A stretch of DNA of 64,000 nucleotides. It comes from Candidatus Eiseniibacteriota bacterium (GTDB taxonomy: Bacteria > Eisenbacteria > RBG-16-71-46). The position numbers were made by a program, and so were the translations under genes. A model generated the notes under the pieces. It was given only the letters and a program-made list of their open reading frames with translations. It was not told where the DNA came from and did no database searches. The stretch spans positions 96,001 through 160,000 of the forward strand of contig JBBRLX010000002.1 of the NCBI GenBank assembly GCA_038231135.1, given 5' to 3'. Positions 1 through 64,000 of the stretch are shown here, in pieces (the first letter of the stretch is position 1; every line of letters begins with the position of its first letter).

Positions 1-178
1 TGAGCCCGCCCCGCTGGGCGCCGACCACCGTCACGGTAGCGAACGGAATCGCGTGGCCGGTCTTCTTGTCGGTCACCCGGCCCGAAACGCTGCCCTTGTC
101 CTGGGCGAGCGCCGGCAGGGCGAACGCCAGGAACACGAGGGTGATGAAGAGTCGGCTCACGTAACCAAGTCTGGGCAT
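1..178 (-). CDS. N-terminus (partial) of a probable TonB-dependent receptor / carboxypeptidase-regulatory-like domain protein
   Basis: Manual translation MPRLGYVSRLFITLVFLAFALPALAQDKGSVSGRVTDKKTGHAIPFATVTVVG: signal peptide, then GxVxGRVxD...G..IPFAxV motif; runs off the left edge. Confidence 0.75.
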   Translation of the reverse strand, partial: MPRLGYVSRLFITLVFLAFALPALAQDKGSVSGRVTDKKTGHAIPFATVTVVGAQRGGL

Positions 179-329
179 TTGGGTAGTTCGGGTGGGCGCT
201 CGGAAAGGAAGCTTGAACGTATCAGAACATCGAACCGCTTCAAAGGGACTTAGTGTCAGATTCACAGCGGGTTCGGACGGCGGGGCCGGGTCAAAAGCGG
301 GCGGGGCCCGACACGCGGAAACCGCCGGG

Positions 330-1403
330 TCAATAACTCGCCCGCCGGTCGTAATCGTCGGGGTACTCCTCCATGAACACCCGGTCGATCTCGAGGTTCA
401 CCTCGCGCAGCAAACGGGCCTTCTGCGCGTAGGGCAGGAACGAGCTCTTGAAACCGTTGAGGATGATCCGCTTGAGCTCGTAGGGGCTCAGGTGGAACGC
501 CCGCGCCGCCAGCCCGAGTTCCTTGCTCACCGTGGTGGCCGACATCAGCCGGTTGTCGGTGTTGAGCGTCACCCGGAGGCCGAGCTTGTTGTACTGGCGA
601 AACGGATGGCTCTTGAGCGTGCTCACCACGCGCGTCTGGACGTTCGACGTCAGGCACACCTCGAGCGGGATGCGGTGGTCGTTGACGAACCCCATCAGGT
701 CCGGATCCTCGATCAGCCGCGTGCCGTGCCCGATGCGGTGCGCGCCACAGTAGTGCAGCGCCTGCGCGATGCTCGCCGGCCCGAACGCCTCGCCGCCGTG
801 GACCGTGGAGTTCACGTTGTTCAGGATGATGATCTGGAACGCCCGGCGATGAGCCTTGGCGGGATAGTCCTTCTCCTGGCCGGCGAGATCGAAGCCCAGC
901 ACACCCTTGTGCTTGTACTCGACGGCCAGCTCGGCGAGCTGCACCGATTTGCGCGGGTCCATCGAGCGGATGCCGCAGATGATGACGCCGGTGGACACGC
1001 CGTACTTGGCGCCCGCGTCCTTGAGGCCCGCGATCACGGTCTCGACGATCACGTCATAGGGCAGTTTCTTGCGCCGGTGCAGGATCGGCGAGTACCGCAC
1101 CTCGAGGTGCCGCACGCGCTCGGCCGCGGCGTCCTCGACCAGCTCCCACGCGATGCGATACAGCGCATCGCGCTCCTGCATCACGCTCAGCGTGTAGTCG
1201 AAGATCGCGAGGTAGTCGGCGAGATTGCGGGTGCGCTTGCCGGCTTCGAGGATGCGCGTGAGCTTGGGCAGGTTGCGGGTCGGCAGCTTCACGCCCTGGG
1301 CGTCGGCGAGCTCGAGCACGGTGCGCGGCCTGAGGCAGCCGTCGAGATGACAGTGCAGATCGGTCTTCGGCAGCTTCTCGATGACGTGCTGGGTCAGGCG
1401 CAT
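330..1403 (-). CDS. add: Adenosine deaminase
   Basis: LPKTDLHCHLDG, GFDLAG, TVHGGE, RIGHG, EVCLTSN, LNTDN motifs. Confidence 0.95.
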   Translation of the reverse strand: MRLTQHVIEKLPKTDLHCHLDGCLRPRTVLELADAQGVKLPTRNLPKLTRILEAGKRTRNLADYLAIFDYTLSVMQERDALYRIAWELVEDAAAERVRHLEVRYSPILHRRKKLPYDVIVETVIAGLKDAGAKYGVSTGVIICGIRSMDPRKSVQLAELAVEYKHKGVLGFDLAGQEKDYPAKAHRRAFQIIILNNVNSTVHGGEAFGPASIAQALHYCGAHRIGHGTRLIEDPDLMGFVNDHRIPLEVCLTSNVQTRVVSTLKSHPFRQYNKLGLRVTLNTDNRLMSATTVSKELGLAARAFHLSPYELKRIILNGFKSSFLPYAQKARLLREVNLEIDRVFMEEYPDDYDRRASY

Positions 1404-1460
1404 GTGGACTCCGGGGTCACGCGGGGACGCGCATGCGGCGCGCGGCGGGACGACCGGGCG

Positions 1461-2030
1461 TCACCGCGCACTGCGTTCCAGCGCCATGATCTTCTGCACC
1501 CGCCGCTCGTGGCGTCCGCCACCGAACGGCGTCGCCAGGAACAGCCGGGTCATGCGGCTCGCGAGCCCGCGATTCACGACCTTGGCGCCGAGCGCCATGA
1601 GGTTGGCGTCGTTGTGCTCGCGGGCGTTGAGCACCGTCGCGGCGTCGTGGCACAGGGCGCAGCGCACGCCTGAGATCTTGTTGGCCGCCATCGTGGACCC
1701 GATCCCGGCCGCGTCGATCACGATGCCGCGGGCGCAGCGGCCGCTCGCGACTGCGCGCGCCACCGCCGCCGCATAGTCGGGATAGTCGACGGCATCGGTC
1801 CCGGAATGGGTGCCGCAGTCCTCGAGCGTCCAGCCGAGTTCCTCAGTTACGTAGCGCTTCAACAATTCCTTGAGCGCGTAGCCGCCGTGATCGGAGCCGA
1901 TCGCCAGGCGTCGTGCGGCCTGGGCCCCCGGGGCAGGCGGGTTCGCCGCCGGGCGCGGGTCCGCCGCGAGCGCGCGTTCCACCGCCTCCCGTACCAGCTT
2001 CCGCACCTTCGTCTCGTCGACCTCCGCCAT
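1461..2030 (-). CDS. rpiB: Ribose-5-phosphate isomerase B (RpiB/LacAB family) with short N-terminal extension
   Basis: AIGSDHGG, VDYPDYA, AANKISGVRCAL, AREHNDAN, GGRHERRV; start at MAEVDE. Confidence 0.9.
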   Translation of the reverse strand: MAEVDETKVRKLVREAVERALAADPRPAANPPAPGAQAARRLAIGSDHGGYALKELLKRYVTEELGWTLEDCGTHSGTDAVDYPDYAAAVARAVASGRCARGIVIDAAGIGSTMAANKISGVRCALCHDAATVLNAREHNDANLMALGAKVVNRGLASRMTRLFLATPFGGGRHERRVQKIMALERSAR

Positions 2031-2038
2031 GGCGCGCG

Positions 2039-2068
2039 AGTGTAGGAAGCGGGTCCGGCGATGGTCAA
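2039..2068 (-). promoter_or_regulatory. Sigma70-like promoter for rpiB (near-leaderless)
   Basis: TTGACC-N18-TACACT, 8 nt before ATG. Confidence 0.5.
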
Positions 2069-2163
2069 GCGCGCGCGGCGCTTTTGGTTGAGGAACCCCG
2101 CCGGCTCGCCTAAGCTCAGCCACTCTCCCCGACCTGGTTCTGGTACCCCTGCGAGGTTCAGCC

Positions 2164-3546
2164 TTGAAATTTCGCCCGTTGCCCGCCCGTTTCGTCGCCG
2201 GCGCCTCGCTGGTTCTGCTCCCGTTGCTGGCGGGAATCGCCGCCGCCGCCGACACCGCGGGCCCCCAGCGGCTGTCCGACGGCACCACGGTCGAGTCGTG
2301 GGCGCTACCCAATGGCATCCAGGTGGTGGCACGCGACGTTCCCGGCGCAGCCGGCGTGGCGCTGACCCTGGCCTACGGCCTCGGCACCGAACAGGATCCG
2401 GCCGGGCGCGAGGGCTGGACGCAGTTGCTCGCCCACGTCGATTTCCTGAGCGCCGCCGGCGAGTTTCCCGAGCGCTCGCTCGACGCCATGGGTTCGATCC
2501 GCCCGCTGGGCTGGCGCATCGAGGTTGGCCGCCGCTACACGCGCCTGACCGAAGTCGGCGGCCTCTCCCAGTTCCCCGGCATGCTCCATCAGATGGCGCA
2601 ACGGGTGAAGTCGCCGGCGCCGAGTGCGAAGGTGCTGGCCGAGGCCCGCAAGGCGGTCCAGGCGCAGCTCGCCACCAATTATCGCGACCGGGTGGCATTC
2701 GCGCTCTTTTACAACGTGCGCGAGACGAACGCGAGCGCCGCGCGCTACGCGACCGGCAAGGGCATCGAGGGTGCGAGCCTGCGGGAGGTCCAGGACGCGA
2801 TCCGGTCGTGGTACGTGCCCGCCAACGCCGTGCTCAGCCTGGCGGGGGACCTGCGCGGCACCGGCGTCGACCTGCGGCGGCTGATCGCGAACGAGTTCGG
2901 CGTGCTCGCACCGGGGTCGCGCGCGACGTTCCCGCCACCCGTGCCTCCCGCGCCCGGCATCCACACGGGAATCCGAACGGACCTGGACGAGCCGGCGGGC
3001 GTGATCGGCATCATCGCTCCGGCGCTGTCGGACACCTCGCATCCTTCGTTCTTCGTGAATGCGATGGTGGTGGGTTCCCTGCTCACCGCGCGCTGGGGCC
3101 GGAGCGACGCGTTCCCGGCCCGGTTCCAGTATTCGCTGCTCGACGATCCCGATCTGGTGCGCCTCTATCCGCCCGTCACTCCCAGCGACCTCGATTCGAC
3201 ACGCATCCGCGAAGAGTACGGGGAGGGCCTGCTCGATCTGGCGAAATCGACGATGACGTTCGACCAGTTCAGCACGCTGCACGACGGCGTGGTGTGGCTG
3301 CTCGGTGGACCGTTGCCCCCCGAACTCGCCCGGCGCGCCGCGACCGATTCCGGCGTGCTCGCGACGCTCAGCACCACCGCGGCGATGCGCGTCCTGTGGG
3401 GCGGCGACGCGTTCTGGACCGCATACCGGAACCGGTACCTCGCGATCGACCGGCCGGCGTTCGCCCGCTGGGCCGACTACTTCCGCGACTCCCGGCACCA
3501 GGCGCAATTCATCTTCGTCCCGGACTACCTGACGAAGAAGCCGTAG
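2164..3546 (+). CDS. Secreted M16 (insulinase-family) peptidase-like protein, probably catalytically inactive
   Basis: Signal peptide, LPNGIQVV, WYVPANAVLSLAGD; HxxEH replaced by QLLAH. Confidence 0.75.
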   Translation: MKFRPLPARFVAGASLVLLPLLAGIAAAADTAGPQRLSDGTTVESWALPNGIQVVARDVPGAAGVALTLAYGLGTEQDPAGREGWTQLLAHVDFLSAAGEFPERSLDAMGSIRPLGWRIEVGRRYTRLTEVGGLSQFPGMLHQMAQRVKSPAPSAKVLAEARKAVQAQLATNYRDRVAFALFYNVRETNASAARYATGKGIEGASLREVQDAIRSWYVPANAVLSLAGDLRGTGVDLRRLIANEFGVLAPGSRATFPPPVPPAPGIHTGIRTDLDEPAGVIGIIAPALSDTSHPSFFVNAMVVGSLLTARWGRSDAFPARFQYSLLDDPDLVRLYPPVTPSDLDSTRIREEYGEGLLDLAKSTMTFDQFSTLHDGVVWLLGGPLPPELARRAATDSGVLATLSTTAAMRVLWGGDAFWTAYRNRYLAIDRPAFARWADYFRDSRHQAQFIFVPDYLTKKP

Positions 3547-3622
3547 CGCGGACGCCGGGCGTCCGACGATCGCCGTGCGGCGCGTTGCCCCGAGCCGAAC
3601 GCGATGCTACGTTGCGACACGC

Positions 3623-4276
3623 ATGTCTCGGCGCATCCTCATCGGAATCGCGGGCGGATCCGGCTCGGGGAAGACGCTCGTCGCGCGGACCATCGTGCGC
3701 GAGCTCGGCTCCGACCGCGTCGTCGTCATCGATCAGGATTCCTACTACAAGAACCTCGAGGACGTGCCGTTCCGCGACCGTGAATCGCGGAACTTCGACC
3801 ATCCCGACGCGTTCGACAACGACCTGCTCAAGCGCCACATCCGGGACCTGCTCGACGGCCACCCGATCGAGCAGCCGATCTACGACTACTCCGATCACCG
3901 CCGGCTGCCCGAGACCCGCCTGGTCGGCGAGCACCTGGTGATCGTGCTCGAAGGCATCCTGATCTACGTCGATCCCGAGCTGCGAGCACTGATGGACATC
4001 AAGCTGTTCATCGACGCCGACCCCGACGTGCGGTTCATCCGCCGCCTGCGCCGCGACCTGACCGAGCGCGGCCGGTCGGTCGACAGCATCGTGCGCCAGT
4101 ACGAAGAGAGCGTGCGCCCGATGCACCTGCAGTTCGTGGACCCCACCAAGCGCCACGCCGACCTGATCGTGCCCGAGGGCGGCCACAACACCGTCGCGAT
4201 CGACCTGGTGAAGTCGAAGATCCGGGAATTGCTGAGGGAACGCGGGGTGGCGCCGATTCCGGCGGCGGGGCGCTAA
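3623..4276 (+). CDS. udk: Uridine kinase
   Basis: IGIAGGSGSGKT, QDSYYK, NFDHPDAFD, RRLRRD..ERGR, VRPMH. Confidence 0.95.
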   Translation: MSRRILIGIAGGSGSGKTLVARTIVRELGSDRVVVIDQDSYYKNLEDVPFRDRESRNFDHPDAFDNDLLKRHIRDLLDGHPIEQPIYDYSDHRRLPETRLVGEHLVIVLEGILIYVDPELRALMDIKLFIDADPDVRFIRRLRRDLTERGRSVDSIVRQYEESVRPMHLQFVDPTKRHADLIVPEGGHNTVAIDLVKSKIRELLRERGVAPIPAAGR

Positions 4277-4280
4277 ACCC

Positions 4281-6341
4281 CTACCGTCCCATCGCCATCG
4301 CTGTTCGCGGCACGTTGCGTCTTCGCGGCCGGCGACGTTCCGCCGACAGCAGGTGCCAGACGCGCAACACCTCCGCCACCGACCACGCCTGGGCGAAGCA
4401 GCCGCGCGGCGTGTGGGGCGGGTCGCCGTCGGCGATCTCGGGCAGCGAGCCCACGCCCGACTGGGCGATCAACTGCGCCATCGGCTCGAGGAACGCGAGC
4501 GCCCGGTCGCGGTCGCCATGGACGCGCTCGTGCGCGATCGCGAACGACGGCAGCAGCCACGTCCAGACCGTGCCCTGATGGTACGCGGCATCGCGCTGGC
4601 GCGGATCGCCGGCATAGGTTCCGACATAACCCGGATCCGCAGGCGACAGGCTGCGCAGACCGTGCGAGGTCAGCAGGTGCCGCCCGCACACGTCGACGAC
4701 GGCGCGGCGCTGCGCGGCGTTCAGCGGGCTGTCGGGCAGGGATACGGCGAAGATCTGGTTGGGACGGATGCGCGCGTCGTCGCCGCCGGGGCCGTCGAGC
4801 ACGTCGTAGAGACAGCCGGAGCCGGCATTCCAGAATCGCGCGAACGACCCTTCAACCCGTCGCGCGCGCGCAACGTGCCGCGCTCCGTCGTGTCCCAGCC
4901 GCCGCGCGAACGCGGCCATCGCGATGGCCGCGCCGTACCACAGCGCGTTCACCTCGACGCACTTGCCCTCGCGCGGGGTCACGGGAACGCCATCGACACG
5001 GGCGTCCATCCATGTGAGCGCCACGCCGCCGCCACCGTTCTTCAGCAAGCCGTCGTGGGCGTCGACGCCGATGTTCCACCGGGTGCCGCGCTCGCAGGCG
5101 GCGATGATGCCCTCGAGCACCGGGAACGCCTCGGCGAGGAACGCGGCGTCGCCGGTCGCGTCGAAGTGGGCGCGCACCGCATGGATCAGCCACAGCGCCG
5201 CGTCCACCGTGTTGAACTCCGGCGCGTCGCCGCGCTCGGGGAACGTGTTCGGCAGCATGCCGTCGCTCACGAGCCGCAGCCACGTCGCGAGGATCGCGCG
5301 CCCCACCTCGGGACGGCCGGTCGCGAGCGTCAGGCCGGGCAGCGCGATCATCGTGTCGCGGCCCCAGTCGGCGAACCACGGATAGCCGGCGATCACCGAG
5401 TGGCCGCCCGGGTCGAACACGCTCGAGCGCTCGACGACGAACGCGTCGGCCGCGAGCACCAGCCGGCGCACCCACGGCGGCGCCAGCCGCGACGCGGTGG
5501 GCTGCGCGCGCTTCCACGCGTCGAGCACGCTCTTCTCGTGCGCGCGCCGGCGGGTCAGCGCGGCGATCCGCGCGAGCGGCGCAGTCTCCGCGGCGCCGGC
5601 ATCGCGGCGCGTGCTCGCGACCAGCGTGAACGTCTCGCCCGGCTTGAGCCGCGTCACGACCTGGCCCACGTACACATGGTCCTCGCTCGCGTCGAACCCG
5701 CGCTCGGCTTCGAGCGGCAGCGCGTACCCGCGATACCACTCCGCAGCCGGCCGGAATTCCGCGTTCACGCCGAGCAGCCACAGCGGCGTCGCGCCGTCCG
5801 TCACCTCGACCCGGATGCCGCCCGCCGCGGGCTCCACCCGCGGAACACCCACGCCGCGGCGCGTCGCGCCGTGCACGTCGCGATGATCCACGATCGGCTC
5901 GAGCGTGAGGCGCACGGGCTCGGGAGCGGTGACGAGCCGGTACTGGATGCACGTGGTGTTCTCGCCCTGCTCCATCCAGATGCGCTTCTCCAGCCGCACG
6001 TCGCCGATCGCCCAGGTCCAGACCGGCACCGTGTCCTCGAGCCGGAACGCTTCGAGGTTGAGGTAGCCGGCGGGCGTCACGGCGCCGCTGGCCCACACGT
6101 TGGTGTCGAGTGCCACGGAGCGGTCCTGCCAGTCGATCCGCTCCCCCAACTTGGCCAGCATGAGCGTGCGACCGAGTGGCGGATGGAGGGCCGCGACCAG
6201 CAGGCCGTGGTAGCGGCGCGAGATGGCGCCCGTCACCGCACCCGCGGAATAGCCGCCGATGCCGTTGGCGACGAACCATTCGAGGCGGCCCGCGCGGGCG
6301 GGATCCCCGAGCGCGTCACGGCCAAACGCGAGATCGGTCAT
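4281..6341 (-). CDS. Glycogen debranching enzyme (amylo-alpha-1,6-glucosidase, GH133-like)
   Basis: EWFVANGIGGY, RRYHGLL, IAGYPWFADWGRDTMI, LTWMDA, IRPNQ, YHQGTVW, QAWSVAE; true start MTDLAFG inside the longer ORF call. Confidence 0.92.
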   Translation of the reverse strand: MTDLAFGRDALGDPARAGRLEWFVANGIGGYSAGAVTGAISRRYHGLLVAALHPPLGRTLMLAKLGERIDWQDRSVALDTNVWASGAVTPAGYLNLEAFRLEDTVPVWTWAIGDVRLEKRIWMEQGENTTCIQYRLVTAPEPVRLTLEPIVDHRDVHGATRRGVGVPRVEPAAGGIRVEVTDGATPLWLLGVNAEFRPAAEWYRGYALPLEAERGFDASEDHVYVGQVVTRLKPGETFTLVASTRRDAGAAETAPLARIAALTRRRAHEKSVLDAWKRAQPTASRLAPPWVRRLVLAADAFVVERSSVFDPGGHSVIAGYPWFADWGRDTMIALPGLTLATGRPEVGRAILATWLRLVSDGMLPNTFPERGDAPEFNTVDAALWLIHAVRAHFDATGDAAFLAEAFPVLEGIIAACERGTRWNIGVDAHDGLLKNGGGGVALTWMDARVDGVPVTPREGKCVEVNALWYGAAIAMAAFARRLGHDGARHVARARRVEGSFARFWNAGSGCLYDVLDGPGGDDARIRPNQIFAVSLPDSPLNAAQRRAVVDVCGRHLLTSHGLRSLSPADPGYVGTYAGDPRQRDAAYHQGTVWTWLLPSFAIAHERVHGDRDRALAFLEPMAQLIAQSGVGSLPEIADGDPPHTPRGCFAQAWSVAEVLRVWHLLSAERRRPRRRNVPRTAMAMGR

Positions 6342-6449
6342 GGGCCTCAAGTCCTCCCTGGAATGCGGCGGCGAATCGTCGGCGCCTGAACAGCCTGACG
6401 GTGGATTCGAGCCATAGTAGCGCAGCCGGCGGCCGCCCGTCAGCACTCG

Positions 6450-6479
6450 TTGACACTCGTGAAGGGCTGGGGATAGCGT
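6450..6479 (+). promoter_or_regulatory. Sigma70-like promoter for tdk (leaderless)
   Basis: TTGACA-N18-TAGCGT, 6 nt before ATG at 6486. Confidence 0.55.
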
Positions 6480-6485
6480 GCGGAC

Positions 6486-7283
6486 ATGAGCGAACCCACG
6501 CCACCCTACGCCGGCACCGGCTGGATCGAAGTCATCGTCGGCAGCATGTACAGCGGCAAGACCGAGGAGCTGATCCGCCGGCTGCGGCGCGCGCAGATCG
6601 CCCGCCAGCGCGTGGAGATCTTCAAGCCCGCGATCGACGACCGCTACGCGCGCGACCAGATCGTGTCGCACAGCGAGCTGCGGATCCCGTCGCGCACCGT
6701 GAAGACGGCGAAGGACGTGCTGCGCCACGCGCACGAGGCCCAGGTGATCGGCATCGACGAGGGCCAGTTCCTGGGCCCCGGGCTCGTCGCCGTATGCCAG
6801 CGACTCGCGAGCAGCGGCAAGCGCGTGATCGTGGCGGGCCTCGACCAGGACTACATGGGCCGGCCGTTCGACCCGATGCCGCAACTGCTCGCGATCGCCG
6901 AGTACATCACGAAGACGCTGGCGATCTGCATGGTGTGCGGCGCGCCGGCGAACCGCACGTATCGCAAGGTGAAACGTGGCGGCCGCGTGGTGGTGGGCGG
7001 CACCGAGCTGTACGAGGCCCGCTGCCGGCGCTGCTACGAGCTCGGCGCCCGCGCCAAGGCGCCCGCGCTCGATGCGCCGTCGCCGCCTGTATCCCGCAGC
7101 CGGCCGCTCGCCGCGGCGCCGCGTTCGCGGCGGCCGGCGCGCGGCCGCCCCACTCGCAGTACCGGCACCGCAGCTTCGCCCCGACGCTCCTCCGGAGGTA
7201 CCGCCCGTGTCCCGACGCAGACTGATCCTCGCCGCGGCGCAGCTCGCACTGGTGTGCGCGCTGCTTCCGGGTTGCGCTCCTAA
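6486..7283 (+). CDS. tdk: Thymidine kinase with low-complexity C-terminal extension
   Basis: [27 protein letters not shown], Zn-site Cys pairs, YEARCRRC. Confidence 0.95.
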
Positions 7284-8244
7284 ACAGGCGGCCACCGGGG
7301 CCGCGTCCGGCGCCCCCGACACCACGCTCAAGGTCGGGCTGGTGTTCGACGTCGGCGGTCGGGGTGACAAGTCGTTCAACGACGCCGCCTATGCCGGCCT
7401 CGAGCGCGCGAAGCGCGAACTCGGCATCCCGTTCACCACGCTCGAGACCGGCGAGGGCGCGGACCGCGAAGCCGCGATGCGCCAGCTCGCAGCCGGCGGT
7501 TCGCAGCTGGTGTTCGGCGTGGGGTTCCTGTTCTCGGACGACATCAAGCGCCTCGCCGCCGAGTTCCCCGCCGTGAAGTTCGCGTGCATCGACTTCACCG
7601 TCACCCCGGGCGAATCCCTGCCGCCCAACCTCACGGCGCTCAAGTTCCAGGAGGAGCAGGGCTCGTTCCTGGTGGGCGCGCTGGCCGCGGAGTTGTCGAA
7701 GACCGGCAAGCTGGGATTCGTCGGCGGCATGGAGATCCCGCTGATCAAGAAGTTCGAGGCCGGGTATCGCGCCGGGGTTACGGCGGTGAAGCCGTCGACC
7801 CGCGTGATCGTGAAGTACGCGGGCACCACCGGCACCGCGTTCAAGGACCCGACCAAGGGCAAGGAGCTGGCGCTCGCGGAGTACCACGAGGGCGCGGACA
7901 TCATCTTCCACGCCTCGGGCTCCACCGGCCTCGGCGTGTTCGAGGCGGCGCGCGAGTTGAACAAGCTGGCGATCGGCGTGGACTCGGACCAGGCCGACGA
8001 GGCCCCGGGCCACGTGCTCACGTCGATGGTGAAGCGCGTCGACACCGCGGTGTTCGAGTGCATCCACCAGACCGCGTCCGGACAATGGCACGGCGGTGTC
8101 CAGGTGTTCGGCCTCGGCCAGCACGGCGTGGGCTGGGTCTATGACGCGAAGAACCAGGCGCTGATCCCGCCACCGGTCAAGGCGCTGGTGGATTCGCTCG
8201 AGCGCGAGATCGTCGCCGGCCGGATCACCGTCCCCGACCACTAG
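7207..8244 (+). CDS. BMP-family ABC transporter substrate-binding lipoprotein (nucleoside)
   Basis: GGAGGT RBS + GTG, lipobox [29 protein letters not shown]. Confidence 0.92.
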
Positions 8245-8309
8245 ACGCGCATGCGCTCCCCGGCCCGCCGCATCCGGATGACGCATCCCTTAGGGGCCGG
8301 GCCACGCCG

Positions 8310-9200
8310 ATGAACGCGGCGTGGACGGACCTCGGCGACGGGGTGCTGGTGCGCCAGAGCCGGCGCTACGCCATGAACAGCGTGGCGCTGCTCGATCCCG
8401 AACACTCGGTACTGGTGGACCCAGGCATCCTGCCGTCCGAGCTCGACGACATGGCCGCGGTGGTGGCCGCCGTGGCGCCGCGCGCGGTGACGCTGATCTT
8501 CTCGCATCACCACTGGGACCACGTTCTCGGCCGCACCTGGTGGCCCCAGGCCGACACGCTCGGCCACGACGGCTTCGCGACCGCGCTCACGGCCGACGCC
8601 GCGCACGCCGTGGACGAGGCGAATCGCGTCGCCACCGAGGCCGGCGAGCGCTGGCCCCAAGCCTACCGACCGTTCGAGCCCGACCACGCGGTGAGCGGGC
8701 TCCACTTCCGCCGCATCGATCCGTGGCGGCTGGTGCTGCGCAGCGCGCCCGGGCACTGTCCCACCCAGCTCAACGTGCACCTGCCGGACAAGGGCATCCT
8801 GATCGCCGGCGACATGCTGTCCGACATCGAGATCCCGGGGCTCGACACAGAGCCCGGCGTCTATCGCGCGTCGCTCGAGGCGCTGATGCCGATGGTGGAC
8901 GGTGGCGCGATCGAAGTCATCGTGCCCGGTCACGGCGCGCTCGCCCGCGGCCAGGCCGCCGTGCGCGAGCGGTTCCGCGCCGACCTCGACTACCTCACCG
9001 TGATCGAGCGCGCCGCCCTGGACGCGCGGGCCAGAGGGCTCGACGCCGAGGCCGCCGCCGCGTCGCTCGCCGGCATGGACTACGCGGGCAAGACCAACCC
9101 CGAATATCCGACCGCGAAGCTCCACCACCGGAACGTGCTGCTCGCGTACCGCGTGGCGGCGGCCTCGCATGGCAATGGCCAGGTGCCCCGGAACCGCTGA
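8310..9200 (+). CDS. Metallo-beta-lactamase-fold hydrolase
   Basis: SHHHWDH, APGH, AGD, VPGHG motifs. Confidence 0.88.
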   Translation: MNAAWTDLGDGVLVRQSRRYAMNSVALLDPEHSVLVDPGILPSELDDMAAVVAAVAPRAVTLIFSHHHWDHVLGRTWWPQADTLGHDGFATALTADAAHAVDEANRVATEAGERWPQAYRPFEPDHAVSGLHFRRIDPWRLVLRSAPGHCPTQLNVHLPDKGILIAGDMLSDIEIPGLDTEPGVYRASLEALMPMVDGGAIEVIVPGHGALARGQAAVRERFRADLDYLTVIERAALDARARGLDAEAAAASLAGMDYAGKTNPEYPTAKLHHRNVLLAYRVAAASHGNGQVPRNR

Positions 9201-9224
9201 CCGCCGGGGGACGGGAGAGCTCCG

Positions 9225-10487
9225 ATGCCGCGCGAGAATCTGAACCCCTACGCCATCGCCCAATCGCAGTTCGCCCGCGCCGCCCAGCGCCTCCGCCTCG
9301 ACCAGGGCCTGCGCGCGATCCTGTCCACGCCGAAGCGCGAGCTGACGGTGTCGATCCCGGTGCGCATGGACGACGGCAACTATCGCGTGTTCGCCGGCCA
9401 TCGCGTGGTGCACAACATGTCGCGGGGCCCGGCGAAGGGCGGCATCCGGTTCCATCCCGATGTGTCGATCGACGAGGTGAAGGCGCTGGCGTCGTGGATG
9501 ACCTGGAAGTGCGCATGTCTCGACCTGCCGTTCGGCGGCGGTAAGGGGGGTGTGGTGGTCGACCCGCACCAGTTGTCGCACGGCGAGCTCGAGCGGCTCA
9601 CGCGGCGCTACACCAGCGAGATCCTGCCGCTGATCGGACCCGAGCAGGACATCCCGGCGCCCGACGTCTACACCGACTCCCAGACCATGGCGTGGATCAT
9701 GGACACCTACAGCATGACCAAGGGCACGACCACGCTGGGCGTGGTCACCGGCAAGCCGCTGGCGCTCGGCGGCTCGAAGGGCCGCAATGCCGCCACGGCG
9801 CGCGGCGTGCAGTTCACGCTGCGCGAGGCCTGCCGCGCGCACAAGCTGGCGCTCGACGGCGCCACGGTCGCGATCCAGGGCTACGGCAACGCCGGCAGCC
9901 ACCTCGCGGACCTGCTGCACGCCGAGGGCGCGCGCATCGTCGCGGCGTCCGATTCGGGCGGCGGCATACACCAGCCGAAGGGGCTCGATCCGGCGAAGCT
10001 GCGCGCCCACAAGGAGCGGCGCGGCGCGCGCGTCAGCCTCAAGACGTTCAAGCCGGGCACGCCGGTCACGAACGCGCAACTGCTGGAGCTGCCGGTCGAC
10101 ATCCTGGTGCCGGCGGCGCTCGAGAACCAGATCACGTCGGTGAACGCGGCCCGGGTGAAGGCGAAGATCATCGCCGAAGCCGCGAACGGCCCCACCACGC
10201 CGATGGCCGACGACACGCTGTTCCGCCGCGGGCGCACGGTGATCCCCGACATCCTCGCGAACGCCGGCGGCGTCACCGTGTCGTACTTCGAGTGGGTGCA
10301 GGACTTCTACTCGTTCTTCTGGGAGGAGAACGAGGTGGACAACCGGCTCGAGAAGTACATGGTGCGCGCGTACCGCGACGTCGCGGAGCAGGCCGCGCGC
10401 TTCAAGTGCAGCCTGCGCGACGGCGCCTACGTGCTCGCGGTGGGGCGCGTGGCCGAGGCGACCCGCGTCCGCGGCATCTTCCCCTGA
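9225..10487 (+). CDS. gdhA: Glu/Leu/Phe/Val dehydrogenase (glutamate dehydrogenase)
   Basis: GPAKGGIRFHP, MTWK, PFGGGKGG, DIPAPDV, QGYGNAG, EAANGP, NAGGVTVSYFEWVQ. Confidence 0.93.
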   Translation: MPRENLNPYAIAQSQFARAAQRLRLDQGLRAILSTPKRELTVSIPVRMDDGNYRVFAGHRVVHNMSRGPAKGGIRFHPDVSIDEVKALASWMTWKCACLDLPFGGGKGGVVVDPHQLSHGELERLTRRYTSEILPLIGPEQDIPAPDVYTDSQTMAWIMDTYSMTKGTTTLGVVTGKPLALGGSKGRNAATARGVQFTLREACRAHKLALDGATVAIQGYGNAGSHLADLLHAEGARIVAASDSGGGIHQPKGLDPAKLRAHKERRGARVSLKTFKPGTPVTNAQLLELPVDILVPAALENQITSVNAARVKAKIIAEAANGPTTPMADDTLFRRGRTVIPDILANAGGVTVSYFEWVQDFYSFFWEENEVDNRLEKYMVRAYRDVAEQAARFKCSLRDGAYVLAVGRVAEATRVRGIFP

Positions 10488-10536
10488 GGCGGCGCGGGCT
10501 GGCGTACCGGGGGCGGCGTCGTTACGCTCAGCCGGA

Positions 10537-12047
<1,511 letters not shown>

Positions 12048-12051
<4 letters not shown>

Positions 12052-13154
12052 CCGGACCCGCCGCCACGGCAGCGCCGGCCGGCGGCCCGGCGGCCGCGCC
12101 GCGCGCCGTCACAGCGCGCCCGCGCCTAGCGGCGGCGCTCGAGCTGGCGGCGCCGCTCGCGGCGGTCGCGCTCGCGCTGCTGGCGGGTGCCGTGCTGATC
12201 GCGCTGGCGGGCGAGGACCCGCTCGCGATCTACGGTTCGATCCTGCACGCCTGCCTCGGCACCGGCTACGGCTTCGGGCAGATGCTGTTCAAGGCGACGC
12301 CGCTGGTGTTCACCGGCCTCGCGGTCGCGGTCGGGTTCCGTGCCGGCCTGTTCAACATCGGCGCCGAGGGCCAGCTCTACCTGGGCGGCTTCGCCGCCGC
12401 GCTCGCGGCGGTGGCGCTGGCGGGCGCCCCCGGACCCGTGCAGCTCGTGGGCGCGCTGCTCGCCGCCGCCGCGGCGGGCGCGGCGTGGGCCACGATCCCC
12501 GGAGTGCTCAAGGCGCGGTTCGGGGCCCACGAGGTGATCAACACGATCATGCTGAACTTCATCGCGATGCAGCTCGTGGCGTTCCTCGGCCGCTACGCGT
12601 ATCAACCGGGCACCGTGCGGACCGCCACCATCCCGGCGGGAGCGGTGATCCCGCGGCTCGACGTGTGGTTCCCGGCACTGCACGGGTCTCCGGCGAACCT
12701 GTCGCTGCTGCTCGGGCTCGGGCTCGCCCTCGCCACGGCCTGGCTGCTGTTCGGCTCGCGCCTCGGCTACGCGATCCGCGCCGTGGGTCTCAATCCGGCC
12801 GCGGCCGAATATGGCGGCATCGCGATCGGCTCCACGCACACCGCGGCGCTCGCGCTGTCGGGTGCTCTGGCGGGCCTCGGCGGGGTCAACTTCGTGCTCG
12901 GCTACAAGCAGTTCTTCGAGCAGGGGTTCTCGGCCGGCGCCGGGTTCCTCGGCATCGCGGTCGCGCTGATCGGCCGTAACCAGCCGCTCGGCGTGATCGT
13001 GGCGGCGCTGTTCTTCGGCGGCCTGTCCTACGGCGGGCTGGTGATCAACGACCGCGTGCCGCGCGAGCTGGTCGAGATGCTCACCGCGCTCGTGATCCTG
13101 TTCGCGATCACGCTGCAGCAGGTCATGACCCGCGCGGCGCGGAAGCTGCGATGA
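12048..13154 (+). CDS. Nucleoside ABC transporter permease 1
   Basis: GLFNIGAEGQ, EVINTIMLNFIA, GIAVALIGRN; ATGA overlap with the ATPase gene. Confidence 0.92.
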
Positions 13155-14053
13155 TGGAACTGCTGCTGTTCGTCGCGGCGGCGGTGCGCATCAGTGTGCC
13201 CTACACGCTGGGCGCCGTGGGCGCCGGGTTCAGCGAGCGCGGCGGCGTGGTGAACATCGGCATCGAGGGCATGATGCTGAACGGCGCGCTCGGCTACGTG
13301 CTGGGCGCCTGGTACTCGGGCCACGCCACGCTCGGGCTGTTGGCGGCGGTGGTGGCCGGCGTCGTGACGGCGGCGCTGCACGCGCTCGTCACCGTGCGGT
13401 TCCGCGCCGATCAGATCACGAGCGGGCTCGGCATCAACCTGCTCGCCGCCGGCCTCACCAAGTACGTGCTCGTCGAGGTGTTCCATTCCTCCTCGAACTC
13501 GCCGCGCGTGCCGGGGCTCGAACTGCTGCCGGGTCTCGCGGCGGTGCCGGCCGTGGGCACGGTGCTGGGCGCGCCGCTGGTGCTGCTCACCGCCCTGCTG
13601 GTGATCGGCGTCCAGTGGCTGATGTTCCGCTCGGTGTTCGGCTTGCGGCTGCGCTCGATCGGCGAGCGCCCCGAGGCGGCGGCGACGCTCGGCCTGTCGG
13701 TGACGGCCTACCGCACGGCGGGGGTGCTGATCTCGGGCGCGCTCGCCGGCCTCGCGGGCGCGTGGCTCGCGAGCGAACAGCATTCGTTCACCGACGGCAT
13801 GACCGGCGGCCGCGGCTACATCGCGCTCGCGGCGATGATCGTCGGCAAGTGGTCGCCGGCGGGCGCGGTCGCGGCCTGCCTGCTGTTCGGGGCGTCGGAG
13901 GCGCTGCAGATCACGCTGCAGGGCGTCGCGTTCCCGAACGAGCTGCTGCAGATGCTGCCGTATCTCGTGACGATGCTCGCGCTGGCCGGCTGGATCGGAC
14001 GCTCGGTGCCACCGCGCGCGGTGGGCGTGCCCTACGACCCGGAGTTGGGCTGA
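13151..14053 (+). CDS. Nucleoside ABC transporter permease 2
   Basis: SERGGVVNIGIEGMM, GRGYIALAA, LPYLVT. Confidence 0.93.
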   Translation: MMELLLFVAAAVRISVPYTLGAVGAGFSERGGVVNIGIEGMMLNGALGYVLGAWYSGHATLGLLAAVVAGVVTAALHALVTVRFRADQITSGLGINLLAAGLTKYVLVEVFHSSSNSPRVPGLELLPGLAAVPAVGTVLGAPLVLLTALLVIGVQWLMFRSVFGLRLRSIGERPEAAATLGLSVTAYRTAGVLISGALAGLAGAWLASEQHSFTDGMTGGRGYIALAAMIVGKWSPAGAVAACLLFGASEALQITLQGVAFPNELLQMLPYLVTMLALAGWIGRSVPPRAVGVPYDPELG

Positions 14054-14054
14054 C

Positions 14055-15875
14055 ATGGCGCGTCCGCGCGGCCCGTGGATCCTGCTGCTGACCGTCGCGG
14101 CGCTGTGCATCGCCACGTCGGTCACGTTCCCGATCTACGATCCCGACGTGTGGCAGCACCTCGCCGTCGGCCGCTGGATCTGGCAGGCCCACGCGCTGCC
14201 GCACCAGGAGATCTGGACGTGGCCGACCTATGGCACGCCCGCCGTCACGCCGTCGTGGCTGTTCCGCGTGCTGCTGTGGCCGGCGTGGGCCGTGGGCGGC
14301 GTCGCCGGGCTCGAGGCGTGGCGCTGGGTCACCACGCTCGTCACGTTCGCCGTGCTGGGACTCACCGCGCGCCGCATGGGGGCCGGCGGCACGGCGACGG
14401 TGGTGCTGCTGGTGGTGGCGGCGCTGATCTGGCGCCAGCGGTCGATGGTGCGGCCCGAGACCCTCACGGCGATCCTGCTCGCGCTGGAACTGTGGATCCT
14501 CGAGTGCCGCCGCGAGGGACTGCGCGACGACACGCCGTGGCTGGTTCCTCTGCTGTGGATCTGGGTGCAGGCGCACGTGTCGTTCGTCTTCGGGTTCGCG
14601 GTGCTCGCGATCTACGCCGCCGACGCGTCCCTCGGGCCTCGCCGGTCGTTCCGGCCCGCGCTGGCACTGGCCGCCGCGGCGGCGGTCGCGTTCCTCAATC
14701 CCTATGGCTCGGGGCTGGTGTGGCAGCCGTTCGAATTCCTGCTGCACCAGCGCAACGAGCCGCTGTTCCGCAGCATCGACGAGCTCCAGCGCGTGAACTG
14801 GACGCTGAACGACCGCAACGGCCTGCCGGTGCTGATGGCGGGGTGGATCGTGCTGGTACTCGTCGGCGTCGCGCGCCGCCGCGGCGACCGCGTCGAGGGG
14901 GTGATGTGCGCGGTGTTCACGGCGCTGGCACTCGGCTCGCAGCGGTTCACCGGGTTCTACGCGCTGGTCGCCGCGGTGTTCGTCGCGCGCGACGTCACGC
15001 GGCTGGCGTCACCGCCGCGCCGCGCCGCGCGGAACGCCGGCCGGCAGGACGTGCGTCAGGGTGCGCCGCCCGCCGCGCCGCCGCACGCGCTCCGCTGGAC
15101 GCAGGCCGCGATCGCCGCCGCCGCGTGCGTGCTGGTGTGCGTCCCCGAGTGGTCGCGCCCGGCTCCCGCGCTGGGCCTGGGGCTCGACCTCGGCGGCTAC
15201 CCCGTCGAGGCCTGCCAATTCGTCACGGCGCACGGCGTGCGCGGGCGGGCGTTCAACGTGTTCTACCACGGTGGCTACCTGCTGTGGCGGTTCGGCGCGG
15301 CGCTTGACCGGCTGCCGTTTATCGACGTGCACCAGGCGGGAACGCCGGAGCTGCGGGCCGCGTACGTCGCGGCGTTCGCGAGCCGGCCGGGCTGGCAGGC
15401 GCTCGATCGCGCGCACGCGTTCGACTGGGTGGTGCTGCCACGCCGGCAGGCCCCGGGTGACAGCCTGCTCGATGCCCTCGACGAGGATCCGGCGTTCGCG
15501 CGCGTGTTCGTCGACGACGACGCCGCGCTGTACGTGCGGCGCGCGGGCGCCATGGCGATGGTCGCGGAGCGCTGGGCTTACCGCCTCGTGCCCGGCGGCG
15601 CCGCCGGCCTCGATCCGCTCGGCCGCGCGTGCGAGCGCGACACCGCGCTGCGCGCGGCCACCGGCGCCGAGCTGGAGCGCGCGATTCAGGGCTCGCCACG
15701 CCATGCCCGCGCCGCAAGTCTGCTCGCGAACGTCGCGCTGCTCGATGGCCGGTTCGCGGACGCGCGCCGGCTGCTGCTCGAAGCCCGCCGCGTGGCGCCC
15801 GACACCCCGAAGGTCACGGAACGCCTGGCGATGATCGCGGCGCGCGATTCGAGCCACGCGCCGGGGGGGCGCTGA
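14055..15875 (+). CDS. Multi-pass membrane protein (GT-C-like) with C-terminal TPR-like helices
   Basis: DPDVWQHLAVGRWI after TM1, RPE, W.Q.H, NPYG, GGYLLW motifs; many TM segments. Confidence 0.65.
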   Translation: MARPRGPWILLLTVAALCIATSVTFPIYDPDVWQHLAVGRWIWQAHALPHQEIWTWPTYGTPAVTPSWLFRVLLWPAWAVGGVAGLEAWRWVTTLVTFAVLGLTARRMGAGGTATVVLLVVAALIWRQRSMVRPETLTAILLALELWILECRREGLRDDTPWLVPLLWIWVQAHVSFVFGFAVLAIYAADASLGPRRSFRPALALAAAAAVAFLNPYGSGLVWQPFEFLLHQRNEPLFRSIDELQRVNWTLNDRNGLPVLMAGWIVLVLVGVARRRGDRVEGVMCAVFTALALGSQRFTGFYALVAAVFVARDVTRLASPPRRAARNAGRQDVRQGAPPAAPPHALRWTQAAIAAAACVLVCVPEWSRPAPALGLGLDLGGYPVEACQFVTAHGVRGRAFNVFYHGGYLLWRFGAALDRLPFIDVHQAGTPELRAAYVAAFASRPGWQALDRAHAFDWVVLPRRQAPGDSLLDALDEDPAFARVFVDDDAALYVRRAGAMAMVAERWAYRLVPGGAAGLDPLGRACERDTALRAATGAELERAIQGSPRHARAASLLANVALLDGRFADARRLLLEARRVAPDTPKVTERLAMIAARDSSHAPGGR

Positions 15876-17651
15876 ATGCCGCGCCCGCGTCCCCCGCATC
15901 CGTCGCACCCGCCGAACCCCGGACCCGCGCCGTCGCGGGCGCCCGACCGCGGCCGGCGCCCGGCGGGCACGACCCGCCGGCGGTTCCCCGAACTACCGGT
16001 GGTGGCGGTGCTACTGCTCCTGCACGCCTGCCTGCTCGGCTGGGGCATCGCGCGCAATTCGGTGACGTTCGACGAGAATTTTCATCTGGCGTCGGGAGTC
16101 GCCGCGGTGACCCGGGGCGATTTCTGGATCTCGGTGGTGAATCCGCCGCTGGTCAAGGAATGCATGGCACTGGCGGCGCTCGCCGCCGGCGCGCAGCCGC
16201 CGCCCGATTCCGCGCTCGTGGCGCGCGATCAGTTCATCGCCGGCGAGGCGTTCATGCGCGCCAACGCCGCGCACTACCACCGGGTGTTCGCGGCGGCCCG
16301 CTGCGTGACCGCGGCGCTGTCGATCGCGCTCGCGGTGCTGATCTGGCGGTTCACCCGCCGGCGCTACGGCGTTCCCGCCGGCGTGTTCGCGCTGGCGCTG
16401 TACTCGCTGATCCCCGACGTGCTGGCCCACGGCGGCCTCGCCACGCTCGACATCGCCACGACGCTGCTGCTGTTCGCCGGCATCGTTGCCTATCTCAGAT
16501 TCGCCCGGTCGGGCGCGTGGCGCGACCTGCTGTGGCTGGCGCTGGTGGTCGCGGCGGCGTTCGCGACCCGGTTCAGCGCGTGGCTGCTGCTGCTGGTGCT
16601 CGCCGGGCTCACGGTGCCCGCGATCGCACTGCGCGCCGCGCCGCGGCCGGGGCGGCTCGTGGCGGGCGTGGTACTGCTGCTGCCGGTGGCGCTGCTCGCG
16701 CTGCACCTCGCCTATGGCGGACACGGCCACTGGCGGCCGCTGGCGCAGGACCGTTTCGACTCGGCGTCGTTCCGCCGCCTCGAGGCCCGGTGGCCGCACC
16801 TGGTCCTGCCGCTGCCCGAGGTCTATCTCGCGGGGCTCGATCACCAGGCGCTCGAATCGCAGGGCATCGTCCCGACCTACGTATTCGGCCGCGCGACGCT
16901 CGATCCCGTTCCCTGGTATCCGTGGCTGGCGATCGCGGTGAAGTGGCCGCTGGCGCTGTGGGGAGCGTTCGTGGCCGCGCTGGTGGCGTGGCTTTCGACG
17001 CGGCGCCGCGTGGATCCCGCCGGCCGGCGCGAGCGCCGGTTCGAAACCCTCGCGCTGCTGGCGCTGCCTGTGGCGCTGATCGCCACGCTGATGTTCGCGG
17101 TGCGGCTCAACGTCGGCGTGCGGTACCTGCTGCCGGCGCTGCCGCCACTGATCGTGCTCACGGCCGGCACGCTCCTGCCGCCGGGCAACGTGCCGCGCCG
17201 CCGGTTGGCGATCGCGATCGCGATCGCCGGGCTGGCGCTCGCCGAAACGGCGTTCACCGCGCCCTGGTACCTGGCGTTCTTCAACGCGATCGGCGGCGGC
17301 CCCGGCAACGGCGACCACATCGTCAACGATTCGAACGCCGACCTGGGGCAGGGTCTGATCGCGCTGCGGGAGGACCTGGCCCGGCTCGGCGTCCGGCGGG
17401 TGTACCTGGCCTACCACGGCAGCACGGATCCGGCCGTGTACGGGATCGATTACATTCCCTACCTGGGGGGCATGCCTGGGTCCGGGAGCGACTGGCTGGC
17501 CGTCAGCAGCTACTACTTCGTCGGGCTGAATCAGCGCATGATGACCCAGCGAGGCCGCACCCCATTCGTGCAATTGGACTTCCACGAGCTGGCGGATCGC
17601 CCGCCGGCGGCTCGTCCGGCCCGTTGCATGTACTTGTTCCGGATTCGTTGA
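15876..17651 (+). CDS. GT-C fold glycosyltransferase (GT39/ArnT/PMT-like)
   Basis: SVTFDE..H after TM1, NPPLVK, HGGLATLD, VRYLLP, DSNADLGQ. Confidence 0.78.
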   Translation: MPRPRPPHPSHPPNPGPAPSRAPDRGRRPAGTTRRRFPELPVVAVLLLLHACLLGWGIARNSVTFDENFHLASGVAAVTRGDFWISVVNPPLVKECMALAALAAGAQPPPDSALVARDQFIAGEAFMRANAAHYHRVFAAARCVTAALSIALAVLIWRFTRRRYGVPAGVFALALYSLIPDVLAHGGLATLDIATTLLLFAGIVAYLRFARSGAWRDLLWLALVVAAAFATRFSAWLLLLVLAGLTVPAIALRAAPRPGRLVAGVVLLLPVALLALHLAYGGHGHWRPLAQDRFDSASFRRLEARWPHLVLPLPEVYLAGLDHQALESQGIVPTYVFGRATLDPVPWYPWLAIAVKWPLALWGAFVAALVAWLSTRRRVDPAGRRERRFETLALLALPVALIATLMFAVRLNVGVRYLLPALPPLIVLTAGTLLPPGNVPRRRLAIAIAIAGLALAETAFTAPWYLAFFNAIGGGPGNGDHIVNDSNADLGQGLIALREDLARLGVRRVYLAYHGSTDPAVYGIDYIPYLGGMPGSGSDWLAVSSYYFVGLNQRMMTQRGRTPFVQLDFHELADRPPAARPARCMYLFRIR

Positions 17652-17819
17652 ACCCCGATCCACCCCGCGACGAATTGACGACCGCCTGATACATGACCGA
17701 TGCTCACCGTCGATGATCTCGTCGTGAGATCGGAGTCGCGGTGGATCGCGTCCGAATCACCCGGGCAATTCCCGAGTTCCGGAACATCGCTGAGCCGTTT
17801 CCATCATCCGAGTGGGATC

Positions 17820-18659
17820 ATGAGCATGCGTGGCACCTTCGCAATCGTGACGTTGGCTCTTGGCGCCCTGCTGGCGTCAGGCAGCGCCGCGCATGCCGAA
17901 GTTGCGGGCTCGGGATTCGAGCACGCCGGGCTGTTGTCCAACCACGGCCGGCTCGAAGTTCGCGCGCATCACCCGCTCAAGCTCACCCCGGCGCTCCGCG
18001 CCGCGACGCAGCGCGATGACCGGCGCCACGGGCGCCACCGCCTGCATCGCCACCGCTACGCCGCCGCCCGTCACGAGCTGACCCGGTCGGCCGCCAACGG
18101 CATCCCGGCGGCTCCGGCGCCGACGCATTCGCACTCGCTGCCCGCCCGGGTTCCGGTCGCGCATCAGCTGCGCGGCCACGACGGTGGCCCCAGGTCCTCG
18201 CCGCGCCATGCCGCGGCGACGGCGTGGGTCGATCCCACCGTGTACCAGCCGATGGGCATCGCGATGTACGAAGCCTCCCTGCCGGTCGATCGTGTGGAGC
18301 TGTGGCGCATCACCAGCCGCGGGCCCCCAGCCGCCGCCCTCGATGGCGCCCTGCTTCCCTCCGAATTCGCGCAGCGCCCACTAGCAGCCTTCCCCGGCGC
18401 GCGCCTCCACACCTTCCTACCCTGTTCGACCCGGCATGAGACCCTGGCCTTTGGACCCGGCTCCGCCTCGTCCGTTGCGGACCTGACCGCCCGGTCCGCC
18501 ACCGCCTCGCGTGAGCGCGCCGTCTCCGCCACGCGCCTGAAGTTCTCGAATGTTCCCCAACCCTGTTCCCTCGAAGCTCGTTACGAGCTTCACTGCGCGC
18601 CGGCTGAGGGCCCGGCCGCGGACGTCCCCGTGCCCTCATGCAGTGGAGGCAGTTCATGA
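17820..18659 (+). CDS. Hypothetical signal-peptide protein with RGPP motif, coupled to the ComEA-like gene
   Basis: MSMRGTFAIVTLALGALLASGSAAHA signal peptide; RGPP at 18318-18329; TGA overlaps downstream ATG (ATGA); start uncertain. Confidence 0.45.
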   Translation: MSMRGTFAIVTLALGALLASGSAAHAEVAGSGFEHAGLLSNHGRLEVRAHHPLKLTPALRAATQRDDRRHGRHRLHRHRYAAARHELTRSAANGIPAAPAPTHSHSLPARVPVAHQLRGHDGGPRSSPRHAAATAWVDPTVYQPMGIAMYEASLPVDRVELWRITSRGPPAAALDGALLPSEFAQRPLAAFPGARLHTFLPCSTRHETLAFGPGSASSVADLTARSATASRERAVSATRLKFSNVPQPCSLEARYELHCAPAEGPAADVPVPSCSGGSS

Positions 18660-19090
18660 AGCGTTTCCTGTCCCTGTCGTTGAGCCTGGTTGCCCTGTTG
18701 GCCGTCACGTCGTTCGCCGTCGCCGCGGATACCGCCACGCCTCCGGGAACCAGCACGGTTGGCAAGGTGAAGTCGCACACGGCGCACGCCGCGCGTTCCG
18801 TCGCCAGCGGCACGAAGAAGGCTGCCGTGGCCACCGGTGATGCCGTCGAGGACGCCGGTTCCGCCGTGGCGAAGACGCCGGGCAAGATCGCGTCGGCCAT
18901 GACGCCGAAGATCGACATCAACAGCGCGAGCAAGGACGACCTGATGAAGCTCAAGGGCGTCGGCGACGCGACGGCGGACAAGATCATCGCCGGCCGTCCG
19001 TACAAGATGAAGTCGGAGCTGTCGACGAAGAAGATCGTGAATCGTGCGACGTACGCGAAGATCCGCATGCACGTGATCGCGAAGCAGTAA
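18656..19090 (+). CDS. Secreted ComEA-like helix-hairpin-helix protein 1
   Basis: GGAGG RBS, signal peptide, KIDINSASKDDLMKLKGVGDATADKIIAGRPY. Confidence 0.9.
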   Translation: MKRFLSLSLSLVALLAVTSFAVAADTATPPGTSTVGKVKSHTAHAARSVASGTKKAAVATGDAVEDAGSAVAKTPGKIASAMTPKIDINSASKDDLMKLKGVGDATADKIIAGRPYKMKSELSTKKIVNRATYAKIRMHVIAKQ

Positions 19091-19105
19091 CTCGGTTGTA
19101 TAACG

Positions 19106-19133
19106 GCGTCGCCCCGGGATTCCGGGGCGACGC
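19106..19133 (+). terminator. Hairpin between the two HhH genes
   Basis: GCGTCGCCCCGG-GATT-CCGGGGCGACGC, perfect 12-bp stem, no U-tract. Confidence 0.45.
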
Positions 19134-19221
19134 AATCGAACCGGGGCATCCGCCCCACCGCTCGCGATGTTCGAGGGCACGCGAACGGGAAGCCAGCGCC
19201 CTCGTTTCAGGAGATCATTCG

Positions 19222-19611
19222 ATGAAGCGCACTCTGGGTATCACGTTGAGCGCACTGTCGCTCGTGCTCGTCGCGTCGGCCGCGTTCGCGGACGACGCCC
19301 CGGCGACGCCGGCGACCAGCGCCCCGGCGCAGGCCACGACGGACAACACCACGAAGACCGAGACCACAACCAAGACCGAGACCACCAAGAAGACGATGCA
19401 CCACAAGAGCTCCGCAATGTCCAAGCACGCGAAGGTGGATCTCAACTCGGCGTCGAAGGAAGACCTCGCCAAGCTGCCGGGCGTCGGCGACGACGGCGCG
19501 GACAAGATCATCGCGGCGCGTCCGTTCAAGACGCGCGCGGAGCTGCTGTCGAAGAAGGTCGTGACCCGCTCGGAGTACAAGAAGATCCACGGCTGGGTGA
19601 GCGCGAAGTAA
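19222..19611 (+). CDS. Secreted ComEA-like helix-hairpin-helix protein 2
   Basis: AGGAG RBS, signal peptide, Thr/Lys-rich linker, KVDLNSASKEDLAKLPGVGDDGADKIIAARPF. Confidence 0.9.
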   Translation: MKRTLGITLSALSLVLVASAAFADDAPATPATSAPAQATTDNTTKTETTTKTETTKKTMHHKSSAMSKHAKVDLNSASKEDLAKLPGVGDDGADKIIAARPFKTRAELLSKKVVTRSEYKKIHGWVSAK

Positions 19612-19696
19612 CGAACACGCTGGCGCCGCGTGCGCCGGTTCCACGGCCGCTGACAGCGGTCGTAAGGAACCCGGAGTTCGAGCGCCGGACTGGATT

Positions 19697-19918
19697 GCAC
19701 GCTCCGTATACCGACTTCGTGGTGACGAGGGGTCCCGCGAGGCACGGGTATGGAGCGTGCGTAAGCTGAAAAAATAGCACGCTCCGGCATACCGGCTTCG
19801 TGGTGACGAGGGGTCCCGTGGAGTACGGGTACGGAGCGTGCGTGAGTTGGGAATGCACGTTTTGTCCTACCGGTTTCGTGGTGACGAGGGGTCCCGCGGG
19901 GCAGGAGACAGAGCGTGC
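19697..19918 (+). repeat. Three tandem 64-65-nt structured repeats (19697-19760, 19777-19841, 19855-19918)
   Basis: Each unit is GCACG...CGTGC-flanked with the invariant core TTCGTGGTGACGAGGGGTCCCG; linkers of 16 and 13 nt. Confidence 0.92.
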
Positions 19919-19947
19919 TTCCCGTTTTTTGGGCGTGGCGCCGGCCG

Positions 19948-22002
19948 CTACTTCAGCAGCTCGACCTTCGTGATGCGGTCGCCCTGGACGATCGCGCGCA
20001 CCACGTCCATGCCGCGCGTCACACGCGCGAAGATCGTGTACTTGCCGTTCAGGTGCGGCTGGGGCGAGTGGGTGATGAACCACTGGCTGCCGCCGGTGTC
20101 CTTGCCCGACAGCGCCATGCCGACCATGCCGGGCTCGTACCGCAGCCGGTTGTACTCGCAGCGGATCGTGTAGCCCGGCCCCCCGGACCCCGTGCCGGTG
20201 GGGTCGCCGTCCTGGATCACGAAGTTCGGCACCACGCGATGGACCGCCCGGCCGTCGAAATAGCCGCGCGCGGCGAGCCGGGCGAAGTTCTTGACCGTCT
20301 GCACCGCCGCGTCGCGGGCGAACGCCCACTCGATGTCGCCCTTCGTGGTGTGGAGCACGGCCCCCCGCCACGGGGACGGGTCCTCGAACCCGGCGTCATA
20401 GCTGGCGGCGGGCGGCGGCGCGGGATGCGCGTGCTCGACGCTGTCGGCGAATGCCGCGCCCGCGAGCTGCTTGAGCGCGTCGCGGATCGCGATGCGGGCA
20501 TCGGCGTCGGGATCGTGCACGTGCGCCTCGTAAACGCGGGCGAGGTCCGGAATCACCGCCTTGTCGCCGATCTCGCCGAGCGCCGACGCCGCGGATGCGG
20601 CATAGAGCACCGAGCTGTCGGCGAGGCCCGCCCGCAACGTGGGCAGGGCGTCCGCGGCCTTGAGCGTGCCGAGCGCCTCGGCGGCGGTCATGCGTTCGAA
20701 CAGCGGCCGCCCGGGCGCCGTGCGCTCGAGCAGCAGCGGCGTCGCGCGGGCGGCCGGCAGCTGGCCCAGCGCCTGGAGCACTGCGACGCGGGTGTAGATC
20801 GACGGATCGTCGAGCAGCGGCTTGACCGCCGAGATGGCGATGACGCCGGCATGCCCGATCAGTGCGCGCGCCACCGCGCCGCGCGTGGCGGCGTCGGGAT
20901 CGGCGAGCCGGCCGGCGAGTGAATCCACCGCGGCCCCGCGCAGCGTGGTGTCGGCCGCCGTCCACACGAACCGCGCCGCCAGCACCCCCGCCGCCGTGAC
21001 CCGGACATGGGGATCCGCGTGGCCGAGCGCCTTCACCAGGTCGGGCAGGCACGCCTCGCAGGTGGAATCGCCGATCAGCTCGAGCCCGCGCAGCGCGTTC
21101 ACCACCACCGCCGATTCCCTGTCGTCCAGCATCGCGAGCAGGGCCGCGGTGCCGCGCGGAGACTTCTCGCGGCCGATCGTGCGCGCTGCATAGGCGCGCG
21201 ACAGCCAGTCTGCGTCGCGGGTGTGCGTCATCATCGCCGGGACCACCCGATCGGGTGCCGGAATCTTCTCCAGCGCGAACAGCACGCGCCAGCGCACCCC
21301 GGCGTCGGGATCGCGGTGGTGCGCGAGCAGCGCGTCGAGCGCCGTGGAATCGGCCAGCCGCCACAGCGCCACCGCCGCCTCGCCGCGCAGCGCCGCCGAG
21401 CGGTCGCCGAGGAACGCGGCCACGCCCCGGGTGGCGGCGTGGTCCCCGAGCTTGCCGAGTGCTTCGATTGCGAGCTGCCGCAGCGCGGGCGTTCCGGTGG
21501 CCAGCACGGCTTCGAGCGCGGGGCGAGCCGAGCGCTGGCCGATCTGGCCGAGCGCGAACACCGCCTCCTCCCGCACCGCCGGCGTCGGGTCGCGCAGCAA
21601 CGGCAGCAGGCCGGTCACCGATGTCGAATCCTGCAGCCGTCCCACCGCGAGTGCGGCGCGGGCGCGCACCACGGCGTCCCTGGCGCGGAGCTCGGGCGCG
21701 AGCACTTCGGTCCATGGCCGGCGCTGATCCTCGGCGATCGCGATCGCGCGCCACGCCGCCGCCCGGGCCGTGGTAGCGGCCGTCCGGGCGCGGGCCGCCG
21801 CGGGATGCGTGGCGGCCGGCCGAGTGGACGCGGTGGTGGCCCGGCGGGCAGGCGCGGCGGCGGCACCGGCGGTCCTGGTGGCCGCGGACGTACCCGACGC
21901 CCCAGCGGCACCCGCGGCCGTCACGGATCCCGGCAACCCCGCCACGCACAGCGCCACGGCGACCAGCCCGGCTGCGAGTTCCGCGCGGCCGCGCGTGCTC
22001 AC
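19948..22002 (-). CDS. Exported HEAT-repeat protein with C-terminal cyclophilin PPIase domain
   Basis: Repeated D....VR..AA.ALG units; HRVVPNFVIQDGDP, GSGGPGY, DTGGSQWFI, HLNGKYTIF; GTG start overlaps the C25 gene stop. Confidence 0.9.
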   Translation of the reverse strand: MSTRGRAELAAGLVAVALCVAGLPGSVTAAGAAGASGTSAATRTAGAAAAPARRATTASTRPAATHPAAARARTAATTARAAAWRAIAIAEDQRRPWTEVLAPELRARDAVVRARAALAVGRLQDSTSVTGLLPLLRDPTPAVREEAVFALGQIGQRSARPALEAVLATGTPALRQLAIEALGKLGDHAATRGVAAFLGDRSAALRGEAAVALWRLADSTALDALLAHHRDPDAGVRWRVLFALEKIPAPDRVVPAMMTHTRDADWLSRAYAARTIGREKSPRGTAALLAMLDDRESAVVVNALRGLELIGDSTCEACLPDLVKALGHADPHVRVTAAGVLAARFVWTAADTTLRGAAVDSLAGRLADPDAATRGAVARALIGHAGVIAISAVKPLLDDPSIYTRVAVLQALGQLPAARATPLLLERTAPGRPLFERMTAAEALGTLKAADALPTLRAGLADSSVLYAASAASALGEIGDKAVIPDLARVYEAHVHDPDADARIAIRDALKQLAGAAFADSVEHAHPAPPPAASYDAGFEDPSPWRGAVLHTTKGDIEWAFARDAAVQTVKNFARLAARGYFDGRAVHRVVPNFVIQDGDPTGTGSGGPGYTIRCEYNRLRYEPGMVGMALSGKDTGGSQWFITHSPQPHLNGKYTIFARVTRGMDVVRAIVQGDRITKVELLK

Positions 22003-25000
22003 GGAGTGCTCGAAGCGTCCGGTTCGATGGCGTGGTGCGGCTTGCGGAGTTTCACGAGCCGGCCCTGCTCCACCACGTTTCCGGATCCGCTCTTGGCCAT
22101 CAGCTTGTAGAAGTAGATGCCGTTCGCGATCTTCTGGCCCTCGGCGTCGCGGCCGTCCCACGGGATCTGGTGGTAGCCGGGCTCGAGACCCCGTTCCGAA
22201 TGTTCGTAGATCAGGCGCCCCGCGATCGTGAACACGCGCACCAGCAGATCGAACGGCTGGGAGCCCGTGAACTCGAACGAGAAGCGCGTGCCCAGGTCGT
22301 CGTCGAACGGATTCGGGAACGCCATCAGATTCTGCAGCCGGGCGTGATCGGAGACCACGAAGTGGTATTCCGAGATCAGGTTCGCGCCGAGGCTGACCTT
22401 GAGGTCGTAGTCGCCCGCGGCGTAGGGCGCGTGCGTCCAGGCCAGCAGCCACTCGCGGCGCGTGGTGTCCTGCTGGAACGGTTGTGCCGTGAACGTGAGC
22501 GGCACGCCGTTCAGCAGGAGCTGGATGTCGGTGACGGGGTCGATCGGGCTCGGCGACAGCAGCTCGAGCGACAGGTTGGCGTCGCTGCGCACGGCATCGC
22601 CCGACCGGATCGCGACGTTTTCCGACCGCAGCACGGTCCCCAGCTCGAACACGATCGCGAACGCGGTCGGCAGGCCGTTCCGATCGGTGGTGCGGATCAC
22701 GTAGCGATAGGACCCGGCACTGAGACCGGCCTGATAGCTCAGGTGGTAGCGGCGGCCGCCCTGCACGGTGTCCGGAAACGCGGGCGTCACCGTGTAGGCC
22801 GCGGCCGGGATCAGGTGGGTGCCGGTGCCATCCTGCAGCTCGAGCGTGAGAGTCTTCAGCTCGACGTTCGACACCACGTCGGCCTCGATCCGCAGCGTGT
22901 CGCCGGACGACGCCAGCCGCACCGGCTCGCCGTTCGTGACCGGCACGCCGTTCGCCGTCACCAGCACCTCCGGCGAGCCGATCGAGATGCGCGTGGCCGG
23001 GTCGCCGAGCAGGGCGTACGTGTAGCCGACGAGCTGCTCGTACACGTTGCCCGCCTCCTCGGAGTAGGTGTCCTCGAGCGCCAGCGCGACGGCCTCTCCG
23101 AGCACGACGCGGGCGCCGTGCTCGCCGACGCCGGGATCGAGCGCCGGGTTCGCGAACAGGTGGTTCGCGAACCGGGTGTTGAGGTGCGGGCTGCCATCGT
23201 TGGCCGGCAGGATCTCGAATCCGACCGAGGCCCACGACGCGATCGAGCCGCGATTCGGCAGCATCACCATGTCCTCGCCCAGCGACGGGCCGATGTTGTC
23301 CTTGTTCTCGTGCCACGCCGCGAAGCCGTTTGGATGGCACGAGAACGCGGTGAACAGGAACGGCTTGTCGACGTTGGTGAACAGCTCCTTGTCGTCGTTC
23401 ACGCCGCGGTTCACGTACAGGTCCTCGTGCGCGAGCACGTACTGGTTCGCGTGGCCCTGGTAGTTCCACCACATCCGGCCCTCGTTCAGCCGCTGGAAGA
23501 TCAGCGGCGTCACCGTGGCGTGGCTGCGGCGCTGCGTGTCGGTCCAGCTCACGCGGCAGGTGTCGCCCTGGAAGTCGAGCGTGTAGGGCTCGTTGCGCAG
23601 GTAGTAGGTGACGTCGAACACCTCGACGTTCATGTCGCGCAACCCCGCGTGGTCAATGATGATCGAACGACAGGAGTCGCTGAGCGCCTTGAACACCAGC
23701 TCGTAGGTCTTCTCGCAATACTGGGTCGTGCTGCCGCCGAAGCCGTCGAACGTCGTGGTCGAGTACTTGTCGTCGGCGAGCAGCAGCACGTCCTTGCGCC
23801 AGGTCTGGTCGGGCGTGAGGTTCTCGTACTTGACCAGTTTGCCGACGACCGCCGTCAGGTCGTCGTGCGAGTCGGCCGGGATGCGGCCCAGGAAGATGCT
23901 GGGCAGGCTCGGCGTCTCGAAGCTCACGAGCCAGTTGTCGCACGGCACGATCTCGCGGGCATCGCCCGAGAACACCGGACCGAACAGCTTGTACGTGGGC
24001 ACGTAGTCGGTGCCCGACAACCCGTCGTAGTTCAGCGGGTCCTCGCTCGCGTCGCCGAGCAGGATCGCGAACTCCGAGTTCCACGCGTTGAACGCGTACT
24101 CGAAGAACCGCCGCAGCGCATACGGCGAGCGGCGGCCGCCGTTGAATTCGTCGTCCACCGCCTCGAGCGGCGCCACCAGCACCTTGTAGCCCTGCGCGCG
24201 GCGCATGTCGGCCAGCGTGTTCGCCGCGTCCAGCCACGCCTCGGGCACGACGATCAGGTAGTTGGGGCTCGTGGCGCCGGCGAGGTTGCGCCGGATCACC
24301 GCCGTGATGCGTTCCGGAGCCAGCACCTTGGGCGTGTCGTACACGACGTAGCTGCGCTTCTCGCCGCCGCTCGAGTCCTGGAATGCGAGCGTGTACTCCG
24401 CGCCGTCGAACGTGATGTGCGACGGATCCACGTCGAGCCGCACCGGGTTCAGCGAATCGGTGACGTCGTAGGCCCGGAGGCCGCCGGCGACGAACCCCGA
24501 GGCCTGCACTTCGTACGCGCCCGCGGCGTTGCCGTTCGTGCACGACAGCACGCCCCCGATGGCCCGGTAGTAGCGCCAGTAGGTCAGCTGGAACCAGTCG
24601 AGCGATGCATATGACAGCAGGTTGGCCCCCGAGCGCCCCCAGGTCTTGAACACGTTCGTCGGGCCCTCGGTGAGCGCGGAGCCGTGCAGCGTCGCTGTGG
24701 CGCGGAAGTCCTGGTAGCCGAACCACCGCGCCGAGTCGGCGATCGAAGTCGTGGCCCCGCGGAAATTGCGCACGTCGGCCCACACCGCATGGTTCGAGTT
24801 CTGGCTGCCCCCCCAGTTCACGACAAACTGCACCTGCTTCGTGGTGTCGAGGTCGTCGGTCTCGAACGGGAACGAATCGCGCCGCGAATAGAACAGCACG
24901 TCGGACCAGTGGAACTGGTCGGTGTTCGTGTCGGGCGGGAACCGCGTGTACTGGACGTTCTGTTCGAACTTCTGGAGGAACGGATACGAGAACAGCACCG

Positions 25001-26147
25001 GCGGGCCCGAGAGATTGCGCCAGCCCGGCCGCGACGCCATCCGCAGCGCCGGCCGGTCGGTGATGTACGTGGCGTACAGCACGTCGCCCTCGCCCCACTG
25101 GCGCTGCCAGAAGTTCACCCGCGAGCGCTGGGCCCAGCTCTGCACGAATGCCAGGATGCGGTCGCCGGCGTCGAACACGCCGTTCGCGTTTGCGTCGTCG
25201 AGTTCGATCGGCAGCTCGATCGTGGCGTACGCCGGATCCGCGTGTTCGATGAACTCGTGACGATGGACGCTCACCTGCCCCACCGGAACGCCCGCGGGGA
25301 ACCCGCTGGCGGCGAGATCCTCGAATCGGAACGCGTAGACGCCCGAGGTGTCGGTCAGCAGCCGGACTTCGGTGTGGGTCTCGTCGAACCCGGTGACGCG
25401 GGCGGCGCCGAGCGCCCCCGTACGGCGGCCCGCGGCGTCGTCGAACAGCGACGAGCGGCCGGAACGCAGCGGCTGCGCGCGCGCGCGCCAGGCACGGGAG
25501 TCGCGGAAATTGAGCACCGCGGTCTCGAGCACCGGATCCCAGTGCGCGTCCGGCGACGACACGCCGTCGGTCACCCGGCCACCCACGAAATCCACGCGCA
25601 CCGTCATGCTGCGGTGCACGGTGAGCCGGCCCAGGCTCTCGTCGTAACGGAACGGGTGCACGTGCACGGCCACGAGCCGCTGGCGGCGCAGCACGTAGGG
25701 AGTCGACGCATCCGCGGCCTGCGCGGGCCACGGCCCGTCGCGAATCGGATCGACCGGCTCGATCACCGGGATCTGATCCGCGCTGCCCGGGTCGCCTTTT
25801 AGCGCCGGGCGGCCATTCGGGGCGAGCCGCACGTCCTTCGACTCCTCTGCCGACGTTCCCAGCACGCGCACGACCGCGCGCGCTCCCGGCGGCAGCGCCA
25901 GCGTGACGGATGCGAACGGCAGCGCCGGCCGGCCGGGGGTGCGGTCGGCGCCGCCGAGCACCGCGTGGAGTAGGCTGCGGGCCTCGGCCGCGGGTTCAAG
26001 GTCGTAGCCCGGGACCTCGAGCTGCAGCGTGACCCCGGTGGCATCCGAGCGGACGAGGCGAAGCGGCCCGGCGAGCGAGGGCCCGGCGAGGGCGATGGAC
26101 GCAAGGAACGCGGCGAATGTGCCGAAAAGGCGGGAATGAAGGGTCAT
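21999..26147 (-). CDS. Peptidase C25 (gingipain/PorU-like) with propeptide and C-terminal FlgD-Ig/T9SS-CTD-like domain
   Basis: Signal peptide; YLIV, LLGDAS, LGRIP, LLLADD, NYQGHA (His), AFSC (Cys), LLGDPA; C-terminal FPNPF...FTIAGRLI...WDGRD..G..IANGIYFYKL. Confidence 0.88.
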   Translation of the reverse strand: MTLHSRLFGTFAAFLASIALAGPSLAGPLRLVRSDATGVTLQLEVPGYDLEPAAEARSLLHAVLGGADRTPGRPALPFASVTLALPPGARAVVRVLGTSAEESKDVRLAPNGRPALKGDPGSADQIPVIEPVDPIRDGPWPAQAADASTPYVLRRQRLVAVHVHPFRYDESLGRLTVHRSMTVRVDFVGGRVTDGVSSPDAHWDPVLETAVLNFRDSRAWRARAQPLRSGRSSLFDDAAGRRTGALGAARVTGFDETHTEVRLLTDTSGVYAFRFEDLAASGFPAGVPVGQVSVHRHEFIEHADPAYATIELPIELDDANANGVFDAGDRILAFVQSWAQRSRVNFWQRQWGEGDVLYATYITDRPALRMASRPGWRNLSGPPVLFSYPFLQKFEQNVQYTRFPPDTNTDQFHWSDVLFYSRRDSFPFETDDLDTTKQVQFVVNWGGSQNSNHAVWADVRNFRGATTSIADSARWFGYQDFRATATLHGSALTEGPTNVFKTWGRSGANLLSYASLDWFQLTYWRYYRAIGGVLSCTNGNAAGAYEVQASGFVAGGLRAYDVTDSLNPVRLDVDPSHITFDGAEYTLAFQDSSGGEKRSYVVYDTPKVLAPERITAVIRRNLAGATSPNYLIVVPEAWLDAANTLADMRRAQGYKVLVAPLEAVDDEFNGGRRSPYALRRFFEYAFNAWNSEFAILLGDASEDPLNYDGLSGTDYVPTYKLFGPVFSGDAREIVPCDNWLVSFETPSLPSIFLGRIPADSHDDLTAVVGKLVKYENLTPDQTWRKDVLLLADDKYSTTTFDGFGGSTTQYCEKTYELVFKALSDSCRSIIIDHAGLRDMNVEVFDVTYYLRNEPYTLDFQGDTCRVSWTDTQRRSHATVTPLIFQRLNEGRMWWNYQGHANQYVLAHEDLYVNRGVNDDKELFTNVDKPFLFTAFSCHPNGFAAWHENKDNIGPSLGEDMVMLPNRGSIASWASVGFEILPANDGSPHLNTRFANHLFANPALDPGVGEHGARVVLGEAVALALEDTYSEEAGNVYEQLVGYTYALLGDPATRISIGSPEVLVTANGVPVTNGEPVRLASSGDTLRIEADVVSNVELKTLTLELQDGTGTHLIPAAAYTVTPAFPDTVQGGRRYHLSYQAGLSAGSYRYVIRTTDRNGLPTAFAIVFELGTVLRSENVAIRSGDAVRSDANLSLELLSPSPIDPVTDIQLLLNGVPLTFTAQPFQQDTTRREWLLAWTHAPYAAGDYDLKVSLGANLISEYHFVVSDHARLQNLMAFPNPFDDDLGTRFSFEFTGSQPFDLLVRVFTIAGRLIYEHSERGLEPGYHQIPWDGRDAEGQKIANGIYFYKLMAKSGSGNVVEQGRLVKLRKPHHAIEPDASSTP

Positions 26148-26162
26148 GAACGTCCGGAGTGT

Positions 26163-27509
26163 ATGAAGGTGCGTGAGAAGCGGTCAAACATGGGGGTGGT
26201 GCTGTTGGTTTCGGCTCTCGGGGCCCTGCCCTTGAAGGCCCTGGCGGCGCCGCCCGACACCGTACTCGCCACGGTCGGCCCCAGCGCCATCACCGCCGCC
26301 GAATTCCGGCACGCCTGGCAGGAAACCCACCCGGACCGGTCTCACGAACGCCTTACCCCGCAGGCGGTCCGGGGGTTTCTCGAAGTTCTGGTCGACCGGG
26401 CCCTGATCCGCGCCGCCGCGGCCCGCAACCCGTCGCCGTGGACCGCGGCGGACAGCGCCGCCTTTGCCGCCGACGAGGACCGCATGGTGCTGGGCGGGGC
26501 GCTGCGACAACTGCTGGCCGGGACGCGCGCCGCGGCCCGGGACACCGCCATGGACGAAGGCGCGCTCGGCGTGCTCGCCCGCGAGCAGGTCATGGCGGTG
26601 CTGGCTCCGGTCTACGACGAACCGTTGCTCGCGCGCATCGCGCGGTCGTTCCGCGGCCTGCCGCGGCCGGCGCCCAATGCGTCGCTCGCCGCCCAGCTCC
26701 GGATGCTGTCGGCGCTGCCGGTATTCGACCCCACCGACCGCGATGCCACGCTGGCGCGCACCACGGGCGCGGGCGCCTATACCGTCCGGGACCTCGAGCG
26801 CCAGTGGGCGGGGCTGTCGCCGGCCTACCGGCCCCGGGTGGTGGCGGCGGAGCAGGTGCGCGATCTGGTCGCGAACGGGCTGTTCGAACGCTGGCTGCGC
26901 CGCACCGCGCGCGAGCAGCACGCCGCCCAGGCCCCCGCGGTCCTCGCGGAGCTCGAGCGGGAGCGCGAGGCGATCGCGATCGACCACCTGATGGCGCGCG
27001 AGATCCACGAGCGCATCGTTCCCGACACCGCGGCGGTCGAGCGCTGGTTCCTGAGCCGGGCGACCCGCTGGACGCTGCCGAAGCGCTACCTCGTCACCCG
27101 GCTGGTGATCGGCGACCGGCGCGCGGCGTTGGGCATGTCGAACACGCTCAGGGACGCCGCCGCCGCCGAGAGCCTGGTGGCCCGGGCGCAACGGCGCGGT
27201 GTGCGCTATCGCGGCGAGATCTCCGCCCTCACCGATTCGGCGGACTTCGAGCGCGCCCGGCGCACGCGCGTGGGTGCCGTGACCGGTCCCGATTCGACCG
27301 CCGACGGCTGGGCGGTGTTGCGGGTCGACGCCGTGCTGCCGGCCCGGCGCCGGACCTGGGCCGAAGCGCGCGACGACGCGATGGGGGCGTGGTACGCCGA
27401 ACGCAGCGCCGAACGTCTGGAGGCCCTGCTGGCCCGGGAGCGGCGCACCACGCGGATCCGCAGGCCCCCGCTGCCGGCGGCGCTGAGCGCCGGACTCACC
27501 GAGCCCTGA
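26163..27509 (+). CDS. Degenerate SurA/PrsA-like foldase (parvulin-type PPIase-like)
   Basis: DTVLATVG...IT..EF, VTGP....GWAVLRV, TW.EAR; start uncertain (26136/26163/26190). Confidence 0.6.
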   Translation: MKVREKRSNMGVVLLVSALGALPLKALAAPPDTVLATVGPSAITAAEFRHAWQETHPDRSHERLTPQAVRGFLEVLVDRALIRAAAARNPSPWTAADSAAFAADEDRMVLGGALRQLLAGTRAAARDTAMDEGALGVLAREQVMAVLAPVYDEPLLARIARSFRGLPRPAPNASLAAQLRMLSALPVFDPTDRDATLARTTGAGAYTVRDLERQWAGLSPAYRPRVVAAEQVRDLVANGLFERWLRRTAREQHAAQAPAVLAELEREREAIAIDHLMAREIHERIVPDTAAVERWFLSRATRWTLPKRYLVTRLVIGDRRAALGMSNTLRDAAAAESLVARAQRRGVRYRGEISALTDSADFERARRTRVGAVTGPDSTADGWAVLRVDAVLPARRRTWAEARDDAMGAWYAERSAERLEALLARERRTTRIRRPPLPAALSAGLTEP

Positions 27510-27608
27510 GGGCCTTGACGCTGATTTCGTGCGCCTTCTAGACTCGCTGGCCTCACCTCCCCCCATACTCCCGCAACCCATGAAGGCGCCGTGCGCCCTG
27601 GAGACTCG

Positions 27609-29477
27609 ATGAAGCGTGAGCTCATGGCTGTCACCTGTCTGGCGTGTCTGGCCCTGACCCTGAACCTGGCGCTCGCGGCGGCGGCGCCCAAGAGCCCGCG
27701 CGCACGGAGCGCGACCGGCACCACCCGGACGACGGCGGGCTCCCACGCAGCCTCCAGGACTGGCTCCAAGACAGCCTCCCAGTCTGCTGCGCGCCCGGTG
27801 AGCGCCGGCTCTGGACATGGGCCCGGGGTCCCCGACGCGGTGTCCTTACCGCTGCTGTCCGACTCGGACGTGCTCGCCCGGGTCGCGGACCGGGTCATCA
27901 CCGTCAAGGACTTCAACGACGCCTACTTCAACGGCGATCCCGAAGCCCGCCCCGGCACCGACAGCCTGAGCCGGGTCGGGTTCCTGACCAGCATGGTGAA
28001 CAAGGAGGTCCTGGGACTCGTGGCGCTCAAGATCGACAAGCCGCTCGAATTCGAGGACCGCACCACGCTGCGCGACCATACGAACCGCGTGCTGTCGAAC
28101 GTGCTGTACGCGCGGATGGTGATCGATTCGGTGCAGATCACCGACGCGGACATCGCGAAGATGTACGAGCAGTTCAAGTACGAGGTCCATCTCAAGCATA
28201 TTCAAGTCGCCGACCACGCCACCGCGGAGCAGGTGCGCCACGAGCTGCAGTCGAGGCGGTTGCCGTGGAGCGTCGCGGTCCGCAAGTACTCGGTGGCGCA
28301 GGACCGCGAGCGGGATGGCGACATGGGCTGGCGGGGACGGCTCGGGATGGACGCCACGATCGCCGCCGCGGTATGGGAACTCAAGCCGGGGGAACTGTCG
28401 GAGGTGCTCGAGGACCCGCAGGGCTTCCACGTCCTGATGGTGTCGGAGCGCAGGCCGACCACGGCGCCGGCGCTCACGCCGTTGCGCTCGATGATCCATG
28501 ACCAGATCCTCGGACTGCGTGCCGGCGAGCGCCAGCGCGACATCCAGGTGCGGCTGATCTCGAAGGTGAACGTCGTCTACGACGAAGCGAACATCCGCTG
28601 GGCGTCGGGCAAGTTCGAGCGGGCCGTGTCCATGACCTCCGACGGCCAGGCCCCGACGATCGAGATCAATCCGAATCTGCCCGACGTCACGACCACCGAC
28701 CGCGCCCGCGTGCTGGCGCACTACAAGGGCGGCCAGGTCACCATGGACCAGTTGCTGCACGCCTACGAGAGCATGCCCACGATGCTGCGGCCGGCGATGA
28801 ACACCGTCGCCGCCGTGGAGGAGCAGGTCCAGGCGATCATCCTCGAACCCACGATGCTCCAGCTCGCGTACGATCGCGGCCTCGACAAGGATCCCGAGGC
28901 GGTGTCGCTGATCCGCAAGAAGCGCGAGGAACTGCTGGTCACGCACATGTTCCAGGACTCGATCCAGTCGCGCGTGAAGGTGACCGCCGCCATGCGCCAC
29001 AAGTATTACGAGGACAACAAGAAGGGGTATTTCACGTTCCCGCACGTGCAATACGCCGCGTTCTCGGTCCATTCCAAGGCGGGGGCGGATTCGCTCAAGG
29101 CGCGGCTGCTGCGCGGCGAGAAGGCCGAGGCGATCCTGCTCGCGGATTCACTCGCGGGCGTGAAACGCGGCTCGATCCAGGGGCGGTTCCAGAGCGAGCA
29201 TGGTCCCTATCAGAAGGTGCTGTTCGAGGAGCTGAGGCCGGGACAGGTGACGACGGATGGGCCCGACCGGTCCGGCGACTACATCGTGCTCCAGTCGATC
29301 GCGTTCGATGGCGGCCACCAGCTGACGTTCGCGGAGGTCGAGCGCTCGCTGGACGAATCGCTGCAGAACGCGGAGGCCGACCGCATGCTCCAGCAGTTCA
29401 TCGCGCGGCACGCGAAGGCGTATCGCGTCGAGGAGCATCCCGAGCGCGTCATGCACTTCCGGCTCAGCGCCGGCTGA
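27609..29477 (+). CDS. SurA/PpiD-like parvulin peptidyl-prolyl isomerase (two rotamase-like domains)
   Basis: Signal peptide, VLARVADRVITV, VHLKHIQV, DGDMGW, LKPGELSE, GFHV. Confidence 0.85.
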   Translation: MKRELMAVTCLACLALTLNLALAAAAPKSPRARSATGTTRTTAGSHAASRTGSKTASQSAARPVSAGSGHGPGVPDAVSLPLLSDSDVLARVADRVITVKDFNDAYFNGDPEARPGTDSLSRVGFLTSMVNKEVLGLVALKIDKPLEFEDRTTLRDHTNRVLSNVLYARMVIDSVQITDADIAKMYEQFKYEVHLKHIQVADHATAEQVRHELQSRRLPWSVAVRKYSVAQDRERDGDMGWRGRLGMDATIAAAVWELKPGELSEVLEDPQGFHVLMVSERRPTTAPALTPLRSMIHDQILGLRAGERQRDIQVRLISKVNVVYDEANIRWASGKFERAVSMTSDGQAPTIEINPNLPDVTTTDRARVLAHYKGGQVTMDQLLHAYESMPTMLRPAMNTVAAVEEQVQAIILEPTMLQLAYDRGLDKDPEAVSLIRKKREELLVTHMFQDSIQSRVKVTAAMRHKYYEDNKKGYFTFPHVQYAAFSVHSKAGADSLKARLLRGEKAEAILLADSLAGVKRGSIQGRFQSEHGPYQKVLFEELRPGQVTTDGPDRSGDYIVLQSIAFDGGHQLTFAEVERSLDESLQNAEADRMLQQFIARHAKAYRVEEHPERVMHFRLSAG

Positions 29478-29552
29478 TCGGCGGCGCAGGCCCTGGAGAC
29501 GAATGCCCGTCGCGGACGGCGGGCATCGTCCCGGTTCGGCCCGTGTGCCCCG

Positions 29553-30293
29553 TCAGCGATACAGGCCCTTGATCGTGCCCCAGGTGGTGTTGCGGACCGG
29601 CGTGCTGCTCGGGCAGTTGGCGACGGCCGAATTCTGCCAGGTGACGTAGTTGCGGTCCTTGGGCGTCGTCAGCACGGGATCGTTGTTCTGATCCGGCGGC
29701 TGGAACAACTGGATGCTGTTGAACACGATGCACGCCTCCTGCGAGCAACCGGCGCAGGATCCGCCACCGAGGGTCTTCGAACGCGCCAGATTCACCTTGA
29801 ACGCGTAGTACTCGGTGGCCGAGTCCACCGGACCACGGTTGTCGATGGGAACGGCACACGTCACGCGCAGCCGCCCGCGATTCGCGCTCTGGAACCCCGA
29901 ATCCCAGGCGGTGCCGCCGGCCGCCTGACCGACGTAGAAGTCGGCGCAGGTGAACGGGCCCGCGGTGAAATCGAAGCTCGTCGACATGCCGGTGGTGCCG
30001 CGACATTCGGCGGCGCCGTGCCGCCACCAGTCGGGAAGCGTGGCGCCCACCTTCACGTCGAGCTGGGCGGTCATCCCGAGGAACTGCGTCACGCCCGCTG
30101 GCGGCGTGAACGACGCGAGCATTGAAAACGGCAGGCCGGAATTGCTGTTGCAGTCGAAGGTCGCCGAGGCCGCCCCGGCAGTCCCGCAGTCGTTCCACGA
30201 CAGGTTGATTCCGCTCACGTTCACTCCGGCGGTTGCCAGCCCCGAAAACGCCATCAACGCCAGCCCCGCCATCCCGAGCATCCTGCTCTTCAT
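29553..30293 (-). CDS. Secreted Cys-rich paralogue A with WG-x-K-x-LYR tail
   Basis: GAGGAGG RBS, signal peptide, GINLSWNDCG, LPDWW, ends TTWGTIKGLYR. Confidence 0.9.
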   Translation of the reverse strand: MKSRMLGMAGLALMAFSGLATAGVNVSGINLSWNDCGTAGAASATFDCNSNSGLPFSMLASFTPPAGVTQFLGMTAQLDVKVGATLPDWWRHGAAECRGTTGMSTSFDFTAGPFTCADFYVGQAAGGTAWDSGFQSANRGRLRVTCAVPIDNRGPVDSATEYYAFKVNLARSKTLGGGSCAGCSQEACIVFNSIQLFQPPDQNNDPVLTTPKDRNYVTWQNSAVANCPSSTPVRNTTWGTIKGLYR

Positions 30294-30470
30294 CGGTTCC
30301 TCCTCGCGAGCCCCTTTTTGTTGATCACGCCACACGATGCAGGCGCGGGGCGGAAACGCGCGCCACGCGGATGGATCCCAGGCCGGATCGCACCGTACCA
30401 CGCAGCGCCGATGGCGGGACACTCGCGCGCCGATTCGCCGTCACCGGGACGGACTCCACGGCGCCGCCCG

Positions 30471-31223
30471 TCAGCGATAGAGTTGCTTGATCCTGCCCCA
30501 GCTACTTGCACGCACGGGCACCGCCGCGCAATCGGCGCCGGTCCCATGGCTCCAGACCGCGATGTTGGCGGCGAGCGGCCCGGGCGTCTCGAGCAGGATC
30601 TCGGTGGGAACGCTCTTCGGACCACGCAGCAGCTTGATGCTGTTGAGCACGAGGCAGGCGGCTTGCTGACAGCCCGCACACTGGTCGGGGACCACGGTGT
30701 GCTGGTTGCCGATCAGCAGTTTGAGCGCGTAGTACACGGTTCCCGCGGCGATGACCCGTGCCGAGTCCGAGCGGATCGCGTAGGTGCCGACCATGCGGGC
30801 CTGGTCGTCGCGCGAGTGCGGAAATCCGGGGTAGTAGAAGATCGCCACACCCGAACCCAGATTGCGCCACGGATCCGCGCAGGCGCTCTCGTTCGAAAAA
30901 TCCCCGCTCACCCGCAGTTGGCCGTCGCGGCAGTGGCCCTCCTGCATCTGCCACCAGTCGGACAGCGCCCCCTGGCCGCTCTGAAAGTCGACCGTGATCT
31001 CGATGCCGATCACGTTGTCGACCGTCTGGCCAACCGTGAACGAGCTGACCAGCGCGTTCGCGCCGTCGTTGGTCTGGCAGATGCCGACCGCGTCGCGGGA
31101 CCCGGAACCGAGCGCGCAGTCGTCCCAGTTCAGGAATAGCTGCCCGTCGAACGCGTAGGCTTGGGGGAGATGGAACAGCGTCGCCGCCAGCACCAGCAGG
31201 CACGCACGGAATCGGGTTCGCAT
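30471..31223 (-). CDS. Secreted Cys-rich paralogue B (divergent) with WG-x-K-x-LYR tail
   Basis: Signal peptide, LFLNWDDC, LSDWW, CAGCQQAACLVLNSI, ends SSWGRIKQLYR. Confidence 0.88.
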   Translation of the reverse strand: MRTRFRACLLVLAATLFHLPQAYAFDGQLFLNWDDCALGSGSRDAVGICQTNDGANALVSSFTVGQTVDNVIGIEITVDFQSGQGALSDWWQMQEGHCRDGQLRVSGDFSNESACADPWRNLGSGVAIFYYPGFPHSRDDQARMVGTYAIRSDSARVIAAGTVYYALKLLIGNQHTVVPDQCAGCQQAACLVLNSIKLLRGPKSVPTEILLETPGPLAANIAVWSHGTGADCAAVPVRASSWGRIKQLYR

Positions 31224-31310
31224 GCGTCTGAGCTTAACCGCTCCGGCAACGCGCGCAACCAGTTCGCGACGGGCGCGGTGAGCGATCCCAGCGCGCCGGC
31301 GCACCAAACG

Positions 31311-31342
31311 CCGAAGCGACCGTCTTGCGACGGTCGCTTCGG
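31311..31342 (-). terminator. Hairpin downstream of paralogue C
   Basis: 14-bp perfect stem CCGAAGCGACCGTC with GCAA loop on the minus strand, followed by CGTTT. Confidence 0.6.
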
Positions 31343-31367
31343 AGGTGTTGCAGTGCTGTGTTCGAGA

Positions 31368-32102
31368 CTAGCGGTACAGGCTCTTCACCTGTCCCCACGT
31401 GCTGACCCTCGTGGGGGTGCTGTTCTGGCACCCGGGGGGGCCAGAAACAGGCGACTGCCAGGTCACGTAGTTCCGGTCGGCAGGATTCGTGATGACCGGG
31501 TCGTTGTTCTGATCGGGCGGCTGGAACAGCTGCAGCTCGTTCAGCACGATGCAAGCCGGGTTCGCGCAGCCGACGCAGCTACCCGCGCCGGTCGTCTTCG
31601 CCCGCAGCAGGCTCACCTTGAACGAGTAATACTCGGTCGACGCGTCCACCGGGCCGCGATTGTCGATCGGCACTGCGCACGTGATCCGCAGACGTCCGCG
31701 GTCCGCCGTGCCGAAGCCCACGTCATACGCGCTGCCACCGGCCGCCGCACCGGCGAAGAAGTCGGCGCAGATGAACGGTCCACCCGTGAAGTCGAAGGAC
31801 ACCGACAAACCGGTCGTGCTGCGGCAGAAGCCGGTGCCGTGCGCCCACCAATCCGGCAGCACCGCCGCGTCCGTCTTGATGTCGATCTGGCCCGACTCGC
31901 CCAGGAACTGGTCGATGCCCGCCGGTGGAATGAACGAACCGATCATGACGAACGGTGCGCCGGCGTTGCTGTTACACGCAAACGTCGTGTTCTGTGTGCC
32001 GTTCAAGCCGCAATCGTTCCACGACAGGTTGATGCCCGTGGCCGACGCGGCTGCCGCACCCAGCACGAGCATCGCACTCGCGATGAGGAAAATCTTCTTC
32101 AT
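31368..32102 (-). CDS. Secreted Cys-rich paralogue C with WG-x-K-x-LYR tail
   Basis: GGAGG RBS, signal peptide, GINLSWNDCG, ends STWGQVKSLYR. Confidence 0.92.
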   Translation of the reverse strand: MKKIFLIASAMLVLGAAAASATGINLSWNDCGLNGTQNTTFACNSNAGAPFVMIGSFIPPAGIDQFLGESGQIDIKTDAAVLPDWWAHGTGFCRSTTGLSVSFDFTGGPFICADFFAGAAAGGSAYDVGFGTADRGRLRITCAVPIDNRGPVDASTEYYSFKVSLLRAKTTGAGSCVGCANPACIVLNELQLFQPPDQNNDPVITNPADRNYVTWQSPVSGPPGCQNSTPTRVSTWGQVKSLYR

Positions 32103-32182
32103 GTGAAGCCTCCAGGCTGATTACTGCAAGGGGGACCGAAAATTCCTGTTAACGGTACAGGTTGTCACTCAGCGGTACGAAT

Positions 32183-32911
32183 TTACCGATACAGGCTCTT
32201 CACCTGGCCCCAGCTCGAATTGTGAGTCGGGGTCGACAGCGGGCAATTCGGCACTGAACTCGCCTGCCAGGTCACGTAATTCGAATTTCCCGGATTCGTG
32301 ATGGAAGGGTCGTTCGCCTGATCGGGCGGCTGGAACAACTGAATCTCATTGAGCACGATGCACATCGGCGTCGAGCATCCCGCGCAGTTGCCGGGAGTGG
32401 CGCTCTTCGACCGCTGCAGGTTGACCTTGTACGCATAGTACTCGGTCGACGCGTCCACCGGACCGCGGTTGTCGATCGGCACTGCGCAGGTAACACGCAG
32501 GCGCGCCCGGTTCGGACCACCGAACGCGTTGTCATAGGCGAATCCACCGGCCGCCGCGCCGCCGAAGAAATCGACGCACGTGAACGGTCCGCTCGTGAAG
32601 TCGAAGGACACGGTCATGCCCGACGTGCCGCGGCACTGACCGGTTCCGTGCGCCCACCAGTCCGGCAGCGACGCCGTGCTGGACGAGATGTCGATCTGCG
32701 AATTGAGACCGAGAAACTGATCCACGCCCGCGGGCGGGACAAACGACGCAACCATGGTGAACGGTACACCGCTGTTGGACGCACAATCGAACGTAGCCGA
32801 CGGGTTGCCCGCCGCACCACAGTCGGTGAATGCGAGATTGATACCGGCCGCCGAGGCGATTGACACCGAAAGCGCCAGCATCGCGGTAGCGATCACGAAC
32901 GTCTTCTTCAT
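32183..32911 (-). CDS. Secreted Cys-rich paralogue D with WG-x-K-x-LYR tail
   Basis: GGAGG RBS, signal peptide, GINLAFTDCG, ends SSWGQVKSLYR. Confidence 0.92.
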   Translation of the reverse strand: MKKTFVIATAMLALSVSIASAAGINLAFTDCGAAGNPSATFDCASNSGVPFTMVASFVPPAGVDQFLGLNSQIDISSSTASLPDWWAHGTGQCRGTSGMTVSFDFTSGPFTCVDFFGGAAAGGFAYDNAFGGPNRARLRVTCAVPIDNRGPVDASTEYYAYKVNLQRSKSATPGNCAGCSTPMCIVLNEIQLFQPPDQANDPSITNPGNSNYVTWQASSVPNCPLSTPTHNSSWGQVKSLYR

Positions 32912-33050
32912 GCTTCCTCCAAGATGCTACTAAGCTACGAAGGGGGAAAGACTCCCTGAGTGATCCGGAAACAGAAACATTGTTGGTCGGCCATCACCAC
33001 CTTTCCACCGAGGATTCATAGGTTGGGCGTTGACGGTTCGTTGCCTCGAA

Positions 33051-33710
33051 TCAGTGGCAGTACGCGGCGCAGCTGTTGATCGATGATGCACCCAGCACGA
33101 CGCCGAGCAGCAGCGACAGATCCGCGGGGTTGATCGAGTTCGTGCAGTTGTAGTCCGAACGGCCACGGTAGGTGCCCGGGAAGTCGAACTGATCCGGCAG
33201 GAACACCGAGATGTCGGCCGGGTTCACACCGCCGGCGCCGTTCTCGTCGAACGCCCCAACGTTGATCGTGCCCAGGTTGACACCATCGGCATACACCGTC
33301 GCGCACTTGAATCCCGCGCCGACCGTGTGCGCAGCCGTGTTACGGGCGCCACCGACGACACGCAGCACGACGCTGCCCGCACCGTCCGACACCGAGCTGA
33401 TGCTGCCGACGGCACCCGAGCAGTCGGCGGAGACGCCGGCGACGGGCTGGACGGAGCACACGCGGATGTCCGCGGAGCATGCGCTGAAGTCGATCACCAC
33501 GGAGCTGCCGGCGATCGGGTTGTGCGCGAGGTCACGCACGGTGATCGTGAACTGACCGTGGGAATCGGCAACGCCGCCGGTGCTGCCGACGAGGTTGAGA
33601 CCGCACGGAACATCGGAATCCGCGGGGCTGGGGACGGAAGCCATCGCGCTCGAGGCTGCCATTACTCCCATGCACCCAAACAGCATGGCCTTGCGAAGCA
33701 GACCAGACAT
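33051..33710 (-). CDS. Secreted Cys-rich protein, Ig-like domain plus dockerin-like Ca-binding repeat pair
   Basis: GGAGGT RBS, signal peptide, ITVRDLAHNPI; repeats DENGAGGVNPADI and DYNCTNSINPADL. Confidence 0.8.
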   Translation of the reverse strand: MSGLLRKAMLFGCMGVMAASSAMASVPSPADSDVPCGLNLVGSTGGVADSHGQFTITVRDLAHNPIAGSSVVIDFSACSADIRVCSVQPVAGVSADCSGAVGSISSVSDGAGSVVLRVVGGARNTAAHTVGAGFKCATVYADGVNLGTINVGAFDENGAGGVNPADISVFLPDQFDFPGTYRGRSDYNCTNSINPADLSLLLGVVLGASSINSCAAYCH

Positions 33711-33895
33711 TTTTGCACCTCCAATTACAGTGGGGTCACCCCTGTTGCTAATGACGTACGTATGCAAAAGTTGCGAGCAATCAGGTACGGCTGCGAGCCA
33801 CCTCCTTTCAGGCTCTTCAATTCTCAGATCGTTCGCGACGCCGGGGCGCGGAGCAGCTTAATTACCGCGCTCGCAAGGCGTTCCAAGACAGAAGA

Positions 33896-33925
33896 AGTCT
33901 AGGGTCCGGGTTCGCGCCATGTCAA
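33896..33925 (-). promoter_or_regulatory. Sigma70-like promoter upstream of the dockerin-like/paralogue gene run
   Basis: TTGACA-N18-TAGACT. Confidence 0.6.
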
Positions 33926-34015
33926 GGATTTTTGCCCTCCCGGGGCGGCGAATTGCGGCAAATTCCGCCGATCCGAGCCTGTCTCTGGCTGATCCGGCCC
34001 TACTGCGTTCCACGG

Positions 34016-34091
34016 TGGTGGGCGAAACAGGGTTCGAACCTGTGACCCCTTGCTTGTAAGGCAAGTGCTCTGCCAGCTGAGCTATTCGCCC
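34016..34091 (-). tRNA. tRNA-Val(TAC)
   Basis: GGGCGAATAGCTCAG...CTTGC-CT-TAC-AA-GCAAG...GGTTCGAACC...TTCGCCCACCA. Confidence 0.97.
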
Positions 34092-34330
34092 GAATTCCGG
34101 ATTCGTGAACGGATGAGCAGCGAGCTGGGGATCAGGACCACATACCCCAGGACGAGCAGTATGGGGGCGAGGGTGATGGAACCCTTCGCCAGCGACATAT
34201 ACCCGGCCACCAGCACCCCGAGTCCCAGGGCCAGCATGAGGCTGTTACCTGCACCCCAGCTGAACCCGAGGTCGGTCTCGGCCGCGGACCTGCGCTGACT
34301 CCGTGCTTTCACCACTGGCTTGCCGTTCAT
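34082..34330 (-). CDS. Small two-TM membrane protein (DUF3098-like)
   Basis: GGGAG RBS; N..ML.LGL..LVAGY...SITLAPILLVLGYVVLIP; stop lies inside tRNA-Val. Confidence 0.7.
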   Translation of the reverse strand: MNGKPVVKARSQRRSAAETDLGFSWGAGNSLMLALGLGVLVAGYMSLAKGSITLAPILLVLGYVVLIPSSLLIRSRIRNSGE

Positions 34331-34376
34331 TGTTCTCCCTTGCCCTTCCGGACGAACACGAAATAAGCCGACTGCC

Positions 34377-34515
34377 TCTGCCCTACGGATCTGGGCGAGG
34401 TCATCGGCTCACGAGGTCCAATCGCGGCTCACGTCGAAACGTGTGTCGGAAGGGCCCTGGCACCGACGACCTCAGCGAAGATCGTTTGTGTGCCGCCGCC
34501 TCCGTGGGGCGCAGA
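34377..34515 (-). ncRNA. Candidate structured non-coding RNA / leader
   Basis: Nested stems on the minus strand: TCTGCGCCCCACGGA/TCCGTAGGGCAGA, GAGGTCGTCGG/CCGATGACCTC, CACGT-TTCG-ACGTG. Confidence 0.3.
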
Positions 34516-34597
34516 CTTAATATCCCCGGAACACGACCGCGGTTCCCGCTTTTCTTGCGCCACACATTAAGGTGTCGAAATGCTCTGGTCCAAGGGT

Positions 34598-35569
34598 TTA
34601 TTTCGCGGGAATCGTGCCGGGAACGTGGGTGGATCGACCCGGTATGCGGCCTGACTCGGCCGCGGGGTCACCGTCGAAATCCATTGCAATATTTAGATTT
34701 CCCGACCTAAACCCTTCGAGGTCCAGCGTCACGTAGCGAAATCCCACAGCCTTGAGTCCATCCACCACCTGCTTCCGCAACGCCGGGTCGAGAAAACGCG
34801 GCAGATCGCACACCGGAACCTCGACCCGGGCAATTTCCTGGTGGAACCGGACCCTGAGCTCCAGGAACCCGGCGTCGCGGAGCACCTGCTCCCCCCGCTC
34901 CACCTGCTGCAGGATCTCGGGCCGGATTTCGACGCCATAGGGAATCCTCGACGCCAGGCAGGGCGATGCCGGCTTGTCCCGGCTGGCGATGTCGTAGAAC
35001 GCCGCCGCGGCGCGGACATCTGCTTTGGTGAATGCCAGTTCGGCGAGCGGAGACATCACCCGGTGCTCGGCCGCCGCACGCCGCCCGGGCCGCCAGTCGG
35101 TCAGGTCGTCCGCGATCGTGCCGTCGAGGATCACCGTACCCGGAAACCGCTCCGCCACCACGACCAATTGACGGTACAACTCGGTCTTGCAGTGATAGCA
35201 GCGATTCGTGGGATTCGAGCGGAAGTTGGGGTCCGACAGCTCACCCGTCGTTACGATCTCGACCCGCGCGCCGAACGACCGGGCCTGCTCGAGCGCCAGC
35301 TCGAGCTCGCGGGCGGCGTAGGAATCGGAGCGGCCGATCACGGCGAGCGCGCGCGCCCCGAGCACCTCGACGGCCACGCGCAGCAGCACGCTCGAATCGA
35401 CGCCGCCCGAGTAGGCGATCACCGCGCCCTCGAGGCCGCCGAGGAACTCCCTGAGCCGCTGCAGACGATCCTGCCAGCTCAGGGGATCGGGACGGAGCAT
35501 GCCGTCGATCTGGATGAACGCGGAAGAGGTCACGGGTCGCGAAGCGTAGCACGGGCGCGGGATAAACAC
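34598..35569 (-). CDS. larE: LarE-family ATP-dependent sulfur transferase (PP-loop)
   Basis: AYSGGVDS, RCYHCK, DWRPG, PCLASRIPYG, LRVR, GFRSG; start uncertain. Confidence 0.88.
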   Translation of the reverse strand: MFIPRPCYASRPVTSSAFIQIDGMLRPDPLSWQDRLQRLREFLGGLEGAVIAYSGGVDSSVLLRVAVEVLGARALAVIGRSDSYAARELELALEQARSFGARVEIVTTGELSDPNFRSNPTNRCYHCKTELYRQLVVVAERFPGTVILDGTIADDLTDWRPGRRAAAEHRVMSPLAELAFTKADVRAAAAFYDIASRDKPASPCLASRIPYGVEIRPEILQQVERGEQVLRDAGFLELRVRFHQEIARVEVPVCDLPRFLDPALRKQVVDGLKAVGFRYVTLDLEGFRSGNLNIAMDFDGDPAAESGRIPGRSTHVPGTIPAK

Positions 35570-35602
35570 CGAGCGACCGTCCTTTTGGACGGTCGCCCGG
35601 TG
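35567..35602 (-). terminator. Hairpin downstream of paralogue E
   Basis: CACCGGGCGACCGTCC-AAAA-GGACGGTCGCTCGGTG then TTT on the minus strand; shares the GCGACCGTC core with the 31311 hairpin. Confidence 0.65.
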
Positions 35603-35624
35603 GTGGTGCGTGTCGTGTTGGGGC

Positions 35625-36359
35625 TTACCGGTACAGGCTCTTGACCTGTCCCCACGTGCGGCTCTTCGTGGGCGTGCTCAGCACGCAGCCGGCGGGGCCG
35701 TCCACCGGAAGCTGCCAGGTCGCGTAGTTCCGATTGGCCGGACTCGTGATATCGGGATCGTTGTTCTGATCGGGCGGCTGGAATAGCTGGATATCCTGCA
35801 GGACGATGCAGGCGGAGTTTGCGCAGCCGGCGCAGCTACCCGCGCCGGTCGTCTTCGCCCGCAGCAGGCTCACCTTGAACGCGTAGTACTCGGTCGACGC
35901 GTCCACCGGGCCGCGGTTGTCGATCGGCACCGCGCACGTAACCCGCAGACGTCCGCGATTCGGCGTGCCGAAGCCCACGTCATACGCGCTGCCGCCGGCC
36001 GCCGCACCCACGAAGAAATCCGCGCAGGTGAACGGTCCGGCCGTAAAGTCGAAGCTCACCGACATACCGGTCGTGCTACGGCAGAAACCCGTGCCATGCG
36101 CCCACCAATCCGGCAGCGTCGCCTGATCCGTTTTGATGTCCATCTGCGCCGACTCCCCCAGGAACTGGTCGACGCCCGCCGGTGGAATGAACGAACCGAT
36201 CAATATGAACGGAGCGCCGCTGTTCGAATTGCACGCGAACGTCGTGTTCTGCGTGCCGAACGTGCCGCAGTCGTTCCACGACAGATTGATGCCCGCGGCC
36301 GACGCCAGCGAAGCTCCTAGCGTAAGCATCGCGCCCGCAATGATGAGACTCTTGTTCAT
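35625..36359 (-). CDS. Secreted Cys-rich paralogue E with WG-x-K-x-LYR tail
   Basis: GGAGG RBS, MNKSLIIAGAML signal peptide, GINLSWNDCG, ends RTWGQVKSLYR. Confidence 0.92.
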   Translation of the reverse strand: MNKSLIIAGAMLTLGASLASAAGINLSWNDCGTFGTQNTTFACNSNSGAPFILIGSFIPPAGVDQFLGESAQMDIKTDQATLPDWWAHGTGFCRSTTGMSVSFDFTAGPFTCADFFVGAAAGGSAYDVGFGTPNRGRLRVTCAVPIDNRGPVDASTEYYAFKVSLLRAKTTGAGSCAGCANSACIVLQDIQLFQPPDQNNDPDITSPANRNYATWQLPVDGPAGCVLSTPTKSRTWGQVKSLYR

Positions 36360-36456
36360 GACCGCCTCCAGGCTGCAGTGGGGGAATGGGGGAACCGCGG
36401 GAACGCCGAGGGGGCCTGCTAACTGCCTACTTGACAACGTCTTCCAAGACGAGCTA

Positions 36457-36485
36457 ATTCTAGGAGTCCACGTTCGTCGGGTCAA
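36457..36485 (-). promoter_or_regulatory. Near-consensus sigma70 promoter for paralogue E
   Basis: TTGACC-N17-TAGAAT. Confidence 0.7.
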
Positions 36486-36550
36486 GGAGTTTCAAAGCGA
36501 CCGACCGGGCGGACAGGTTTCCGGCACCGTGGCCCCCTCGAGAACCCGGG

Positions 36551-37720
36551 CTATTTGGAGGACCGGGGGGCGGCCTTGCCGGAATGCGCGACGGATTTCG
36601 CCGACGCGGCGGGCTTCGGCGGCGCCTTCGGGCCGGCCACCTTCCCGGAATCCGCGACGGCGGCGAGCGAATCCGGGATCACCGGCAGCGTGGCGCGCAC
36701 GGTCCGGATGTTCGCGAGGTGCTGCTCGTAGGTCTCCGAGAACATGTGGCGCCCGAGCCCGTTCGCCACGAAGTACAGCTCCTTCGATTCGGGCCCCGGG
36801 TTGATCGCCGCCTCGATGCTCGCCCGCCCCGGATTGCAGATCGGGCCCGGCGGCAGGCCCACGTGCATGTAGGTGTTGTACGGCGAGTCGGCGCGCAGCT
36901 GGCGCAGGTAGATGCGCGACCGCGGCACCATCCCCACCGCGAACGCGACGGTGGGATCCGCCTGCAGCTTCATGCCAAGGGCCAGCCGGTTCAGGTACAC
37001 CCGCGCGATCCGGGGCCGTTCGACCGCCACCTGCGCCTCGCACTCGACGATCGACGCCAGCGTGAGCAGTTGGTGGAGCGACAGCGACAGCGGCAGCGAG
37101 TCGCGGCCGGCGGCCTGATCGAGCAGCAGCGTCTGCGTGCGCTCCGCCATGGTGCGGAACGCCACCTCCGGCGACGTCCCGGGCAGGAACTCGTAGGAAT
37201 CGGGCGCCAGGTAGCCCTCCAGACTGGGCGCGCCGATGCCGAGCGAATCGAGGAACGCGCGATCGTGGCTCAGCGAATCGAACGCCGCCACGCGCACGCC
37301 GAGGTGCGCGGCCAGGCGGTCGCTGACCTCCCGCAGCGTCAGCCCCTCGGGAATCGTGACCAGGTTGAGGCCGCTCATGCCGCGCGAGAACGCCCGCAGC
37401 AGCGCGGGGATCGTGATGCCCAGGTGGAACGAGTACTGGCCCGCCTGGATGCTGCGGTCGAGGTGCATGAACCGCGCGAGCACCTGGAACCCGAGCGTGC
37501 CGTGGATCAGCCCCACGCGCTCGAGCTCGTTCGCGACCTCGTGCAGCGTCTCGCCCTTCTGCACGAGCACCACGCGCCGCTCGCGGTTGGGAAACGGGCC
37601 GGCCGGCAGGAACAGGTGCGCGGCGACCGCCGCGACGAGTGCTAGCAGCAACAGCAACGCCCAGCGTCGCGGCCGGAACGTGCGGCGGCGTCCGGCGCCG
37701 CCGCGCCGCGCAGGGGTCAC
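36551..37720 (-). CDS. mltG: Endolytic transglycosylase MltG
   Basis: TIPEG, LEGYLAPDSY, LASIVECE, LQADPT, SPYNTY...GLPPGPICNPG. Confidence 0.95.
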   Translation of the reverse strand: MTPARRGGAGRRRTFRPRRWALLLLLALVAAVAAHLFLPAGPFPNRERRVVLVQKGETLHEVANELERVGLIHGTLGFQVLARFMHLDRSIQAGQYSFHLGITIPALLRAFSRGMSGLNLVTIPEGLTLREVSDRLAAHLGVRVAAFDSLSHDRAFLDSLGIGAPSLEGYLAPDSYEFLPGTSPEVAFRTMAERTQTLLLDQAAGRDSLPLSLSLHQLLTLASIVECEAQVAVERPRIARVYLNRLALGMKLQADPTVAFAVGMVPRSRIYLRQLRADSPYNTYMHVGLPPGPICNPGRASIEAAINPGPESKELYFVANGLGRHMFSETYEQHLANIRTVRATLPVIPDSLAAVADSGKVAGPKAPPKPAASAKSVAHSGKAAPRSSK

Positions 37721-37754
37721 GCGGAGCCGCGCCCGCGGGTCCGGGACGGCAGCG

Positions 37755-38186
37755 TCACGTCGCGTTCCGCCGGCGGGATTCGAGTCGCGACAGGAACGAC
37801 TCCAGCAGCGCGACCGCGGCGCCCTGGTCGATGCGGCCGCGCTCGTGGCCGGTCTTCACCCCCACCTCGCGCAAGCGGCGGGCGCTGAGCGCCGAGGTGA
37901 GGCGCTCGTCGTAGGTCTCGACGGGAATCGTCAGCGCCGCGCCGAGCGCATCGGCGAACGCCTGCGCCGCGTCCGCCGCCGAGCCGCGCGCGCCCGACAT
38001 CAGGAACGGCATGCCGACCACCACATGGCCGGCTTCGATCTCGCGCGCGCGCTTCGCCACCTGGCGGACGGCGTCCGCGGGACCGGTCACTTGGAGCGTC
38101 TCGAGACCGGTCGCGATGATCCCCGCCGGGTCGCTCACCGCGAGGCCGACCCGTTTCTCGCCCCAGTCCACCGCCAGCACCCGCAC
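37755..38186 (-). CDS. ruvX: RuvX/YqgF Holliday junction resolvase-like, pre-16S rRNA nuclease
   Basis: LAVDWGEKRVGLAVSD, DERLTS, IDQGAA. Confidence 0.95.
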   Translation of the reverse strand: MRVLAVDWGEKRVGLAVSDPAGIIATGLETLQVTGPADAVRQVAKRAREIEAGHVVVGMPFLMSGARGSAADAAQAFADALGAALTIPVETYDERLTSALSARRLREVGVKTGHERGRIDQGAAVALLESFLSRLESRRRNAT

Positions 38187-38189
38187 CGG

Positions 38190-38639
38190 TCAGCCGGCCG
38201 CCTGTGCGGCCGGTCGCAGCTTGACCAGGTGGCACACGGTGCCATTCGGCGAGAACTGGAAATCCACGGAGTCCATGCACGCGCGCATGATGAAGATTCC
38301 CCGGCCGCGGGCATCGAACAGGTGTTCGGGCGTGGTGACATCGGCCTGAACCAGATCGAGCTGGAACCCGGTGCCGCTGTCGTGGACGTCGACTTCGAGC
38401 CGGTCCGGGTAGAGCGAGAACTGGATGTCGACCGGCAGCGAAGGGTTCTTGCGGTGACCGTGCTGGATCGCGTTCGTGCCGGCCTCGATCACGGACATCG
38501 TGACCTGCGACGCGGTGTCGACGTCGAACTTCATGCGATCGCACAGCGCGGTCGCGACCGAATCGAGCACGGACAGCAGGTCGAGACGGCTCGGGATCCG
38601 CATGCTGATGACTTCCGGCTGCGTTGGGGTATTGGGCAT
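38190..38639 (-). CDS. RsbW-like anti-sigma factor / HATPase_c Ser kinase
   Basis: EAGTNAIQHG, DSGTGF, GRGIFIM. Confidence 0.88.
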   Translation of the reverse strand: MPNTPTQPEVISMRIPSRLDLLSVLDSVATALCDRMKFDVDTASQVTMSVIEAGTNAIQHGHRKNPSLPVDIQFSLYPDRLEVDVHDSGTGFQLDLVQADVTTPEHLFDARGRGIFIMRACMDSVDFQFSPNGTVCHLVKLRPAAQAAG

Positions 38640-38661
38640 GTGGGCTCAGGGTCGGGATGCC

Positions 38662-39648
38662 TTAGGACCGCGGCGAACTTCGGGATCGTAGCAATTCCAG
38701 CGCCCGTGAGAAGTCATCGGGCACGGGCCGGACGAAGCGGAGGTCCTCACCGGTCACCGGGTGTGAAAACCCCAACTCGGACGCGTGCAGTGCCTGGCGC
38801 CGCATGCAGTCGAGCAGTGCCGCTGCGAGGCTACGCTGGCTGTCGGCAAGCCTCAACTGCTTTTTGCCGCGTCCGCCATAGGTGGGGTCCCCCAGAACCG
38901 CGTATCCCAGGTGCTCCAGATGGACGCGGATCTGATGGGTCCGGCCGGTGTCGAGCCGCACTTCGAGCAGCGTGGCGATGCCGAATCGCTCGGTGACCCG
39001 CCAGTGGGTGCGCGCCGGCTTGCCCCCGCGGAGGACCACCGCCATCCGCCGGCGCTCCCGGGGATCGCGTCCGAACGCGGTCTCGATCACGCCCTCTGTG
39101 GCGTGCGGATCCCCCCAGACCAGCGCCTGGTAGACGCGCGACACGGTGCGCGCCTGGATCGCCTCGACCAGTCCGCGCCACGCCCGGTCGTGCTTCGCCA
39201 CCACCATCAGCCCCGAGGTGTCCTTGTCGAGCCGATGGACGATCCCGGGGCGCCCGGGCCCGCCCACGCCGGCCAGGCCCGGCGCGTGATGGAGCAGGCC
39301 GTGCACGAGCGTGCCCCGCGGCACACCGGCGCCGGGGTGGACGACGAGGCCTGCCGGCTTGTTCAGCACCAGCAACCAGTCGTCCTCGAACACGATGTCG
39401 AGCGCGATCGGTTCCGGCGCGAGGCCGGCGTCGAGCTCACGCGCCGGCAGCTCGACCTCGAGCGCATCGCCGGGACTCAGCCGCTGGGACGGCCGGCCGG
39501 GCCGGCCATTCACGCGCACGCTGCCGCCGCGGATCAGCTGCTGGAGCCGGCTACGGGAGAGGTCCGTCTGTGCCGTCGCCAGGTAGCGGTCCAGCCGCTC
39601 CCCCCGTGCCTGCTCCGGCACCGACAGTCGCAAGATCGGGATCTGCAT
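38662..39648 (-). CDS. rluD: RluA/RluD-family pseudouridine synthase
   Basis: S4 domain RLDRYL..LSRS, NKPAGLVVHP, GIVHRLDKDTSG, TGRTHQIRVH. Confidence 0.92.
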   Translation of the reverse strand: MQIPILRLSVPEQARGERLDRYLATAQTDLSRSRLQQLIRGGSVRVNGRPGRPSQRLSPGDALEVELPARELDAGLAPEPIALDIVFEDDWLLVLNKPAGLVVHPGAGVPRGTLVHGLLHHAPGLAGVGGPGRPGIVHRLDKDTSGLMVVAKHDRAWRGLVEAIQARTVSRVYQALVWGDPHATEGVIETAFGRDPRERRRMAVVLRGGKPARTHWRVTERFGIATLLEVRLDTGRTHQIRVHLEHLGYAVLGDPTYGGRGKKQLRLADSQRSLAAALLDCMRRQALHASELGFSHPVTGEDLRFVRPVPDDFSRALELLRSRSSPRS

Positions 39649-40135
39649 GGTCGGCCTGTCTGGGAGCATCACCCATCGCGACGTATTCGCGCCGCGTCCA
39701 GGACCACGCGAACAGCGCGACCCCGACCGACACCGCCGTGTCGGCGACGTTGAACACCGGAAAGCGGCCCCACAGGATCTGGATGAAGTCGACGACGTCG
39801 CCGGTCTTCAAGCGGTCCACGAGGTTGCCGAGCGCGCCGCCGAGGATCAGCGCGAGCGCGAGCTGGCGCAGCACGCCGTGCACGTGGCCGCGCACGAACA
39901 TCAGCACGATCACCGCCGCCGCGGCGATCGAGAACAGGTAGTACGGGAACCCGGTGCCGGCGCCGAGACCGAACGCCACGCCCGAATTGCGCGTATAGGT
40001 GAGCTGCAGGAACTCGCCGATCAGGCGCACCGGGGGCTGCAGCGCCAGGTGCAGGGTGGCCCAATGCTTCGACCACTGATCGAGTCCGACGATGGCGAAC
40101 GCCACGCCGAACAGCAGCGTCAGTCCACGGCTCAT
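39551..40135 (-). CDS. lspA: Lipoprotein signal peptidase II
   Basis: DQWSK, NSGVAFG, GGALGNLVDR, VVDFI, FNVAD. Confidence 0.95.
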   Translation of the reverse strand: MSRGLTLLFGVAFAIVGLDQWSKHWATLHLALQPPVRLIGEFLQLTYTRNSGVAFGLGAGTGFPYYLFSIAAAAVIVLMFVRGHVHGVLRQLALALILGGALGNLVDRLKTGDVVDFIQILWGRFPVFNVADTAVSVGVALFAWSWTRREYVAMGDAPRQADHADPDLATVGAGAGTGGAAGPLPGDGTDGPLP

Positions 40136-41067
40136 TGCGCGCCCCGCTGGGTCCGCTCCTCCTTCTCCTTGCACGCTACGCACAGCCGCGCCGACGGCAT
40201 CGCCTGCAACCGTCCGTGCGCGATCGGCTGACTGCAGGATTCGCACACACCGTATTCGCCGCGGTACAGCCGGCGCAGCGCCTCGTTGATCTCGATCAGC
40301 GTCCGGCCTTCGGTGGACGCGAACATGAACGCCTTCTCGCGCTCCATCGCGTCGGTTCCGGCATCGGCCATGTGGAACGAATAGCCGGACAGGTCACCCG
40401 AGCTGTCGCGCTGATTCACCTTGAGCACCGTGTTTTCGAGGTGGCCCATCTCCTTGAGGATGCGGCGGCGCTCCTCGAGCAGACGCTCTTCGAACTGCTT
40501 CTGTTCCTGCTCCGTCACTCGTTTCACTCCTTGACCGGATGTCGGCGGATGGATCTTGGGGACGGGAGCAATGGGCCGTTTCTTCACGAGCGGGGCCGGG
40601 TGCGGCCGTGTCGAACGCGCCATCGATTCGGGCGGCAGCACACCCAGCGGTCGCACGATCGCCTGCGCGGCACGCTTCGCCGCCGAGTCGGACAGCTTCA
40701 CCTTGCCCTTCGCTACCGCCTTCGAACCCTTGGCCACCGCGGGCTTCGCGGGAGCCGCCTTCGCTATCGGCGCCGCCGTTTTGATGCCGGCGCCGGGCTT
40801 TGTGACCACGGCGGCCATGGTCTTCGCCGCGGCCTTCGGATCGACCGCATGTCCCGCCGGCTTGCTCGCCGGCTTCGCCGGAACCGGCCGGGCCGCCGGC
40901 TTCACCGCCGGCTTCACCGCCGCCGGTCTCACCGCCGTCGGTTTGGGCAGGGAATGCTTGGATGCGGGCTTGCTCGCTGCGGACGCAGAACGGGAAGGCT
41001 TTGCCGTTTTCGAACCGGACCGGGTCGTCTTGGCTCGGGCGGCGCTGGTTTTGCGAATGGTCGCCAT
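40132..41067 (-). CDS. TraR/DksA C4 zinc-finger protein with long Lys/Ala/Pro-rich N-terminus
   Basis: HMADAGTD, YGVCESC..PI...RL.AMP.ARLCVAC. Confidence 0.9.
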   Translation of the reverse strand: MATIRKTSAARAKTTRSGSKTAKPSRSASAASKPASKHSLPKPTAVRPAAVKPAVKPAARPVPAKPASKPAGHAVDPKAAAKTMAAVVTKPGAGIKTAAPIAKAAPAKPAVAKGSKAVAKGKVKLSDSAAKRAAQAIVRPLGVLPPESMARSTRPHPAPLVKKRPIAPVPKIHPPTSGQGVKRVTEQEQKQFEERLLEERRRILKEMGHLENTVLKVNQRDSSGDLSGYSFHMADAGTDAMEREKAFMFASTEGRTLIEINEALRRLYRGEYGVCESCSQPIAHGRLQAMPSARLCVACKEKEERTQRGAQ

Positions 41068-41102
41068 GAGTTACCTCCTGGAATCCAACATCGGCCCGGT
41101 GT

Positions 41103-41939
41103 TCATGCTGCCTCGTCCAGACGGCGGACGATTTCGGTGACGAGCAATTTCAGCCGCGGCGCGGCGTTGCCGGCGATCTCGAGAATCTCGGGAATGTCCA
41201 CCGGCCGCAGCCGGTCGGGCAGGCAGGCGTCGGTGACGACGTTGAACGCCAGCACGCGCTGGCCGCCGTGCACCGCGACGACGTTCTCGGGCACCAGCGA
41301 CATGCCCACGACGTCGGCGCCGATCCAGCGCAGGAACCGGTACTCGGCCGCCGTCTCGAGATTCGGCCCGGCGACCGCCACGAACACGCCCCGCCGCAGT
41401 GGTTCCTGGATCCCGAGCGCCACCCGTTCGGCGAGCGCGATCAGCGCGCGCGAGTAGGGTTCGCTCATGTCGGGAAACCGCGGACCCAGCGTGTCGTCGT
41501 TGGGCCCGATCAGCGGGTTGTCGCCCATGAGATTGATGTGGTCGGTCGTGACCACGATCGTGCCGGGCGGCATGTCGGGGTTCATTCCGCCGCAGGCGTT
41601 CGTCACGATCAGCGTGCCGCAGCCGAGCGCCTTGAGCACGCGGATGGGAAACGTGACCTCCTGCATGGTGTAGCCCTCGTAGTAGTGCACGCGGCCCTTC
41701 ATGATCGCCACCGGGCGGCCCGACAGCCGGCCCAGATGGAGCTCGCCCGCATGGCTCTCGACCGTCGACACCGGGAAGTGCGGGATGTCGTGGTACGGGA
41801 CCACGACCGCGGCTTCGAGCGCGTCCGCGAAGTCGCCGAGCCCGGTGCCCAGGATGATCCCCACTTCGGGACGCATCGGGCTGGCCTTCGTCACGTGCCG
41901 GACGGCCTCGTCGATTCTCTGCTTCAGGTCAATCGCCAC
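41103..41939 (-). CDS. punA: Purine-nucleoside phosphorylase (trimeric type)
   Basis: IILGTGLG, GRVHYYEG, TNACGG, DHIN, GPNLETAAE, VGMS. Confidence 0.93.
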   Translation of the reverse strand: MAIDLKQRIDEAVRHVTKASPMRPEVGIILGTGLGDFADALEAAVVVPYHDIPHFPVSTVESHAGELHLGRLSGRPVAIMKGRVHYYEGYTMQEVTFPIRVLKALGCGTLIVTNACGGMNPDMPPGTIVVTTDHINLMGDNPLIGPNDDTLGPRFPDMSEPYSRALIALAERVALGIQEPLRRGVFVAVAGPNLETAAEYRFLRWIGADVVGMSLVPENVVAVHGGQRVLAFNVVTDACLPDRLRPVDIPEILEIAGNAAPRLKLLVTEIVRRLDEAA

Positions 41940-42225
41940 GCGACTCCTGTGATTCGAGTTCCGCGTCGAGCCGGTCCGCCACGGCCTGGGGCTCGACGCC
42001 CGTGATCTCCACCTGCTTCATCCGCGCCGACTGCCCGCGAACCACCGTCACCTGTTGCGGCTTCACCCCGAGCAGTTGCGCGATCAACTCGCACACCGCC
42101 CGGTTCGCGCGGCCGTCCTCGGCCGGCGCCTGGACCTCGAACTTGTACGTGCCGTCCGCCAGACGGCCCTGCAACCGGCCGCGGCGCGCGCCCGGATGGA
42201 CGCGGACCGCGATGCGCACCGTCAT
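41929..42225 (-). CDS. DUF167 (YggU) protein
   Basis: VRVHPGA, APAEDGRAN, GQSARMK. Confidence 0.88.
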   Translation of the reverse strand: MTVRIAVRVHPGARRGRLQGRLADGTYKFEVQAPAEDGRANRAVCELIAQLLGVKPQQVTVVRGQSARMKQVEITGVEPQAVADRLDAELESQESRGD

Positions 42226-42521
42226 TGCATCCGGATCGCGATGTCGCGCAGCGTCGAGACCAGGAACATCCGCGCGAACCAGATCACCAGCATCGCGACC
42301 AGCGGAGCGAAATCCATGCCGCCGTACTGCAGCGGAAACAGCCGGCGCAGCGGGCTGCACACCAGGTCCGAGACCCGGTCGAGGAACATCACGATCGGGT
42401 TGTTCGGGTCGGGTCGCACCCACGACAGCACCGCATTCAGGAACAGCACGATCATCAGCATGTACAACAGCGCGTCGACCACCGACGCGAGCGCGTTGAG
42501 CAGGTTCCCGATCACGAACAT
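42222..42521 (-). CDS. yggT: YggT family membrane protein
   Basis: LSWVRPDPNNPIV, PLRR, GMDFAPLV. Confidence 0.92.
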   Translation of the reverse strand: MFVIGNLLNALASVVDALLYMLMIVLFLNAVLSWVRPDPNNPIVMFLDRVSDLVCSPLRRLFPLQYGGMDFAPLVAMLVIWFARMFLVSTLRDIAIRMQ

Positions 42522-42537
42522 TCCGGCGTCTCCACCC

Positions 42538-43233
42538 TCAGTCCCGGGCGCCGAACAGCGCGGTGCCCAGGCGAACCATGGTGCTGCCTTCCTCGATCGC
42601 GACCTCGAAATCGCCACTCATGCCCATGCTCAGCTCGGGCAGCCGCACGCCGGTCGACGCTTCGCATCGATCGCGCAGCGCGCGCGCCGCGCTGAAGAAC
42701 CGGCGCGCATCCTCCGCCCGATCGACGGCCGCGCCGATGGCCATCACGCCATCGAGCGCCAGCGCCGGCAGCTTCACCAGCCCCTCGACCAGCGCCGGCA
42801 GTGCCTCCGGCGCGACTCCATGTTTCTGCGATTCACCGCTCACGTTGACCTGAATCAGCACCCGCAGCACACGGCCGACCTGTTCCGCCCGCGCGGACAG
42901 CGCCCGAGCAATCTCCGGACCATCGATGCTGTGAACGCGGTCGAACAGCTCGGCCGCACGTCCGGCCTTGTTCCGTTGCAGATGCCCGATCATGTGCCAC
43001 CGCGCGGGCCGGCCGATGGCCTCGAACGCCAGGGCCGCCTCCTGAACGCGGTTCTCGCCCAGATCGGTGAGGCCGTGCGTCACGGCCTCGCGGATGCGGT
43101 CGAGCGGTACGGTTTTGATCGCCCCAATGAGCAATACCTGCCGCGGTTCACGGCCAGACCGCCGAGCCGCTTGCGCGATACGGACTTGAAGCTCGCCAAG
43201 ACGTTCGCGGAGCGAGGGGGAGGCGGCGTTCAC
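42538..43233 (-). CDS. yggS: YggS PLP homeostasis protein
   Basis: GENRVQE, WHMIGHLQRNK, QVNVSGE..KHG, LSMGMSGDF..AIEEGST.VRLG. Confidence 0.95.
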   Translation of the reverse strand: MNAASPSLRERLGELQVRIAQAARRSGREPRQVLLIGAIKTVPLDRIREAVTHGLTDLGENRVQEAALAFEAIGRPARWHMIGHLQRNKAGRAAELFDRVHSIDGPEIARALSARAEQVGRVLRVLIQVNVSGESQKHGVAPEALPALVEGLVKLPALALDGVMAIGAAVDRAEDARRFFSAARALRDRCEASTGVRLPELSMGMSGDFEVAIEEGSTMVRLGTALFGARD

Positions 43234-43393
43234 GGGACGCGAGAGGGTAGACACCCTACCCGTTGTCTGCAAGCGGAAAACGCGGCCCCGGGCGGCCCTG
43301 ACCAGGATGAACGTGGTTTCACGGCCCGGAGCCGCATGGCGGGCGGCCCGAACAGCGGAAGCCAACCGGGCAACTGGCTGGCTTCCGTACAGA

Positions 43394-43748
43394 TGGTGGA
43401 GGCGGCGGGAATCGAACCCGCGTCCGAAAAACAATCCCCAGAGAGTCCTACAGGCGTGTCCGGCCGATTGGATCTCGCGCGCCTCCGCTCCGACCGGCGG
43501 GATCGCCGACGCGCCAGCTCGATTGGTTCTCGTCCGCTACCCCCGAGCGAGAGCTTTGGACCAGCCCGCGTTTGTATGACGCTCGCATCCAGCCCCCACG
43601 GACGGGGTCCGGGCGATCGTCGCTGCTAATTAAGCAGCGAGAGCCATCTGCTCGTTGGCAGATGAAATTTCCCGCTTTTTTGACGAGGACACGGGGCCCC
43701 GGCCTGCACTCTGTGGTTCACGTTTCCCGTCGAGACCAAATCGCCCCC
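43394..43748 (-). ncRNA. ssrA: tmRNA; tag (A)ANEQMALAA
   Basis: 5' GGGGGCGATTTGGTCTCGAC; 3' GGACGCGGGTTCGATTCCCGCCGCCTCCACCA; internal tag ORF ending LAA-TAA; 355 nt. Confidence 0.96.
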
Positions 43749-43996
43749 AGGAATAACGCGAGCGGCGCATCCGCTGCGTTGGCTCGGTCGCGTCGTGCTC
43801 GATGTATCTTACGATAGATCTCCGCGCGCCGCTCGGTCGCCGCCTTGCGGGCTGCACCACTCGCGTAATTCCTTACGTCTGCGCAATGGGGAGAGTCGAA
43901 GGCGAAACGGCCTGGATGCGCGGCGGCCTTCGGCCTGGCGCAACCGAATTCACCCTTTTCAAAGGTCAACAACATGTCAAGCGCGGCTTCCCTGGA

Positions 43997-44431
43997 TCAA
44001 AACGGGATGTCGTCGTCGGTGCCGCCCTGGAATTCGCCGGTCATCGGGTCGTCCGGCGGGATCGTGGCGCCCATCTCGTCGGGGACGCGCTCGCTGCCGC
44101 TGCGGCCGCCTACCATGGTCATGTTGGTGGCGATGATCTCGGTCGAATAGCGCTTCTGGCCGGATTGATCCTGCCACTGGCGGGTGCGGATGCGGCCTTC
44201 GATGAAGACCTGGCGGCCCTTGGTGAGGTACTGGCCCGCGATCTCGGCGGTCTTGCCGAACAGCACCACGCGATGCCACTCGGTGGCTTCCTGCTTCTGG
44301 CCGCTCTTGTCGGTCCACTTCTCGGTCGTGGCGATCCGGAGGTTCGCGACGGGCGCGCCTCCCTGGGTGAAGCGCATCTCGGGGTTGGCGCCGAGGTTGC
44401 CCAGCAGGATCACTTTGTTGACGCCGCTCAT
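43997..44431 (-). CDS. ssb: Single-stranded DNA-binding protein
   Basis: [29 protein letters not shown]-terminal DDDIPF. Confidence 0.97.
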
Positions 44432-44538
44432 GAGGTTCTCCCGCGAATGCTTGGGGTATGCGGAGGCTACGTTCAGATTGTGAGAATAGGCACTCGCACG
44501 CGCCGAATCAACCGCGCAGCATCGCATCCCGTGCAGGT

Positions 44539-44568
44539 TTGACGCGGCCCGGCTGCGCTGACTATCCT
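44539..44568 (+). promoter_or_regulatory. Sigma70-like promoter of the tRNA cluster
   Basis: TTGACG-N18-TATCCT upstream of tRNA-Pro. Confidence 0.5.
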
Positions 44569-44594
44569 CCTCGCCGCGTTCGACTTGAGATCAC

Positions 44595-44672
<78 letters not shown>

Positions 44673-44715
44673 ATTGGGTGTCCCGGAACTCGCACCCTAA
44701 GGAGCCGGAAACCCG

Positions 44716-44792
44716 GCGCCTGTAGCTCAGAAGGATAGAGCAACGGATTTCTAATCCGTCGGTCGGGGGTTCGATTCCCTCCAGGCGCACCA
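44716..44792 (+). tRNA. tRNA-Arg(TCT)
   Basis: GCGCCTGTAGCTCAG...ACGGA-TT-TCT-AA-TCCGT...CAGGCGCACCA. Confidence 0.97.
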
Positions 44793-44821
44793 TTGAATCG
44801 CGCGTGGGACTTCAAGCTGGT

Positions 44822-44898
44822 GGTGGATGTAGCTCAGCTGGTAGAGCACTGGACTGTGGCTCCAGTGGTCGCGGGTTCGAACCCCGTCATCCACCCCA
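44822..44898 (+). tRNA. tRNA-His(GTG) with G-1
   Basis: G-GTGGATGTAGCTCAG...CTGGA-CT-GTG-GC-TCCAG...CATCCAC-C-CCA. Confidence 0.97.
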
Positions 44899-45922
44899 TC
44901 TTGACGCCTCCCGCTTCGTCGAGTGTGCCCGTAAGTGTGCCCGTGCTGCCTGCGGCGAGCCGCTGGACCGCTTCGCGAAGGTCGCGCTCCGAGGCGATCG
45001 CGTAGCGGAAATAGACCGCCTCTGTCTTGTGTCCCGTCAGCCGCATGGCCCACGAGCGGGGCACGCCCTGCCGCTCAAGATTGCGCACTGCTGTGCGACG
45101 CAGATCGTGAAATAGGCGCACGACCTTGGCGCGCTTACATGCCGACTGCCACGCCCTACGGAAAAAGCGAACGGGCTGCCCGCGACGGTGGAACACGCAT
45201 GGGACTATGCGCCCCGATGCACGCTGGAAAGCATCCGTCTTTGCTCTTTGCCGGAGGAGCAGGTCCTTCAATTCAGGATACTCACCGAACGGGAACATGC
45301 GCCCATCGTCATTTTTCGTCGTGCCCGGCTCCAACCTCACGGTGCCCGTTACGAAATCGATCTGATGCCACTTGAGCCCGAGCACCTCGCTTTTGCGCCA
45401 GGCGGTAAAGTACGCGAACAACGCGACCGGCACGAGATGTTCCGGCAGGTTGGCGAGCACCGTCCGAAGCTCGGCATCCTCGAAGAAACCGGAGCGCACG
45501 TTGCGAACTTCGATCGAAGGGAACGTCGGGCGAACTGCGAGGCGACCGGCAGCAACCGCGAGAGTGAACATGCGCACGAGGGCCGCACGTTCCTTCTGGA
45601 TCGTTGCCGGCTTCGCACCGGAACGCAGCCGTGAGGCGATGTAGGCGCTCATCCGGTCTGGGGTGATGTCGAGGGCTTTGTCCCCACGGAAAAACGGCTG
45701 GAGGCGCTTTATGGAAGCCTCAGCGCGAACCAGAGACTTCCTACCATTCACGCGGTAGTCGTCGAGGAGTAGATCGCACAGGTTTTCGAAGGTCACGCGT
45801 TCGGCGTCGGGAGCAACGCGCCGACCCTGAGAAATTTCGACCTGCTGTTGCCGCAGGAATCGAACAGCCTCACGCCTGTCGGTGCTCCCGGTACTCTTCC
45901 GCATGCACCGACCCACGCGCAT
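44834..45922 (-). CDS. Tyrosine integrase; N-terminus uncertain or damaged
   Basis: Catalytic set TAWRKSE (R), TTKND (K), HDLRR, TGH, VYFRY (Y); reads through the att core and stops inside tRNA-His. Confidence 0.9.
   Translation of the reverse strand: MRVGRCMRKSTGSTDRREAVRFLRQQQVEISQGRRVAPDAERVTFENLCDLLLDDYRVNGRKSLVRAEASIKRLQPFFRGDKALDITPDRMSAYIASRLRSGAKPATIQKERAALVRMFTLAVAAGRLAVRPTFPSIEVRNVRSGFFEDAELRTVLANLPEHLVPVALFAYFTAWRKSEVLGLKWHQIDFVTGTVRLEPGTTKNDDGRMFPFGEYPELKDLLLRQRAKTDAFQRASGRIVPCVFHRRGQPVRFFRRAWQSACKRAKVVRLFHDLRRTAVRNLERQGVPRSWAMRLTGHKTEAVYFRYAIASERDLREAVQRLAAGSTGTLTGTLDEAGGVKMGWMTGFEPATTGATVQCSTS
44849..44901 (+). repeat. attL core (53 bp)
   Basis: CTGGACTGTGGCTCCAGTGGTCGCGGGTTCGAACCCCGTCATCCACCCCATCT, identical to 48534-48586. 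Confidence 0.95.
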
Positions 45923-46252
45923 CGAGCACCTCGGTTGCGGCCGCTCGAAGATGGCACCTGCTGCCGCGATAGCCACGCGCGCGGCGGCGACCCGGTCCTT
46001 TGCGGGCGTGGAAACATCTTGAAGAATCGTCGTAGATCCTCGCGACTCGGAGAATTGGCAGCGGGCAGTACGCCGCATCCGGAGAAGACTGCGTGCTGCG
46101 GCCGCCGCTCTCGCACGTGAGCACGGTGCGACAACACCCTGACAGCGCACCGTAGAGCCTGCCACCGCGCACCCCAAGCTGCCACCTTCCCAACTGCGTG
46201 AGCAACTCGCGCTCGAATTGATGCGCAAATCGGCTCCTCGCATGGCGGCGTT

Positions 46253-46756
46253 TCACTTGGGCCTCGCTTCCCCGATGTCGCTGGGAATCGTCGGCGAGTG
46301 ATGGTCATCCCGCTGCTTGCGATACGCGAAGACATGACGCCTAACGAGTTCGCGCAGGTCCTGTTCGTCCTGAAGCCCCGCGACGCGGAGCACCTGCCCC
46401 CAACACTGATCATCGATAAGGTCCACGATGACGACGTGCGAGTCCGTGTTGAAGAGACCGCCCGGGGCATCCTGTTCGTCGCGCCGCACATGGTGGAAGC
46501 CGTCCTCGTCCGCGTGCGGTGCTCCGCTCGCGACGGCGTACTCGAAGTCCGGATTATCTTGCACTCGGAGGTATGCACCGAATGTGGACGGTAGCCGAGT
46601 TGGCTTGCCACCCGCCCGAAGACTCGCGTCCCACTCTTCTCGCGGGATGACTGTGACCCGCGTTCCGATGACTCGCTCGAGCGCAAACCGTACGCTTTCT
46701 AAGTCGTCCATCCCGCTCCCCCCTGCGATCTTCCAATATTCGCGTGCCAATCGCAC
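46253..46756 (-). CDS. Hypothetical protein (element cargo)
   Basis: 167-aa ORF with globular-protein-like composition; GAGGTG upstream. Confidence 0.5.
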   Translation of the reverse strand: MRLAREYWKIAGGSGMDDLESVRFALERVIGTRVTVIPREEWDASLRAGGKPTRLPSTFGAYLRVQDNPDFEYAVASGAPHADEDGFHHVRRDEQDAPGGLFNTDSHVVIVDLIDDQCWGQVLRVAGLQDEQDLRELVRRHVFAYRKQRDDHHSPTIPSDIGEARPK

Positions 46757-46961
46757 CTCTTCTGAACTCGTCGGGACCCCGCCGGGCGCTGAAGGTCAGG
46801 CGCTACGACAAGATCCTGGGACAGGCCGGGGCTTCATTATCGGCGGCCATTTCGGAACATCCCAATAATGTTTTCACCATTGGCCGATACCTCCCAGACA
46901 AGGCTTTTGGGCGGAGCCGTGAAGGTTGCCCACAACCGCTCAAGAACAAAAGGAGGACGCC

Positions 46962-47309
46962 GTGCGAATCAAGTCAAAAGCCTTCACCGTGATACTCATC
47001 GGAATACTTGGAATGATCGGTTGCAATGGCACCAAGAGTACCGCGCCTGGGTCTCCATCGTCACCGGCTTCAGTGGCGCTCGTTGGGACGCAGCACTACA
47101 CGTCCTCGCCTTATTGCACGAGCATCTGGACCTTGAAGAACACCGGTGGATCGACCGCTTATCACGTGTACGTGGTATCTGATGCGGGGACGTATTCGCT
47201 CGGCGGGGCCGGCCAGATCTCAGCAGGCGACGCTACGACCATCACGTCTACGCAAGTCAGGGATGCGTGTCCAGCACTGCAAGACATCCGTTGGTCCACT
47301 TCACCATAA
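46962..47309 (+). CDS. Small lipoprotein (element cargo)
   Basis: AGGAGG RBS + GTG, basic/hydrophobic signal, lipobox MIGC, beta-rich Ser/Thr body with 2 further Cys. Confidence 0.7.
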   Translation: MRIKSKAFTVILIGILGMIGCNGTKSTAPGSPSSPASVALVGTQHYTSSPYCTSIWTLKNTGGSTAYHVYVVSDAGTYSLGGAGQISAGDATTITSTQVRDACPALQDIRWSTSP

Positions 47310-47438
47310 TCGTCAGAGCTAAACCAAAACAGCGGGCGTTGCCAATAATCATGAGGCCGGGCATCCGCTCGCGACAATGATGGGCACCGGGTGTGGGTCA
47401 TGGTCCGTCAGAACCGTCGGAGTCAGTGGAGAGCAGGC

Positions 47439-48098
47439 CTATCGAAGCTCCGCGCCCTCCGCAGCCTCCTCGATGGCAGCGTTGTCGAGCGCGTCTTGCC
47501 ACGCAAGGAGCACGCAGTCGCACTCAGCCTGAAGGTCGCTGGGTGAATCCGAGAGCGCGCGAAGCCGCACGAAGGTCCCGGGGAACATCGCCTCAAGCCC
47601 TGCATCCGCCCAAGCCGCGCCGGGCGTCCCGGATTCGATGTAGAGCCGCCCCGCCATCTTCCCAGCCAGATGTGCGGTGGCTATCACGATCGCGCGCCAA
47701 TCGTGTTCGATCGGCGGCACGCCGCGCGCTTCGACTACATCCGACGTTCCTTGTTGCGACCGTTCGAAGATCGTCCCTGCTGCTGCGATAGCTACGCGCG
47801 CGGCGGCGACTCGGTCCCGTGCCGGCGCTGAGCCATCCTGAAGGATGGCAGCGAGGGTCTCGCCAGCGAGAGCGGCATTTGACCGCATCCTATCGGCGGC
47901 GGCGCGCCACGCTTGGCGGCGAAGGTCATTCACATGCCTTTCGAATTCCGGCAACCGAGATCATCTCCAAACCGTGCACCGATCGATGCCAAGCGCCTGC
48001 GCCACGTTCCCCACTCGCTGTCCACTCGCAATCATCTCGGCCGCACTCTCCTGCTGAGGCGTCAGCTTGGTTGCATCCTGTTGCGGCGCGTTGCTCAT
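47439..48098 (-). pseudogene. HTH protein (phage small-terminase-like) with in-frame TGA
   Basis: LTPQQESAAEMIASG..VAQALGIDRCTVWR*SRLPEF: TGA at 47961-47963 where Trp is expected; frame continues to 47439. Confidence 0.75.
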
Positions 48099-48533
48099 CT
48101 TCGCCTCCGTGCGGTTGCTGCGAGCCGGCCTGCTGTGCGGGAACTGTGCGGGAACGATGTGCATTCGTCGTCAATTACTAGCCGCCATCGTCAGACGGGG
48201 GCTAAACCGTTACTTCGCCTCGGACTGTCCGCCGACCCGCAGCAATCAGTTCCACCGAGCGTTCCTGCTGGACCGTCAGACCATAGGTTGCAGTTGGTTG
48301 CACTTGGTCATTCATCGGTCGCCTCCTTGCGCCCCACGGAAATGATCGGAGCATTTGACCAAGCCCGTCGGTCAGGTACGATGTTGGTTAATTGTGCCTA
48401 GGATTGTGCCCATTCTGACCGCTACCACTCGCGTCTATTCGTGAGGATCGGTGCTATTGTCCGGTGCGATCCGGGCTGAATTGACGGCGATTGCGGGATC
48501 GGGACCGATCGTGGTGCTTGGTTCCTCTCGGGG

Positions 48534-48586
48534 CTGGACTGTGGCTCCAGTGGTCGCGGGTTCGAACCCCGTCATCCACCCCATCT
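48534..48586 (+). repeat. attR core (53 bp, tRNA-His 3' fragment)
   Basis: Exact copy of 44849-44901. Confidence 0.95.
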
Positions 48587-48662
48587 CCTCTGCTGCCGCG
48601 TGATCGGTACCGCCTCGAACGAACGGGAGTGCCGTGTGGGCCATGGGAGCGATGTCCACGCG

Positions 48663-50102
<1,440 letters not shown>

Positions 50103-50165
50103 AACGGCCAGAGCGCAGGCGGCGACGAGGGAATGTCGTTCGGAAGGCCAAACGGGCAACCACGT

Positions 50166-50324
50166 GCCGCGATGTCGTTCAGGGTGAGGTTCCGGAGGCG
50201 GGGACCGAGCGCAGCGCGGGAGAGCAGGGATGCACGGAGCGCTGCGCGAGTAGCGAGGACCCGCCAGGAGGGCGGGGCCGAAGCGTCCCCGCCGGAGGAA
50301 TCTCACCCTGAACGACATCGCGGC
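50166..50324. repeat. 159-bp branched palindromic element between convergent pyk and rdgB
   Basis: 28-bp terminal inverted repeat (one G-T pair), GGA/GGA loop, 9-bp stem, two inner hairpins. Confidence 0.85.
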
Positions 50325-50342
50325 TCGAAAATAAGGGCTGTT

Positions 50343-50948
50343 TCAGCAGCCGCCCGCGCTCACATGCAGCGCCAGCAGCTCGGCCATCGCTCGCACGGCG
50401 CGGGCACGGTGGGAGTATTCGTTCTTCTCGGCGGGTGTGAGTTCGGCGAGGGTGCGGCCGAGCTCGGGGAGTTCGAATACCGGATCGTAGCCGAAGCCTT
50501 CGGTGCCGCGGCGGTCAACGGTGATACGGCCTTCCAGCACGCCTTCGGTGTGGAGCTCGCTGCCGTCCTCGAGCACGGTGACGCAGGCGGTGCGGAACCG
50601 CGCGCGGCGCTGTTCGGGAGCGTGGCCCATCAGCACCTCGAGCAGCCGCCGCACGTTCTCATCGTAGGTCGCGTTGTGGCCCGCGAAGCGCGCGGTGTAG
50701 ATGCCGGGCCGGCCGCCGAGGGCGTCCACCTCGAGCCCGGTGTCGTCGGCGATCGCGGCGAGGCCGGTCAGCGCGTGAGCGCCGCGGGCCTTGAGCCGCG
50801 CGTTGTCGAGCAGCGATTGCCCGGTCTCCGCGGGCGCCGACGCCCCGGCCACGTCGCGCAGGCTCACGAGCTCGAGCTCGGGCATGTCCAGCAGCTGCTT
50901 CAGCTCGCGGAGCTTGTCGAGGTTGAACGTCGCCACCATGAGCTTCAT
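50343..50948 (-). CDS. rdgB: dITP/XTP pyrophosphatase (RdgB/Ham1)
   Basis: ADDTGLEVDAL.G.PG, GFGYDPVF, EKNEYSHR. Confidence 0.95.
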   Translation of the reverse strand: MKLMVATFNLDKLRELKQLLDMPELELVSLRDVAGASAPAETGQSLLDNARLKARGAHALTGLAAIADDTGLEVDALGGRPGIYTARFAGHNATYDENVRRLLEVLMGHAPEQRRARFRTACVTVLEDGSELHTEGVLEGRITVDRRGTEGFGYDPVFELPELGRTLAELTPAEKNEYSHRARAVRAMAELLALHVSAGGC

Positions 50949-51781
50949 GCGCCGGCTCCGTCCGCGTCCGTCGCGACGACCCCGGGGGCCGGGGCCGGCG
51001 GCAGCGGCAGCAGTCCCGAGTCGGTGAGCAGCCGGCGCTGCGCTGCGACGACGCGGCGGATGCCGGCGCGCGCGAGACCCAGCAGCTGGCGCAGTTCGGC
51101 CTCGGAGAACGTGGTGTTCTCGCCGGTGCCCTGCACCTCCACGTACTGGCCGCCGCCCGTCATCACCACGTTCATGTCGACGTGCGCGGTGGAATCCTCG
51201 GGGTAGTCCAGGTCGATGCAGGGGACACCGGCCACGATCCCCACCGAGATCGCCGCCACCGTGTCGCGAAACGGCGGCTTCACCAGGTGATTGCGGTTCG
51301 ACAGCGTGACGAACGCATCGTGGAGCGCCACCAGCGCGCCGTTGATCGACGCGGTGCGCGTGCCGCCATCGGCTTCGAGCACGTCGCAGTCGAGGATGAT
51401 CATGCGCTCGCCGAACGCGGTGAGATCGGTCACCGCCCGCAGGCTGCGCCCGATCAACCGCTGGATCTCCTGTGCGCGGCCGCCGGTCTGCGTGGTGCGC
51501 GGCGTGCGCTCGCCGGTCGCCCGCGGCAGCATGGCGTACTCGGCCGTGACCCAGCCCTTCCCCTGGTTGCGCAGCCACGACGGCACCCGGTCCTCCACGG
51601 TGGCGGTGCACAGCACGCGCGTGCGGCCCATGTGGATCAGTGCCGAGCCTTCGGCGTGGGTGGACACGTGGCGCTCGATCTTGAGCGGACGCAACTGGCG
51701 GGGCTGCCGGCCGTCGTGCCGGAGCACCGGCGCGGGTGCGGCCGCGGCTTGATCGCGGATGGCCTGGGGGGGGCGGGTCAT
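50945..51781 (-). CDS. rph: Ribonuclease PH
   Basis: HAEGS, GWVTAEYAMLP, EIQRLIGRSLR, ADGGTRTASI, DMNVV, EVQGTGE. Confidence 0.97.
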   Translation of the reverse strand: MTRPPQAIRDQAAAAPAPVLRHDGRQPRQLRPLKIERHVSTHAEGSALIHMGRTRVLCTATVEDRVPSWLRNQGKGWVTAEYAMLPRATGERTPRTTQTGGRAQEIQRLIGRSLRAVTDLTAFGERMIILDCDVLEADGGTRTASINGALVALHDAFVTLSNRNHLVKPPFRDTVAAISVGIVAGVPCIDLDYPEDSTAHVDMNVVMTGGGQYVEVQGTGENTTFSEAELRQLLGLARAGIRRVVAAQRRLLTDSGLLPLPPAPAPGVVATDADGAGA

Positions 51782-51902
51782 GATCGTGAAACCATCCTTG
51801 TCGTCGAGAGGTCGATCAGCGCGGTCCTTACGCCCGGACGGAACCAGGCTCAGGGCACAGGGTGGTCGCAGAGTACACCGCCGGGCGCCCCCGGCCCCCG
51901 CC

Positions 51903-52733
51903 TCAATCCCGGGTCACCCGCTCGAACCACGGCAGGTCGGTCTGGTCGACGACCGTGGTGTGCGGGATGTCCTGCCCGAGGAACGAGCGCGCGATGCGGT
52001 CGAAATTGCGCGGCTGATCGCTGACGAAGAACCGGTGGCGCGGCGGGCCGGCCGCCAGCATGCCGCGCTCGCGCAGCAGGATGGCGGTCGAGCGCGCCGC
52101 CTCGGCGCCCGAGTCGACCAGCCGCACGCCCGGTCCCATCAGCTCCGCGATCAGCGGTGCGATCAGCGGGTAGTGGGTGCAGCCGAGGATCAGCAAGTCG
52201 ATGCCGGTGGCGGCGAGCCCCGCCAGGTATTCCACCGCGACCGCGCGGGTGGCGGGGTGATCGAGCCAGCCCTCCTCGATCAGCGGCACGAGCAGCGGGC
52301 AGGCGCGCGATTCCACGCGCGCGGCCGGCGCCAGCGCGCGGATGGCGGAGCCATAGGCGTCGCTGCCGATGGTGCCGAGCGTGCCGATCACGCCGATCCC
52401 GCGCCCGGGGCCCAGGGCGAGCGCGGCGCGCACGGCGGGAGCGATCACGCCGACGACCGGCACCTCGAGACGCTGTGTGAGCGTGTCGAGCGCGTACGAC
52501 GACGAGGTGTTGCACGCCACCAGCACGCACTTCACGTCGTGGCGCACGAGGAACGCCGCGATCTCGAGCGAGAACCGGGTGACGGTCTCGCCCGACTTGC
52601 TGCCGTAGGGCAGCCGCGCGGTGTCGCCGAAATACACCACCGATTCGTCCGGCAGCACGTGGAACAGCTCGCGCACGGCGGTGAGGCCGCCGAGACCGGA
52701 ATCGAACACGCCGATCGGACGCGGATCGCTCAT
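51903..52733 (-). CDS. murI: Glutamate racemase
   Basis: IGVFDSGLGGLT, PYGSK, ACNTSS, LGCTHYP. Confidence 0.97.
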   Translation of the reverse strand: MSDPRPIGVFDSGLGGLTAVRELFHVLPDESVVYFGDTARLPYGSKSGETVTRFSLEIAAFLVRHDVKCVLVACNTSSSYALDTLTQRLEVPVVGVIAPAVRAALALGPGRGIGVIGTLGTIGSDAYGSAIRALAPAARVESRACPLLVPLIEEGWLDHPATRAVAVEYLAGLAATGIDLLILGCTHYPLIAPLIAELMGPGVRLVDSGAEAARSTAILLRERGMLAAGPPRHRFFVSDQPRNFDRIARSFLGQDIPHTTVVDQTDLPWFERVTRD

Positions 52734-52746
52734 GTCGCCGAACGTC

Positions 52747-53283
52747 TCACGGCAGGTCCGCCACGTCGATCGGACGGTCGAGCGGCAGCTGACCGCCGAG
52801 CGTCGGGAGCGGCTGGCCCGCGCACACCAGCATTACCCGCTTCACCTCCGGCAGGTTCGCGGCCAGCGTGCGGGTGACCGAGGCGATCGTCAGGTACTCC
52901 GCGGCCGCGCCGCCGCGGAAGCCGTCGTGAAACGCGCTCGACAGGTCGAGCGTGAGCAGCCCGCGGTCGTCGATGAACACGCGCAGCACCGCGGTCCCCG
53001 CCGGCACCGTGCGCACGCCGCCCGCGTGCGGGCCGCGCTCGAGCTCGTCGAGCAGGAACGTCACGCGGTCGTGGAAATTCTGGGTCTCGAGCTCCTCGCG
53101 CGTCTCGACCGTCAGGCTCTCGCCGCCGGCTGCGGCGAAGTACACCCGCGCCGACTTGAAGCCGGCGGTGGTCGAATCCGCCGCCACGACGCCCTGCGAC
53201 GCCGTGGGCGGCCGCGTCGCGAGCCACGCCACGAGCGCCACCAGGGCTGCGAGCAGGGTCACGAGCAGGGCGCGCCGCGGCAT
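52747..53283 (-). CDS. GerMN-domain protein
   Basis: N-terminal TM, VYF, L.RGP, LDLS, GG...E..TI.S.T.TL..N, TLGG; typical position between amidase and murI. Confidence 0.82.
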   Translation of the reverse strand: MPRRALLVTLLAALVALVAWLATRPPTASQGVVAADSTTAGFKSARVYFAAAGGESLTVETREELETQNFHDRVTFLLDELERGPHAGGVRTVPAGTAVLRVFIDDRGLLTLDLSSAFHDGFRGGAAAEYLTIASVTRTLAANLPEVKRVMLVCAGQPLPTLGGQLPLDRPIDVADLP

Positions 53284-53285
53284 GG

Positions 53286-54770
53286 TCACAGGTTCCGCTG
53301 CCAGGCCTGGATGCCATCGGCGAGCGTGGCCGCCAGCTCCGCGAGGCCGCGCGGCGACAGGATGCGCGCGCGATCCGTGTCGGAGGTGAGCGTGGCGCAT
53401 TCCAGCAGCAGCCCGGGCGCGTTCACGCCGAGCATCGGGTACGGAAGGATCTCGCGCAGCCGGGTGGGCCCCTGCGAGCGCAGCTCGAGCGCCGACAGCA
53501 GGTCGTCCGCCAGCTCGCGTGCCGCCACCGCGTGGCGCAGCGCCACGTCGCGCCACGGCAGCAGCGCGATGACACCGGAGGTCTGCTCGCGCTGCGACGC
53601 GGCGTAGGTCGCCGGCGGGCAGTACGCGGTGGCGCCGTGTGCGGTGCCGCCCGGCAGGCCGTCGAAGTGGAGCGAGATCACGAGGTCGGCGTGCGCGCGG
53701 TTCGCGCGCTCGGCGCGCTCCGCCTCGCTCAGCTCGCGATCGTCCTCGCGGGTCAGCACCACGTGGGTGTTCATGCGACGCTCGAGCTCGGCGCGAACCA
53801 GCCGCGCGAGCGCCAGCGTGAGGTTCTTCTCCACGGCGCCCCCCACCGTGACGCCCGCGTCGGCGCCGCCGTGGCCGGGGTCGAGCACCACGACGCGCAA
53901 CGTGCGCGGCCCCTCGGGCCCCTCGGGCGCGAACGCCTCGAGCCCGGGGGCGCTGCCGCGCACCAGCACCAGCGTCACCCGATGACCGGGCACGTCGGTC
54001 AGCAGCCGGTAGCCCGTGGCCTCGGGCGCCACCGTGATCTCGAACGCGCTGCCCCCGGTGGTGGGGGTCGGCTGCATGGCGCCCGCGAGGCTGCCCGGCG
54101 GCATCGCGTCGGGTACCGCGCCGGCGTAGAACCCGCCGAACCGCACCCGGAAGTGCGCGCGGCTCCGGCCGGCGACCACGACTTCCTCGGGGCGGTCGAC
54201 GACGAACGTGATCTTGGTGGCACCGCCCTCGACCGCGACACGCGGGCCCGTGATGAGCCCGTCCGGCGGCACCCGCAGCACGACCTTGCGCGCGAAATCG
54301 TGGTAGAGCCGCGCGAGCGTGGGCGCGCGCGGCAGCGAATCGACGAGCGCGACCGGCACGAGCAGCTCGCCGGCCACCGACAGCACCTCGGCATCGAGGC
54401 GCACCGTGCGGTCGTCGATCACCACGAACGGATTGCCGACCGTGAGCTGCAGCCGGTGGTCCCGGGCCCGCAGCTCGAGCTTGCGCAGATCGCCGCGCCA
54501 GAACTTGGTCGCGTCGAGCAGGCGCGCGAAGTCGGCCACGCTCAGGTAGTCGGTGCCGCCCACGTCGCGGACCGGCACCGCCTCGGGCCCGGGGCCGCCC
54601 ACGAGCGTGCGCCAGTCGCCGGAGCCGGTCGCGGGCGCCGCGGGCGGTGGTGCCATGGGCGGCGGGGTGACGAGCGGCGCGATCACCCGGCCGTCCTGGC
54701 CGCGCGCGAGGGCACAGGCGAGCGCGGCCGCGGCCACGATCGCGATCCCGGCTGCGATTCGCGCCCTCAT
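53286..54770 (-). CDS. N-acetylmuramoyl-L-alanine amidase (Amidase_3)
   Basis: VVLDPGHGG.D.G, EK, LTR, R...AN, ISLH, LLE. Confidence 0.9.
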   Translation of the reverse strand: MRARIAAGIAIVAAAALACALARGQDGRVIAPLVTPPPMAPPPAAPATGSGDWRTLVGGPGPEAVPVRDVGGTDYLSVADFARLLDATKFWRGDLRKLELRARDHRLQLTVGNPFVVIDDRTVRLDAEVLSVAGELLVPVALVDSLPRAPTLARLYHDFARKVVLRVPPDGLITGPRVAVEGGATKITFVVDRPEEVVVAGRSRAHFRVRFGGFYAGAVPDAMPPGSLAGAMQPTPTTGGSAFEITVAPEATGYRLLTDVPGHRVTLVLVRGSAPGLEAFAPEGPEGPRTLRVVVLDPGHGGADAGVTVGGAVEKNLTLALARLVRAELERRMNTHVVLTREDDRELSEAERAERANRAHADLVISLHFDGLPGGTAHGATAYCPPATYAASQREQTSGVIALLPWRDVALRHAVAARELADDLLSALELRSQGPTRLREILPYPMLGVNAPGLLLECATLTSDTDRARILSPRGLAELAATLADGIQAWQRNL

Positions 54771-54824
54771 GGCCGCGAGTCCGACATCATGCTGTGCGGT
54801 CCGTCGTCATGCGTGTTGGCATTG

Positions 54825-55301
54825 TCATCGATCCCTGCCCCGGCGCGCCCGGTCGATCTCGCGCTTCGAGTCGCGCTCCGCGATCGCCTGGCGCTTGTCG
54901 TGCGTCTTCTTGCCCTTCGCGAGCCCGATCAGCAGCTTCGCCCGCCCGCGGACCGTGAAGTACAGCTTGAGCGGAATCACCGTCAACCCCTTCTGCGCGA
55001 CGCCGCGCCGCAGCTCGTCGATTTCCCGGGCGTGCAGCAGCAGCTTGCGCCGCCGCACCGGATCGAGGTTCCAGCGGTTGCCCTGCTCGTAGGGCGGAAT
55101 GTGGAGCTGCATCACGAACGCCTCGTCGTTCTCGACCGTCGCATAGGCCTCGGCCAGGCTGGCCTTGCCCATGCGCAGGCTCTTCACCTCGGTGCCGGAC
55201 AATACGATCCCGGCTTCGAAGGTTTCGAGGACGAAGTAGTCGTGGCGCGCCCGGCGATTCTGGGCTACGACGCGCTCGTCCGACTCGGGATCATGCGACA
55301 T
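54825..55301 (-). CDS. smpB: SsrA-binding protein
   Basis: NRRARHDY, EAGIVLSGTEVKSLR, RKLLLH, GKKTHDKR. Confidence 0.97.
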   Translation of the reverse strand: MSHDPESDERVVAQNRRARHDYFVLETFEAGIVLSGTEVKSLRMGKASLAEAYATVENDEAFVMQLHIPPYEQGNRWNLDPVRRRKLLLHAREIDELRRGVAQKGLTVIPLKLYFTVRGRAKLLIGLAKGKKTHDKRQAIAERDSKREIDRARRGRDR

Positions 55302-55341
55302 GGCGGCAGCTCGGGCGGGCGGCGCTGATGGAGGAATCGCG

Positions 55342-55428
55342 TGGTGCGGAAGGGGGGATTTGAACCCCCACACCCTTTCGGGCGCTAGAACCTGAATCTA
55401 GTGCGTCTGCCAGTTCCGCCACTTCCGC
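55342..55428 (-). tRNA. tRNA-Leu(CAG)
   Basis: GCGGAAGTGGCGGAACTGGCAGACGC...CTAGA-TT-CAG-GT-TCTAG, long variable arm, ...CTTCCGCACCA. Confidence 0.96.
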
Positions 55429-55486
55429 ACGCGGGCAGGGAATATAGGGAGGCCGGCACGGCATGGTCAACCGGGCCGTGGCCGTT

Positions 55487-56461
55487 TCATGCCCCGCGCT
55501 TGCGGCGCAGCACGCGGTCCGCGGCCGCCACGATGTCGCGTGCCCTCAGCCCGAACGCGTCCATCAACTCGGCCGGTTTGCCGGACTGGCCGAACCGGTC
55601 GTGCACGGCGACGAACTCGATCGGCACCGGGTGGCTCTGCACCACGACCTCGGCCACCGCGCCCCCGAGCCCGCCGTTCACCTGGTGCTCCTCGGCGGTG
55701 ACGAACGCCCCGGTCTCGCGCGCGCAGCGCTCGATCAGCGCGCGGTCGATCGGCTTCACCGTGTGCAGGTTCACGACCCGCGCCGAGATGCCGCTCGCCC
55801 CCAGCTCCTCCGCGGCGCGCAGCGCCTCGTACACCATGACGCCGCACGCGATGATCGTCAGGTCCGTGCCGTCGGCGAACCGCTCGCCCTTCCCGAACGT
55901 GAACGGCGTGTCCTCGCCGGTGACGACCGGGACGTCCTCGCGGCCGAACCGGATGTACACGGGACCCTCGTGCTTCGCGGCCGCGACCGTGGCCTTGTAG
56001 GTCTCCCAGAAGTCGCACGGCACCACGATGCTCATGTTGGGGATCGAGCGGATGATGCTGATCTCCTCCATCGCCTGGTGCGTGGCGCCGTCCGGGCCCA
56101 CCGAGATGCCACCGTGCGCCCCGCCGATCTTCACGTTCAGGTTGCTGTAGGCGACCGTGACGCGGATCTGGTCGGCGGCCCGGCAGCTGGCGAATGCGCC
56201 GTACGTCGCGAAGAACGGGATCTTGCCCATCGCCGCGAGCCCGGCGGCGATGCCGCACATGTTCTGCTCGGCGATGCCGACCTGGATGAAGCGGTCGGGG
56301 AACTTCTCGGCGAAGAAGCTCACCATGGTGGACTCGGTGAGATCGCCGACCAGCACCACGATGCGCGGATCCGCCTGGCCGAGATCCACGAGCGCGCGGC
56401 CGAAGCCCTCGCGGGTCTTCTTCATCTCGACGTGTTCGGGCAGCAGGATCGTGGCGGTCAT
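55487..56461 (-). CDS. Transketolase C-terminal subunit
   Basis: GIAEQNM, GPDGATHQ, YIRFGR, VKPID, EEHQ..GGLG. Confidence 0.93.
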   Translation of the reverse strand: MTATILLPEHVEMKKTREGFGRALVDLGQADPRIVVLVGDLTESTMVSFFAEKFPDRFIQVGIAEQNMCGIAAGLAAMGKIPFFATYGAFASCRAADQIRVTVAYSNLNVKIGGAHGGISVGPDGATHQAMEEISIIRSIPNMSIVVPCDFWETYKATVAAAKHEGPVYIRFGREDVPVVTGEDTPFTFGKGERFADGTDLTIIACGVMVYEALRAAEELGASGISARVVNLHTVKPIDRALIERCARETGAFVTAEEHQVNGGLGGAVAEVVVQSHPVPIEFVAVHDRFGQSGKPAELMDAFGLRARDIVAAADRVLRRKRGA

Positions 56462-56542
56462 GACTCCTCACGGACAGCCCGCGTGCCGCGGGCGCAGAGT
56501 GCGTACTTCACGGGTGGCGAGACTTCCTAACGGACGCGACGC

Positions 56543-57454
56543 TCAACCGGCGAGCAGCCGCGCCGACCATTCCGAATAGCGGGTGCCGAGCTCCTGCAGC
56601 GCCAGCTCCGCCTGCTCGGGCTTGGGCGGCTTGCCGTGCCAGTGATAGTCGTCGGCCATGTACGACACGCCCTGGCCCATCACGGTGTGCGCCAGGATCA
56701 TGCTCGGCTGGCCCTGCGCGCGGCGGGCGTCGGCGAATGCCCGCAGGATGTCGGTCATGTCGTGCCCGTCGCATTCGATCACGTTCCATTCGAACGCCCG
56801 CCATTTGTCCGCCAGCGGCGCGATGCCGAGGATGTCCTCGACGTCGCCGTCGATCTGCTTGCGGTTGTAGTCGATGATCGCGCACACGTTGTCGAGCCGG
56901 TAATGGCCGGCGAACATCGCCGCCTCCCACACCTGGCCCTCCTGCTGTTCGCCGTCTCCCATCACGCAGTAGACCCGCCGCGACAGGTGGTCGATGTTCG
57001 CCGCCATCGCCACCCCGCAGCACACCGACAGCCCCTGCCCGAGGGACCCCGACGACACCTCGATGCCCGGGGTGTCGTGGCGGGACGGATGACCCTGCGC
57101 GTGCCCGTCGAACGCGCGGAATTTCATCAGGTCCTTCAACGGGAAGTAACCGCGCTCCGCCATCAGCGAGTAGATCACCGGCGTGACGTGACCGATCGAG
57201 AAGTGCCAGTAGTCGCGGCCCGGCCACTGGGGATTCGCGGGGTCGACGCTCAGCTCGTTGAAGAACAGCGCGGTGCCGAAGTCGGCGCACGACAACGGTC
57301 CGCCCGAATGCCCGGTCTGCGATTTCGCGAGCAGCGTGATGATGTCGCGGCGCACGTGGAGCGCCATGTCGCGGAGCCGCCCGGCGGGCCATGCCAGGCG
57401 GCCCGGCCGGTGCGCGGCTGCGGAGTCGTTCTCGGAAACCGTGGACGGGGGCAC
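56543..57454 (-). CDS. Transketolase N-terminal subunit
   Basis: GHSGG, QGHP, SGSLGQGLS, GDGEQQEGQVWEA, WHG. Confidence 0.93.
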   Translation of the reverse strand: MPPSTVSENDSAAAHRPGRLAWPAGRLRDMALHVRRDIITLLAKSQTGHSGGPLSCADFGTALFFNELSVDPANPQWPGRDYWHFSIGHVTPVIYSLMAERGYFPLKDLMKFRAFDGHAQGHPSRHDTPGIEVSSGSLGQGLSVCCGVAMAANIDHLSRRVYCVMGDGEQQEGQVWEAAMFAGHYRLDNVCAIIDYNRKQIDGDVEDILGIAPLADKWRAFEWNVIECDGHDMTDILRAFADARRAQGQPSMILAHTVMGQGVSYMADDYHWHGKPPKPEQAELALQELGTRYSEWSARLLAG

Positions 57455-57575
57455 CAGATCCTCCAGTTAAGGGGTGGCGGCGAGCGTCGGTTCAAGGTAC
57501 CCGGCCGAACGCAACCCCGGCAAGAGCCGATCGGCGCTTGACGACCCTTTGGCCCGCGAGGCCTAATCGCGAGCC

Positions 57576-58664
57576 ATGCTCGAACCCACGGCCCCGGAAC
57601 GACCCGCCGACACCGGCACTGCACCCGCCCTGCTCGCCGTCGCCGCGATCGTGGCGCTGGTGCTGCTGTGGGCGCTGCGCGAGCTGGTGGTGCTGGTGGG
57701 CATGTCCGTGCTGCTCGCCTACGTGCTCGACCCGATCGTGAGCGCGCTCGGGCCGCACCATGCCAGGGGGCGCGGCGTGCCGCGTGGCGTGGCGGCGGCG
57801 ATCGTGATGCTGGTGATCGTGATGATCGCGGGGTTCGCGCTGGCGTGGCTGCTGCCGCAGGCGCTGGGCGAGTTGGTGCGGTTCGTCGAACGCGCGCCGA
57901 CGATCATCACCGACATCCTGATCCGGGTGCGGGGCTGGGCGATGGCGAACGGGTTGTCGAACTACATCGACCCGATCACCGACGAGGTGCGGTCGAGCCT
58001 CGCCGGGCTGTCGCACAACATCACCGGGATCGTCGGCGGCGCGATCGCCCGGGTGTTCGGCACCCTGGGCTCGCTGCTCGGGCTCGCGATCCTGCCGTTG
58101 CTGTCGTTCTACCTGCTCGCCGAGCGCGAGGAGGTGAAGCGCAGCGCGTTCCGGTTCATCCCGCCGTTCCTGCACGGCCGCATGCGCTCGACCGCCGACG
58201 CCGTGGACCGCGCGCTGCGCAGCTACGTGCGCGGACAGGCGATCGTGTGCCTGGTCATGGGCACCAGCGTGGGTCTGGCGCTCACGTTGCTGCACTTCCC
58301 GTATTCGCTGTTCCTCGGCATGCTGGTGGGGCTCGCGGAGATCATCCCCTACCTCGGGTTCCTGATGGCCGCGACGACGGTCGTGCTCGTCGGGTTCACG
58401 CTGGCGCCGCTGCAGGCGGTGCTCGGCCTCGGGGCCTACGTGATCATCAACAACCTGGTGGGGGTGTTCGTCACGCCCCGCGTCATGGGGCGTTACCTCG
58501 AGATGCATCCGTACGTGGTGACGATCAGCGTGCTCGCGGGGGCCAAGCTGCTGGGCCCCGGCGGTGTGCTGCTGGCGCTGCCGCTCGCGGCGATCGTGCA
58601 GGCGACGATCTCGCAGTACGCGCAGCCGGTTCCGGCGCCGGACGAGATTATGATTGCCAAGTAG
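57576..58664 (+). CDS. AI-2E (PerM) family transporter
   Basis: LAYVLDP, YVRGQ, IPYLG, PRVMG...HP, LALPLAA. Confidence 0.9.
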   Translation: MLEPTAPERPADTGTAPALLAVAAIVALVLLWALRELVVLVGMSVLLAYVLDPIVSALGPHHARGRGVPRGVAAAIVMLVIVMIAGFALAWLLPQALGELVRFVERAPTIITDILIRVRGWAMANGLSNYIDPITDEVRSSLAGLSHNITGIVGGAIARVFGTLGSLLGLAILPLLSFYLLAEREEVKRSAFRFIPPFLHGRMRSTADAVDRALRSYVRGQAIVCLVMGTSVGLALTLLHFPYSLFLGMLVGLAEIIPYLGFLMAATTVVLVGFTLAPLQAVLGLGAYVIINNLVGVFVTPRVMGRYLEMHPYVVTISVLAGAKLLGPGGVLLALPLAAIVQATISQYAQPVPAPDEIMIAK

Positions 58665-58742
58665 CGTTTGCTCCCGCCGCGACGGGCGGCGTGGTCGCTA
58701 TCCGTGCTTCCACGCCTCCCGGTGCTCGCGGCGGTTTTTGGT

Positions 58743-59474
58743 TCAGCGATAGAGGGTCTTCACGCGGCCCCACGTCACGGGGGCGGCCCGGGTGGTGGCG
58801 CACACGTTTGTCGCGCCGGGGGTCGGGGTGCATCCGGTGCCGGGTGGCGGGGTCGCGCCGGTGTAGGGATCCAGGGCGTCGAACAGCACCCACGCGCCGG
58901 TGCCGTCGGGCAAGCGGCCCACGGCGCGGTCCGCGGCGGCCTCGTGGCTGCCGTAGGCGTATGAATCGACGAGCGTGGTGTCGCCGCCCGCGGCCTGCCA
59001 CAGCATCACCGTGTCGCCGCTGTTGCCGAGCGACAGGCCGAACGACGGATAGCCGTTCGCCTTCTCCCAGTCGAACGACTGCTTGCCGAACACCACGAGA
59101 TGTCCGCCGCCCGCGAGCGTGCCCGTGAGTGCCAGGCGCGGCAGCGTGTCGCCGTCGGTGAGGAAGAACCCCGACAGCTCGAGCGCCGCCGTGCCGGTGT
59201 TCGCCAGCTCGACCCACTCGTCGTCGCGCGACGAGAACGTTCCGCTGCCGTCCCAGTCGCGGGCCGGCCCCGCGACGAGTTCGTTGAGGCGCAGCGAAGT
59301 CACGGCCGTGGCCGTGCGGAAGTGACGGACCGGCGCCGCGGCGCCGGCCGGCTCGGGATCCGCGGCGGCGGCGAATGCCGAGGCGCGGATCGCGAGCGCG
59401 AGCGGCAGGGTGAGCACGAGACCGAAGAGACGACGACCGAACACGGCACGCGCCATGCGCATGACGAACTCCAC
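58743..59474 (-). CDS. Secreted lamin-tail-domain protein with WG-x-K-x-LYR tail
   Basis: Signal peptide, LRLNELV, DEWVELAN, LGNSGDTV, PTPGATN; ends VTWGRVKTLYR. Confidence 0.88.
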   Translation of the reverse strand: MEFVMRMARAVFGRRLFGLVLTLPLALAIRASAFAAAADPEPAGAAAPVRHFRTATAVTSLRLNELVAGPARDWDGSGTFSSRDDEWVELANTGTAALELSGFFLTDGDTLPRLALTGTLAGGGHLVVFGKQSFDWEKANGYPSFGLSLGNSGDTVMLWQAAGGDTTLVDSYAYGSHEAAADRAVGRLPDGTGAWVLFDALDPYTGATPPPGTGCTPTPGATNVCATTRAAPVTWGRVKTLYR

Positions 59475-59523
59475 CGGGGGGCGGTTGTTCGGGGGCGCAT
59501 CGACTGCAACGCCTGGGCGGGCG

Positions 59524-60693
59524 TCAGCGGCTGCGCACGCCCAGGAATTCGTGGATCGCGGCGAGCGCCGCCCGCAGGTTGTTTTGGCTGTTGGCGTAGG
59601 AGAACCGCAGGTAGCCTTCGCCGAACTCCCCGAACGCCGTGCCCGACAGGCACGCGACCCCCGCCTCCTCCAGCAAGAGCTTCGCCAGCTCGCTGCTGCT
59701 CATGCCGGTGCCGCGAATGTTCGGGAACGCGTAGAACGCGCCCTGCGGCCGGAAGCACGTCACGCCCGGCAGCCCGTTGAGCCCGGCGACGATCAGGTCA
59801 CGCCGTGCATGGAATTCACTCACCATCGCGTCGATTTCGGTCTGCGGGCCGGTGAGCGCCGCCAGGCCGGCCCGCTGGATGAACGACGCCGTGCAGGAGT
59901 TCGAATTGGTCATCAGGCGCGCCACGTGCACCGCCAGCTCGGGACTCATGATGCCGAAGCCGAGCCGCCAGCCGGTCATCGCGTAGGTCTTGGAGAACCC
60001 GTCGAGCACGATCGTGCGTTCGGCCATGCCGGGCAGCGACGCGATCGACAGATGCCGGCCCTCGTACTGAATGCGGGCGTAGATCTCGTCGGACAGGATG
60101 TGGAACGAGTGCCGGCGCGCCAGCGCCGCGATGCCTTCGACCGTCTCGGGTTTGAGCACGGCGCCGGTGGGATTGTGCGGCGAGTTCAGCACCAGGAGCC
60201 TGGTGCGATGCGTGATCTTCGATTCGAGTTCGGCCAGATCGAGGTCGAATTCGCGGTCCTCCCGGAGCGCGAGCGGCACCGGGCGCGCGTTGAGGAACCG
60301 GGCGACGGATTCGTAGATCGGGAATCCGGGATTCGGATACAGCACCTCGTCGCCCTCTTCGAGCAGCGCGAGCATGGCGAAGAACATGATCGGCTTGGCG
60401 CCGGGCGTGACGACCACGCTCTCGGGCCCGCACGGGATGCCGCGCTCCGCGCGCCACTGGTCGGCGATCACCTGGCGGAATTCCGGCAGTCCCGCCGACG
60501 GCCCGTAGTGCGTGAACCCCTGTTCGAGCGCCGCCGTCGCCGCGTCGCGGATGAACCTCGGCGTGTCGAAGTCCGGCTCGCCGATCTCGAGGTGAACGAC
60601 ATGCTTGCCGGCCGCCTCGAGCACCCGCGCCCGCGCCAGCACCTCGAACGCGGTCTCGGTGCCCAGCCGCCCCATCCGTTCTGCGAACGCCAT
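59524..60693 (-). CDS. PLP-dependent class I/II aminotransferase (aspartate aminotransferase-like)
   Basis: IGEPDF, NSPHNPTG, SDEIY, GFSKTYAMTGWRLG, GAFY. Confidence 0.95.
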   Translation of the reverse strand: MAFAERMGRLGTETAFEVLARARVLEAAGKHVVHLEIGEPDFDTPRFIRDAATAALEQGFTHYGPSAGLPEFRQVIADQWRAERGIPCGPESVVVTPGAKPIMFFAMLALLEEGDEVLYPNPGFPIYESVARFLNARPVPLALREDREFDLDLAELESKITHRTRLLVLNSPHNPTGAVLKPETVEGIAALARRHSFHILSDEIYARIQYEGRHLSIASLPGMAERTIVLDGFSKTYAMTGWRLGFGIMSPELAVHVARLMTNSNSCTASFIQRAGLAALTGPQTEIDAMVSEFHARRDLIVAGLNGLPGVTCFRPQGAFYAFPNIRGTGMSSSELAKLLLEEAGVACLSGTAFGEFGEGYLRFSYANSQNNLRAALAAIHEFLGVRSR

Positions 60694-60717
60694 GCGATCC
60701 TCCGGCAGCGTAGTCCC

Positions 60718-62124
60718 TCAGGGCTCGCGCCTGAGGCGCGAGCGCCGTGTCCATTCGACGGTCCATTGCATTCGCGGGGCGCGCGGTGGAACGAACGTGC
60801 GATTGAGCGCCGCTTCGACCATGCCCCCCGCGAACGGGCCGCGCAACTCGACGCGCGCGCGCTCGCCATCCCCCGCGAGCGCCCGCAGCACCAGCCGGTC
60901 GGCTTCGAGCTCCGGCAGGTACACGTGTTCGCCGCTCACCGCGCGGAACGCCGCGTACGTGATCCGCACTCCGACACCCGCGGGCGACTCGACGCCGATC
61001 CGCGCCGTGCTGACCGCGCGGACCTCGCCACGCACCCAGCGCCGCTCGCCCCAGAATTCGTGTCGCCATGCCAGCGACACCGGTCCGGCGCCGCCGTGCC
61101 ACTCCGCCCATGCGCCCTGCCGAAACCGCGCTTCGGGCGCCGGCCGGCCCACCACGGCCGGATCGCGCCGCGTGCCGTGCTGCTGTTCGAAGCCCGCGAC
61201 GACGCCGGCATGGTGCGGTAAAGCCTGCTGCACTTCAAGCGTCGCACGCGCGCCCGGGACCCCCGGCGCGAACCGCCACCAGGCGCCGAGCAGGCCGAGC
61301 CGCGTGCCGTGCGCGAGCGGGACGTCGGCGCGCGCCGACACGGCGAGCGGCGGTCCGGCGCGGCGCGGATCCCCGGCGCCGCGATAGGCCTCGTGCCCGG
61401 CACGGACCCAGCCACCGAGCCGCGCCGAGCCGTCGCGGCGCTGCGCGAACGTCTCCGCGCGCCAGCGGCCGCGCCGGTCGCTCGCGAATTCCGCGCCGCC
61501 GCCCGAACCCCCGGACTCGCGGGACGCCCACACACTCGCGTTCGAGATGCCGCGCCGGTCGAACACCACGCCGCCGTTCGCGCCACGAGCGCCGGCGTCC
61601 AACCCCAGGGCCGGCTGCTTCCGGCCGGCGGTTCCGGCCCAGGCGCCGACATGCGACCCGCGGCCGGCGCGATACCACAACACGTCGCCGGCCGAGCGGC
61701 GCTGTGTGCCCCGCTCGCGCCAGCCCCACGGCTCGCGCGGATCGCCGAGCACGAGCCCGCGCCCCCACACCGGCATCGAGCGCCCCAGCCCGAACCGTCC
61801 GCCGGCGGCGGCGCCTTCGAGCGAGCTGCCGGCGAGGTCGTCCCCCGCGCCGTCGCGCACCGCGCCGCCGAGGCTGTCGCTGCGGAACAGCGCGCGGCGG
61901 CGCTGCGTCGAATGACGGCCATCGTTCGCGACGACGCCGAGGCCGACTTCGATGTCGCCGTCGCCGATCGAGTCGGGTCGTTCCACGTCGTAGTCGGCGT
62001 CCTCGGGGGCATCGGCGGGCGGCTCCGCGGGATCGCCGCGGACGCCTTGAACCCGCGACCCGATCAAGGCCAGCGCGAGCCCCAGGGCGGCAGCGGCGGC
62101 GCGCGCGGAGTGCCCGCGGTTCAC
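60718..62124 (-). CDS. Hypothetical exported beta-strand-rich protein (possible outer-membrane barrel)
   Basis: Signal peptide, WGRGLVL, alternating-strand pattern; GTG overlaps the upstream stop. Confidence 0.5.
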   Translation of the reverse strand: MNRGHSARAAAAALGLALALIGSRVQGVRGDPAEPPADAPEDADYDVERPDSIGDGDIEVGLGVVANDGRHSTQRRRALFRSDSLGGAVRDGAGDDLAGSSLEGAAAGGRFGLGRSMPVWGRGLVLGDPREPWGWRERGTQRRSAGDVLWYRAGRGSHVGAWAGTAGRKQPALGLDAGARGANGGVVFDRRGISNASVWASRESGGSGGGAEFASDRRGRWRAETFAQRRDGSARLGGWVRAGHEAYRGAGDPRRAGPPLAVSARADVPLAHGTRLGLLGAWWRFAPGVPGARATLEVQQALPHHAGVVAGFEQQHGTRRDPAVVGRPAPEARFRQGAWAEWHGGAGPVSLAWRHEFWGERRWVRGEVRAVSTARIGVESPAGVGVRITYAAFRAVSGEHVYLPELEADRLVLRALAGDGERARVELRGPFAGGMVEAALNRTFVPPRAPRMQWTVEWTRRSRLRREP

Positions 62125-62999
62125 GGTGCGCTCCCGAGCGCGCACTCGAACCGCACGCTCTGGGGCAGCACGGGATGCGCGTCGACCCGGACGCCGACGG
62201 CGAACGGTCCCGCGCGCGCCGCCACTCCCAGGCCCGCGCGCAACGGAGCGTCGCGTGCCTCGACCCATGCGCTGGCGTCCACGCCCCCGAACGCAATGCC
62301 GGCGCGGTGCGTGTCGGACCCGCCGGGCGCCGCCGCCAGCTCGCGCGCGAGCCAGGCACGGACCCGCGACCCGCGCCACGCCACGCCGCACTCGAGCCCG
62401 CGTGCGAGCGGCGGCGCCGCTCCCCGGGTGACGAGCTGCGGATGCGCCACCCACAGCAGGACAACCCGGCCGGGCGCGATCCATGCGCCGGCGCCGAGCT
62501 CGCCGCCGGCATTGACGCCCGCCGATGTGCCGCCGCCTAAATCGGTCGCGATCGTGCCGGGCGGCGCATCGGGCGGTGCGCCGGACTCCGCTGCGATCGC
62601 CGCGTCGGAACGCCGGTCCCGGCGCGCCGCCACGCGCAGCGCGTAGCCTGCCCCCGGCGTCGCCCCGCCGATCGCGAACGCCACGGTGCTCCAGCCGATC
62701 GCGGGATCGCCGGAGCGCGCGAGGCCCGCGGCCCCGCGGAGCGACCTCCAGCCCAGGCCGGCCGCGACCGCGGCCGCGTCGAGCGCCGCGAGGCCGAACG
62801 GCCGGCCACCCAGGATCACGAGTTCCGGCGCCCGGCGTTCGGGGGCCAGCGCCTGGTCCAGCATCGACGCGGCGCCCATGACGAGCGGCTCGGGTGCGGC
62901 GGGCGCGAACTCCTGCGCCCGCGACCGCGTGGCGCCCAGCGTCAGGATCGCAAGGGCGACCACCACGCCCACGCGCGCCCGATGCTTCGCGACCTTCAT
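62121..62999 (-). CDS. Hypothetical exported protein (possible outer-membrane barrel)
   Basis: Signal peptide, PFGL..L, C-terminal HPVL..S. Confidence 0.5.
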   Translation of the reverse strand: MKVAKHRARVGVVVALAILTLGATRSRAQEFAPAAPEPLVMGAASMLDQALAPERRAPELVILGGRPFGLAALDAAAVAAGLGWRSLRGAAGLARSGDPAIGWSTVAFAIGGATPGAGYALRVAARRDRRSDAAIAAESGAPPDAPPGTIATDLGGGTSAGVNAGGELGAGAWIAPGRVVLLWVAHPQLVTRGAAPPLARGLECGVAWRGSRVRAWLARELAAAPGGSDTHRAGIAFGGVDASAWVEARDAPLRAGLGVAARAGPFAVGVRVDAHPVLPQSVRFECALGSAP

Positions 63000-63013
63000 C
63001 CTCGCACGGGCCC

Positions 63014-64000
63014 TCACGGCGCTACTCCGGTCACGCGCACCGCCTCCGACGCGCCCAGCGACTGTCCCGTCGCCGCATGCGCGTCCAATGCGAGCACGTA
63101 CACCCCCGGCCCGAGCGCGGGATGCCAGCGGTATTGCCCGCGCGCCGGCGTCGCCTCCGGCGGAACGATCACCGCCACGCGGCGGCCCGCGAAGTCGTAC
63201 GCGATCACCTCGAGGGCAGCGGCGGCCCACGGCAGCGACCACTCCAGTGTCGTCGCCGCGGCGGCGCCGGCCCGCCATCGCCGCGGCGCGGCCCGGAACG
63301 TCCGTGCGAGCGGCGGCAGCACGTGGGGCGCGGCGAGCGGCGTGCCCATGGGATCGGAGTCCGGTCCCCAGCGGCCGTCCGCGGCCCGCTCGACCGGCAC
63401 CCCGTCCGGGATCCCCGTGGCGGAGTAGGGAACGGCCGCGCACGGCGTGCCGTCGCGCTCCCGGATCGTGACCACGTCCGCGATGCCGTTCGCGTCGTTC
63501 GCGTTGTTGAGCGCCGCCCACGGCGACACCGCGAATACCCGCGTGGAATCGGCGCCGGGGAACGCCGCCCGCCAGTGGACACGATCCTGAGCCACGACGG
63601 CATAGCCGCCGGGCGCGATCGGGGCCGCACCGCCGTGGATCGCGCCCTTGGCGCCGGCGCGGTCGCCGTACAGGAACGCCGCGGGATCGACGGGCTCGGA
63701 CGTGCCGTTGCGCACCTCGACCCACTCACCTTCGCCGTGCGCGGGATGGAACTGGATCTCGGTGACCTCGAGCGGCCCCGCGCCGATGCGGACACGCAGC
63801 GAGTCCCGGTCGTCGGTGGAATCCTCGTCGCCGATCGCCGTCACGCGCGCGATCAACTCGCCGGCGCCGGCGGCGGGCGCCGGGAGCACGAGATCGATCA
63901 CCAGCGTGTCTCCCCTCGCGAGCCGCGCGTCGATGTCGCGATCGAGCAGCGGCACGCCCTGGAACCCGAGCTGCACGCTCACGTCGCCGGGCGGGAACCC
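63014..64000 (-). CDS. Lamin-tail-domain protein (partial) with C-terminal FlgD/T9SS-CTD-like segment
   Basis: VTEIQFHP..GEGEWVEVRN, LNN, GTP; tail ..YDFAGRRV...W....PGVYVL; starts beyond the right edge. Confidence 0.8.
   Translation of the reverse strand, partial: GFPPGDVSVQLGFQGVPLLDRDIDARLARGDTLVIDLVLPAPAAGAGELIARVTAIGDEDSTDDRDSLRVRIGAGPLEVTEIQFHPAHGEGEWVEVRNGTSEPVDPAAFLYGDRAGAKGAIHGGAAPIAPGGYAVVAQDRVHWRAAFPGADSTRVFAVSPWAALNNANDANGIADVVTIRERDGTPCAAVPYSATGIPDGVPVERAADGRWGPDSDPMGTPLAAPHVLPPLARTFRAAPRRWRAGAAAATTLEWSLPWAAAALEVIAYDFAGRRVAVIVPPEATPARGQYRWHPALGPGVYVLALDAHAATGQSLGASEAVRVTGVAP

Follow-up and report, generated by a model that had tools for sequence, protein, structure and literature searches.

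The window (the whole 64,000-nucleotide stretch of DNA analysed) encodes a PorU-like C25 peptidase that we propose to be a sortase dedicated to secreted proteins whose C-terminus is a short WG-K-[YF]R tail, which it would cleave; we give this reading a probability of about 0.5. The peptidase belongs to a clade of its own, with a conserved His/Cys dyad and a PorU-like architecture, the tail is a defined C-terminal motif, and the enzyme and the tail are connected by their co-distribution and by synteny. The features of the locus are listed in Table 1.

Table 1. Position and strand of the genes and sites discussed in the text
Feature	Position	Strand	Remarks
HEAT-repeat and cyclophilin PPIase	19948..22002	-	684 aa; GTG start overlaps the C25 stop
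PorU-like C25 peptidase, third ("Cys-His") clade	21999..26147	-	1382 aa
Degenerate parvulin/SurA-like exported protein	26136..27509	+	likely start 26163 or 26190; Rotamase_2, 35 bits
Sigma70-like promoter consensus, TTGACC-18-TACACT	26158..26187	-	consensus match only; 4 found vs 1.0 in shuffles
Parvulin/SurA-like exported foldase	27591..29477	+	likely start 27609; parvulin Pfam domains
Tail protein A, cohesin-like paralogue ending STPVRNTTWGTIKGLYR	29553..30290	-	
Tail protein B ending AVPVRASSWGRIKQLYR	30471..31223	-	
Tail protein C ending STPTRVSTWGQVKSLYR	31368..32102	-	predicted cohesin-like beta-sandwich and free C-terminal helix
Tail protein D ending STPTHNSSWGQVKSLYR	32183..32911	-	
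Secreted protein with dockerin-like C-terminal repeat, no tail	33051..33710	-	first gene of the array in both phyla
Fifth paralogous tail protein, STPTKSRTWGQVKSLYR	35625..36359	-	beyond the range first described

The C25 peptidase and its relation to PorU

The product of the C25 gene matched Pfam Peptidase_C25 (PF01364) at residues 630–1053 with 195.6 bits against a cut-off of 23, and Propeptide_C25 and a C-terminal FlgD_ig domain were also detected. The protein is composed of a signal peptide, a propeptide, about 370 residues of PorU-type N-terminal domains, the catalytic domain, Ig domains, and an FlgD-type CTD. The original prediction of a 1382-aa C25 peptidase with a His/Cys dyad in the motifs NYQGHA and AFSC was borne out: the residues are His899 (nt 23451–23453) and Cys937 (nt 23337–23339), and both were invariant in 40/40 orthologues. 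In a MAFFT alignment, they stood in register with the His and Cys of the PorU of the same genome, which itself aligned to P. gingivalis PorU 6ZA2 at the GH and C motifs; the Pfam score and the in-register dyad together place the protein in peptidase family C25. No xGV/xAV cleavage motif was seen by eye ahead of the CTD of the window C25 or of the PorU of this genome, unlike most of the CTD cargo of the genome, in which such a motif precedes the CTD. The predicted structure (pLDDT 91.8) gave PorU 6ZA2 as the best PDB match in Foldseek (E 1.6e-32, 1032 columns, TM 0.49), and gingipains ranked behind it at 7e-20.

The score of the window C25 with the PorU family NF033707 was 225.6, under the cut-off of 420 (156–276 in five orthologues), and that with the PorU2 family NF052324 was 119.8, under the cut-off of 450, which Bacteroidota controls exceeded with 600–947. 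The canonical PorU of this genome is a paralogue on another contig (C30, 27298–31518) that scores 491 on NF033707 and is followed by a PorV-family gene; the window C25 was therefore rejected as the PorU of the genome. No porV-family gene was found linked to the window C25 or to the tail array. In the C25 tree, 54 of the 122 sequences, including the window C25, formed one clade with a FastTree support of 1.0 and a branch of 0.43. The signature of the dyad region also differed, Cys-His being invariant in 40/40 orthologues of the clade versus Cys-Asp in PorU. The window C25 represents a third PorU-like clade, separate from both the canonical PorU of the genome and PorU2. The phylogenetic comparison with PorU and gingipains that had been suggested as a check thus yielded a PorU-like enzyme, but in a separate clade, with a fold nearer to PorU than to gingipains. 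The tree contained the 12 best KSB1 matches and a few earlier loci. KSB1 C25s with a "THE" motif were rejected as orthologues, since their scores exceed the PorU cut-off and they cluster with PorU. Two KSB1 sequences (L195 and L196) adjoined the window clade with a weak support of 0.82.

T9SS components and the tail motif

SprA (524.5 bits, cut-off 200) and eight PorV-family genes over the cut-off were detected in the genome, which also encodes about 100 FlgD-type CTD proteins. The presence of SprA and PorV, together with the PorU architecture of the enzyme, agrees with the T9SS-variant context assumed at the outset. GldL/PorL and GldM/PorM had no match in this genome or in G020, G206, and G389 in a search that matched the Flammeovirga control and could miss divergent forms. 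GldN/PorN likewise had no match in the window's genome, in a search run without a positive control, and the best PorZ score there was 71.5 against a cut-off of 260.

The tail follows the pattern [TVI][PAG][TVA]xxx[ST]WGx[VIL]Kx[L][YF]R and lies at the C-terminus of unrelated secreted proteins. The strict pattern matched 4137 times in 206 genomes of the same phylum, versus two matches for the reversed pattern. In the window's genome, 24 ORFs end in the tail, on unrelated domains; a signal peptide was recognized by eye in 24/27 tail ORFs. None of the 100 FlgD-CTD proteins carries it, so that the tail and the CTD are mutually exclusive in this genome. The T9SS signals known so far are beta structures at least 40 residues long. 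When compared with a T9SS type A CTD, the tail proved to share the location at the extreme C-terminus of unrelated Sec-exported proteins and a cleavage-type motif, but not a beta-sandwich or beta-sheet of at least 40 residues: it is about 15–16 residues long and is predicted to be a helix (pLDDT about 58–62).

Positions -7 to -5 before the tail Trp resemble the T9SS cleavage motif, given as PT/GI in a passage of PMC11969387; in the CTD cargo of the window's genome, the cleavage-type motifs are AGV, TGV, and TAV. Pro occupies position -6 in 2977/4137 tails. The residue after the putative cut was Pro in 68/76 tails of the window's own phylum and Ala in 34/77 tails of Krumholzibacteriota; since Ala is common there, the argument that Pro needs a special enzyme is limited to one phylum. 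The pre-motif is the same in tails on unrelated cargo as in those of the array. In a search of five genomes without strict tails by a relaxed pattern, G109 clearly exceeded its control and the other four were at the control level; single TWG/SWS-type matches were visible in these four. An ESM Atlas search with the tail returned only unnamed clusters under 0.9. Complex prediction for C25 residues 255–1175 with a 37-residue tail gave a score of 0.01, which counts neither for nor against binding.

Tail array, synteny, and distribution

The run of tail-bearing paralogues described originally does contain four tail genes within its range, but its last gene (33051–33710) is tail-less and dockerin-like. 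The positional homologue of the latter protein at locus L099 (BLASTP E 0.007) matched Pfam Dockerin_1 (PF00404) with 26 bits; this family matched one of three Krumholzibacteriota homologues, and the window protein itself had no Pfam match. Genomes contain 1–5 dockerin proteins. The body of the array proteins aligned to the Clostridium cohesin 2VO8 (C. perfringens) with Z 10.4 and an rmsd of 2.9 over 126 residues at 11% identity, and six of the seven structure matches at Z of at least 8 were cohesins; Foldseek matches were weak, and there was no Pfam cohesin match.

In Krumholzibacteriota, a tail array lay directly upstream of the window-clade C25 in 17/20 sampled loci, the criterion being a same-strand tail gene whose end lies no more than 1.5 kb upstream, and a tail gene was upstream in 11/11 informative loci of an earlier set. 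The background for an upstream tail gene in the window's genome is 7/1644 (a chance of about 0.4%). Because Krumholzibacteriota keep the array in this position, the link between the C25 and the tail spans two phyla. The predicted link had been offered for a synteny check across related genomes, and it was strengthened by the adjacency conserved in the second phylum and by the co-distribution. In families of the window's own phylum other than that of the window, a tail gene was upstream in only 12/26 informative loci, and adjacency was broken in families f14, f10, f17, f18, f8, and f9. The counts come from related loci and are not independent. The C25 and tail genes lie in an old block, dksA-lspA-rluD-rsbW-ruvX-mltG, that is common to both phyla, so the adjacency may be one inherited event. 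Four loci (L213, L214, L220, and L224) keep the dockerin gene, the tail, and the C25 and have no mltG within 11 kb; at each locus that does have mltG, a tail gene separates it from the C25.

At E<=1e-75, the window clade was found in 180/206 genomes of its own phylum (Eisenbacteria-type) and in 116/131 Krumholzibacteriota-type genomes, all 131 of which had tail matches, and in none of the 44 outgroup genomes. It is near-universal and mostly single-copy. Family f11 keeps the clade with only 0–5 strict tails. Among KSB1-type genomes, 42/51 carry one tail protein of the TWGSIKAMFR type (hand count); it is highly conserved, with I-S-S at -7 to -5, and these genomes have PorU and no high-scoring window-clade C25. 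Genome G391 has three tails, two of them with a canonical TSV/VGV motif, and a best window-clade E of 2.8e-42. The expectation that tail-rich genomes possess this clade held in most Eisenbacteria- and Krumholzibacteriota-type genomes, whereas KSB1 has its single tail protein with no high-scoring member of the clade. The restriction to two tail-rich phyla applies to the phyla searched.

Neighboring foldases

The predicted coupling of the C25 to an exported HEAT-cyclophilin was found at 22002–21999, where the stop of the C25 and the GTG start overlap in GTGA; the signal peptide of the cyclophilin was judged by eye only. The two SurA-like PPIases do diverge from the C25 and run toward the tail genes, ending 75 bp short of the first, but neither reaches the SurA NCBIfam cut-off of 394 (13.4 for the second gene, no match for the first), and the first is degenerate, with Rotamase_2 and neither PF00639 nor any NCBIfam match. 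All three foldases adjoined the C25 in 20/20 loci of the window's family. The cyclophilin did so in 20/20, 13/37, and 0/33 loci of the window's family, the rest of its phylum, and Krumholzibacteriota, respectively. In Krumholzibacteriota, where the counts cover loci with the tail array and the C25 still side by side, a SurA-like gene was nearby in 0/25 cases. Since the adjacency of the C25 and the tail occurs there with no foldase nearby, the foldases appear to be lineage-specific insertions. They are probably general envelope foldases that moved beside the C25 in part of one phylum.

These results largely refute the "fold-cleave-attach" module of the original prediction as a general one. We consider it very unlikely that the cyclophilin and the two parvulins are dedicated partners of the C25, folding the tail cargo or isomerizing the X-Pro bond at the putative cleavage position. 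The constant neighborhood in the window's family, the GTGA coupling, and the frequent Pro at -6 would fit such a role, as would the PPIase subunit of the F. johnsoniae T9SS translocon mentioned in a passage of PMC10994853. However, the foldases are missing at the Krumholzibacteriota loci, the orientation of the SurA-like gene relative to the C25 differs between families, and an association of the cyclophilin with Pro at the putative cut site was rejected by comparing Pro frequency with cyclophilin adjacency across genomes: Pro is as frequent without an adjacent cyclophilin (33/36 in G064, 16/17 in G061) and rare with it (1/15 in G059).

Proposed function and alternatives

In the preferred reading, the cargo would cross the inner membrane by Sec, after which its helical tail would direct it to the SprA translocon with one of the PorV-family carriers. 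The window C25, probably anchored to the surface, as PorU is, through its own CTD that stays uncleaved, would cut at [TVI]/[PAG][TVA], releasing 15 residues, and would link the new cargo end to a surface anchor. The neighboring array would supply predicted cohesin-like surface proteins, to which the dockerin-like protein could bind. More broadly, Eisenbacteria and Krumholzibacteriota may possess a second, parallel T9SS sorting branch without a GldLM motor, in which tens of proteins per genome bear a 15-residue helical tag in place of the beta-sandwich CTD and a PorU-like sortase dedicated to this tag anchors a cohesin-like coat that docks dockerin partners, with KSB1 keeping the tag uncleaved and in a single copy; we put this forward tentatively, at somewhat less than even odds.

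A PorU2 of Bacteroidota is proposed to be a second attachment-complex sortase, and the window C25 could similarly serve FlgD-type CTD cargo or another anchor, the tail adjacency being a relic of ancestral gene order. Such a history agrees with the housekeeping genes in the same block in both phyla, with the families in which the adjacency is broken, and with the promoter-like site of the C25, just upstream of its start within the 5' end of the first parvulin gene. Moreover, the genome has only three C25 genes and a PorU2-type protein is seemingly missing; therefore, the window clade could fill this role. We regard this explanation as unlikely, however, given that tail genes remain directly upstream of the C25 where mltG is gone, that a tail gene lies between mltG and the C25 wherever mltG is present, and that the clade is found only in two tail-rich phyla among those searched. 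It is more doubtful still that the tail serves for carrier binding or retention and is uncleaved or cut by the canonical PorU, with the C25 acting only on the cohesin-like array, for example to cross-link or trim it so that it forms a surface layer. The KSB1-type genomes, with PorU and the I-S-S tail protein and without the clade, speak for this, as do the canonical motifs in two of the G391 tails and the fact that synteny concerns the array and not the scattered tail genes. Yet the pre-motif of the array is shared by tails on unrelated cargo, and the KSB1 protein, having no motif, also fits a tail that is not cleaved where the enzyme is missing.

An ordinary secreted gingipain-like nutritional protease is hardly credible. 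The gingipain-type propeptide would suit it, and C25 proteases of Latescibacteria are called nutritional in a passage of PMC4454575, but the window C25 has PorU-type N-terminal domains and PorU as its best fold match, and it shows neither a propeptide directly before the catalytic domain nor the motif of a cleavable CTD, the two marks of a gingipain-type cargo protease. Its near-universal, mostly single-copy occurrence also argues against this, and the cargo-type C25 of the genome (C3) is different, with FG-GAP repeats and a TGV motif.

In the current picture, a T9SS signal is a folded beta domain that PorV recognizes and a single sortase removes. If the dedicated sortase exists, no T9SS-type signal shorter than this 15-residue helical tag, served by its own sortase, would be known; a surface location could be assigned to thousands of "hypothetical" proteins from uncultured phyla; and a small, directly testable tag-enzyme pair would be available for surface display. 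The finding further suggests a T9SS functioning with no recognizable GldLM motor. No earlier description of a tail-sortase pair was found in the literature searched, mostly outside subscription journals.

Comparison with known systems

The window C25 resembles PorU (NF033707; 6ZA2) in the C25 domain with its dyad, the N-terminal and Ig domains, and the CTD without a cleavage motif, and its host genome has SprA and PorV-family proteins. It differs in falling under the family cut-off, in forming its own clade with Cys-His instead of Cys-Asp, in not being beside porV, and in coexisting with a true PorU while being linked to short-tail genes. The gingipain-type propeptide may be listed as a further difference, although the PorU of this genome carries it too. 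With the putative PorU2 (NF052324), which accompanies PorV2 and whose function is putative, the enzyme shares the status of a second PorU-like paralogue in T9SS genomes; however, it lies on a separate branch, has about 1400 versus about 1700 aa, and has no porV2-like neighbor.

Like T9SS type A CTDs, the tail stands at the extreme C-terminus of Sec-exported cargo, has basic residues near its end, and is preceded by a cleavage-like motif. Known CTDs, in contrast, are beta-sheets that bind PorV via strand and loop motifs, whereas the tail has about 16 residues and is predicted to be helical. Short type A CTDs of 40–51 aa are described for Prevotella intermedia in a passage of PMC11969387. As in cohesin-dockerin pairs (2VO8; PF00404), the array body aligns to cohesins, and a dockerin-like gene heads the array. 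Unlike in those pairs, the array proteins are disulfide-rich, have no Pfam cohesin match and only 11% identity, and are single modules with a tail instead of scaffoldins, and the dockerin proteins are few.

The C25 peptidase and its clade

All parts named in the original prediction are present at the locus. The His/Cys dyad of the C25 peptidase is kept (His899 and Cys937, invariant in 40/40 orthologues) and aligns with the dyad motifs of the PorU of the window's own genome (G000), which aligns to P. gingivalis PorU. The GTGA overlap with the gene of the 684-aa HEAT-cyclophilin is real, and the two parvulin-type genes are divergent from C25 and convergent on the tail genes. The proposed run of tail-bearing genes held for four paralogues, but one gene in that range is tail-less.

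Features of the window and of related loci (unprefixed positions refer to the window; C, contigs of G000; L, sampled loci)
Feature	Position	Strand	Remarks
Tandem helix-hairpin-helix genes	18638-19611	plus	Two, secreted, ComEA-like; convergent on cyclophilin
C25 peptidase	21999-26147	minus	1382 aa; C25 propeptide, C25 domain 630-1053, C-terminal FlgD-type Ig domain
Gene without tail	33051-33710
tRNA-Val	34016-34091		Within array region
Fifth tail paralogue	35625-36359
tmRNA	43394-43748		Tag ANEQMALAA
tRNA-Pro/Arg/His cluster	44595-44898		Then a stretch of lower GC (44.9-48 kb) that may be an inserted element
tRNA-Leu	55342-55428
Sixth tail-bearing gene	58743-59474	minus	Unrelated lamin-tail-like body (by eye); end VTWGRVKTLYR
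Short tail-ending ORF	G000:C4:174659-175012	plus	No clear signal peptide; convergent on PorV-family gene; possibly a remnant
Repeated units	G000:C2:85357-96265 (left of and into window start); also C35, C8, C3, C10		Each with large outer-membrane-type protein, FlgD-CTD protein and PorV-family gene
Canonical porU run	L001:7299-15999 (G000:C30)		dnaE - porU - porV-family - M6-like T9SS-dependent protease
KSB1-type tail protein	L182:4398-4835 (example from L172-L185, L189-L191)		Single-copy, ~125 aa, secreted, Ig/FN3-like; end SARHTWGSIKAMFR or close variant

Three C25 genes were found in G000. The one on contig C30 passes the PorU cut-off (491 vs 420), is followed by a PorV-family gene and is the canonical PorU of the genome; the one on C3, with FG-GAP repeats and a TGV motif ahead of its C-terminal signal domain (CTD), is cargo. 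The window C25 fell below the family-profile cut-offs for both PorU and PorU2, and its predicted fold (pLDDT 91.8) best matched PorU over the whole length. No cleavage motif was seen ahead of its CTD; the same is true of PorU, which retains its CTD according to the available part of PMC11285876. In a FastTree tree of 122 domains, a quick method that does not resolve the deep order of C25 clades, the window C25 fell among 54 rows forming one clade (support 1.0) separate from PorU and PorU2. This third PorU-like clade has an intact dyad, with Cys-His in 40/40 orthologues and His-Glu after the catalytic His (39/40 and 40/40). Some genomes carry two or three copies (L088 in G108:C12, G268, G216, G261, G244), in tandem in G108.

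The tail motif and the array

The tail, [TV]P[TAV]xxx[TS]WGx[VIL]KxLYR at the extreme C-terminus, is a short motif on thousands of secreted proteins. Its DNA pattern gave 4137 matches in 195/206 own-phylum (Eisenbacteria-type) genomes, against 2 for the reversed-pattern control, and a looser pattern gave 2794 in 131/131 Krumholzibacteriota-type genomes with a low control. The strict pattern identified 24 ORFs in G000, one false match being removed; signal peptides were recognized by eye in 24/27 tail ORFs, and their domains are unrelated (NHL propellers, a lamin-tail-like domain, jelly rolls, the array family). The tail is absent from all 100 FlgD-CTD proteins of G000.

The body of the array paralogues is a predicted cohesin-like sandwich (pLDDT 90; 2VO8, Z 10.4, rmsd 2.9 over 126 residues; weak Foldseek match). 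For the leading array gene, Dockerin_1 was matched in 1/3 Krumholzibacteriota homologues; the one that matched resembles the window gene weakly (E 0.007), and its homology rests partly on position.

Synteny and distribution

The proposed synteny check, made on 94 loci, showed that adjacency of C25 and a tail gene spans two phyla. In the window's family, a same-strand tail gene precedes C25 in 19/20 informative loci, with the SurA-like pair between them and the cyclophilin downstream (both 20/20). Other own-phylum families retain these less often (12/26, 21/27 and 13/37, respectively), with UbiA, glycosyltransferase or phosphodiesterase genes inserted or the link lost. Among 20 Krumholzibacteriota loci, hand-chosen across the score range on sufficiently long contigs, 17 have a tail gene whose end lies no more than 1.5 kb from the C25 start (18 at up to 4 kb); the 1.5-kb distance also holds in 11/11 informative loci of an earlier collection scan (three more were too short). 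The background in G000 was 7/1644 for the 1.5-kb distance and 45/1644 for 10 kb, and no tail gene occurs on its contigs carrying PorU, the cargo C25 or SprA.

The ancestral order was likely mltG - dockerin-like gene - tail array - C25 on a single strand, which the window keeps apart from one insertion, the foldase pair, on the opposite strand. Because housekeeping genes belong to the same block, the adjacency argument is weakened; every mltG-bearing locus has a tail gene ahead of C25, and four loci lack mltG but retain the dockerin gene, a tail gene and C25. In several families (L067, L074, L075, L077-L082, L087, L088, L090-L096), a divergent UbiA-family prenyltransferase operon, absent from the window's family, adjoins C25 and could bear on a lipid anchor. 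Peptidoglycan-recycling-type genes (SpoIID, MurQ-like SIS, AnmK) follow C25 in Krumholzibacteriota (L097-L110, L212-L231).

The clade and the tail are co-distributed. At E<=1e-75, with a profile built from, and so biased towards, own-phylum sequences, the clade was found by hand count in 180/206 own-phylum and 116/131 Krumholzibacteriota genomes, many misses in the latter being contig-edge fragments, and in 0/44 outgroup genomes (41 KSB1-type). Of the groups searched, only the two tail-rich phyla yielded the clade. PorU and PorU2-like proteins occur in KSB1-type genomes, which have no member of the Cys-His clade; exactly one tail protein is present in 42/51 of these genomes, a small secreted Ig-like domain ending in HTWGSIKAMFR or QTWGSIKAMFR; therefore, the tail can exist apart from the enzyme. 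The I-S-S pre-motif of this KSB1 protein fits an uncleaved signal, without proving it. Neighbours of its gene often include a sigma70-type factor and another conserved gene. By analogy with PorA, a T9SS accessory or signalling protein, the product may have such a role. Genome G391 has three tails and no clade member; family f11 has the clade and few strict tails.

T9SS components and foldases

The suggested search of G000 (93% complete) recovered SprA and eight PorV-family proteins, together with about 100 FlgD_ig matches, C-terminal CTDs by eye, mostly preceded by AGV/TGV/LAV/TAV (by eye). GldL and GldM gave no match in G000, G020, G206 or G389, while a Flammeovirga control matched, and GldN none in G000 in a search without a positive control; the outer-membrane parts of G000 (SprA, PorV family, PorU) stand alongside no detectable GldL/GldM motor.

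A foldase-C25 link is not absurd, since the F. johnsoniae translocon includes a PPIase (PMC10994853). However, the foldases' proposed place in a fold-cleave-attach module was not borne out: beside C25 in Krumholzibacteriota, SurA-like genes occurred in 0/25 and cyclophilins in 0/33 loci. A tie between cyclophilin and Pro at the putative cut (2977/4137 tails) was rejected, as Pro frequency across families does not track cyclophilin. We read the three foldases as incidental.

Comparison with known T9SS signals

We give roughly even odds (about 0.5) to the joint reading that tail proteins would be routed through the T9SS, cut by the window C25 at [TVI]/[PAG] and anchored by it. No description of a C25-tail system was found in the main texts of the literature, and no carrier could be assigned to the tail. 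Tail positions -7 to -5 look like the sites at which T9SS signals are cleaved, for example PT/GI (PMC11969387); the shortest CTDs in that paper are beta-sheets of 40-51 aa. The tail, in contrast, is predicted as a free helix, and its fold resembles none of the known CTDs. A second signal class with its own partners is plausible by likeness to type B CTDs, which use cognate carriers according to the part of PMC12618676 available.
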